From the NCBI GenBank assembly GCA_051715345.1, contig JBPXJQ010000004.1, positions 89,019 through 110,668 on the forward strand: a stretch of 21,650 nucleotides of DNA, given 5' to 3'. The notes under the pieces are model-generated. The model saw only the letters and a program-made list of their open reading frames with translations. It had not been told where the DNA came from and did no database searches. This DNA is from Candidatus Blackallbacteria bacterium. Its GTDB lineage: Bacteria > Cyanobacteriota > Sericytochromatia > UBA7694. This document shows, piece by piece, positions 1 to 21,650 of this stretch; the stretch's first letter is position 1, and each line of letters opens with the position of its first letter. The position numbers were made by a program, and so were the translations under genes.

Positions 1-461
1 CTGTAAGCAGCGGTATCGACATCAATTGAAAAGGTTGAAAGTGGGTTTTTTAAGGCCTCCAGAAAGGGATTCTCTGCAATTTTGTCGTAGCCTTCGGTGT
101 TAAATTCTTTATCTGTTGGGCTCTGATCTTTGGGGGTCATATCCTGGGGGGCCTGTCTCAGAAGTGGGCTTTCGTTCACCTTGCCACCCGTTACCATGCC
201 AGTGGTGACAGGTTTATTGGCCAGGGCTTCGGATTTGAGTTTGCGGGGGGGAGCGGGGGCCTGAAGGTTCATCAGTTTTTTTCCGTCATCGGATTCTTCG
301 GTGTTTAGTTGATCGACTTTGGGAGGCGCTGTTTGGGTTTTATCGGCGATCTGTGAGCCCTCTTGGTTGGCATAACAGCTGCTCAGGAGCAGCAAGAGGG
401 TCAGGCTGAGAGACAAAGGGGCTTTAAACGGGACTTTGAAAGAGATGGATTTGCGGTTCAT
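1..461 (-). CDS. Lipoprotein with a YfbK/BatA-like von Willebrand factor A N-terminal region. Only the 5' part is present; the 3' end lies beyond the window edge.
   Basis: The minus-strand ATG is at 461..459 and is preceded by GGAGG (474..470) at 8-nt spacing. It translates as [33 protein letters not shown], a signal peptide with a lipobox-like LSSC. Further on, [33 protein letters not shown] matches the conserved N-terminal motif (NTE.Y..I.EN.F......PLSTFS.DVDTASY) of YfbK-type VWA proteins. The reading frame stays open to position 1. The gene is missing from the ORF track because it is truncated by the edge. Confidence 0.6.
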
Positions 462-516
462 GGGGGCTTCCTCCGGGGTGGTTTGATTCAAAGACACACC
501 AACCCTTCACAGGTGT

Positions 517-2394
517 TCAATCCAGAAAATTGCCCGCTGGGTCCGAAAGCGGGGAAAGGGCCTGAACGTGGTAGTGATCATCAGTTGCTTGCAAAAAAGG
601 CAGAGTTGAGGCACTTAAGATCACCCGCTTGAAGCTGGGATCACCTTCATCGTAATGGGCTTCTCCACCCAACAGAGACCAAGGGCCCTGGAATTTGATG
701 CGCCCATCGGCGGCTTTAACGGTGAGGGTATAGTTCTGTGCCACCCGTGTGGGAGAGCAAAGTTTTGCGCCAGGATAGCCCGCAGGGGCCTGTAGGCAGG
801 ATTCAAGCGTGTCGGCCATGCCGCCGGAGATATTCAGGCTGTGTGTTTTGAGCAACATCGGTTCGCTAAAAGTCAATGAAAAGGCCAAAGCACGCATGGG
901 CAGTTCTATTTGTGCCACTTGCTCCAAGCGCGGTGGGGTGGTGTCGGCCTGCACCTCAAAGGCCAGGGCCTCTTCAAAGTCGCCATCGGTGAGCTTGAAG
1001 TGTTTCTCTCTGCGGGCCACGCCGCTTTTGTCTTTTATATCGCGCTGATGATTGCCAAATGAATCGAAAGCCAGGGTATAGATTGGCAACTTGGCAGGAT
1101 CTTTGTCTGTGGGCAGGGCTTTGCCAGGTTTAAAGGCAAAGGTCGCTTGGGTGTCGTCGGCATTCCAGGAGATATCAAAGGCCGAGCTGTCGAAGATGGG
1201 GGTGCCTGTTTGGTATTGGTTGAGATTGCTGTAGTTGGGTAAAAGCACAGGGGATGGCGGCCTGGGAGGGGAATAAATGTAAGGAACAGGATCTGGCGCT
1301 GTGAACATGGCGTTTATTTGACTGGTTCCCACTGTGAGTTTGCGAGGGGCAAATGCCCGAATAGCAAAGGTGTCTTCTACACTTTGACGATCCATGGGCT
1401 CAGAAAAGGTCAACACAAAAGCGGTATTGGGGGACAATAGCTTTTGATAGCGGCTGGGCAAGGCAAGTGTGACTTCCGGCTTGTCGCTTAAACCATTGTA
1501 ATTCTGAGAAAAGTTCTCTGTGAGCGGATCATCATCTGTTCCAAAGTCATGTCGATTTGAATTTGGAGAGCCGTGGTTGTTACCGGTGAGCACTTCATAC
1601 CTGATTCGCGTTGTATAGCCAGGTTTGGTTGCTTTTATTTCAAGCACAATCCCTGAAGGATTACAAGGAAATTCATAATTCCCAGTCTTTGTATGAGTTT
1701 CATCAAAAAAGGGCAAAAAGCTTTTCATGTGACGGATTTCAATTTTAACGTTATCCAGCAATTGATGCTGATCTGAAAAAACCTTGCCTCGTAAATTATC
1801 CCACCCTGAAAGCCAAGTAATAACATCTAATTCTGGGGGAATGGGATATTGTATGGGACATACCGTTTCTGGAGAAATATGACTAAAGTTAAAGGGGTTA
1901 CCAGATTCCAAAATAATCTTTTTGAGACTTGGGTAATGGAGTGTTTGTTTTCCTGGCAAAATAAGCGGTTCCTCAAAAAACGCATGAATTTGGTGAATCA
2001 TTTTGTTTTCTGAATTGAAGGCTTCTAAAGAGAGAGATGTGATGCCAATCAAATCGGTTAAGCTCAATGAAGCCTTGTTTTGAGAAAATTTTTGGGCATG
2101 GATTTTCTCATTTAATAAAAGCCGGTAATATTGAACCTGTAAAACAGGTTCCCACGTGAGTTGGAGAACATCTGGAATTTTGGGTAAAACCCTTACAATG
2201 GGCTCAACATCAGAGGTAGGCCGTGACAAAACAGCAGATGGCGTGGGACTGGCTAAAATTGCTGGAGATATTGTAGCGCTGGGAATGGGGCTGGGTTTAG
2301 GCAGAATCCCTTGAGTTGTGCAGGCACACTGGCTGCTCAATACCAATGCCAGAAAAATACAGACTGAGACGGTTCTGTGATTGTGGAAACTCAT
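517..2394 (-). CDS. Secreted multi-domain surface protein, paralog 1 of 4. It has a signal peptide, a P/S/T linker, a CarboxypepD_reg-like domain and SbsA/Big_5-type Ig-like domains.
   Basis: This is a 625-aa ORF. The N-terminus MSFHNHRTVSVCIFLALVLSSQCACTTQG is a hydrophobic signal, followed by a Pro/Ser/Thr-rich linker. IKATKPGYTTR is a CarboxypepD_reg/PEGA-like motif. FSEPMDRQSVEDTF and FSEPMLLKT are Big_5 hallmarks. The conserved HFKLTDGDFEEA is present, and the C-terminal DPAGN is typical of a Big_5 domain end. The start overlaps the stop of the upstream paralog by 4 bp. Confidence 0.8.
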   Translation of the reverse strand: MSFHNHRTVSVCIFLALVLSSQCACTTQGILPKPSPIPSATISPAILASPTPSAVLSRPTSDVEPIVRVLPKIPDVLQLTWEPVLQVQYYRLLLNEKIHAQKFSQNKASLSLTDLIGITSLSLEAFNSENKMIHQIHAFFEEPLILPGKQTLHYPSLKKIILESGNPFNFSHISPETVCPIQYPIPPELDVITWLSGWDNLRGKVFSDQHQLLDNVKIEIRHMKSFLPFFDETHTKTGNYEFPCNPSGIVLEIKATKPGYTTRIRYEVLTGNNHGSPNSNRHDFGTDDDPLTENFSQNYNGLSDKPEVTLALPSRYQKLLSPNTAFVLTFSEPMDRQSVEDTFAIRAFAPRKLTVGTSQINAMFTAPDPVPYIYSPPRPPSPVLLPNYSNLNQYQTGTPIFDSSAFDISWNADDTQATFAFKPGKALPTDKDPAKLPIYTLAFDSFGNHQRDIKDKSGVARREKHFKLTDGDFEEALAFEVQADTTPPRLEQVAQIELPMRALAFSLTFSEPMLLKTHSLNISGGMADTLESCLQAPAGYPGAKLCSPTRVAQNYTLTVKAADGRIKFQGPWSLLGGEAHYDEGDPSFKRVILSASTLPFLQATDDHYHVQALSPLSDPAGNFLD

Positions 2395-3300
2395 GGTATC
2401 AATACCTTCAAGGGAGTTTGGCTGTTTGAAATTGGGTTGCCAGCCGGGTCAACAATATCAGCATTGGCGATGATTTCGATTTGACCCCCTGAGACAAAAG
2501 CGGGATGGGAGATTTGCGTACTCAAGACAATCGTTCTAAAACTGGCATCCCAAGCTGCATAACTGGCTTCTCCCCTCAACCTAGACCATGGCCCCTGGTA
2601 GCCAACCCGGCCATCAGGGCCTGTGACCTTGATTTGGTAATTTTCAGCAGCCTTGCTGGCAGTACAGGCTTTCGCCCCCGGAAAACCTGCCGGGGCCTGC
2701 TTGCACGAGGGCAACTCATCGGCCATTCCCCCGGCAATATTTAAACTGTAAGTTTTAAGCAACATCGGCTCGCTGTACTGGAGCAATAGTGTGGGCATTT
2801 GCCCAGAAAAACCAGCCCAAAGGGCCGCTTGCAGGCTGGGCATTTGCTGATCTGCTTTGACTTGAAACTGGTATGCGTCCTCAAAATCGCCGTCGGTCAA
2901 TTTGAAATGTTTTTCTTTGCGTTCTACGCCTGTTTTGTCGCGCAGGGTGTTTTTTTCATTTGTGAAATGTTTAAACGCCACTTGGTAATGGGGGGTAAAT
3001 TCGGGGTTTTTATCTGTGGGCAAAGACAAGCCTGGTTTGAATTGAAAGGTCACTTGGGTATCATCCGTATTCCAGGAAATGTCAAAGGCAGATGCGTCGT
3101 AAATGGGGGTACCAATCCCTGACTCTGCATTGCTGGCGATCAGACCATTGCCGTGTAATGTGTACTTAAATCCCATTTCTGAAGGGAATTTATTGATGGT
3201 GTTATCCACAGATAATTTGTGGTTTTTAAAGCTGCGCACAGTAAATGTATCTTCTACTGACTGTCGATCCATGGGTTCAGAAAATTTGAGGGAGAACAGA
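2222..3300. repeat. Direct repeat, copy A (~1.1 kb). It covers the 5' end of paralog 1, the gene junction and the 3' half of paralog 2.
   Basis: Long nucleotide stretches are nearly identical to 3735..4820. For example 2391..2470 matches 3901..3980, and 2560..2940 matches 4073..4450 at about 90% by eye. The + strand ORFs 2505..2744 and 3692..4273 translate to almost the same peptide. Similarity decays near 3300/4820. The end points are approximate. Confidence 0.7.
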
Positions 3301-3905
3301 GTATCTGGAGATACACGAAAACCATTGCGAGAGGGATAGACTTGGGTGATTTCAGGGAGATCGCTCAAACCGTTATAATCGGCTGAATAGCCGCCAATAG
3401 ATTTAGAAGAGCCAAAATCGAACCGGTAGGGTGTGGTGGGATCTTCTTTATATATACTGGTTTTGTCGGTCGTTTTACGGGGAGTATATCCTGGTTTTGT
3501 GGCGATTATTTTGACTTGAATGCCAAGTGGAACTTGGGTTATCTGGTATTTCCCATTCACAGTCTGGGTTGAGCCAAAGAAGGGAACGTCAGGATGGATA
3601 CTTTCTACAGTGATTTGAACTCCATCCAGAGGTTGGTGATTGTCATCATAAACCCAACCTTCAATAATTTCATGGTGTTCTTGTCTCACGGGTGGTCTAT
3701 CAGCCTGTAACTCAGAAGGTTTTGGGGTGGGTCGTGGCAGAACAGCAGATGGCGTGGGACTGGCTAAAATTGTTGGGGAAACAGAAGCTCGGGGAATGGG
3801 GCTGGGTTCTGGCAGAACCCCTTGAGTTGTGCAGGCACACTGGCTGCTCAATACCAATGCCAGAAAAAACCAGCCTGAGACAGCTCTGTGATTGTGGGAA
3901 CTCAT
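2391..3905 (-). CDS. Secreted multi-Ig-like surface protein, paralog 2 of 4. It is a chimera with an N-terminus like paralog 1 and a C-terminal half like paralog 3.
   Basis: This is a 504-aa ORF. The signal peptide MSSHNHRAVSGWFFLALVLSSQCACTTQG is nearly identical to that of paralog 1. Motifs present are IIATKPGYTPR, FSEPMDRQSVEDTFTVRSFKNHKLSV, HFKLTDGDFEDAYQFQVKADQQMPSL and YSEPMLLKTYSLN. The C-terminal ~330 aa are about 90% identical to paralog 3. Confidence 0.85.
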   Translation of the reverse strand: MSSHNHRAVSGWFFLALVLSSQCACTTQGVLPEPSPIPRASVSPTILASPTPSAVLPRPTPKPSELQADRPPVRQEHHEIIEGWVYDDNHQPLDGVQITVESIHPDVPFFGSTQTVNGKYQITQVPLGIQVKIIATKPGYTPRKTTDKTSIYKEDPTTPYRFDFGSSKSIGGYSADYNGLSDLPEITQVYPSRNGFRVSPDTLFSLKFSEPMDRQSVEDTFTVRSFKNHKLSVDNTINKFPSEMGFKYTLHGNGLIASNAESGIGTPIYDASAFDISWNTDDTQVTFQFKPGLSLPTDKNPEFTPHYQVAFKHFTNEKNTLRDKTGVERKEKHFKLTDGDFEDAYQFQVKADQQMPSLQAALWAGFSGQMPTLLLQYSEPMLLKTYSLNIAGGMADELPSCKQAPAGFPGAKACTASKAAENYQIKVTGPDGRVGYQGPWSRLRGEASYAAWDASFRTIVLSTQISHPAFVSGGQIEIIANADIVDPAGNPISNSQTPLKVLIP

Positions 3906-4820
3906 GGTATCAATACCTTCAAGGGAGTTTGGCTATTCGAGAGGGGGTTGCCCGCTGGGTCAACAATATCAGGATTGGCGGTGATTTCAACTTGGGCTCC
4001 TGTCACAAAAGCAGGATGAATAGATTTAGAGCTGAGCACGATGGTTCTATAACTGGCATCCCAAGACGCATAACTGGCTTCTCCCCCCAGCCTAGACCAT
4101 GGCCCCTGGTAGCCAACCCGGCCATCAGGGCCTGTGACCTTGATTTGGTAATTTTCAGCAGCCTTGATGGCGGTACAGAGCTGGGCCCCCGAAAAGCCTG
4201 CCGGAGCCTGTTTGCAAGAGGGGAGTTCATCAGCCATGCCACCGGCCAAATTCAAGCTGTAAGTTTTGAGTAACATGGGTTCGCTGTACTGGAGCAAAAG
4301 CGTGGGTGTTTGTCCCGAAAAACCAACCCAACGGGCCTCTTTTAAGCTGGGCATTTGCTGATCTGCTTTGACTTGAAACTGGTATGCGTCCTCAAAATCG
4401 CCATCGGTCAATTTGAAATGTTTTTCTTTGCGCTCGACACCTGTTTTGTCACGCAGGGTGCGGTTTTCATTTGTGAAATGTTTAAAAGCCACTTGGTAAT
4501 GGGGGGTGAATTCGGGGATTTTATCTGTGGGCAAGGACAAACCTGGTTTGAATTGAAAGATCACTTGGGTATCATCCGCATTCCAGGTGAAATTAAAGGC
4601 GGATGAATCGTAAATGGGGGTGCCGTTGCTTATTTCGTAAAAATGAGGCGATCCAAAATGGGTATTTGCATCTTTCCCGTTCAAAGTATACTTAAATCCT
4701 TGTTCAGAAGGGAATTTATTCATGGTATTATCCACAGATAATTTGTGGTTTTTAAAGCTGCGCACAGTAAATGCATCTTCTACAGACTGTCTGTCCATGG
4801 GTTCAGAAAACTGCAAGATG
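3735..4820. repeat. Direct repeat, copy B. It covers the 5' end of paralog 2, the gene junction and the 3' half of paralog 3.
   Basis: This is the partner of 2222..3300. It is offset by 1511 bp, which is exactly the length of paralog 2 including its overlaps. It contains a ~90-nt indel relative to copy A around 4610..4700. The end points are approximate. Confidence 0.7.
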
Positions 4821-5581
4821 AAATCTGTTATAGGAGACAAGCCTGTACCATTGCGGGCAGGGGTCACTAAAGTGACTTCGGGTTGGTCGCTCAGACCTTC
4901 GTAAGAAGCAGAAAAATCTTCTGTAAAGGGATTTGCATCTCTACCAAAATCATAGCGGTTATAATTGGGCTGCCCCCGGTTAGCCTTGATTATTTCTACT
5001 CTGCTGCGGGACGTATATCCTGGTTTTTGAGCGGTTAAATTCACCCTAGCACCTGCCGCAGCACAGGGAAATTGATAATAACCCCTCTGTGTTTTCTGCT
5101 CGGAGTAATAGGAAAATGAATAATTATTAAATTCTGCCGTTACCCGTACATCCTCCATCAACTGAGCATTATCATCAAAAATATAGCCTTGTAAAATATC
5201 ATTTCTTGAGACCCAATCTAGCTCGGCCTGATAGACTGCAGCACAACTTTCCGGTGTAAGACCAGTTTTGGTTGGAGAATAGACACTTGGTGTTGGCATA
5301 GGAAAGTAGGGGGGGAAGGGCTTTGATGTGGGACTTACATAGGGAGTCGCTGTTGGAACCAACGCAGGTGAGGCCGTGGCAATGGGTTGCACTGCCATTG
5401 TTGGCGAAGTCGAAGGAGTCGTTGTTTGCAACGGACTGGGACTGGCAGTGGGGCTCAAAGGAGTTGAATTGCAGGCGCTGATTCCCCCCAGCCCCAAAAG
5501 CAAAATACCCCCAAGCGACAGAGCTGAGCGCTGTCTGTGAAAATGGCTGTAAAGGATGTCTTTCAATGCACGATCAGCCAT
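3902..5581 (-). CDS. Secreted or lipoprotein multi-Ig-like surface protein, paralog 3 of 4.
   Basis: This is a 559-aa ORF. The N-terminus contains LSLGGILLLGLGGISAC, a lipobox-like ISAC, followed by a long S/T/P linker. Motifs present are LTAQKPGYTSRSRVEI, QFSEPMDRQSVEDAFTVRSFKNHKLSV and HFKLTDGDFEDAYQFQVKADQQMPSL. The C-terminus VDPAGNPLSNSQTPLKVLIP is nearly identical to that of paralog 2. The stop overlaps paralog 2's start by 4 bp. Confidence 0.85.
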   Translation of the reverse strand: MADRALKDILYSHFHRQRSALSLGGILLLGLGGISACNSTPLSPTASPSPLQTTTPSTSPTMAVQPIATASPALVPTATPYVSPTSKPFPPYFPMPTPSVYSPTKTGLTPESCAAVYQAELDWVSRNDILQGYIFDDNAQLMEDVRVTAEFNNYSFSYYSEQKTQRGYYQFPCAAAGARVNLTAQKPGYTSRSRVEIIKANRGQPNYNRYDFGRDANPFTEDFSASYEGLSDQPEVTLVTPARNGTGLSPITDFILQFSEPMDRQSVEDAFTVRSFKNHKLSVDNTMNKFPSEQGFKYTLNGKDANTHFGSPHFYEISNGTPIYDSSAFNFTWNADDTQVIFQFKPGLSLPTDKIPEFTPHYQVAFKHFTNENRTLRDKTGVERKEKHFKLTDGDFEDAYQFQVKADQQMPSLKEARWVGFSGQTPTLLLQYSEPMLLKTYSLNLAGGMADELPSCKQAPAGFSGAQLCTAIKAAENYQIKVTGPDGRVGYQGPWSRLGGEASYASWDASYRTIVLSSKSIHPAFVTGAQVEITANPDIVDPAGNPLSNSQTPLKVLIP

Positions 5582-7526
5582 TTAAGGTCAGGCTCACGTT
5601 GTTACGGGCGCTATCCACAGTATTGCCTGCGGGGTCCATCACATCTGCTTCAACCCGAAAGGTGAGACGCTCTCCAATTTCAAACAAGCTCGGAATTACC
5701 CCTTCGCTCAATGTTTGACCGCTGCTTAAAAGCTGAGCCAAACGGGTTTGAACGTCGGGATCTGTTGCTGCTCCGGCAAAGGCGGGCAAAGTCAGCCTGA
5801 CACTTTTGCGGCTGGCATCGCGGCTGAGATACTCCACCCGCCCACCGAGTTGGGCCCAACTGCCTTCGAATCGGGTTTGCCCCAGCGCGTCTTTGACCAG
5901 CAAAAGGTAGTTTTCAGCCGCTTTGGCAGATGTGCAATTGATGGCCCCTGGATATCCAGCGGGGGCCTGACGAAAGGCAGTAAGGCTATCACTCATGCCG
6001 CCCGCAATGTTCACGCCCAGGGTTTCGAGTAACATGGGCTCGCTGTAGTGCAGAATAAACCCGGCCCCGCGTGGCGACTGGGGATCGGGAGTGATATGGG
6101 TCAGCGTGGGTTTGACTTCGTCGATTTTGATAGAGAATTTGTAAGACTCTTCAAAATCGCCATCGGTCAGTTTAAAGTGTCTGTCACTCCGTGAAATACC
6201 GCTCTTGTCTGTCAACACGCGGTCTCCACCTGAGAATGCACGGAAAGCAACATTGTAATTGGGAACCAGGTTGCTGTCTTTGTCGGTCGGCAGCTGTTTT
6301 CCTTCTTTAAAGGAAAAAGTGGCTTCAGAGTCATCGCTGTTCCAGCTGATATTAAAGGCCGCTTTGCCCCAAATTGGGGTGCTATTGCCGGGCAAGAAAT
6401 TAGTGGCAACGAGATCTTTGCCAATCACCGTATTGGCCCCTCCTGCCACACGCAGATTGTCTGCATCCACCGTCAGTTTTCGATTGTTAAAAGCGAAGAT
6501 CATGAAATTGTTTTCAACTGTCTGTTTATCCATGGGCTCAGAGAATTTCAGCACGAAGCTGGTGTTGAACGCTACACCGGAGCCATTGCGGGCCGGAGTG
6601 ACCATCACCACTTCGGGTTTGTCGCTCAGTGCGTTGTATGCGGCAGAGAAGGTCGCTGCGCCTCCATCGGTACCGAAATCAAATCGATTTCCCTCAATGC
6701 CTTGCGGACGAGATTTGACAACTTCCACTCGACGTCGTTCTGAATAGCCTGGCTTTGAGGCCTTTATAGTCAGTGATATTGAACTTGGCACATTTTTGAA
6801 AGCATATTGGCCATAAACATCACCCTCTGTTTTATCATAATAATTAAAGGTCTGAGAATTTGAATAGACCTCCACCGTAACGCCTGAAAGGGGTGAAAAG
6901 CTGTCATCATAAATCTTGCCATAAAACGAATTCAATTCAAGATCTTCACAATTACACCTTCGGAATGGGGTTGGAGTAGGATCCGGTTGTCGTGGGGTAC
7001 GTTTGGGGGTTGGGCTCACTGAATTTATCGTATTTCGAAAGGGTTCAACTGAAGCAAGAGGGCTGGGTATAGGGTAAGGGATAGGACTGGGTATAGGGTA
7101 AGGTGTAGGGCTGGGAAGGCGGGCCTGGAGCTCAAATCTGAGTTCTCCCACAGCAGTCACCTGACCTCTGGCGTTGATACTTTCCAATTTAAGGGTGTGG
7201 CTGCCCAGGGCATAGCCGGTTAAATCCAATATCTCGCGCGGCAAGACCAAATTGTCTTTGTAAAGCTTGCCATCGAGCCAGAGGCGGTAGCTATAGGCCT
7301 CGGGTTGGGTATTCCAGCGCAGCTCATAAAAGGCGGAGGCAATGGGTTCCAGGCTGAGATTGAGGCGTGCATGCGGCAAGGAAGCCCTTGAATCAGGTGT
7401 GGGAGTCGGCGACGAGGGGGAGGGGAGAGAGAGCGGGGATTGAGAGCGGGGTTCACAGCCCCAAAGCCCCAAAACCAGACAGCAGCAAAAGATTTGAGTG
7501 GATAACCCCTGTGATCTGACCATCAA
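5574..7526 (-). CDS. Secreted or lipoprotein multi-Ig-like surface protein, paralog 4 of 4 and the most divergent. It has a YPIPSP repeat linker.
   Basis: This is a 650-aa ORF. The N-terminus MMVRSQGLSTQIFCCCLVLGLWGCEP is a signal with a lipobox-like LWGC. The Pro-rich repeat PSPTPYPIPSPIPYPIPSP is present. Motifs present are IKASKPGYSERRRVEV, KFSEPMDKQTVENNF, HFKLTDGDFEESYKF and HYSEPMLLETLGVNIAGGMSD. The C-terminus carries MDPAGN. The gene overlaps paralog 3's start by 8 bp. Confidence 0.85.
   Translation of the reverse strand: MMVRSQGLSTQIFCCCLVLGLWGCEPRSQSPLSLPSPSSPTPTPDSRASLPHARLNLSLEPIASAFYELRWNTQPEAYSYRLWLDGKLYKDNLVLPREILDLTGYALGSHTLKLESINARGQVTAVGELRFELQARLPSPTPYPIPSPIPYPIPSPLASVEPFRNTINSVSPTPKRTPRQPDPTPTPFRRCNCEDLELNSFYGKIYDDSFSPLSGVTVEVYSNSQTFNYYDKTEGDVYGQYAFKNVPSSISLTIKASKPGYSERRRVEVVKSRPQGIEGNRFDFGTDGGAATFSAAYNALSDKPEVVMVTPARNGSGVAFNTSFVLKFSEPMDKQTVENNFMIFAFNNRKLTVDADNLRVAGGANTVIGKDLVATNFLPGNSTPIWGKAAFNISWNSDDSEATFSFKEGKQLPTDKDSNLVPNYNVAFRAFSGGDRVLTDKSGISRSDRHFKLTDGDFEESYKFSIKIDEVKPTLTHITPDPQSPRGAGFILHYSEPMLLETLGVNIAGGMSDSLTAFRQAPAGYPGAINCTSAKAAENYLLLVKDALGQTRFEGSWAQLGGRVEYLSRDASRKSVRLTLPAFAGAATDPDVQTRLAQLLSSGQTLSEGVIPSLFEIGERLTFRVEADVMDPAGNTVDSARNNVSLTLNG
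7060..7115. repeat. Short tandem DNA repeat with a ~24-nt unit in about 2.3 copies. It encodes the YPIPSPIPYPIPSP linker of paralog 4.
   Basis: The sequence reads ctgggtatagggtaagggataggactgggtatagggtaaggtgtagggctggg, which is directly visible as an imperfect tandem duplication. Confidence 0.6.
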
Positions 7527-7656
7527 AAATCCCCCTCAAAAGCAGCGATTTTTCTCAAGACGCTGTTTCGAAGGGGGATGTTCCCATTTGGGCAAAAAAC
7601 CTGCGAAGGCCCCGCTTTTTCAGAGAATTCAGCCAGGTTTGCCGCTGTAAGCAGGC

Positions 7657-8877
7657 TTACGCGCCTTCAACCACCTGCGCGATTTGGATCAAACGGTTTT
7701 CACTAAAGTCTTTGACGGCGCTGTAGAAGGTGTGGCTGTCCACGGGCACCCGGCGGCGCACATCACCGAGAGTCTGGCCGGTGGTCAGGCCCCAGAAACA
7801 GGCTTCGGCATGGGGGTCGATATTCTCGGGGGGGGCCTCGGCCAATTTAATCACCACCGAATCATCGGGGAACATCTCCAACATGACTTTGGTTTCGTCG
7901 CTGCGGCGCATGCCTTCGATAATCAAATGCATGACGGAGACCTGAATGGTGCGACCGGGGGGCTCTTCGTTTTCGTTAAACGAAAAGGTGCCATCGGTCC
8001 AGCCCATCATCTCATAAGCGGCCATGGGGCCGGTTAAAAAGGGCGGGGAGCCAGAGGTTTCGGCATAATGCACTTCGCCCCGCTGCAGGTAAATTTTGCC
8101 CGATTGGGGTTTGCTGTTGATCGTGACCGAACCCGTTTTGGCATCGTTGCCGAGCATTTGCAGAATATTGGGCGGAATGATCACCGAGAGGCTGCCGCGC
8201 ACAGCCCCTGTGTCGTCTTCTTCCATTAGGGTTTTCATTTCGCGGACCTCGGCCTCGGATTGTTCGAGCTTGCCGAGAATCATATTCAGTCGGGTATTGT
8301 CTTCTTTGAGCTTGTCGAGGGTTTGTTGCAGCAAGGTATAGAGCTGAGAGTTCTCAATTGCGATCGCAGCAATATTGGCCAAAGACGAAAAGAGAATCAG
8401 GTCGGTTTCGTCGAAGGTGCCTTCGATTTTATTGAGCACCTGCAAAATACCAATCACCTGATCGCCCGAACGCGACAAGGGCACACAGATAATGGAACGG
8501 GTTTGGAACTTGCTCTCTTCGTCCACGCCTTTGTAAAAGCGCTCGTCTTTGGTCACGTCGGGCACAATCAGAGGCCTGCCTGTTTCGGCGACATGGCCTG
8601 CAATCCCTGTGCCCACTGGAATGCGCATGCTCTCAACCACTTTGCCCGCTTCGCCCTGGGCAAAGTGAAAAACCAGCTCTTGGGTGCTTTTATCCAAAAG
8701 TGCCAGCGAAGAAGCTTCGGCATTCATCACGATTTTGGCCACGTCAATAATGGTACGCAGCAAGACATCCAACTCCATTGAGGAGTTAATGCTGTTGTTG
8801 ATTTCCAATAATACCTGAAAGCGTTCGACGAATTTCAGGGCTTCTTCGTGGTTCAGATTCTCGATATCTATATCCAT
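7657..8877 (-). CDS. Protein with a GAF domain, a coiled-coil and a DUF4388 domain. It is a putative sensor or regulator.
   Basis: This is a 406-aa ORF. The N-terminal ~180 aa have a GAF-like pattern (LLRTIIDVAKIVMNAEASSLALLD...GIAGHVAETGRPLIVPDV...SIICVPL...GILQVLNK). A coiled-coil segment follows (LQQTLDKLKEDNTRLNMILGKLEQSEAEVREMK). Then comes a DUF4388-like block (GSLSVIIPPNILQMLGNDAKTGSVTINS...GKIYLQRGEVHYAE...GTFSF). The RBS GAGGT lies 6 nt upstream of the ATG. Confidence 0.7.
   Translation of the reverse strand: MDIDIENLNHEEALKFVERFQVLLEINNSINSSMELDVLLRTIIDVAKIVMNAEASSLALLDKSTQELVFHFAQGEAGKVVESMRIPVGTGIAGHVAETGRPLIVPDVTKDERFYKGVDEESKFQTRSIICVPLSRSGDQVIGILQVLNKIEGTFDETDLILFSSLANIAAIAIENSQLYTLLQQTLDKLKEDNTRLNMILGKLEQSEAEVREMKTLMEEDDTGAVRGSLSVIIPPNILQMLGNDAKTGSVTINSKPQSGKIYLQRGEVHYAETSGSPPFLTGPMAAYEMMGWTDGTFSFNENEEPPGRTIQVSVMHLIIEGMRRSDETKVMLEMFPDDSVVIKLAEAPPENIDPHAEACFWGLTTGQTLGDVRRRVPVDSHTFYSAVKDFSENRLIQIAQVVEGA
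7838..7845. repeat. G8/C8 homopolymer tract inside the GAF-DUF4388 CDS.
   Basis: The sequence ctcgggggggggcctc contains 8 consecutive G. On the coding strand it reads GCC CCC CCC GAG, encoding APPE. This is the longest homopolymer I noticed in the window. Confidence 0.5.
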
Positions 8878-8934
8878 GCACTACCTCAACACTTAGCTTT
8901 CAGCGAATCGTAAAGATATTATTACACATTCCGC

Positions 8935-10590
8935 TTAACCGGGAAACAGCCGAACAATATTGCTCTGGGCTCGCACTTCGAGTTCTTCGGGCTTTTCTGC
9001 GCTTTTGTCGCCCACGGCTTTGTAAAAGTCGGTATTGTAGGGGCGGGTGCGAATCACCACCGGCATGGGCACAGCATAACCCAAGATCAGCGCCTGTTGT
9101 TTGGGATCGAGCTGCGAGAGCACCGTGCGCAAACTCTGGCTGCCACTCACGCCCGTAAAAACCGCGTCAATGTCTTTGTCGTCGTTGAGCAGGGCCGTGA
9201 TGCGTGTGCCGACCTGGCTGAGAATTTCGCTGTCGATGCTCGACGGGCGCTGATCGACAATCAGCAGGGTGACTGAATATTTGCGCATCTCACGGGCGAT
9301 GGTGCCAAAGATCGTCTGACGGGCAATCGCCGGAGCCAAAAATTTATGCGCCTCTTCGATCGTGATCACCAATTGGCGGGGTTTGACGTTGTTGAGCGGG
9401 TCGGCGTTGTAGATGTCGGATTTATCGACATAGCTCTGGTGAATCCGGCGGGTGATGATATTGGTGGCCAGCATATAACTGAGCAGGCTGTTGTGGCCGC
9501 CAAATTCGAGCACCACGTGTTTGCCGCTTTCGAGGTATTTCAGAATCATCTGAATCGCGTCGCCACTGCCCTCATCTTTGATATAACTCAGGTTCGTGAC
9601 CTTGATCAATTTGCGCTGCAGGGCCTTGAGCGCACCGCTGTGGCCCTTGGCACTGGCGACAAAGTCGTCGATCTCGTTGGCCGACATCTGCAAAAATTGC
9701 TTGAGCCAATTGCGGCCCAGGGCCTCTTCGAGAATCATCGCCGACTCAATGCTGGCCTCGGAGAGATTGAGTTCCTGTTTGATCAGGGCCAGGTCTTCGA
9801 TCTGGATCTGGCGCAGAGGAATGCTGAGTTCTTGGGCATCTTTGATTCCGCGCTGGCGCGAGGACTTGAGATCGAGGGTAAAAACCACCACATCGCGGCC
9901 AAAGAGCTGTTTAAGGCCTTTGACCACTTTTTCGCCTTTGTTTTCACTCAGGGCCTGCCAGCCATATTCGTTGTGCATGTCAAAGATCAAATTGACAGCC
10001 ACCTGCTTTTTGATAATCCCTGAAAGCACGAGCCGGGTTAAAAAAGACTTGCCTGTGCCGGATTTGCCAAAAATCGCGTTACTGCGTTCGACCAACCGGT
10101 CGAGATCGAGACAGAGCGGCACGTCCATATCCAGGGGCATGCCAATAAAAAAACGGGCCTTGTGTGGATCGTCTTCTTGGCCAAAAACGGTGGCAAAATC
10201 TTGCTCTGAAGCGACCTTCACGGGGGCAAAATGGGAGGGAATGGTTTTGACTGGGCGCAATTCCTCTTCGGGGTCGGCGTCAGCACTGAGGGCATTTTTT
10301 TCGAGCATCAACATCGGCTGGAGCGAAACCGTGCCCAAGGTGCCTGTGCCCTGCAAAATCTGAGCCAAAAAATCGCCCTGAGCTGGCGGGTTGAGCAAAA
10401 TCTGGGGATTGGAGGTGGTCAGAGCGACATCGGTGATCAGGCAGAAAAAGCGCTTGAGCTGGCCTTCGACCACCACAAATTGCCCCACGCGAATGTCTTC
10501 CACGTTCTGATCAGCTGCCAGCCGCATTTTTAAGCCACCCGAAAGTGAACCTTCAATAATGGTGCCCAAAACAGGGGAGGGATGAGGCAA
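8935..10590 (-). CDS. HerA-like ATPase of the DUF87 / FtsK-HerA P-loop superfamily, with an N-terminal HAS-barrel.
   Basis: This is a 551-aa ORF. The N-terminal beta-rich segment MPHPSPVLGTIIEGSLSGGLKMRLAADQN...VGQFVVVEGQLKRFFCLITDV resembles the HerA HAS-barrel. The Walker A motif is FGKSGTGKSFLTRLV. A later hydrophobic strand ending in acidic residues, VVLEFGGHN or LLIVDQRPS, is a Walker-B candidate. The C-terminus LILGYAVPMPVVIRTRP is typical of HerA/DUF87 ends. Confidence 0.7.
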   Translation of the reverse strand: MPHPSPVLGTIIEGSLSGGLKMRLAADQNVEDIRVGQFVVVEGQLKRFFCLITDVALTTSNPQILLNPPAQGDFLAQILQGTGTLGTVSLQPMLMLEKNALSADADPEEELRPVKTIPSHFAPVKVASEQDFATVFGQEDDPHKARFFIGMPLDMDVPLCLDLDRLVERSNAIFGKSGTGKSFLTRLVLSGIIKKQVAVNLIFDMHNEYGWQALSENKGEKVVKGLKQLFGRDVVVFTLDLKSSRQRGIKDAQELSIPLRQIQIEDLALIKQELNLSEASIESAMILEEALGRNWLKQFLQMSANEIDDFVASAKGHSGALKALQRKLIKVTNLSYIKDEGSGDAIQMILKYLESGKHVVLEFGGHNSLLSYMLATNIITRRIHQSYVDKSDIYNADPLNNVKPRQLVITIEEAHKFLAPAIARQTIFGTIAREMRKYSVTLLIVDQRPSSIDSEILSQVGTRITALLNDDKDIDAVFTGVSGSQSLRTVLSQLDPKQQALILGYAVPMPVVIRTRPYNTDFYKAVGDKSAEKPEELEVRAQSNIVRLFPG

Positions 10591-10627
10591 ACGGGGTCTC
10601 CTTTTGAAGCCTGTTTTGCGACAAGCT

Positions 10628-10653
10628 AAATACAGATGTATACATCTATATTT
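10628..10653. promoter_or_regulatory. Near-perfect 26-bp palindrome with a perfect 14-bp core AGATGTATACATCT at 10634..10647. It is a candidate operator in the promoter region of the HerA-like gene.
   Basis: AAATACAGATGTATACATCTATATTT has a reverse complement that differs at only 2 symmetric positions. It lies in the 105-bp intergenic gap between the DHOD-like stop at 10696 and the HerA-like start at 10590, about 40-60 nt upstream of that ATG on the minus strand. The context is AT-rich. Confidence 0.5.
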
Positions 10654-10695
10654 TACCGCAAAAAGCAGAAGAAAACCAGTGGTTTTAAGTGGCCG

Positions 10696-11709
10696 CTAGA
10701 GTGTCAGAGATGAATGCCCCGTATAACCCCCCTGCAACATTTTGACATATTGCACCCGTTCAAAAGCAGAGGGGTCGGGGCAGTACATTTGGCTGACACT
10801 GCCCTGCAATTGGCGAATAGAATCATATTCATGTTCTTCCAGCCAATGGATCAGCTCCAATTCCAGTGTGCGCACATAGCCAATACCCCGGCGCAGCAAA
10901 ACCGAGGCCATTTGGGTAATTTTGGCGCCCGCCATCAGCAATTTGAGCACGTCTTTGGCCTGATGCACCCCTGTGCTGGCAGCCAGATCGGCTTCTATCC
11001 GGCCAAAGAGCAATCCGATCCAGGTCAGAGGCAGGCGCAATTCCTGGGGCGAACTCAAGAGCAAATGGGGCTCGACCTCCAAGGTCTCGATATTGATGTC
11101 TGGCTGGTAAAAGCGATTAAACAGCACCAAGCCATCGGCACCCAGCGCCGAAAGCTGGTGGGCAAAATGACCAAAATTGGTAAAAAACGGGCTCAGTTTT
11201 ACGGCCACAGGAATCGTGATACTGCATTTGATCTCATGCACAATGTCGAGATAGTTTTGCTCGATCACCGCTGCTGAGAGCATGGGATCGGTTGGGATTT
11301 GATAAAGATTGAGTTCAAGCGCATTGGCCCCAGCCGCTTCCAGCTCTTTGGCATAGCGAATCCAGCCCCCCCGACTGTAGCCATTGAGACTGGCAATAAT
11401 CGGGATTTTGAGGGATTGCCGGGCAGCGGCAATATGTTCGAGATAGCGTTCGGGGCCCACGTGAAAATGGGGCGAACCCGGAAAAAAACTCTGGGCTTCG
11501 GCAAAGCTATCGCTGGCAAAGCTGTGGTAATGCTCCAATTCATCGTGGCTTTGCACCAATTGTTCTTCAAACAGGGAGTGCATGACCACAGCTGAAATAC
11601 CCGCTTCTTCCAAGGCGCGGATATTGTCGAGGTTTTCGGAAAGGGGAGAGGCAGAGGCCACCAAAGGTGTGCGCAATTCCATGCCCAGATAATGGGTAGA
11701 CAGATCCAT
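10696..11709 (-). CDS. Dihydroorotate dehydrogenase-like TIM-barrel flavoprotein, the DHOD-family partner commonly found next to PFOR.
   Basis: This is a 337-aa ORF. MDLSTHYLGMELRTPLVASASPLSENLDNIRALEEAGISAVVMHSLFEEQ matches the N-terminal signature of DHOD-like proteins found downstream of por/nifJ. The ATG is 2 nt after the nifJ TAA (TAAaaATG). A GGAGA RBS sits inside the nifJ 3' end. Confidence 0.8.
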   Translation of the reverse strand: MDLSTHYLGMELRTPLVASASPLSENLDNIRALEEAGISAVVMHSLFEEQLVQSHDELEHYHSFASDSFAEAQSFFPGSPHFHVGPERYLEHIAAARQSLKIPIIASLNGYSRGGWIRYAKELEAAGANALELNLYQIPTDPMLSAAVIEQNYLDIVHEIKCSITIPVAVKLSPFFTNFGHFAHQLSALGADGLVLFNRFYQPDINIETLEVEPHLLLSSPQELRLPLTWIGLLFGRIEADLAASTGVHQAKDVLKLLMAGAKITQMASVLLRRGIGYVRTLELELIHWLEEHEYDSIRQLQGSVSQMYCPDPSAFERVQYVKMLQGGYTGHSSLTL

Positions 11710-11711
11710 TT

Positions 11712-14700
11712 TTAATTTTCTCCTTGGTTCGGGGTCGTTTCAGCCATCTGCTGGTAGAGTTTCCAGCGGGAATGAATTTCTTGTTGGGCCTGTTCCAACA
11801 AGAGTTGGGCCTGTTGGGGCCGTGTGCTGCCCAGCAAACGGAAGCGATTTTGCCGGTCGTAGTAATTTTTGAGCGGCATTTTCGGACCTTTGCTGTCGAG
11901 TTGCAAGGGTGATTCCCCTTTTTCGGTGCGCGCAGGGTGATAGCGATAAAGTGGCCAGGCCCCGCTGTCTACCGCTGCTTTGTGTTCTTGCATGCCCGTA
12001 TTCATGGGAATGCCGTGGGCGATACAGTGGCTGTAGGCAATAATAATCGAAGGGCCAGGCCAGGCTTCGGCCTCCAAGAAGGCCCGCAGGGTCTGCTCAT
12101 CTTTGGCACCCATGGCCACTTTCGCCACATAGACATGGCCATAAGTCATGGCCATCATGCCCAGGTCTTTTTTGCCCAGGGGTTTGCCCCCGGTGGCAAA
12201 TTTGGCCACGGCCCCTTTGGGCGTCGATTTGGACATCTGCCCGCCGGTATTGGAATAGACTTCGGTATCGAGTACCAAAATATTCACATTGGCCCCACTG
12301 GCCAGCACATGATCGAGACCCCCAAAGCCTATGTCATAGGCCCAACCATCACCGCCAACCATCCACAGGCTCTTGCGCACCAAGGCATCAGCCAATTCCA
12401 TCAATTGTTGAACCTGTTGCGCTTGGGATGGTTCAAGGCCTTGAGACAGTTCAGCCAGTGCAGTTTTGAGTACATTGACCCTTTCGCGTTGGGCATAAAT
12501 TTCGGACTCCTCACTTTGGTCGGCCCCAATCAGGGCCTGCACCAGATTCCAGTCCAAGGCCGGCTCTAATTTGAGCAATAATTCCAGCGCCATTTCCTGT
12601 TGTTTGTCCAGGGCCAAACGCAGCCCCAGTCCAAATTCGGCATTGTCTTCAAAGAGTGAATTGGACCAAGCCGGTCCCCGACCTTCGCTGTTTTGGCTCC
12701 AGGGGGTGGTGGGCAAATTGCCACCATAAATTGAGGAACAGCCCGTGGCATTGGCCACCAGCAGCCGGTCACCAAAGAGTTGGCTGAGCAATTTGAGATA
12801 AGGCGTTTCGCCGCAGCCAGCACAGGCGCCCGAAAATTCAAACAGCGGCAACATGACTTGTTGCTGGCGCACGGAGGTCTGTTTGATCATGCTGCGCTTG
12901 AGTTCTGGCAATTTCAGGAAATAATCCCAATTTTCGACCTCGACGGCCTTGTGAGCGGGTTGGGGAGACATATTGATGGCTTTGAGCCGGGCCTCGGATT
13001 TGTTGCGGGCAGGGCAGACGTCGACGCAGATGCCACAACCGGTACAGTCTTCGGGGGCGACCTGAAGGGTATAATTGAGGCCGTCCCAACTGCGCTCGCT
13101 GGCAGAGACCGAGCGAAACCCAGCTGGGGCCGTGTTTAACAAAGCGGGTTCGTAAACCTTGGCGCGGATCGCGGCGTGGGGGCAGACCAGGGCACATTTG
13201 TTGCACTGAATGCAGACAGCCGGATCCCAGATCGGGATTTCGGCTGCCAGATTGCGTTTTTCCCATTGTGAGGTGGCCGTGGGATAGGTTCCATCGACAG
13301 GCAGGGCACTGACAGGCAAGAGATCACCTCTGCCAGCCAACATCGCACCCAACACGTTTTGAACAAATGCGGGGGCATTTGTCGGGACAGAGAGATGACG
13401 TTCACGGGTGCTGTTGCAGGTTTCTGGCAGGGGAATCTGATAGAGATGGGACAGGGTCTGATCGACGGCCTCCAGATTGCGTTGGATTACCGCTTCGCCT
13501 TTGGCGGCATACGATTTGCGAATGGCTCCCCGGATCGCATCGAGGGCCTGTTCGCGGGGTAAAACTTCTGAAATGGCAAAGAAACAGGTTTGCATGATCG
13601 TATTGATGCGGCCACGCATGCCACTCATATTGGCCACCCGTCCGGCATCGATCACATAGAAGTGGGCTTTTTGTTCAATTAAACGGGCCTGAACGGGGTG
13701 AGGGAGCTGGTCCCAGACGGTCTCTTTGTCCAAAGGACTGTTGAGCAGAAAAACGCCCCCCGGCAACAGGGCATCAAGCAAATCTGGCCGCTCCAAAAAC
13801 ATCGGCTGGTGACAGGCAATAAAATGGGCCTGCTGAATCAAATAAGGGGCTTCAAAACGCTCAGGGCCAAAACGCAGATGCGAAATGGTAATGGCCCCAG
13901 CTTTTTTGGAATCGTAGACAAAATAGCCTTGGGCGTGTTGCGCGGTTTCTTCGCCAATGATCTTGATCGTGTTTTTATTGGCGCCGACGGTACCATCAGA
14001 GCCCAGACCATAGAAGATGCCACAATTGGCCGCCTCCGGCTCATGAAAAAGCAGGGGATCATAAGCCAAATGGGTAAAGCTGACATCGTCTTCGATCCCA
14101 ATTGTAAAGCCGTGTTTGAGTTGAGCACTGTTTAAATGGGCAAAGATGCCTTCGGCCATCGCCGGGGTAAACTCTTTTGAGGAAAGGCCAAAACGCCCGC
14201 CAATGATTTTGGGAAATTCTGCCAAATCGCCCAGCATATGGGCCTGTTGCAGCGCAGCGACAACATCAAGAAAGAGAGGCTCCCCCCCACTGCCGGGTTC
14301 CTTGCAACGATCCAGCACAGCCACCCGTTTGACACTGTTAGGCAGGGCCGAGACAAAAGCCGAAGCTCCAAACGGCCGATAGAGTCGGACCTTGAGCACC
14401 CCCACTTTTTCGCCACGTGCATTGCATTGCTGAACGGCCCGAAGAACCGTTTCGGCCCCTGAACCCATCACCACAATCACCCTTTCGGCTTCTGGATGGC
14501 CCTGGTATTCGTAGAGCTTGTACTGACGTCCAGTCAAGCTGGCAAATTGGTCCATCTGGGCCTGCAAAAGGGTGGGCAGGGCGGCATAAAAGGGATTTAC
14601 GGTTTCGCGCGACTGAAAGTAGACATCGGGATTTTGGGCTGTGCCCCGAATAAACGGGTGTTCAGGGGAGAGGGCCCGCTTGCGATGCGCTTGAATCCAA

Positions 14701-15299
14701 AGGGGATCGATCAGGGTTTTTAAGACCGTGTCACTCAAGACCTGAATTTTGCTGATTTCATGTGACGTGCGAAAGCCATCAAAGAAGTGGATAAAGGGGA
14801 TTCGACTCTGCAAACTGGCTGCCTGGGACAAGAGCGCAAAGTCGTGGGCCTCTTGGACACTGTTTGAGGCCAACAGGGCGCAACCTGTACCACGGCAAGC
14901 CATCACATCGCTGTGATCACCAAAGATCGAGAGGCCCTGGGCGGCCAAGGCACGCGAAGCCACGTGCAGAACCAGTGGCGTCAATTCTCCCGCTATTTTG
15001 TATAAATTGGGAATCATCAGCAAGAGGCCTTGGGAAGCCGTAAAACTGGTGGCCAGGGTGCCGCCTTGCAGAGCACCATGTAAAGCTCCCGCTGCGCCGC
15101 CTTCGCTTTGCATTTCAACCAGACGGGGCACGGTGCCCCAAAGATTGGGCCGGGCGGCGGAAGCCCAGCTGTCTGACCATTCACCCATGGAAGAAGAGGG
15201 GGTGATTGGATAAAGGGCAATAACTTCATTCAGCCGATAGGCAATATCTGCAACGGCTTCATTGCCGTCCATGGTTTGGGCTATTTCTGCGTGCTGCAT
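11712..15299 (-). CDS. nifJ: Pyruvate:ferredoxin (flavodoxin) oxidoreductase, the single-polypeptide NifJ/Por type.
   Basis: This is a 1195-aa ORF. The N-terminus MQHAEIAQTMDGNEAVADIAYRLNEVIALYPITPSSSMGEW is canonical for PFOR. Two 4Fe-4S ferredoxin motifs are present (CIQCNKCALVCPHAA and CTGCGICVDVCPA). The TPP-binding motif GGDGWAYDIGFGGLDHV is present. The RBS GGAGA lies 5 nt upstream of the ATG. Confidence 0.95.
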   Translation of the reverse strand: MQHAEIAQTMDGNEAVADIAYRLNEVIALYPITPSSSMGEWSDSWASAARPNLWGTVPRLVEMQSEGGAAGALHGALQGGTLATSFTASQGLLLMIPNLYKIAGELTPLVLHVASRALAAQGLSIFGDHSDVMACRGTGCALLASNSVQEAHDFALLSQAASLQSRIPFIHFFDGFRTSHEISKIQVLSDTVLKTLIDPLWIQAHRKRALSPEHPFIRGTAQNPDVYFQSRETVNPFYAALPTLLQAQMDQFASLTGRQYKLYEYQGHPEAERVIVVMGSGAETVLRAVQQCNARGEKVGVLKVRLYRPFGASAFVSALPNSVKRVAVLDRCKEPGSGGEPLFLDVVAALQQAHMLGDLAEFPKIIGGRFGLSSKEFTPAMAEGIFAHLNSAQLKHGFTIGIEDDVSFTHLAYDPLLFHEPEAANCGIFYGLGSDGTVGANKNTIKIIGEETAQHAQGYFVYDSKKAGAITISHLRFGPERFEAPYLIQQAHFIACHQPMFLERPDLLDALLPGGVFLLNSPLDKETVWDQLPHPVQARLIEQKAHFYVIDAGRVANMSGMRGRINTIMQTCFFAISEVLPREQALDAIRGAIRKSYAAKGEAVIQRNLEAVDQTLSHLYQIPLPETCNSTRERHLSVPTNAPAFVQNVLGAMLAGRGDLLPVSALPVDGTYPTATSQWEKRNLAAEIPIWDPAVCIQCNKCALVCPHAAIRAKVYEPALLNTAPAGFRSVSASERSWDGLNYTLQVAPEDCTGCGICVDVCPARNKSEARLKAINMSPQPAHKAVEVENWDYFLKLPELKRSMIKQTSVRQQQVMLPLFEFSGACAGCGETPYLKLLSQLFGDRLLVANATGCSSIYGGNLPTTPWSQNSEGRGPAWSNSLFEDNAEFGLGLRLALDKQQEMALELLLKLEPALDWNLVQALIGADQSEESEIYAQRERVNVLKTALAELSQGLEPSQAQQVQQLMELADALVRKSLWMVGGDGWAYDIGFGGLDHVLASGANVNILVLDTEVYSNTGGQMSKSTPKGAVAKFATGGKPLGKKDLGMMAMTYGHVYVAKVAMGAKDEQTLRAFLEAEAWPGPSIIIAYSHCIAHGIPMNTGMQEHKAAVDSGAWPLYRYHPARTEKGESPLQLDSKGPKMPLKNYYDRQNRFRLLGSTRPQQAQLLLEQAQQEIHSRWKLYQQMAETTPNQGEN

Positions 15300-15429
15300 C
15301 GAGCTCTCCTGTTAAGCAAAATCCCTGTTTGCCCTCTGAGATGGTTGAGAATGTAGATCAATGCAGAGAGCGGGTATTAATAGCATAATCAGGAAGGCAC
15401 AAAATTTCCTGAGGCTGGATCAAAGGCAG

Positions 15430-15447
15430 AATTGATTCAGATCAATT
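15430..15447 (-). terminator. Small hairpin with a 7-bp stem and 4-nt loop, 5 nt after the stop of the REC-DUF4388 gene. Its terminator function is doubtful.
   Basis: The sequence is aattgat-tcag-atcaatt. On the minus strand no U-tract follows it, so it is weak as an intrinsic terminator. It could instead be a protein-binding site in the nifJ upstream region. Confidence 0.25.
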
Positions 15448-15452
15448 TTGAA

Positions 15453-17051
15453 TTAATCATCGCCAAAAAGAGAAGTGATACCACCCTGGTCTGAGCCTCC
15501 ACCCAGATTCAGACTGATTTCTTGTTCGCCAAAGAGCGAGGTCAGACCTGAGGCTGGTGCGGCATCTGGGGGGGCTGCTGCGGTCTTGATCGGCAAAAAG
15601 CGCGCAGCTTGAATCATCAGCTTGTGGGGCATAATGTCTGAGAGCGTGTCTTTGGGTGGATCAAATGAGGGATCTTCGAAAAAATCGCCATTTTCAATTG
15701 CCACTATTTTGTAAAAAGCCTCTTGGCCTTCCAGATCTTTGTAGATGGCGTGCACAAAACGTCCACGGTCGATATAGACCTTGGCATCGATATTCGTGGC
15801 CAAATCGCGGATGTGCAGCTTTTTGCGATCCAGGGCCGAGAGATTGAGTTGAATAAAGTCAAAAACCCCAATTTGACTGAGAAAGCCCTTAAATCCTGTT
15901 TGGCCAATTTCGGCCAACAATTGTTTGAGCTTGCGCAGGTCGATCGGCTTGGCCAGCAAACGGGCGTGACCCAGCTTTTCGATTTCTTCCAATTCTTCTT
16001 CGCTGGCGTTGACAATCGCCACCACCGGGGATTGGGGGTAGTGTTTCTGCAACCAACGCAAAAAGCTGTGCTGACTCAGGGTGTCTGTAATGACCAGATC
16101 AATTGGATCGCCATCGATGGCCATCATGGCCTCTTGGGGGGTTTTGAGCGAAATACAGTTAAAGCCCTCGGCAAAAAGCGCGCGCTGAATGATCATGCGG
16201 CTCATGGGGTCGGTATCCACCAGCAGGATATTTCTCAAGACGGTACTCTCTTGGGCGGTCGCAAAGGGGTCCAGCGGCCCCACGCTTTCATCCATAAACT
16301 GAGCGGCGTTCATCGAGAGACTGTCAAAGGGCAATTGAATTGTGATTTGGGCGGGCTCGGTCCAGTTTTTCTCCTGAAAAGCCCCATTTTTAAATTGCAC
16401 AATATGGTTGAAGGCCTCTATCCCCTCCGCTTTTTGGTAGCGTTCCAAGGTTTTGGGGTGGGTTTCGTAGAGTTCTGCGTGGATGATTTCTCCGCTGCGC
16501 AGATAGAGAATGCCCTCTTGCCGGGTCAATTTATCGCTAAACGAGACCAGGCACTGGGGTTTATTCATCCGCATCACCTGCAGCAAATCGAGCAAATTCA
16601 TGCGCTGAACTTGCCCTTCTAGCCCCTGCAATTGTTGGTCTAAAAGGCCCAAGAGTCGCAATCCGGGAACCGGTTTGGGAACAAACCCCAAAACGGATTT
16701 GTGCTGGCGCAGCTCATCGACCTGATCCGAAAAATCTTCGTCGGGAGAGCCAATCAAAATCACTTTGCGCTTGGGATAATTTTCGCAAACCCAAAAAGCG
16801 AGTTCTTCACCCTCATCATCAGGCATGTCCAAGCAGGAGATCACAAAATCGAAGGGGCGATTTTTAAAGCGCTGGGTGGCTTGATACAGTTCCTGTTCAA
16901 TGGACAATTCCCACTCAGAAGCGGGCAGTATGTGTAAAAGATGTTTGTGGTGGGAATTGTCGTTGTCAAAAATCAAAATCCGCTTAGCTTTGGCCGACAT
17001 GGGAAAAACTCTCTTCAATAGGTCTCTACATTTTTCAACAGTGTTTAACAT
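15453..17051 (-). CDS. Response-regulator-like protein with the tandem architecture REC-DUF4388-REC-DUF4388 and a C-terminal TSLFG-repeat tail.
   Basis: This is a 532-aa ORF. REC-like block 1 reads KRILIFDNDNS...FVISCLDMPDDEG...KVILIGS. DUF4388 block 1 reads RMNLLDLLQVMRMNKPQCLVSFSD...GILYLRSGEIIHAEL...GIEAFNHIVQFKNGAFQE. REC block 2 reads NILLVDTDPMSRMIIQRALFAEGFNCISLKTPQEAMMAI...IDLVITDT...LLAKPIDLRKL. DUF4388 block 2 reads GFKGFLSQIGVFDFIQLNLSALDRKKLHI...KVYIDRGRFVHAIY...GQEAFYKIVAIENGDFFE. The C-terminus reads GLTSLFGEQEISLNLGGGSDQGGITSLFGDD. An alternative start is Met18 (ATG at 17000). Confidence 0.75.
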   Translation of the reverse strand: MLNTVEKCRDLLKRVFPMSAKAKRILIFDNDNSHHKHLLHILPASEWELSIEQELYQATQRFKNRPFDFVISCLDMPDDEGEELAFWVCENYPKRKVILIGSPDEDFSDQVDELRQHKSVLGFVPKPVPGLRLLGLLDQQLQGLEGQVQRMNLLDLLQVMRMNKPQCLVSFSDKLTRQEGILYLRSGEIIHAELYETHPKTLERYQKAEGIEAFNHIVQFKNGAFQEKNWTEPAQITIQLPFDSLSMNAAQFMDESVGPLDPFATAQESTVLRNILLVDTDPMSRMIIQRALFAEGFNCISLKTPQEAMMAIDGDPIDLVITDTLSQHSFLRWLQKHYPQSPVVAIVNASEEELEEIEKLGHARLLAKPIDLRKLKQLLAEIGQTGFKGFLSQIGVFDFIQLNLSALDRKKLHIRDLATNIDAKVYIDRGRFVHAIYKDLEGQEAFYKIVAIENGDFFEDPSFDPPKDTLSDIMPHKLMIQAARFLPIKTAAAPPDAAPASGLTSLFGEQEISLNLGGGSDQGGITSLFGDD

Positions 17052-17335
17052 AATTTTAACAGATGCTGTCTTTCTTTGCTGGTTTTTGCCAAATGTTCCC
17101 CGTCTCGGCAGGCTCTGTTTTTTGTTGATTAAAATACGATTAAATATCCCTGCTAATCAGCAGAAAAAAAACAACTTCAGGGTATACACTGAGACAAGGT
17201 GGATTGTGACCAAACCAACATTGTTTTCACAAAAATAATGTGAATATTTAAAGGCCAGCTCAGTTATGATTCTCTCAGCAGCTTTACCCATTGCCGACCT
17301 GCTATTGCCCGCCTCAAGCAAGAGGAGACAATCGT
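17052..17335. promoter_or_regulatory. A 284-bp AT-rich divergent intergenic region. It presumably holds the promoters of the REC-DUF4388 gene (leftward) and the IPT/TIG-NHL lipoprotein gene (rightward).
   Basis: This is the longest non-coding stretch in the window. It contains a direct repeat TTTAACA(N11)TTTAACA near 17043..17071, a CTGCTaatcAGCAG inverted repeat followed by A8 (~17150..17172), and an AGGAGA RBS at 17323..17328 that is 7 nt before the TTG at 17336. Confidence 0.4.
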
Positions 17336-20300
17336 TTGAAGTACGCTAAAATTGCCTTGGCCGTTTTAATGGTTTCGTGCAGCAGCTTGCCTTCGGGCAC
17401 ACAATCGACAGCCCCTGCTGTACCAGGTGCCAATCGCAATCCCGTCCAGCCAGGAAAAGCAGAGACCCTTCCACGCCAACCCCAACAAACCCTGCCTCAG
17501 GTTCCGCTGATTGATTCTGCTCAGGCCCAGATTACAAATAGCGGTAAAAGCGATGAGCTGAGTTTAAAAGTCATTATTCAAAAACCGGGCATGCGCACCC
17601 AACAGTTGGAGCTCGATAAAATCTCCCATTTGCGGGCATGGGTCGCAGGTTCGGATCTGGCTGCTCCGATTTACAATCTCAACCAATATGTCGCAGTGAG
17701 TTCCAACGGCGAAAACACAGCTTTGCGGATTCAGACCGTGCCCAGAGGCAAAAATCGGATTGTCAGCGTTCAGGGCTATGACAATTCAACCAATCACCTT
17801 GAAATACCCGGAGCCCTGCTCAAAGCGGTTTACTCATCGCCTGAAAACAGCACCGAGGTGGTTTTGACCTTTACTTGGCGCAGCACCGCCACCGCCGCGA
17901 TTCTCGAAGCCCTGATCAACCGGGTGCCCGCTGTCACTGGGAATCTGACCCCAGAACAAGTCAATGCACTGGTTGAGAACATCAACCTGAGCCAGTTAAA
18001 CACCCTGCTCGATCAGGTCATTTATGGCAATCACCCAGTGGGAGGCAATACCTTTGCCCTGCATCCCTCGCGGGTCAATGCTGAAGCCCTGGCCAAGGCG
18101 TTGGTGGACAACAATGGTCAGGTACCCACCCTCAATCAGGGCGATCCCACCCCTGGGGCCTGGGTCAAACAAATGGCCAATTTGAATGTGGTGGTGAGAA
18201 CGCCCAATAATGTGGCATTTAATTCAGCAATTCAACTCCAGATCACCGATCCGGCCTCAGCACCGATTTCGATTGCGGCCGGCCAAGACACGGGCAATTT
18301 GCCCCAAATTATTCCAGGAACCTGGCAGGCAATCGCCAAAATTGATGGTCTCAATGGGGGGGTCAGCAGCCGCACAAACTTAACCGTGGATGCCAATGGC
18401 AATGTCACATTGACCGAAGGCACCGCCAACAACCCCCTGGTATTGCCGCCTGTCATGAAGGCTTTGAGCGCCACACAAGGGTCCAGTGGCAGCCAAATCA
18501 CAATCAGTGGGGATGGCTTTAACCCTGCTGGCGGCAACGTGGTCAAATTTGGCACCGTCACTGCCACAGTAGAATTGTCAACCGCCACTTCGCTGGTGGT
18601 CAAGGTGCCACCCGGCATCAGCGGCACCCAGCCAATCCAAGTGACAAACAATGGCAAACTGAGCAATACGGCTAATTTTACGGTAGATACCCGGATTGTT
18701 TCGCTAAGTAATCCGGGCGGCAAGGTTGGAGACACGCTGAGTATTCAGGTATCTGGCTTTGACGCAACCCAAAATCCGACGGTGGTTTTTTCCAATGGCG
18801 TGACCGCCACTATTAATAACGCACTCACCACAGCAGGCACCTTGGTTGTGACCGTGCCTGCAGGTGCAAGTACAGGCCCAATCACTGTTACGCCCCAAGG
18901 TGGCACAGCGCTGCAAAGCACAAGTTATGCCATCAATACCCCTGTGATCAGCACCATCACGCCAGACTCTGCCAGTGTTGGAGCCACAGTTACCTTGACA
19001 GGAGCCAACTTGACGGGTGCAACAGGCGTCACTGTCAACGGTTTGGCTGCAAACAATCTGACGGTTGTCAATGACACTACCCTGACCTTTACCATTCCTC
19101 CTGGCGCTTCGACAGGCCCTGTCCAGGTGACGACCCCCTTGGGTACGGGCACCTCGACCAGCAATTTGACCATTCCCCAGCAAGTGGTTGCACTCAGTGC
19201 CCCTGGAGGAAAACCCAACGACAGCGTCACGATTACGGTCTCTGGCTTTAATCCTGCCACAAGCAATCCAACCGTGTTCTTCAACGGGGGCGCTCCGGCC
19301 ACGATCACCGGCACAACAGCCAATACGGTGACGGTGACTGTGCCAGCTGGGGCAACAACAGGGCCGATTACGGTCACACCCAATGGGGGCAATCCGTTGC
19401 AGAGTCCCACCTATACAGTCAGCACCCCTGTGATCAGCAGTTTCACGGCGACGGCAGCGATTGGGAATCAAGTCACTTTAACCGGCGCCAACTTCACGGG
19501 CACTACCCAGGTTCAGTTTAATGGGGTCAATGCCCCCACTTTTACAGTTAATAATGATGGCACCATCACTGTGACAGTGCCCGCCGGGGCTACGGATGGA
19601 CCGATCAGAGTCACCACGCCTTCAGGCTCAGGCAACTCTGCCACCCCCTTTCAAGTACTCAGGCCCCCGACCATTACAAATGTCGCCAATGATCCCCTGC
19701 AACCCACCGGACCGATTGTTTTAACAGGTACGGGTTATGTTGCCGGATCTGTCGTCATGATTGGGACCACAGTCTTAAACACCAATGCCTATACCATTAA
19801 CAGCCCCACTCAAATTACGGTCAATACCCCCCCTGTGGGCAACCCCCTCGATACAGTGACCATTTTTAACCCAGCGGGCAGTGCCGTTTCCTCACTCTTG
19901 TACAAAGACGTGATCAATTTTATTGGCAACGCAGCTCTTGTCACACGCACCGATGTTAACTTTGCAATTGAAAACGCACACGGGATCAATGTAGACCACA
20001 ACAGCAATATCTATATCGCCTCGCTCAGCCACAAAATTTACAAATTTAATCAGGCAGGTCAAAACCAGTGGGTCTCAGGCGACAATTCTGCGGGATTCCG
20101 CAAAGATGAATTGGCTTTCCCTGCGGATAAACTCAAAGAGACCACCTTGGCCAATGCCCGTTTCTCTGGCCCAGAAGATTTGGCCAACGACAGCTTTGGC
20201 AATATATACGTGGCAGATACCAGTAACCACGCCATTCGTAAAATCACCCCCGATGGCAAAGTACAGGTCATCGCCCGTTTGCCTGGCCCCGAAGGAATTG

Positions 20301-20998
20301 AAGTCAGCAAAAACAACGAATTGTTTGTGACCTGCACGGATCCCCCGAATGCGAGCACGACGGTGACCAATGTCTTTGTGGCCAAGATTGCCAATCTCAA
20401 CACTTTGCCCACCTTGGCAGAGGCCCAGCTCTACGATGTGAATAAAACCCTCACCCCCAATGTGCAGATTATTGCGGGAGGTGCGCCAGCGGGTGCTGCA
20501 GGTGCCACACCTGTGAGCCCGATTGCAGATGCCCGCTTCTTACATTTGGAAGGCCTGGGCATCGATGGCGATGGCAACGTCTATGTGGCCGATGTCAATA
20601 ATTACCAGATTCGCAAAATCAATTTCCAGACAAACCAAGTCACAGTTTTCGCAACCTTGAGTTATTCCTTTGCGCCGCCCAACTCAGATTCTCGCCCTTG
20701 GGTGGAAATGCATGAGATTCGCGTGGATCCCTATGGCAATGTCTTTGTACCTGCTCCCTGCTGTAATTTTGGCTTTAACAGCGCCTCTAAAATTTACAGA
20801 ATCACCCCCTCTGGCCAGATCTCAAGGATCGCCGGAACAGGCTCCAGCGGATTATCAGAGGGAAAACCGTTAACAGTGGCCACTTTTAGCAGTCCCAGAG
20901 GCATTGATTTCGCCCCAGATGGTACACTGTATATAGCGGATACAAGTTGGGGTATTCGCCGGATCGATCGCTATCAACCTTTGCCGGTCAATAATTGA
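17336..20998 (+). CDS. Giant lipoprotein with an N-terminal region of unknown fold, six tandem IPT/TIG Ig-like domains and a C-terminal NHL-repeat beta-propeller.
   Basis: The ORF is open from 17291. The ATG at 17291 would give MPTCYCPPQARGDNR, which is not signal-like. The TTG at 17336 is preceded by AGGAGA and gives MKYAKIALAVLMVSCSS, a lipoprotein signal, so it is preferred. IPT/TIG blocks look like ITISGDGFNPAGGNVVKFGTVTATVELSTATSLVVKVPPGISGTQPIQVTN. NHL blocks look like FSGPEDLANDSFGNIYVADTSNHAIRKITPDGKV and LEGLGIDGDGNVYVADVNNYQIRKINFQT. Confidence 0.85.
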   Translation: MKYAKIALAVLMVSCSSLPSGTQSTAPAVPGANRNPVQPGKAETLPRQPQQTLPQVPLIDSAQAQITNSGKSDELSLKVIIQKPGMRTQQLELDKISHLRAWVAGSDLAAPIYNLNQYVAVSSNGENTALRIQTVPRGKNRIVSVQGYDNSTNHLEIPGALLKAVYSSPENSTEVVLTFTWRSTATAAILEALINRVPAVTGNLTPEQVNALVENINLSQLNTLLDQVIYGNHPVGGNTFALHPSRVNAEALAKALVDNNGQVPTLNQGDPTPGAWVKQMANLNVVVRTPNNVAFNSAIQLQITDPASAPISIAAGQDTGNLPQIIPGTWQAIAKIDGLNGGVSSRTNLTVDANGNVTLTEGTANNPLVLPPVMKALSATQGSSGSQITISGDGFNPAGGNVVKFGTVTATVELSTATSLVVKVPPGISGTQPIQVTNNGKLSNTANFTVDTRIVSLSNPGGKVGDTLSIQVSGFDATQNPTVVFSNGVTATINNALTTAGTLVVTVPAGASTGPITVTPQGGTALQSTSYAINTPVISTITPDSASVGATVTLTGANLTGATGVTVNGLAANNLTVVNDTTLTFTIPPGASTGPVQVTTPLGTGTSTSNLTIPQQVVALSAPGGKPNDSVTITVSGFNPATSNPTVFFNGGAPATITGTTANTVTVTVPAGATTGPITVTPNGGNPLQSPTYTVSTPVISSFTATAAIGNQVTLTGANFTGTTQVQFNGVNAPTFTVNNDGTITVTVPAGATDGPIRVTTPSGSGNSATPFQVLRPPTITNVANDPLQPTGPIVLTGTGYVAGSVVMIGTTVLNTNAYTINSPTQITVNTPPVGNPLDTVTIFNPAGSAVSSLLYKDVINFIGNAALVTRTDVNFAIENAHGINVDHNSNIYIASLSHKIYKFNQAGQNQWVSGDNSAGFRKDELAFPADKLKETTLANARFSGPEDLANDSFGNIYVADTSNHAIRKITPDGKVQVIARLPGPEGIEVSKNNELFVTCTDPPNASTTVTNVFVAKIANLNTLPTLAEAQLYDVNKTLTPNVQIIAGGAPAGAAGATPVSPIADARFLHLEGLGIDGDGNVYVADVNNYQIRKINFQTNQVTVFATLSYSFAPPNSDSRPWVEMHEIRVDPYGNVFVPAPCCNFGFNSASKIYRITPSGQISRIAGTGSSGLSEGKPLTVATFSSPRGIDFAPDGTLYIADTSWGIRRIDRYQPLPVNN
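18460..19900 (+). repeat. Six tandem IPT/TIG-domain-encoding repeats of ~240 nt each. Two subtypes alternate, with diverged nucleotide sequence.
   Basis: The protein-level repeats are PVISTITPDSASVGATVTLTGANLTGATGVTVNG and PVISSFTATAAIGNQVTLTGANFTGTTQVQFNG, alternating with RIVSLSNPGGKVGDTLSIQVSGFDATQNPTVVF and QVVALSAPGGKPNDSVTITVSGFNPATSNPTVFF. The G/T/A/V-rich codons produce long spurious antisense ORFs (18232..19471 -). Confidence 0.7.
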
Positions 20999-21650
20999 TG
21001 AACAACTTAAAACAAACTTTTCGACTTTTTACAGCCTTAACGGTCTCATTGCTTGTCTTTGGGAGCTGTAGCGATGTTCAGCTGAATTATGGGGCGCCAC
21101 TGAGCGGACTGGTGAATCTCAGTGAGCGCAACCGCAATGCCAATAATCCCAATACCCAAGAAAATTTTGAGCAGCAGCGGGTGCCTGTTCCCTCTCCCAC
21201 GCCCAACGATCGGGGCCTTGGAGACGGAGGAAGTACAGGCCCTGCTGGAGCGGGTAAAACGACAACCCTGCCCCCGGTGGCAACAATCCCTGAGAAAACA
21301 CCCCCTGAGGCGCCTGTTAAAGGGGTCAGTGATACGGTTCCAGCATTAAAATTACGGGCAATTCCGGGCCGTGTCGAATTGTCTGGTTTTGGCAGCGAAC
21401 AGTCCATTCAGCTCTTGCTTCAAGATCTCAATGGCAATAATTTGGATTTAACAAAATTCGAATTTAATTGGGAGTCGCTCTCGCCAAGCCTGATCAGCGT
21501 GGACAATAAAGGTGTTATTCGCTCCAAAACCACCTCTGGCAGCTACAAAGTGGTGGTCAGCCTCAAGTCTGATCCCGCTGTCAAAGCTGAGATCGAAGTG
21601 ATCATCAGTGCGCCATCCTCAGGGGGTGGCGGCGGCGGCGGGGGTGGCGA
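20998..21650 (+). CDS. Lipoprotein with a Big_2 (bacterial Ig-like group 2) domain and a Gly-run linker. Only the 5' part is present; it continues beyond the window.
   Basis: The ATG at 20998 overlaps the upstream TGA (TGATG). MNNLKQTFRLFTALTVSLLVFGSCSD is a lipoprotein signal. LKLRAIPGRVELSGFGSEQSIQLLLQDLNGNNLDLTKFEFNWESLSPSLISVDNKGVIRSKTTSGSYKVVVSL fits the Big_2 pattern. The sequence ends in SGGGGGGGG, encoded by a (GGN) run at 21618..21650. The frame is open to the window end. Confidence 0.7.
   Translation, partial: MNNLKQTFRLFTALTVSLLVFGSCSDVQLNYGAPLSGLVNLSERNRNANNPNTQENFEQQRVPVPSPTPNDRGLGDGGSTGPAGAGKTTTLPPVATIPEKTPPEAPVKGVSDTVPALKLRAIPGRVELSGFGSEQSIQLLLQDLNGNNLDLTKFEFNWESLSPSLISVDNKGVIRSKTTSGSYKVVVSLKSDPAVKAEIEVIISAPSSGGGGGGGGG

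Follow-up and report, generated by a model that had tools for sequence, protein, structure and literature searches.

The array and its probable transcription unit

The window analysed here is a stretch of 21,650 nucleotides from the genome of a Candidatus Blackallbacteria bacterium of the class Sericytochromatia (contig JBPXJQ010000004.1, positions 89,019 to 110,668). It contains a tandem array of four consecutive genes on the minus strand. The first of these, g4 (5574..7526), codes for a protein listed with 650 aa, its true start being more likely the ATG at position 7523, which is preceded by a GAGGGGG box. It is followed by g3 (3902..5581, 559 aa), by g2 (2391..3905, 504 aa), which represents the minimal architecture, and by g1 (517..2394, 625 aa). 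The open reading frames overlap by 4 bp (g1/g2), 4 bp (g2/g3), and 8 bp (g3/g4), in accordance with the overlaps of 4-8 bp reported in a first-pass annotation of this DNA.

Exactly 55 bp past the stop codon of g1, at position 461, starts a further minus-strand gene which is preceded by a GGAGG box and of which only the 5' part (1..461) is present, as it is truncated by the edge of the window. The N-terminus of its product matches the Pfam family vWF_A (PF12450, E 1.3e-9), and the product is closely related (E 1.8e-85) to the YfbK-type VWA protein which a syntenic metagenome-assembled genome (MAG) encodes in full length and which carries the domains vWF_A, VWA, and YfbK_C. The VWA lipoprotein gene that had been placed at this distance downstream of the array is thus confirmed by coordinates, domain match, and homology, and it is probably co-transcribed with g4 to g1 as one operon. 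On the other side of the array, a consensus scan located a terminator-like hairpin with a T-run (7603..7615, minus strand), which follows the upstream GAF/PATAN gene and probably delimits the transcription unit of the array on its 5' side. Rfam and tRNA scans of the whole window gave no matches.

Conserved core, variable regions, and predicted lipid anchor

The proteins encoded by g2, g3, and g4 can be aligned with that of g1 over their full length with 38-48% identity, all four share a core of about 430 residues, and the motifs FSEPMD, HFKLTDGDFE, SEPMLL, and DPAGN are unchanged in each of them. Full-length identity in this range in combination with invariant motifs indicates homology rather than chance, and it supports the earlier description of four paralogs with one shared architecture, a conserved HFKLTDGDFE block, and a C-terminal DPAGN, the relationship extending along the whole length and well beyond the short motifs. 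In the family to which these proteins belong, the core segments are of constant length and the junction D-K-x-G-x-x-R...HFKLTDGDFE is invariant; the N-terminal region varies between 29 and 506 aa, a loop of the second core domain (domain B) between 11 and 56, and an insert in the third (domain C) between 25 and 445. Divergence had previously been assigned to the N-terminal half and the extreme C-terminus; it does lie in the N-terminal region and, close to the C-terminus, in loops or inserts.

Each of the four proteins begins with a hydrophobic segment, which is followed by a cysteine residue and a Pro/Ser/Thr-rich stretch (32-54% P+S+T), the latter corresponding to the linker noted before. When a lipobox is defined as [LVI][ASTVI][GAS]C closing the signal peptide, the only canonical one among the four copies is that of g3 (ISAC), that of g4 (LWGC) is near-canonical, and g1 and g2 have the atypical sequence SQCAC. 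The proposed signal or lipoprotein-like peptide therefore stands as a hydrophobic segment plus cysteine in all copies, but as a canonical lipobox in g3 only. Most full-length family members possess a strict lipobox or a close four-residue motif ending in cysteine (L[SVTN][AG]C type). Judged from these sequence features, an extracytoplasmic, lipid-tethered location of the array proteins is plausible, and a cysteine pair in domain C of g1 to g3 would fit a disulfide bond formed under oxidising conditions outside the cytoplasm.

In AlphaFold (AF2) models, which are confident (pLDDT 84 and 82), the Pro/Ser/Thr tether is disordered and is followed by a transthyretin-like sandwich and two more beta domains, designated B and C; a pTM of 0.78 suggests that the packing between the domains is fixed. 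In g4, the LWGC motif is followed by an FN3-like domain (residues 50-135), a Pro-rich linker (138-192), the transthyretin-like domain (198-269), domain B (approximately 300-470), and domain C (475-650), which contains a helical insert. The g3 protein consists of the ISAC lipobox, a long tether with 54% P+S+T, the transthyretin-like domain, and domains B and C. In g2, the tether comprises residues 1-75, the transthyretin-like domain residues 78-148 (nt 3462-3674), domain B residues 176-350 (nt 2856-3380), and domain C residues 353-504 (nt 2394-2849). The g1 protein has, between the SQCAC sequence and the three core domains, an extra N-terminal region which aligns with the FN3-like domain of g4; this head is present in g1 and g4 only and is lacking in g2 and g3.

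At the Pfam level, Big_5 (PF13205; gathering cut-off 23.6 bits for the whole-protein score) is exceeded by g4 (30.6 bits) and g3 (25.9 bits), whereas g1 (21.5 bits) and g2 (19.2 bits) remain below it, and the match in the window copies spans only positions 3-56 of the 105 profile positions. Big_5 is matched by 46 of 50 family members at E<=1e-3, the best value being 2.7e-10. From the earlier claim of at least two Big_5 domains the first domain can thus be kept, as all four copies match the initial half of the profile and most of the family matches Big_5, but the second is not supported: domain C has no Pfam match in any window copy, for three copies even at E<=10, and its similarity to domain B is weak, with only a 31-column start motif being aligned by hhalign (probability 88.6%). 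Domain C of one distant relative reaches 20.8 bits to Big_5, and in the models domain C appears as a beta domain. For CarboxypepD_reg (PF13620, cut-off 32.3 bits), the window copies give weak matches below the cut-off, but 29 of the 50 family members match and the model contains the corresponding transthyretin-like sandwich. Both Pfam assignments are supported at the level of the family, with weak matches for the copies in the window.

Scans with Pfam and NCBIfam detected no enzyme domain in the four proteins. A Foldseek search against the PDB retrieved only generic multi-Ig chains (TM <=0.22) and no solved structure with the whole architecture, and SbsC, SlaB, and Sap resemble the array proteins in structure only at the level of single domains; the fold matches of the modelled proteins are those of generic beta-sandwiches. 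By analogy with the Ig-like domains that hold L,D-transpeptidases or alpha-2-macroglobulin in place within the periplasm, the array proteins could be inward-facing periplasmic lipoproteins of the inner or outer membrane, with a spacer or scaffold function in maintaining the envelope. A serpin fusion in one relative and the fact that a surface-export signal is not recognisable would agree with this location, but the proteins have neither a YkuD catalytic domain nor a CxEQ thioester motif, their matches are limited to single generic domains, and variable heads and inserts are commoner in exposed proteins. We consider a periplasmic role unlikely.

Recombination, selection, and distribution of the family

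Two copies of a tract of roughly 1.2 kb, resulting from recombination or duplication and without assigned strand, span the junctions between array genes: copy A (2215..3387) covers the g2/g1 junction and copy B (3726..4913) the g3/g2 junction. The copies recur with a period of 1511-1526 bp, their repeat families D1-D3 show 75-87% identity, and nucleotide identity by alignment window is 80-93%. The dS values inside the tracts are 0.55 and 0.22, and dS is saturated elsewhere. The g2 gene is a mosaic with a g1-like 5' end and a g3-like 3' half. Most comparisons are saturated; where dS is unsaturated, dN/dS is 0.17-0.5, which shows purifying selection on the array genes. In other genomes, the paralog classes occur in the same order, with positional orthologs at 53-82% identity. 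The previous characterization of the family as diversifying is not supported by these values and the retained order, which point to distinct, conserved roles more than to a system of variation cassettes.

The array might nevertheless be regarded as a contingency or antigenic-variation set, in which gene conversion would diversify interchangeable surface variants for the evasion of phage or predators, in view of the tandem copies, the two tracts across gene junctions with 75-93% nucleotide identity, the array length of four versus five or more genes in related genomes, and the variable heads and loops. The age of the paralog classes (dS saturated), their conserved positions across genomes, and the purifying selection argue against it; inverted repeats are absent from positions 1-8000, invertible elements and simple-sequence tracts were likewise not found, and the overlapping genes appear to be co-expressed rather than singly expressed. 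We regard this explanation as very unlikely, and the array paralogs do not look like interchangeable variants.

Apart from the outside matches named below, the family is confined to MAGs of the Sericytochromatia. It comprises 191 clusters at E<1e-30, its genes usually form arrays of two to five, and a single MAG contains at least 15 copies. In relatives, the core is fused to TPR, serpin, or VWA modules. Concerning the outside matches, a contig of 1.6 kb from a Bacteroidota bin was probably assigned to the wrong bin, matches in Betaproteobacteria and other proteobacteria have only the Big_5 or the CarboxypepD_reg domain in common with the family, a match in a Bordetella MAG has no Pfam match, and one further match lies in Planctomycetota. 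NCBIfam contains no family for the array proteins, a PDB sequence search with a profile of the four proteins gave only a marginal match to carboxypeptidase M (E 0.41), and no paper was found on the family or on the S-layer, lipoproteins, or cell surface of Sericytochromatia, in line with the initial statement that the family is not a characterised one. It is an uncharacterised, Sericytochromatia-specific family, whose novelty is modest and does not amount to a new type of system. In other respects it is an ordinary lineage-specific family of multi-domain, probable envelope proteins which evolves by tandem duplication and gene conversion.

Gene neighbours and possible role in the cell envelope

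In four genomes, the array is followed by a YfbK-type VWA gene. This adjacency was observed only in a closely related syntenic locus and may for this reason reflect shared ancestry rather than function. In a conserved subfamily, the transthyretin-like domain and domain B are fused to a VWA domain. Our preferred interpretation, to which we assign a probability of about one half, is that the array proteins are lipid-anchored envelope scaffold or adhesion proteins which work together with the VWA lipoprotein. The genes g4 to g1, probably with the VWA gene, would form one operon for extracytoplasmic, lipid-anchored envelope proteins that are tethered to the membrane by an acylated N-terminal cysteine and the long disordered Pro/Ser/Thr linker. 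The rigid conserved core, in which the transthyretin-like domain is joined by the Ig-like Big_5 domain and by another, divergent domain of Ig-like type, might act as structural or assembly scaffold. Three variable elements would confer specificity: the head at the N-terminus (FN3-like in g1 and g4, none in g2 and g3, TPR or serpin in relatives), the loop of domain B, and the insertion site of domain C. The paralogs are old, under purifying selection, and conserved in order. Most likely their roles are distinct and non-redundant; they might, for instance, be partners of the VWA protein in a single complex that coats the envelope or mediates adhesion.

A more specific proposal is that the proteins are subunits of an S-layer-like, probably O-glycosylated, lipid-anchored lattice whose contacts are formed by the core. 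Big_5 is the Ig-like domain type of such proteins, the copy number of the family is high, the Ser/Thr/Pro tethers are long, and genes for TPR-GT41 (OGT-like) glycosyltransferases adjoin family arrays in at least seven independent loci of other genomes. However, no GT41 gene is present in this window, no SLH, SCWP-binding, or other known anchoring domain was detected with Pfam and NCBIfam at E<=1, and known S-layers usually consist of one or two abundant proteins and not of 15 or more paralogs. An S-layer role is speculative, and we judge the lattice to be quite improbable. In comparison with the Big_5 (PF13205) S-layer proteins SbsA and SbsC of Geobacillus, the window copies match only half of the profile, are much shorter, originate from a cyanobacteria-related lineage, and have a lipobox and Pro/Ser/Thr tether instead of an SCWP-binding or SLH anchor; lattice formation is only putative.

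The Sericytochromatia, sister class of the oxygenic cyanobacteria, are uncultured and do not photosynthesise, and no description of their cell surface is known to us. With its rigid core, at least 15 copies in one MAG, and VWA and glycosyltransferase partners, the family is a reasonable first candidate for their cell cover, and it could supply surface epitopes as handles for enrichment or imaging. A far-reaching version, which we consider doubtful at best, would make it the main surface building block of the class, a lipid-tethered, O-glycosylated, hetero-oligomeric coat assembled by the core, in which the FN3, TPR, and serpin heads and the domain C insertion site display swappable functions and VWA lipoproteins and TPR-GT41 proteins are dedicated partners. 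If this were true, envelope organization would differ from the S-layers of RTX or SLH type that are known from photosynthetic cyanobacteria.

Several known systems resemble the array in part. The SusE/SusF-type lipoproteins of Bacteroidota are surface beta-sandwich proteins with lipid anchor, flexible linker, and multiple paralogs per genome. The array proteins are analogous in their predicted N-terminal lipid anchor, linker, tandem beta-sandwiches, and many paralogs, but a relationship at the sequence level was not detected, nor was a carbohydrate-binding module recognised, and SusC/SusD-like neighbours are absent from the window. The likeness to YfbK-type VWA lipoproteins (vWF_A, VWA, and YfbK_C) lies in the neighbouring gene, the array proteins themselves having no VWA domain, and in contrast to carboxypeptidase D, the transthyretin-like domain (PF13620) is not attached to a peptidase domain. 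Relationships to alpha-2-macroglobulin (no CxEQ in any copy; three or four beta domains versus about ten MG domains), to sortase-anchored pilins or MSCRAMM adhesins (neither an LPx[TSA]G motif nor a hydrophobic tail at the C-terminus), and to L,D-transpeptidases (no YkuD match; similarity confined to Ig-like accessory domains) were rejected. The HMW1 adhesin is paired with the GT41 glycosyltransferase HMW1C and uses two-partner secretion. A secreted family encoded beside GT41 genes would be a comparable arrangement; unlike HMW1C, the glycosyltransferases next to the family carry TPR domains (OGT-like), and a two-partner secretion partner is lacking. Matches to TPR_Slam (PF24575) among the neighbours of other arrays are probably generic TPR cross-matches and were set aside because the proteins concerned end in GT41/GT9-type domains. 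The recurrent VWA and GT41 links, like the recombination mosaic and the lineage restriction, are additions to the first-pass annotation.

The array and its possible transcription unit

Four consecutive minus-strand genes of the ORF list, numbered by coordinate and transcribed in the order g4 to g1, encode related proteins of 504-650 aa: g1 (517-2394, 625 aa), g2 (2391-3905, 504 aa), g3 (3902-5581, 559 aa), and g4 (5574-7526, 650 aa). Neighbouring genes overlap by 4, 4, and 8 bp, in agreement with the first-pass annotation. Directly after the TTG listed as the g4 start comes an ATG at 7523; this ATG, with a GAGGGGG box 8 nt ahead of it, is more likely to be the start. In a MAFFT alignment, the four proteins are homologous from end to end (38-48% identity to g1, 56% mean column identity), so that their relationship, as had been claimed, extends beyond the shared motifs FSEPMD, HFKLTDGDFE, SEPMLL, and DPAGN, which are invariant in all four. 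The proposed VWA lipoprotein gene starts at 461, exactly 55 bp past the g1 stop, and is preceded by a GGAGG box; its product opens with the lipoprotein-type signal LLLLSSC and matches both Pfam vWF_A (E 1.3e-9) and a full-length vWF_A/VWA/YfbK_C protein of a syntenic metagenome-assembled genome (MAG; E 1.8e-85). Co-transcription, which had been regarded as probable, is plausible: behind the upstream GAF/PATAN gene lies a terminator-like hairpin (7615-7603), and no terminator-like site was seen between g1 and the VWA gene, so that a single transcription unit may extend from g4 to the latter.

Sliding-window nucleotide identity between g1 and g2 is 87-88% in the initial 60 codons and falls to about 40-60% in the rest; between g2 and g3, it is about 33-58% in the N-terminal half and mostly 74-93% in the C-terminal one, where a single window has 66%. 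According to a DNA repeat finder, the similar segments form one periodic tract (period 1511-1526 bp) spanning the gene junctions, with the pairs 2215-2507 and 3726-4018 (87% identity), 2527-2826 and 4038-4337 (86%), and 3148-3387 and 4674-4913 (75%). By the Nei-Gojobori method, the g2/g3 C-terminal tract has a dS of 0.55 and a dN of 0.09 (ratio 0.17) and the g1/g2 leader tract a dS of 0.22 and a dN of 0.11 (ratio 0.5). In the remaining paralog comparisons, synonymous differences are saturated or nearly so, which argues that the paralogs are old, and the mosaic identity of g2 together with tract dS values below saturation argues that g2 is a chimera formed by two later recombination or conversion events. 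Both ratios indicate purifying rather than diversifying selection in these two measurable tracts and do not support the description of the family as diversifying.

Across all the loci retrieved, an HMM scan showed that arrays of two to five adjacent family genes are the rule, and GCA_018780035.1 carries at least 15 copies over six contigs. Its syntenic locus has the order DHO_dh-like gene, DUF87 ATPase, GAF/PATAN gene, 130-aa ORF, five family genes, and YfbK-type VWA gene. The best match of g4 is the first array gene in two other genomes (70-71%), that of g1 the last array gene (52-53%), and g3 has orthologs at 67-82%, a best-hit pattern which shows positional orthology. One paralog class of three other genomes is absent from the window array, and one MAG contains an extra recent duplicate (76-77%). 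A variation cassette system is a most improbable explanation of the array, since positional orthologs are conserved, selection is purifying where it could be measured, and switching elements are lacking.

Domain architecture and probable anchoring

The family core consists of a transthyretin-like domain, a beta domain B (Big_5 Ig-like), and a beta domain C. The AlphaFold2 model of g2, made from a 50-sequence alignment (pLDDT 84.3, pTM 0.78), is composed of a disordered region with signal and Pro/Ser/Thr tether (residues 1-75), a 6-7-strand sandwich (78-148), domain B (~176-350, with a low-confidence loop at 237-245), and domain C (353-504). Compared with g2, the g4 model (pLDDT 81.5) gains a seven-strand domain (50-135) and, at 138-192, another disordered, Pro-rich linker. 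Foldseek detected no solved chain of the same overall architecture (TM <=0.22). All four array proteins match Pfam Big_5 weakly and over the first half of the profile only (19.2-30.6 bits, cut-off 23.6), and g2 and g4 match CarboxypepD_reg at 26-30 bits, below the cut-off of 32.3. Among 50 relatives, Big_5 was found in 46 and CarboxypepD_reg in 29 (E<=1e-3); judged by these profile matches, the two domains named in the first-pass annotation are solid assignments at the family level, Big_5 for the first such domain only. The second Big_5 domain could not be confirmed: domain C of the window copies lacks a Pfam match even at E<=10, and its hhalign alignment with domain B is limited to the 31-column start motif 'P-x-l...FSEPM' (probability 88.6%).

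Enzyme domains, SLH domains, CxEQ thioester motifs, and LPxTG signals are absent from all four copies. Only g3 has a canonical lipobox (ISAC); that of g4 (LWGC) comes close, and g1 and g2 have an atypical one (SQCAC). Most full-length relatives possess either a strict lipobox or a Cys-ending motif much like it (L[SVTN][AG]C type). Across the family, the core segments are of near-constant length, and variation is found in the N-terminal region (29-506 aa), the domain B loop (11-56), and the domain C insertion site (25-445). Some relatives carry N-terminal additions, among them TPR repeats and a complete serpin (E 6e-104). The latter occurs in P0047, a 753-aa protein of a Blackallbacteria MAG, between a lipoprotein-type signal and the transthyretin-like and Big_5 core; this protein would be a membrane-tethered bacterial serpin.

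Domain C of g1-g3 contains a common Cys pair (C401/C414 in g2), as would fit an oxidising compartment. That the proteins are spacer or scaffold lipoproteins within the periplasm is a doubtful alternative. We favour, with a probability of about 0.5, lipid-anchored, extracytoplasmic scaffold proteins of the envelope: a flexible tether would keep a rigid three-sandwich scaffold, the conserved assembly part, off the membrane, heads and inserts would supply binding specificity, and the four differentiated paralogs would cooperate with the VWA lipoprotein to coat the envelope or mediate adhesion.

Lineage range and conserved neighbours

A word-indexed search retrieved 49 relatives, and every taxon-named one belongs to Candidatus Sericytochromatia, the uncultured non-photosynthetic sister class of oxygenic cyanobacteria, or Blackallbacteria. 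An exhaustive profile search yielded 191 clusters (50% identity) at E<1e-30 and 620 at E<1e-10; the named clusters sampled were again from Sericytochromatia. Scanning GTDB with one genome per species gave 34 loci, 29 of them in Sericytochromatia MAGs or 'Cyanobacteria bacterium UBA7694'. A further locus is on a 1.6-kb contig that was probably misassigned when binned as Bacteroidota, and the other four matches, all weak and partial, come from Bordetella, Betaproteobacteria, Planctomycetota, and an uncultured proteobacterium MAG. By Pfam, two of these four, L037 and L039, share just a Big_5 or CarboxypepD_reg domain with the family, and the Bordetella ORF (L036) has no match. Neither a family-level model or description nor a paper on the family was found; NCBI names members 'Ig-like domain-containing protein', 'carboxypeptidase regulatory-like domain-containing protein', or hypothetical. 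The domain types (Big_5, transthyretin-like, FN3-like) are already known and a tandemly amplified, recombining envelope-protein family is a familiar habit; the interest lies chiefly in the lineage and in a possible partnership with VWA proteins and glycosyltransferases.

In three further genomes, as in the window, a YfbK-type VWA lipoprotein gene comes after the array. A separate subfamily occurs in four of the MAGs, one of which has two members; in this subfamily, the transthyretin-like domain and domain B are fused to a C-terminal VWA domain, which hints that core and VWA domains may work together. In the more distant family branch, genes for glycosyltransferases that combine TPR and GT41 (OGT-like) domains adjoin arrays in at least seven independent loci (L022, 11967-16577; L017, 11446-13683; L004, 13816-16095; L002, 7399-9837 and 18928-21108; also L003, L029, and L031), in several of them directly after the array. 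Their Pfam matches extend over positions 76-223 and 369-525 of the GT41 profile, its catalytic part; the window itself contains no TPR-GT41 gene. These neighbours, together with the Ser/Thr/Pro tethers, suggest that family proteins may be glycosylated. A true S-layer glycoprotein lattice is an unlikely reading compared with the tethered envelope scaffold. Several distant-branch arrays are closed, shortly ahead of the TPR-GT41 genes or close to them, by a conserved protein of ~490 aa (L002, 15316-16788; L003, 15296-16777; L029, 4056-5573; L031, 1721-3142; L024, 9392-10939), which lacks a Pfam match and resembles the family profile only weakly, in three segments (89-109 bits).

Other genes of the window

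The gene at 17291-20998 (+) is divergent from a response-regulator gene. Its 1235-aa product combines a lipoprotein-like N-terminus with an NHL-repeat beta-propeller and at least four IPT/TIG domains (E 8e-32) and is predicted to be a second large envelope or surface protein. The ORF at 21087-21650 (+), cut by the window end, has a lipoprotein-type signal (LLVFGSC), a poly-Gly run at the edge, and no Pfam match. Two PATAN (DUF4388/PatA_N) regulator genes are present: that at 7657-8877 (-), with GAF and PATAN domains, lies directly upstream of the array, a position kept in the syntenic MAG, and that at 15453-17051 (-) encodes two PATAN stretches and receiver domains. A HerA-like ATPase with HAS barrel and DUF87 domains is encoded at 8935-10590 (-); no NurA-type partner is obvious in the adjacent genes. 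The minus-strand region 10696-15299 contains a pyruvate:ferredoxin/flavodoxin oxidoreductase gene (1195 aa, POR_N E 1e-77) and, after a two-base gap, a DHO_dh-like TIM-barrel gene (337 aa, weak match, E 6.5e-9), which possibly form a conserved pair; the order DHO_dh-like, DUF87, GAF/PATAN is the same in the syntenic locus L001.

Follow-up and report, generated by a model that had tools for sequence, protein, structure and literature searches.

A junction-spanning repeat, a chimeric gene and a swapped leader in a tandem array of predicted surface lipoprotein genes of an uncultivated Sericytochromatia bacterium

Results

Four overlapping paralogs form the array

The window, by which we mean the whole 21,650-nt stretch of DNA analyzed, belongs to the genome of an uncultivated member of Candidatus Sericytochromatia. 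The Sericytochromatia are an uncultivated lineage that is sister to the photosynthetic Cyanobacteria. Four co-oriented paralogs lie on the minus strand in the order D-C-B-A, and by the ORF calls they overlap by 4-8 nt:

5574-7526, minus strand: gene D, an ORF of 650 aa, the array's first gene, outside the repeat
3902-5581, minus strand: gene C, an ORF of 559 aa, whose 3' ~900-905 nt make up the upstream portion of repeat copy 2
2391-3905, minus strand: gene B, 504 aa, start at 3905, a chimera
517-2394, minus strand: gene A, 625 aa, start at 2394, a B-type leader followed by an A-type remainder

Both the B/A overlap (2391-2394) and the C/B overlap (3902-3905) have the stop/start form ATGA, and these overlapping genes are probably co-transcribed. 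A scan of positions 300-7800 gave no convincing internal terminators and no informative promoter.

Each gene comprises three modules: (i) a leader of ~45-60 codons encoding a signal peptide, a lipobox cysteine and a Pro/Ser linker, (ii) a variable N-terminal beta-sandwich part, and (iii) a C-terminal pair of Ig-like domains that starts at a conserved FSEPMD motif. Downstream of a hydrophobic helix (residues 9-20) lies Cys25, a residue with at least 90% conservation among 61 homologs. The predicted lipoboxes of D (LWGC) and C (ISAC) are canonical and those of A and B (QCAC) are atypical. Gene D encodes a predicted lipoprotein with FN3-like, CarboxypepD_reg-like and Ig-like (Big_5) domains. The Pfam Big_5 scores of D (30.6 bits) and C (25.9) exceeded the 23.6 threshold and those of A (21.5) and B (19.2) did not, and the CarboxypepD_reg scores of D (29.9) and B (26.4) both lay below the gathering threshold of 32.3. 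The AF2 model of B (pLDDT 86) consists of beta-sandwich domains, for which Foldseek searches of the PDB returned generic tandem Ig, pilin and antibody matches and no functional lead. The four proteins are best described as paralogous predicted lipoproteins that are presumably exposed at the cell surface. A DGR or invertase-type mechanism was considered and rejected, as Pfam scans of the window's ten large ORFs found neither a reverse transcriptase nor a recombinase.

The repeat spans a gene junction

A sequence-only reading of this DNA had proposed a direct repeat at 2222-3300 and 3735-4820 that straddles gene boundaries. The repeat exists nearly at those coordinates, and both copies cross an ATGA overlap:

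2215-3284, minus strand: repeat copy 1, the recipient; ~890 nt at the 3' end of B, then the ATGA overlap and the opening 180 nt of A, both halves in non-native gene context
3726-4810, minus strand: repeat copy 2, of donor type and in its native context; ~905 nt at the 3' end of C, then the ATGA overlap and the opening 180 nt of B
3285-3725, minus strand: the 441-nt spacer between the copies; B codons 61-207, encoding a CarboxypepD_reg-like beta-sandwich

Self-blastn of window positions 1-9000 aligned 2215-3284 with 3726-4810 at 84.8% identity over 1086 columns with 17 gap columns (1213 bits, E = 0), and MAFFT alignment of the two copies gave 914 identical positions of 1070 (85.4%) with 15 gap columns. 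The extended segment of high identity (>500 bp) expected by that reading is therefore present (~1.07 kb, ~85%), although its dimensions required correction. The identity is ~85% rather than ~90%, the supposed ~90-nt indel is a single 15-nt length difference inside a strongly divergent patch of ~70 nt, and the C-terminal part common to B and C is ~300 aa (B residues 205-504 versus C residues 255-559) rather than 330 aa. A repeat search resolved three ungapped blocks with spacings of 1511, 1511 and 1526 nt. The proposed offset of 1511 nt, which equals the distance between the start codons of B (3905) and A (2394), thus holds as far as the 15-nt indel, past which it becomes 1526 nt.

The longest exact runs common to both copies are 76, 57, 50, 46 and 36 nt, and six runs are at least 31 nt long. 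Every other self-blastn match among the four paralogs is at most 69% identical and at most 250 nt long, and outside the tract the paralogs are broadly 40-60% identical, all pairs having 26-62% nucleotide identity in 30-codon windows. The spacer has 36-38% amino acid identity to A beyond codon 60 and to C before codon 255. The middle of B, which had been called unique, has no second copy in the window, but elsewhere it has orthologs among B-type genes (87-97% nucleotide identity to L005_B over 3905-3470). Inside the tract dS is 0.52-0.56 compared with 2.2 outside, a difference that rules out purifying selection as the cause of the repeat similarity; this candidate is also contradicted by the quite different C-terminal parts of the B orthologs. 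The dN/dS ratio in the tract is ~0.17.

Gene B is a chimera and gene A carries a foreign leader

The window was compared with syntenic arrays from eight related assemblies. As a regular expression failed to find the FSEPMD boundary in about half of the genes, an HMM-based boundary was used instead.

Residues 1 to ~205 of B are B-type, with 74-88% (leader) and 76-93% (middle) amino acid identity to five B orthologs; relative to the ortholog of JBFWRL the values are 88% for residues 1-57 and 83% for residues 58-205. Residues ~205-504 have 39-53% identity to the B orthologs, or 25-53% in the comparison of residues 206-504, versus 83% to C of the window (86-90% outside the divergent patch). In neighbor-joining trees of residues 58-204, B groups with its orthologs (bootstrap 96-100%), whereas residues 205-504 place it within the C clade (bootstrap 100%), and thus the 5' and 3' phylogenies are incongruent. 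All five B orthologs have kept a B-type C-terminus. Judged by these comparisons, B is a chimera that arose by recombination inside the tandem paralog array.

The first 60 codons of A encode a B-type leader with signal peptide, lipobox cysteine and Pro/Ser linker. Residues 1-57 are 79% identical to B-type leaders versus 17% to the leaders of the A orthologs of JBIKWL and JBFWRL and 37% to that of JADMKE, and the A leader falls in the B clade of the neighbor-joining tree (bootstrap 73%). It is 95% identical to the leader of L031_B versus 80% to that of the window's own B. The middle of A has 76% identity to L036_g3, and A lacks the first FN3-like domain of that protein. The last 225 residues of A match the A orthologs of JBIKWL and JADMKE at 89-91% identity. 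Gene A evidently carries B's 60-codon leader, which is foreign to A. The earlier claim that B is a chimera with a C-terminal part like that of C is therefore upheld, but the direction proposed for the leader is reversed. The B leader, 88% identical to that of the JBFWRL ortholog and contiguous with a B-type middle, is native, and it is A that has the foreign one. The same chimeras as B and A were present in none of the sampled relatives, which leaves the intermediate states unobserved, and a metagenome scan with B peptides found no relatives.

Both breakpoints can be placed

In these alignments both breakpoints were resolved to a few nucleotides:

3265-3284, minus strand: left breakpoint; the 17-nt block TTTTCTGAACCCATGGA (FSEPMD motif) at 3268-3284, with its C copy at 4794-4810, common to B-type and C-type genes
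2212-2217, minus strand: right breakpoint; the joint 2215|2214, which separates codons 60 and 61 of A

The switch of B from B-type to C-type 3' sequence falls exactly at the 17-nt FSEPMD block. Gene B matches L031_B exactly over 93 nt down to 3265 and then L030_g6 exactly over 198 nt from 3266. The right joint is in frame, with B-type ...CGG CCT ACC fused to A-type TCT GAT GTT GAG (L036_g3 codon 139 onward), and no shared sequence was found when sought at 2215|2214. It lies in the disordered Pro/Ser linker (linker residues 23-73 are disordered in the AF2 model of B). A joint lacking homology is atypical of simple RecA-type conversion.

The exchange is old and the tract has become a patchwork

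The event had been called recent. However, dS in the tract (0.52-0.56) exceeds the 0.21-0.31 obtained for flanking genes when this genome is compared with its nearest sampled relatives, and copy 1 resembles junction units of other genomes (83-86%) about as much as it resembles copy 2 (85%). These values point to an old exchange. Specifically, copy 1 is 85.4% identical to copy 2, 83.3% to the Y-B junction of L031 and 86.5% to L030_g6 (3'-gene part). Copy 1 is hence hardly closer to copy 2 than to L031 or L030_g6, and a unit other than the window's own copy 2 may have been the donor.

Two short segments within copy 1 stand apart from the remainder:

3102-3170, minus strand: divergent patch of ~70 nt with the 15-nt length difference; C partner at 4613-4696
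2580-2655, minus strand: 76-nt exact block, identical to 4091-4166 in C

The B allele of the divergent patch is of the JBIKWL-C/L030_g6 type and the C allele of the JADMKE-C type; the patch starts just past a surface loop in the first Ig-like domain that is modeled with low confidence (pLDDT dip at residues 239-250). The 76-nt block has 65-68% identity to every other C-type sequence sampled and is a short conversion tract between B and C that is specific to the window. Gene C, too, is a mosaic of alleles, with 94-99% nucleotide identity to C of JBIKWL in the middle and 97-100% identity to C of JADMKE in part of the 3' half; an exact run of 155 nt (C 4746-4592) is common to the window and L002. 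Copy 1 and L030_g6 share the 198-nt exact run, the L030 flank being 85.5% identical to that of the window. The 5' part of B has a dS of 0.25 to the JBFWRL ortholog and the flanks have 0.77. These matches show that the tract has since been turned into a patchwork of exchanged short segments. PHI and Hudson-Kaplan Rm tests detected recombination in the C-type 3' parts (p = 0.0005), but a flanking GAF gene was equally significant, so the array is not singled out.

Arrays of relatives differ in length and module combination

The sequence-only reading had suggested that such arrays expand, contract and shuffle, and this is borne out by the relatives, which have 4 to ~9 genes with modules differently combined. 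Orthologs of D follow the GAF gene in relatives. The array of JBIKWL, the closest relative by flanks, is D-C-Y-B-A-Z, and therefore the window has lost at least one gene. L030_g6 is a further chimera with incongruent 5' and 3' parts.

Junction-spanning repeats are also found in L002 (2052 nt, 83.7%) and L033 (689 nt, 88.5%), where they run through the 3' part of one gene and end 160-183 nt into the next. Leader similarity stops at residues 43-60 in several paralog pairs, and at 8 of 11 junctions a D-type C-terminus precedes a C-type leader, after which four different middles occur. A Mantel-type test of module identities was weakly favorable to junction linkage (rho 0.30 across the junction versus values within genes given as 0.14-0.18 and, more widely, as 0.14-0.34; all values 0.14-0.40). 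The array proteins are 35-90% identical beside neighbors at 96-99%, which together with 155-198-nt exact runs shared with genomes whose flanks are ~85-94% identical hints at high turnover.

A proposed route and its rivals

We favor, with a probability of roughly 0.6, a reading of these sequences in which a junction unit composed of a C/Y-type C-terminal part, the overlap and a B leader was copied onto the next junction and then converted to a short-tract patchwork. Ectopic homologous recombination between misaligned array units would copy the C/Y-type C-terminal part, the stop/start overlap and the B-type leader, and the copied unit would replace the next junction downstream, that is, the C-terminal part of B itself and the leader of A itself. 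The upstream exchange point falls in the 17-nt FSEPMD block at 3268-3284, which all paralogs have in common, and the downstream end is the non-homologous in-frame joint 2215|2214 in the disordered linker of A. The linker tolerates joints, and module boundaries fall there repeatedly in related arrays. The products are a chimeric B, whose leader and middle are B-type and whose C-terminus is C-type, and a leader-swapped A. Short tracts were later exchanged between the copies (the 76-nt block) and with alleles or paralogs of related lineages (the 155-198-nt exact runs), which gave the present 85% patchwork. The donor was presumably an upstream unit of the same array, and a single non-reciprocal event would suffice rather than two reciprocal ones.

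The earlier proposal of unequal crossing-over within the array was correct in placing recombination within tandem paralogs, but a single crossover does not fit, since the 441-nt spacer (3285-3725) is unduplicated. One recent event and nothing more, be it an unequal crossover or a tandem segmental duplication, would explain the offset of one gene unit and a repeat that spans the junction; however, a single crossover would duplicate the whole 1.5-kb unit head to tail. As the spacer has no second copy, the anatomy calls for a conversion-type patch or else for two or more events. With 15% divergence between the copies and a dS (~0.5) above the flank divergence to sister genomes, such an origin retains virtually no probability, and a fresh tandem segmental duplication was rejected on the same grounds (unduplicated spacer, copies 85% identical, dS ~0.5). 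Two reciprocal steps, unequal crossing-over followed by deletion, would give an end product identical to that observed, and this route is possible although we consider it unlikely. A crossover at the FSEPMD block between B and C (or a lost Y) on the other chromatid would give C-B*-B-A, with an intact B after the chimeric B*, and an in-frame illegitimate deletion of ~1.7 kb from codon 61 of the intact B to about codon 139 of A would then fuse the B leader to A. The first step is the classical route, as drawn for S. aureus lpl (PMC2568036), and the two-step route accounts for the non-homologous right joint and for the absence from A of the FN3-like domain that comes first in L036_g3. Genes are indeed duplicated and deleted in these arrays, given array lengths of 4 to ~9 genes in relatives and the loss of at least one gene from the window relative to D-C-Y-B-A-Z of JBIKWL. 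Against this, two rare events are required and the intermediate C-B*-B-A occurs in no sampled genome; the final sequence is the same for one step or two.

Import of foreign DNA, by transformation or otherwise, with ectopic integration of a Y/C-type 3' part plus B leader one unit downstream, would explain the 198-nt exact run between copy 1 and L030_g6 despite flanks of 85.5% identity, the closer match of the A leader to L031_B (95%) than to the window's B (80%), the low dS of the B 5' part to the JBFWRL ortholog (0.25 versus 0.77 for the flanks) and the PHI signal of recombination even in the flanking GAF gene. We regard it as improbable: foreign DNA should recombine at the homologous C-B junction rather than one unit downstream, the 76-nt block exclusive to B and C of the window shows that intragenomic exchange happens, and blocks of ancestral polymorphism or later allelic recombination account equally well for the exact runs. 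Less probable still is that an assembler switching between paralogs or co-occurring strains produced all or part of the mosaic. All of the data are short-read MAG or metagenome contigs, the copies share six exact runs of at least 31 nt, and strain switching would likewise give block-wise 100% matches to different references. Moreover, a contig of the Logan k=31 assembly of SRR31089860 matches the window at 100% identity from 18877 to 6144 and breaks off there, inside gene D, and that collection has no record of full-length A, B or C; exact-protein look-ups of A, B and C returned no record, and that of the GAF protein gave this contig alone. However, the outer joints are beyond k-mer path switching (zero shared sequence at the right, 17-20 nt at the left), the copies differ at 15% of positions with nothing collapsed, all ORFs are intact, B is modeled with a pLDDT of 86, and junction-spanning architecture is also found in independent assemblies from other samples. 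The assembly-collapse hazard raised earlier was overstated in view of a longest exact run of 76 nt, although the k=31 contig does stop inside gene D.

Discussion

The pattern is known from the lpl lipoprotein genes of S. aureus, and the array appears to be a junction-spanning recombination unit of the kind described there (Tsuru & Kobayashi 2008). Both are tandem arrays of paralogous lipoprotein genes in which recombination takes place at a conserved nucleotide block within every ORF, the two ends of an ORF have incongruent phylogenies, and deletions, duplications and apparent conversions occur among genomes. In lpl the 3' part of an ORF, the junction and the start of the following ORF travel together, and the same may hold here, where the statistics favor such linkage weakly. 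For lpl, additional unequal crossing-over was drawn as giving apparent conversion (PMC2568036). In contrast to lpl, the protein family is an unrelated one (CarboxypepD_reg-like plus Big_5 Ig-like) from a different phylum (Sericytochromatia), and the genes overlap by 4-8 nt and hence have no intergenic region. The 5' part that travels along is here a leader of ~45-60 codons that ends in a low-complexity linker, short of the next conserved block. As the unit stops in the leader linker, each gene has three shufflable modules versus two in lpl.

Homologous recombination is reported to change the copy number of tandem clusters in S. aureus USA300, termed gene accordions (Nat Commun 2020, PMC7360770), and to shuffle tandem esaG/tsaI immunity paralogues (Microb Genom 2022, PMC9484751). 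The present array resembles these in that its length varies among close relatives. In those reports the changes were on the time scale of clonal populations and confirmed by long reads, whereas here the variation is between lineages and the tract is old.

Gene conversion underlies surface variation in Neisseria (pilE/pilS, PMC2188579), Helicobacter pylori (babA/babB chimeras) and Borrelia (vlsE). The array shares with these systems a presumably non-reciprocal transfer of short and long segments between surface-protein paralogs, with in-frame chimeras and patchwork tracts that have different nearest donors. It differs in that no dedicated cis elements or recombinase were seen in the window and in that the host is not a pathogen but lives free in the environment. 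Unlike pilE/pilS and vlsE, it also has no expression-site/silent-cassette organization, all four genes being full-length with a start codon and leader. A programmed antigenic-variation cassette of the pilE/pilS or vlsE type was rejected, as the array is an overlapping, operon-like set of four full-length ORFs rather than silent cassettes.

The practical consequences are that orthology calls, gene trees and pangenome clustering of these lipoproteins will mislead unless made per module, and that the locus is fragile in short-read assemblies. Diversity itself may be the selected outcome. It is a doubtful extension that the array is a high-turnover cassette system in which leader, middle and C-terminal modules are constantly re-assorted, within the array by gene conversion over short and long tracts and between lineages by exchange, with the junction unit and the disordered linker as built-in joints. 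If true, the array would be an environmental, free-living counterpart of the antigenic-variation loci of pathogens, perhaps driven by phage or grazers, and if turnover is fast it would offer a tractable case of how surface proteins diversify in free-living bacteria.

An array of predicted lipoprotein genes and its junction-spanning repeat

Positions 517-7526 are occupied by four ORFs in one orientation, all on the minus strand, which encode predicted lipoproteins and lie in the order D-C-B-A.

5574-7526, minus strand, ORF, gene D (650 aa)
3902-5581, minus strand, ORF, gene C (559 aa)
2391-3905, minus strand, ORF, gene B (504 aa)
517-2394, minus strand, ORF, gene A (625 aa)
1-~463, minus strand, VWA-type lipoprotein gene, start only, downstream of the array

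The ORFs overlap by ATGA at C/B and at B/A and by 8 nt at D/C, and are paralogs having 38-48% overall amino-acid identity to A. All four have a hydrophobic N-terminal segment and a Cys near position 25 (conservation of at least 90% among 61 homologs), followed by a Pro/Ser-rich stretch. The predicted lipobox of A and B, QCAC, is atypical. The proteins gave Pfam matches to Big_5 (bacterial Ig-like) and CarboxypepD_reg, part of these being sub-threshold. In the AlphaFold2 model of B (pLDDT 86) a beta-sandwich (78-148) is followed by an Ig-like domain (~186-290) and a further beta domain (306-500). Residues 1-73 are mostly of low confidence except for the signal-peptide helix (9-20), outside of which they are probably disordered. 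A Foldseek search with this model returned nothing beyond generic tandem-Ig proteins.

Upstream of the array are genes for a GAF-PatA_N protein, a HerA-like ATPase (HerA/HAS-barrel, 8935-10590), a DHO-dehydrogenase-like protein and PFOR. Two PatA_N (DUF4388) proteins are encoded near the array (7657-8877 and 15453-17051), one a GAF fusion and one a response-regulator receiver fusion, and a 1235-aa TIG/NHL-repeat protein is encoded at 17291-20998. At the nucleotide level the gene at 1-463 matches the beginning of a VWA/YfbK_C-domain gene of the related locus L033 with 89% identity. As a gene with the same leader lies downstream of the array in six related loci (L001, L002, L003, L031, L033 and L036; in L003 it is preceded by an extra gene of ~1400 aa), the VWA-type gene is a conserved downstream anchor.

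Self-blastn aligned 2215-3284 (copy 1, the 3' part of B plus the leader of A) with 3726-4810 (copy 2, the 3' part of C plus the leader of B) at 84.8% identity over 1086 columns (E = 0); MAFFT gave 85.4% with 15 gap columns. The copies are spaced 1511 nt apart (1526 nt past the indel) and each runs from the FSEPMD motif, which opens the C-terminal part of one gene, past the stop codon and into the following gene as far as codon 60. Outside the repeat the paralogs reach 26-62% nucleotide identity. Hence the direct repeat reported by the sequence-only reading exists, with its coordinates, offset and straddling of gene junctions correct, but its identity is ~85% rather than ~90%, the indel is of 15 nt within a divergent patch of ~70 nt rather than of ~90 nt, and the shared C-terminal part is ~300 aa rather than 330 aa. 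A separate family of 71-nt direct repeats has one copy per paralog (811-881, 2718-2788, 4229-4299 and 5988-6058; 72-83% identity to the reference copy); it corresponds to the second of the conserved motifs, YSEPMLL...GGM, and might likewise anchor recombination within the array by homology.

B and A carry foreign segments

The window was compared with syntenic arrays from eight other assemblies, all Candidatus Sericytochromatia MAGs. In the closest relative, JBIKWL, which came from the Lake Mendota metagenome time series, the end of locus L004 overlaps the start of L001, and therefore the order is GAF-D-C-Y-B-A-Z, where Y is an extra paralog lacking a counterpart in the window and Z stands for the VWA-type lipoprotein gene downstream. 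The arrays of JADMKE (L002), JBFWRL (L005) and L036 read D1-X-D2-C-A-Z, D-X-Y-B-A and D-C-A'-Z, respectively, and those of L031 and L033 have seven to nine family genes apiece. The GAF and HerA neighbour proteins are 96-99% identical to those of the window, and the array proteins show 33-82% overall identity with visible mosaicism. JBIKWL also has a ~5.2-kb, three-gene insertion between its HerA-like and GAF-PatA_N genes (L004 2286-7511), a place that in the window is taken by a 57-nt spacer (8878-8934); two of the three genes resemble lipoproteins. The D gene of JBIKWL, present as two ORFs (L004 8794-9999 and 9986-10807), may be frameshifted.

The JBFWRL B ortholog shares 88% identity with residues 1-57 of B and 83% with residues 58-205, and L031_g5 and L033_g7 share 92-93% with the middle part. 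Residues 206-504 have only 25-53% identity to B orthologs; they match window C at 86-90%, the divergent patch excepted, and the JADMKE and JBIKWL C genes at 76-90%. In bootstrapped NJ trees residues 58-204 clustered with B orthologs (96-100% support) and residues 205-504 fell within the C clade (100%). The leader of A (residues 1-57) reaches 79-80% identity with B-type leaders (95% with that of L031_B), compared with 17% (JBIKWL, JBFWRL) or 37% (JADMKE) for the leaders of A orthologs; over its last 225 residues A has 89-91% identity with its orthologs in JBIKWL and JADMKE. Given these identities and trees, and since a distinct B-type C-terminus is kept in all five B orthologs, copy 1 is the recipient and copy 2, whose context is native, a unit of donor type. 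Thus, a chimera made by recombination in a plastic array, as first proposed, is borne out by segment identities, module trees and related arrays, although the direction of the leader swap is reversed: A has the B-type leader and that of B is native. In the module table a further chimera of this kind, L030_g6 (L030 10001-11809), combines a leader and middle of A type with a C-terminal part of C type; recombination at the FSEPMD block has thus occurred outside the window as well.

Breakpoints and modules

At the left breakpoint B exactly matches L031_B over 93 nt ending at 3265 and, from 3266, exactly matches the 3' part of L030_g6 over 198 nt (3069-3266). The switch lies in or beside the 17-nt block TTTTCTGAACCCATGGA, common to B-type and C-type genes. 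At the right breakpoint (2215|2214) B-type ...CGG CCT ACC is joined in frame to TCT GAT GTT GAG, which aligns from codon 139 on of L036_g3, the closest A-type gene; A lacks the first FN3-like domain of that gene. Inspection of this joint, which falls in the linker that is disordered in the model of B, revealed no visible homology.

Junction-spanning direct repeats were also found in L002 (2446-4479 versus 6513-8540; 2052 nt, 83.7%) and L033 (1-689 versus 5793-6478; 689 nt, 88.5%). Both end 160-183 nt inside the next gene, in the Pro/Ser linker, and thus the module boundary is recurrent. Leader similarity stops abruptly at residues 43-60 in several paralog pairs. Given these comparable ends and the breakpoints found here, each gene acts as a set of three modules, namely a leader, a middle and a C-terminal part. 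A C-terminal part tends to move together with the leader of the adjacent downstream gene: a C-type leader follows a D-type C-terminus at 8 of 11 junctions, with four different middles after that leader, and a Mantel-type test gave weak support for joint travel.

Age and patchwork of the tract

Between B and C, dS is 0.52-0.56 in the 3' part of the tract (dN/dS ~0.17) and 2.2 outside it, and hence the similarity of the repeats is due to shared ancestry rather than constraint. The leaders of A and B (57 codons) have a dS of 0.18. For flanking genes dS is 0.21-0.31 between the window and JBIKWL or JADMKE and 0.77 between the window and JBFWRL. Against those values the proposed recency does not hold: either the event lies further back or later overwriting has affected the copies.

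Scoring in 60-nt windows showed copy 1 to be a patchwork. Its 3284-3070 segment is 97-100% identical to L030_g6, and most of 3068-2700 is 93-98% identical to L033_g5 or L030_g2, interrupted at ~3008-2830, where copy 2 is nearest or joint-nearest (90-95%). A 76-nt block (2655-2580) matches C exactly and all others at 65-68%, and the leader reaches 96-98% identity to the L031 Y-B junction. C and JADMKE C are likewise identical over a run of 155 nt (4592-4746). Flanking DNA in the genomes sharing this run and the 198-nt run is only ~85-94% identical to the window (L030 flank, only 85.5%). From the patchwork, the exact runs and the L030 flank, it appears that short segments moved among paralogs of this genome and between diverged lineages. 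The two exact runs imply that lineages have exchanged array segments or that polymorphism has persisted for a long time.

Mechanism

A single unequal crossover, put forward as a sufficient cause, would duplicate the full 1.5-kb unit; this model fails because the 441-nt spacer (3285-3725) occurs only once. One route that fits would be a non-reciprocal, conversion-type replacement, having its homology anchor at the FSEPMD block and an illegitimate ending in the linker. The final structure is equally that expected of unequal crossing-over at the FSEPMD block to give C-B*-B-A (B* being a hypothetical chimeric B), followed by a ~1.7-kb in-frame deletion fusing the B leader to A, and Tsuru and Kobayashi noted that repeated crossovers can look like conversion (PMC2568036). 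Replacement is slightly favoured, as one event suffices. Thirdly, the tract may have been imported from another strain. Copy 1 is about equally close to foreign junction units (83-86%) and to copy 2 (85%), and thus the immediate donor is uncertain.

The sequence of 2215-4810 is known from one assembly alone. Assembly chimerism is unlikely at the two outer joints, where no sequence or only 17-20 nt is shared, but may contribute to the internal patchwork. An independent Logan contig (k=31, SRR31089860) matches the window at 100% identity between 18877 and 6144 and breaks off at the latter position, inside gene D at the HFKLTDGD motif. No repeat of at least 21 nt within the window touches 6144, and the end of the contig there points to strain heterogeneity of the sample or to one more family member at another place in the genome.

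Relation to known systems

Cassette-type antigenic variation is not matched, as the array has no silent cassettes. Further analogues are 'gene accordions' (PMC7360770) and esaG arrays (PMC9484751). The closest description is that of the S. aureus lpl cluster, in which a conserved intragenic block is the recombination site, 5' and 3' parts are shuffled inside the ORF, and the conserved unit is a 3' part, the junction and the next 5' part (PMC2568036). Three of the four defining lpl features are found here and the fourth is partly supported. However, the present array belongs to an unrelated protein family in a different phylum, and its genes overlap with no intergenic spacer. Moreover, the co-travelling 5' part is the leader only and therefore each gene of this array comprises three modules.

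What the first reader, a model, noticed from the sequence alone, without database searches (positions are those of the whole stretch)
7657..10590. HerA-like DUF87 ATPase paired with a GAF, coiled-coil and DUF4388 protein, with no NurA-type nuclease
The 551-aa ATPase has the HerA hallmarks: an N-terminal HAS-barrel-like segment, Walker A GKSGTGKSF and a C-terminal ...GYAVPMPV... end. HerA homologues usually operate with a partner, such as the NurA nuclease in DNA end-resection, or Sir2, DUF4297 and other effectors in phage-defence systems. Here the only tightly linked gene, 57 bp downstream on the same strand, is a GAF small-ligand sensor domain joined through a coiled-coil to a DUF4388 domain. 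I am not aware of this pairing as a described system. It could be a ligand-regulated translocase or defence-type module, or the GAF-DUF4388 protein may be a regulator of the ATPase.
Basis: inference. Interest (0 to 1): 0.65.

Follow-up and report, generated by a model that had tools for sequence, protein, structure and literature searches.

The report
Orphan HerA ATPase beside GAF–PATAN sensor
A conserved, uncharacterised HerA-type DNA-pump ATPase lies next to a cyclic-nucleotide-type sensor gene, but the two are neighbours only in one narrow branch of non-photosynthetic cyanobacterial relatives, so this is probably not a new two-gene system.

Summary
Window 8935-10590 (-) encodes a 551-aa HAS-barrel + DUF87 ATPase with intact Walker A and B motifs. 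Fifty-seven bp downstream, 7657-8877 (-) encodes a GAF / long helix / PATAN (DUF4388) protein. No NurA is present in the window.

The ATPase is a true HerA-clade protein, not VirB4 or FtsK. It is the Sericytochromatia orthologue of a widely conserved, uncharacterised family (53-69% identity) in Melainabacteria, Cyanophyceae (apparently the Synechocystis Sll0284 / Anabaena Alr3799 group), Chloroflexales and Tectimicrobiota. That pattern looks like a housekeeping gene rather than a defence gene.

- Of 89 ATPase loci with enough downstream sequence, the GAF-PATAN gene is next door in 9/9 with ≥74% ATPase identity and in 0/80 below that.
- In Tectimicrobiota and one other lineage the orthologue sits in a NurA / ~195-aa protein / HerA operon.
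- GAF-PATAN orthologues occur without the ATPase in sister Sericytochromatia, beside histidine kinases or flagellar genes. In one 5.18-Mb genome the two genes are about 690 kb apart.

The pairing is therefore a lineage-restricted adjacency. It may be co-expressed, but it is not an obligate module. Direct regulation of the ATPase by the PATAN domain is possible but unproven (about 0.25).

The parts
8935..10590 (-). HerA-clade ATPase, 551 aa (HAS-barrel + DUF87 P-loop core); Sericytochromatia orthologue of the orphan cyanobacterial-type HerA family
   Evidence: Pfam DUF87 3.6e-32 and HAS-barrel 3.7e-07. Best PDB sequence hits are HerA proteins. Foldseek top 50 are all HerA, led by 4d2i at 4e-18. 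Orthologues at 53-98% identity occur in 585+ genome stretches.
10360..10566 (-). HAS-barrel segment (residues 9-77)
   Evidence: Pfam PF09378. The AF2 model is all-beta over residues 7-57.
10045..10071 (-). Walker A, F174-GKSGTGKS (residues 174-182)
   Evidence: Invariant in alignments A2 and A4.
9346..9372 (-). Walker B region, LVITIEEAH (residues 407-415)
   Evidence: E412, E413, A414 and H415 are invariant.
10634..10647 (-). Perfect 14-bp palindrome AGATGTATACATCT, following a TAAAAT box upstream of the ATPase start; a candidate operator or promoter region
   Evidence: Read from sequence. It is a 24-bp perfect palindrome in L009 and has one mismatch in L008. Its function is untested.
8878..8934 (-). 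57-bp spacer between the two genes; no terminator-like hairpin; GAGG ribosome-binding site before the ATG
8918..8932 (-). GGAATGTGTAATAAT, an extended -10-like box (TGn + AATAAT) immediately after the ATPase stop codon; possibly a separate promoter for the GAF-PATAN gene
   Evidence: This is the best-conserved block of the spacer (GGAATnTGnnATAAT) in WIN, L008, L009, L005 and L006. The promoter reading is inference only.
7657..8877 (-). GAF / long helix / PATAN (DUF4388) / C-terminal helical unit protein, 406 aa
   Evidence: Pfam. AF2 model with mean pLDDT 82.5. A 24-member orthologue alignment; every member that carries a source name is labelled Sericytochromatia or another non-photosynthetic cyanobacterial group.
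8350..8778 (-). GAF domain (residues 34-176) of the cyclic-nucleotide-binding type
8212..8349 (-). Helical linker (residues 177-222), continuous with the last GAF helix
   Evidence: The AF2 model has a single helix over residues 157-220.
7891..8199 (-). PATAN / DUF4388 domain (residues 227-329)
   Evidence: Pfam PF14332 5.4e-21. AF2 pLDDT is about 90 here.
7660..7872 (-). C-terminal unit of three helices and a strand (residues 336-406); no Pfam match
   Evidence: AF2 model. D380 is nearly invariant in A1.
7593..7615 (-). Terminator-like hairpin GCGGGGCCTTCGC followed by a T-run, 42 nt after the GAF-PATAN stop codon
   Evidence: The number of such sites in the scanned region is not above the shuffled expectation, so this is weak evidence.

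Best explanation
These are two separate modules that are neighbours only in one lineage.

(1) The ATPase. The 551-aa protein is a catalytically intact HerA-clade hexameric ATPase. By homology to solved HerA proteins it should be an ATP-driven double-stranded DNA translocase (inferred). It is the Sericytochromatia orthologue of an old, strongly conserved and functionally uncharacterised family. Members occur in Melainabacteria, photosynthetic cyanobacteria (apparently the Sll0284 / Synpcc7942_0981 / Alr3799 group), Chloroflexales and Tectimicrobiota. Where the family has a conserved operon partner, that partner is a NurA nuclease plus a ~195-aa HAS-barrel-like protein. Its most likely job is therefore DNA-end processing or chromosome handling (inferred), with any nuclease encoded elsewhere or absent in this lineage.

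(2) The GAF / helix / PATAN protein. This is a signalling adaptor whose detected orthologues come, where named, from Sericytochromatia or relatives. A cyclic-nucleotide-type GAF domain senses a small ligand (inferred). It passes the signal along a long helix to a PATAN domain. In cyanobacterial PatA-type regulators the PATAN domain is the protein-binding output domain (shown in the literature for other proteins).

(3) The adjacency. It most parsimoniously arose in the common ancestor of two sister Sericytochromatia clades, on an unbootstrapped NJ tree, and was lost again in one sub-branch. The two genes may be co-expressed here, but neither needs the other, so this is not a dedicated two-gene system or a defence module.
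For: HerA identity:
- Pfam DUF87 and HAS-barrel.
- PDB sequence hits are only to HerA proteins.
- The Foldseek top 50 are all HerA.
- Catalytic motifs are invariant.

Breadth and conservation of the ATPase family:
- 585+ relatives in species-representative genomes, at 53-69% identity, across Sericytochromatia, Melainabacteria, Cyanophyceae, Chloroflexales and Tectimicrobiota.
- 244 clusters (50% identity) match at E<1e-30.
- Sll0284 is described as an undescribed DUF87 + HAS-barrel protein (PMC8136920). It is listed with Alr3799 and Synpcc7942_0981 as HerA-clade relatives of FtsK (PMC7766704).

No universal neighbour:
- Clustering of the three genes on either side of the ATPase in 86 loci gives only lineage-specific partners.
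- NurA (Pfam 1.2e-36) and a ~195-aa HAS-barrel-like protein precede the orthologue in L078, L080, L084 and L176.

Adjacency statistics:
- GAF-PATAN lies next to the ATPase in 9/9 loci with ≥74% ATPase identity, 0/5 at 64-70% and 0/75 below 64%.
- A PATAN HMM finds no other PATAN ORF in the ATPase loci, apart from REC-PATAN genes.

Independence of the GAF-PATAN gene:
- Orthologues at 58-59% identity sit beside RR-HisKA and PAS-HisKA genes without the ATPase (L168, L169/L170).
- A 43% orthologue sits beside Clp_N and FliO genes (L171).
- In that same 5.18-Mb contig the ATPase is about 690 kb away.
- The NJ tree places the non-adjacent L168 and L169 inside the clade that also holds the adjacent L172 and L173.

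Junction turnover within that clade:
- The upstream|ATPase junction changed at least 2 times.
- The ATPase|GAF junction changed at least 1 time.
- The GAF|downstream junction changed at least 3 times.
- The pair junction is therefore only modestly more stable than its flanks.

Possible separate promoter: a conserved extended -10-like box follows the ATPase stop codon directly.

GAF type: PDE2A GAF-B 7e-29, 40% identity.

PATAN as an output domain: bioRxiv 10.1101/2021.06.11.447907 and PMC12288457.
Against: - Within its clade the pair keeps the same order, the same strand and a short spacer (57-165 bp) through at least four different genomic contexts. No terminator-like hairpin lies between the genes in the window. 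This is what a selected operon would look like.
- PATAN domains are known to bind a hexameric ATPase (PilB1), so a physical link to a HerA hexamer is mechanistically plausible.
- The sample of Sericytochromatia genomes is small and made mostly of MAG fragments, so the number of independent retention events is uncertain.
- I could not scan whole genomes, so 'NurA elsewhere or absent' is open.
- Equating this family with Sll0284 rests on matching length, domain architecture and cyanobacterial orthologues. I did not align the Sll0284 sequence itself.
Confidence: 0.6

Rival explanations
1. The two genes form a functional regulatory pair. The GAF-PATAN dimer binds the HerA-like hexamer through its PATAN domain. 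It switches the ATPase activity, DNA loading or cellular location of the hexamer in response to a cyclic nucleotide bound by the GAF domain. This would be analogous to PATAN regulators binding the PilB1 pilus ATPase.
For: - Same strand and order, with a 57-165 bp spacer, in all 9 loci with ≥74% ATPase identity. Flanks differ: DHOD/PFOR, a 202-aa protein, or a TPP enzyme upstream; Big_5 proteins, a 130-aa ORF, a 627-aa protein, or RR-HisKA downstream.
- No terminator-like site lies between the genes, and one follows the second gene.
- The PATAN domain of PixE binds the hexameric ATPase PilB1 and is sufficient for output (10.1101/2021.06.11.447907).
- PatA localises to midcell and binds divisome proteins (PMC12288457).
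- The Sll0284/Alr3799 family is listed as the FtsK-like protein of cyanobacteria (PMC7766704).
- The GAF domain is of the cNMP type.
Against: - The ATPase family works without any PATAN neighbour in 80/89 loci.
- GAF-PATAN is kept without the ATPase next door in L168, L169, L171, L089 and L091.
- Both genes are present but about 690 kb apart in one genome.
- In clade B the more constant neighbours of GAF-PATAN are histidine-kinase genes.
- A conserved promoter-like box suggests separate transcription.
Confidence: 0.25
2. The pair is an anti-phage defence module of the HerA-plus-effector type (as in Sir2-HerA or DUF4297-HerA), with GAF-PATAN acting as the sensor or effector.
For: - The ATPase matches PADLOC HerA models (best 1.8e-31, over part of the protein).
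- Solved anti-phage HerA proteins are among the structural neighbours.
Against: - GAF-PATAN has no PADLOC or PHROG match and no catalytic effector domain.
- NCBIfam HerA_antiphage scores 81 and 63 bits against cutoffs of 800 and 850.
- The family is broadly conserved at 53-69% identity across classes and phyla. Synteny is stable within each lineage and no mobile-element genes are nearby, which is unlike defence islands.
- The window neighbours are metabolic genes (PFOR, DHOD-like) and surface proteins.
Confidence: 0.03
3. The ATPase still works as a classical HerA-NurA end-resection machine, with NurA (and the ~195-aa partner) encoded elsewhere in the genome. GAF-PATAN would then be irrelevant to it. 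This overlaps with the best explanation rather than excluding it.
For: - Orthologues at 54% and 46% identity lie in NurA / ~195-aa / HerA operons (L078, L080, L084, L176).
- The closest solved structures include HerA-NurA complexes.
Against: - No NurA lies within 8-10 kb in about 85 other loci, including all loci from Cyanobacteriota.
- The NurA homologue search returned only Tectimicrobiota-like proteins among its top 120, so it says nothing about Sericytochromatia.
- Whole genomes could not be scanned.
Confidence: 0.3

Closest known systems
Cyanobacterial orphan HerA-clade ATPase (Synechocystis Sll0284 / S. elongatus Synpcc7942_0981 / Anabaena Alr3799)
   Same: - HAS-barrel + DUF87 architecture and a length of about 550-580 aa.
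- 53-58% identity to cyanobacterial orthologues fetched here (Anabaena, Microcoleus, Arthrospira, Synechococcus).
- No conserved nuclease neighbour.
- Functionally uncharacterised (PMC8136920, PMC7766704).
   Different: - In this Sericytochromatia clade a GAF-PATAN gene follows it. In Oscillatoriales the neighbours are a pentapeptide-repeat protein, RibBA and a sigma factor; in Melainabacteria they are two small unknown proteins.
- I did not align the Sll0284 sequence itself.
HerA-NurA DNA end-resection complex (Sulfolobus 4D2I, Thermococcus 9X1L/M, Deinococcus 7WRW)
   Same: - HAS-barrel + RecA-like core fold. 4d2i is the top Foldseek hit at 4e-18.
- Relatives of this ATPase at 46-54% identity are encoded in NurA-containing operons.
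   Different: - No NurA in the window or near any Cyanobacteriota orthologue.
- Only 14-18% identity to the solved HerA proteins.
- The bacterial operons found here carry an extra ~195-aa HAS-barrel-like gene.
Anti-phage HerA systems (Sir2-HerA/Nezha, DUF4297-HerA, TdpAB)
   Same: The HerA fold, and partial profile matches over the C-terminal half of the ATPase core.
   Different: - No Sir2, DUF4297 or nuclease effector nearby.
- Scores lie far below the family cutoffs.
- The conservation pattern looks like a housekeeping gene.
PatA-type PATAN regulators (PixE, PixG, PilG, PatA)
   Same: The PATAN/DUF4388 domain, which in those proteins is the output domain. It binds PilB1/PilC or divisome proteins.
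   Different: - The input domain here is an N-terminal cNMP-type GAF joined by a long helix, not a C-terminal CheY receiver.
- The domain order is reversed.
- The target is unknown.
Cyclic-nucleotide-binding GAF domains (PDE2A GAF-B, PDE5 GAF-A, Anabaena CyaB2)
   Same: - Shared blocks IAGHVA, FY(K/R)GVD, F(Q/R)TR and NK...F.
   Different: - The output is a PATAN domain rather than a phosphodiesterase or cyclase.
- The ligand is not determined.

Membership tests
HerA clade of the FtsK-HerA superfamily | N-terminal HAS-barrel followed by a DUF87-type P-loop core with Walker A, Walker B and arginine-finger motifs | tested here: met
   - Pfam PF09378 at 30.6 bits (cutoff 25.2) and PF01935 at 112.7 bits (cutoff 23.2).
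- The motifs are invariant.
- The Foldseek top 50 are all HerA.
HerA-NurA end-resection system | A NurA nuclease gene adjacent to, or co-operonic with, herA | tested here: not met
   - The NurA HMM and tblastn find nothing in the window or in about 85 orthologous loci.
- NurA is present only in L078, L080, L084 and L176.
HerA-NurA end-resection system | NurA encoded anywhere in the same genome | not testable with these tools
   Only about 10 kb on either side of a gene can be fetched. The NurA homologue search was saturated by Tectimicrobiota.
Anti-phage HerA systems (Sir2-HerA, DUF4297-HerA and others) | An effector gene (Sir2, DUF4297, nuclease) next to herA, and a HerA scoring as the anti-phage equivalog | tested here: not met
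   - PADLOC has no hit for the neighbour.
- NCBIfam HerA_antiphage scores 81.2 bits against a cutoff of 800, and HerA_antiphage_2 scores 63.1 against 850.
VirB4/TraC conjugation ATPases | A profile match to VirB4/TraC families and type IV secretion neighbours | tested here: not met
   - The only match is VirB4_plasma at 22 bits against a cutoff of 590, over the Walker A region.
- No type IV secretion genes are in the window.
FtsK/SpoIIIE | FtsK_SpoIIIE motor domain, N-terminal membrane anchor, and gamma (KOPS-binding) domain | tested here: not met
   - No Pfam FtsK_SpoIIIE match.
- The nearest such hit is T7SS EccCb at 14 bits.
- A HAS-barrel, not a membrane segment, occupies the N-terminus.
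PatA-type response regulators (PATAN + CheY) | PATAN/DUF4388 domain | tested here: met
   PF14332 at 75.3 bits against a cutoff of 25, residues 227-329.
PatA-type response regulators (PATAN + CheY) | A C-terminal CheY-like receiver domain as the input | tested here: not met
   - There is no Response_reg match; the input is an N-terminal GAF domain.
- A separate REC-PATAN-REC-PATAN gene lies at 15453-17051.
Cyclic-nucleotide-binding GAF domains | Close sequence and fold similarity to cNMP-binding GAF domains | tested here: met
   [not shown]
Cyclic-nucleotide-binding GAF domains | Actual binding of cAMP or cGMP | not testable with these tools
   This needs ITC or a similar assay. Similar GAF domains also bind other ligands.
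Conserved two-gene system (HerA-like + GAF-PATAN) | Co-occurrence and adjacency across the phylogenetic range of both genes | tested here: not met
   - Adjacent in 9/89 ATPase loci, all with ≥74% identity.
- GAF-PATAN occurs without the ATPase in L168, L169, L171, L089 and L091.
- The two genes are about 690 kb apart in one genome.

The most novel reading that the evidence does not exclude
In one Sericytochromatia lineage, a cyclic-nucleotide-sensing GAF-PATAN adaptor may have been recruited to control the orphan cyanobacterial-type HerA ATPase (the Sll0284/Alr3799 family). This is the protein sometimes listed as the missing FtsK of cyanobacteria. The PATAN domain would dock on the hexamer in the way PATAN regulators dock on PilB1. 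If so, it would be a PATAN-ATPase regulatory principle extending beyond pili, and the first functional handle on a conserved and unstudied DNA pump.
Probability: 0.2. Interest if true: 0.6.

Novelty: new member of a known kind. Interest (0 to 1): 0.3.

Why it matters
As a proposed new system, it matters little. The pairing is confined to a narrow clade, and both genes function elsewhere without each other.

Two by-products are more useful.

First, the ATPase belongs to a strongly conserved HerA-clade family that is widespread in Cyanobacteriota (Sericytochromatia, Melainabacteria and many Cyanophyceae genera) and also occurs in Chloroflexales and Tectimicrobiota. The family has no assigned function. 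Its only recurrent nuclease partner (NurA plus a ~195-aa HAS-barrel-like protein) survives in a few lineages. That points to a DNA-end-processing ancestry for a protein that reviews list as the cyanobacterial stand-in for FtsK.

Second, GAF / helix / PATAN is an input-output combination that I did not find described. If PATAN is a general ATPase- or machinery-docking output domain, this lineage offers a natural candidate pair on which to test that idea.

Tried and rejected
- **NurA homologue search.** The top 120 hits were all Tectimicrobiota-like, so it says nothing about whether Sericytochromatia or cyanobacteria carry NurA elsewhere.
- **Metagenome scan with the GAF-PATAN alignment.** Only 4 of 80 loci were full-length orthologues. 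The rest were GAF-only proteins picked up through the GAF patterns.
- **AF2 model of the ATPase.** Quality was mediocre (mean pLDDT 68, residues 458-532 below 50). I used it only for fold-level assignment.
- **Possible diverged GAF-PATAN paralogue.** The 401-aa gene after the ATPase in L175 is unrelated (BLASTP E 4.9, no Pfam match).
- **Other lineage-specific neighbours.** I tested the Melainabacteria 85-123-aa and ~190-270-aa proteins and the 202-aa protein in L005/L006. None has a Pfam match and none is shared across lineages.
- **Metallophos genes near the ATPase in L001 and L175 as Mre11-like partners.** Rejected. The L001 protein has a lipoprotein-type signal sequence, and the two genes differ in position and strand.
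- **Co-folding a fused ATPase + GAF-PATAN chain.** Not attempted.
- **Rfam and tRNA scans of the window.** Nothing found.
- **Literature.** No paper in the library characterises Sll0284, Alr3799 or Synpcc7942_0981. The Anabaena 'FtsK' used in two-hybrid work is All7666, a different gene.

Full report
**What is there**

The window closely matches a Candidatus Sericytochromatia MAG. Locus L008 (JADMKE010000003) has the same gene order and 98% ATPase identity.

On the minus strand, one after another, lie these genes:
- a REC-PATAN-REC-PATAN protein (15453-17051)
- PFOR (11712-15299)
- a DHOD-like protein (10696-11709)
- the 551-aa ATPase (8935-10590)
- the 406-aa GAF-PATAN protein (7657-8877)
- four paralogous surface proteins (517-7526)

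The ATPase has a HAS-barrel (residues 9-77) and a DUF87 'HerA central' domain (residues 148-383) above Pfam thresholds. Walker A (G175-K181), EEAH (412-415) and DQRPS (446-450) are invariant across orthologues.

The partner has a GAF domain (residues 34-176) and a PATAN/DUF4388 domain (residues 227-329). An AlphaFold2 model (mean pLDDT 82.5) shows one 64-residue helix (157-220) joining them, plus a confident C-terminal three-helix unit.

The spacer is 57 bp with a GAGG ribosome-binding site and no terminator-like hairpin. A weak terminator-like hairpin follows the second gene. No NurA is detectable in the window.

**What the ATPase is**

Profile, sequence and fold evidence all place it in the HerA clade.
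- PDB sequence matches are only to HerA proteins.
- The top 50 Foldseek hits with the (moderate-quality) model are all HerA. They are led by Sulfolobus HerA 4d2i (4e-18) and include HerA-NurA, Sir2-HerA, DUF4297-HerA, TdpAB and Deinococcus HerA.
- VirB4 and FtsK-type matches are negligible.

It does not reach the threshold of any curated HerA equivalog (about 80 bits against cutoffs of 800-970), so it belongs to a subfamily of its own. That subfamily is large and strongly conserved.
- A scan of species-representative genomes found more than 585 relatives. The best 80 span Sericytochromatia (65-98%), Melainabacteria/Obscuribacterales (56-63%) and many Cyanophyceae (53-62%: Microcoleus, Anabaena, Arthrospira, Synechococcus and others). 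They also span Chloroflexales and Herpetosiphonaceae (53-56%) and Tectimicrobiota/Entotheonella (54%).
- An exhaustive search gave 244 clusters (50% identity) with E<1e-30.

The literature describes the Synechocystis member, Sll0284 (579 aa, DUF87 with an N-terminal HAS-barrel), as essentially undescribed (PMC8136920). A review lists Sll0284, Synpcc7942_0981 and Alr3799 in the 'FtsK/SpoIIIE' row as HerA-clade relatives of FtsK (PMC7766704). The Anabaena 'FtsK' that was actually tested in two-hybrid assays is a different gene, All7666 (PMC9426583).

Equating my family with Sll0284 rests on length, architecture and the cyanobacterial orthologues I fetched. I did not align the Sll0284 sequence itself.

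**Neighbourhoods of the ATPase**

I clustered the three genes on either side of the ATPase in 86 loci. There is no universal neighbour, only lineage-specific ones:
- **Melainabacteria:** a small 85-123-aa protein upstream, a ~190-270-aa protein downstream, and a BFN-domain nuclease two or three genes away.
- **Oscillatoriales:** a pentapeptide-repeat protein, RibBA and a sigma factor.
- **Tectimicrobiota (L078, L080, L084):** NurA (Pfam 1.2e-36), then a 191-aa HAS-barrel-like protein, then the ATPase.

The same three-gene arrangement surrounds a 46%-identical homologue in an unrelated metagenome contig (L176). HMMs for NurA and for the small partner find them nowhere else in the loci. Where this family has an operonic nuclease partner, it is NurA. 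In Cyanobacteriota the gene is an orphan.

**How far the GAF-PATAN pairing extends**

Among 89 ATPase loci with at least 1.3 kb of downstream sequence, the GAF-PATAN gene is immediately downstream in:
- 9 of 9 loci with ≥74% ATPase identity (WIN, L008, L009, L005, L006/L007/L088, L172, L173)
- 0 of 5 loci at 64-70% (L001, L010, L011, L012, L175)
- 0 of 75 loci below 64%

A PATAN HMM built from 24 orthologues finds no other PATAN ORF in these loci. The exceptions are REC-PATAN genes a few kb away in the window group and in L001.

In the reverse direction, GAF-PATAN orthologues have the same architecture at 37-93% identity. Every one that carries a source name is labelled Sericytochromatia or another non-photosynthetic cyanobacterial group. 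Their contexts differ:
- At 58-59% identity, two (L168, L169/L170) lie beside RR-HisKA and PAS-HisKA genes with no ATPase.
- At 43-46% identity, L171, L089 and L091 have no ATPase nearby. L171 sits beside Clp_N, FliO and flagellin genes.
- L171 and L175 come from the same 5.18-Mb contig. The two genes are there about 690 kb apart.

An NJ tree of the GAF-PATAN proteins has this structure:
- Clade A (the window group, L005, L006) is all adjacent.
- Its sister clade B holds both adjacent members (L172, L173) and non-adjacent members (L168, L169).
- The outgroups are non-adjacent.

The simplest history is one gain in the ancestor of A+B and one loss. This tree is small, midpoint-rooted and unbootstrapped, so the history is provisional.

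I also counted junction changes inside A+B.
- The upstream|ATPase junction changed at least twice (DHOD, a 202-aa protein, a TPP enzyme).
- The ATPase|GAF junction changed at least once.
- The GAF|downstream junction changed at least three times.

The pair is somewhat more stable than its flanks, but not dramatically so. In clade B the histidine-kinase genes are at least as constant a neighbour of GAF-PATAN as the ATPase is.

The best-conserved block in the spacer of clade A is GGAATnTGnnATAAT, directly after the ATPase stop codon. It reads as an extended -10 box (inference). The second gene may therefore have its own promoter.

Same-strand proximity is not informative here in any case. PFOR, DHOD-like, ATPase and GAF-PATAN all follow one another with gaps of 2, 105 and 57 bp.

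**What the partner is likely to do**

The GAF domain is closest to cyclic-nucleotide-binding GAF domains.
- Anabaena CyaB2, PDE5, PDE10 and Lcd1-cAMP GAF domains follow.
- The blocks IAGHVA, FY(K/R)GVD and F(Q/R)TR are shared.
- From memory, not tested here: these blocks carry most of the cGMP contacts in PDE2A.

[quoted passage not shown] The PATAN domain of PixE alone binds the hexameric pilus ATPase PilB1, and PatA-type regulators also bind PilC (10.1101/2021.06.11.447907). Anabaena PatA localises to midcell and binds ZipN and SepF (PMC12288457).

The most likely mechanism is therefore a ligand-controlled, probably dimeric adaptor whose PATAN end docks on another protein or machine. Its target could be the neighbouring HerA-like hexamer. 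Given its other genomic contexts (kinases, flagellar genes), the target could equally be a motility or signalling complex.

**Verdict**

The best reading (confidence 0.6) is that these are two independent modules that are neighbours only in one lineage. One is a conserved orphan HerA-clade DNA translocase, probably of DNA-end-processing ancestry. The other is a cNMP-type GAF-PATAN signalling adaptor found so far only in Sericytochromatia-like genomes.

A genuine regulatory pair remains possible (about 0.25) and is cheap to test. A defence system is very unlikely (about 0.03), for three reasons:
- there is no effector and no PADLOC or PHROG match for the partner;
- scores lie far below the anti-phage HerA cutoffs;
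- the conservation pattern looks like a housekeeping gene.

In novelty terms, the ATPase is a new member of a known kind, and the GAF-PATAN architecture is a modest new domain combination. Interest is low to moderate. The more valuable lead is the unstudied Sll0284-type HerA family itself, together with its relict NurA / small-protein / HerA operon.

Noticed in passing
window 10634-10647 (- strand), about 45-55 nt upstream of the ATPase start: A perfect 14-bp palindrome, AGATGTATACATCT, follows a TAAAAT box. In L009 it extends to a 24-bp perfect palindrome (AATACAGATGTATACATCTGTATT), and L008 has one mismatch. It occurs only once in the window. It may be an operator overlapping the ATPase promoter.
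   Followed up: partly
window 15453-17051 (- strand): A 532-aa protein with a REC-PATAN-REC-PATAN architecture (two receiver and two DUF4388 matches). A 28%-identical homologue lies about 5 kb from the ATPase in the distant Sericytochromatia locus L001. This may be coincidence if the genome is rich in PATAN genes, or it may be residual synteny.
   Followed up: partly
L078, L080, L084 at about 6190-9620; L176 at 4057-7611: A three-gene operon: NurA (391-401 aa), then a ~191-198-aa protein with a weak N-terminal HAS-barrel match (E 0.0012), then the HerA orthologue. The small middle gene is not part of the classical HerA-NurA pair.
   Followed up: partly
window 517-7526 (- strand): Four tandem paralogous genes (625, 504, 559 and 650 aa). 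They have signal/lipoprotein-like N-termini, Pro/Ser/Thr-rich linkers, and CarboxypepD_reg and Big_5 domains. Several overlap by 4-8 nt. Paralogues also follow the pair in L005, L008 and L009.
   Followed up: no
window 10696-15299 (- strand): A PFOR gene (1195 aa) is followed 2 nt later by a 337-aa DHOD-family protein (Pfam DHO_dh 6.5e-09). They look like a coupled pair, and the arrangement is conserved in L008, L009 and L066.
   Followed up: no
L002-L004, L012-L022, L057 (Melainabacteria loci): The ATPase orthologue is flanked by conserved unknown genes. An 85-123-aa protein ends 4 bp before the ATPase start in L002-L004. A ~190-270-aa hydrophobic protein follows it. A BFN-domain bifunctional nuclease lies two or three genes upstream on the opposite strand.
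   Followed up: partly
L168 9212-14555, L169 3929-7952, L172 15070-19434, L173 5684-6829: In the 58-60% clade, GAF-PATAN is consistently near an RR-HisKA hybrid kinase, a large PAS-HisKA kinase, an AAA_5 protein and a ~980-aa Big_6-like protein. This is a more constant neighbourhood than the ATPase.
   Followed up: no
window 17291-20998 (+ strand): A 1235-aa secreted protein with four or more IPT/TIG domains and an NHL-repeat beta-propeller, transcribed divergently from the REC-PATAN gene.
   Followed up: no
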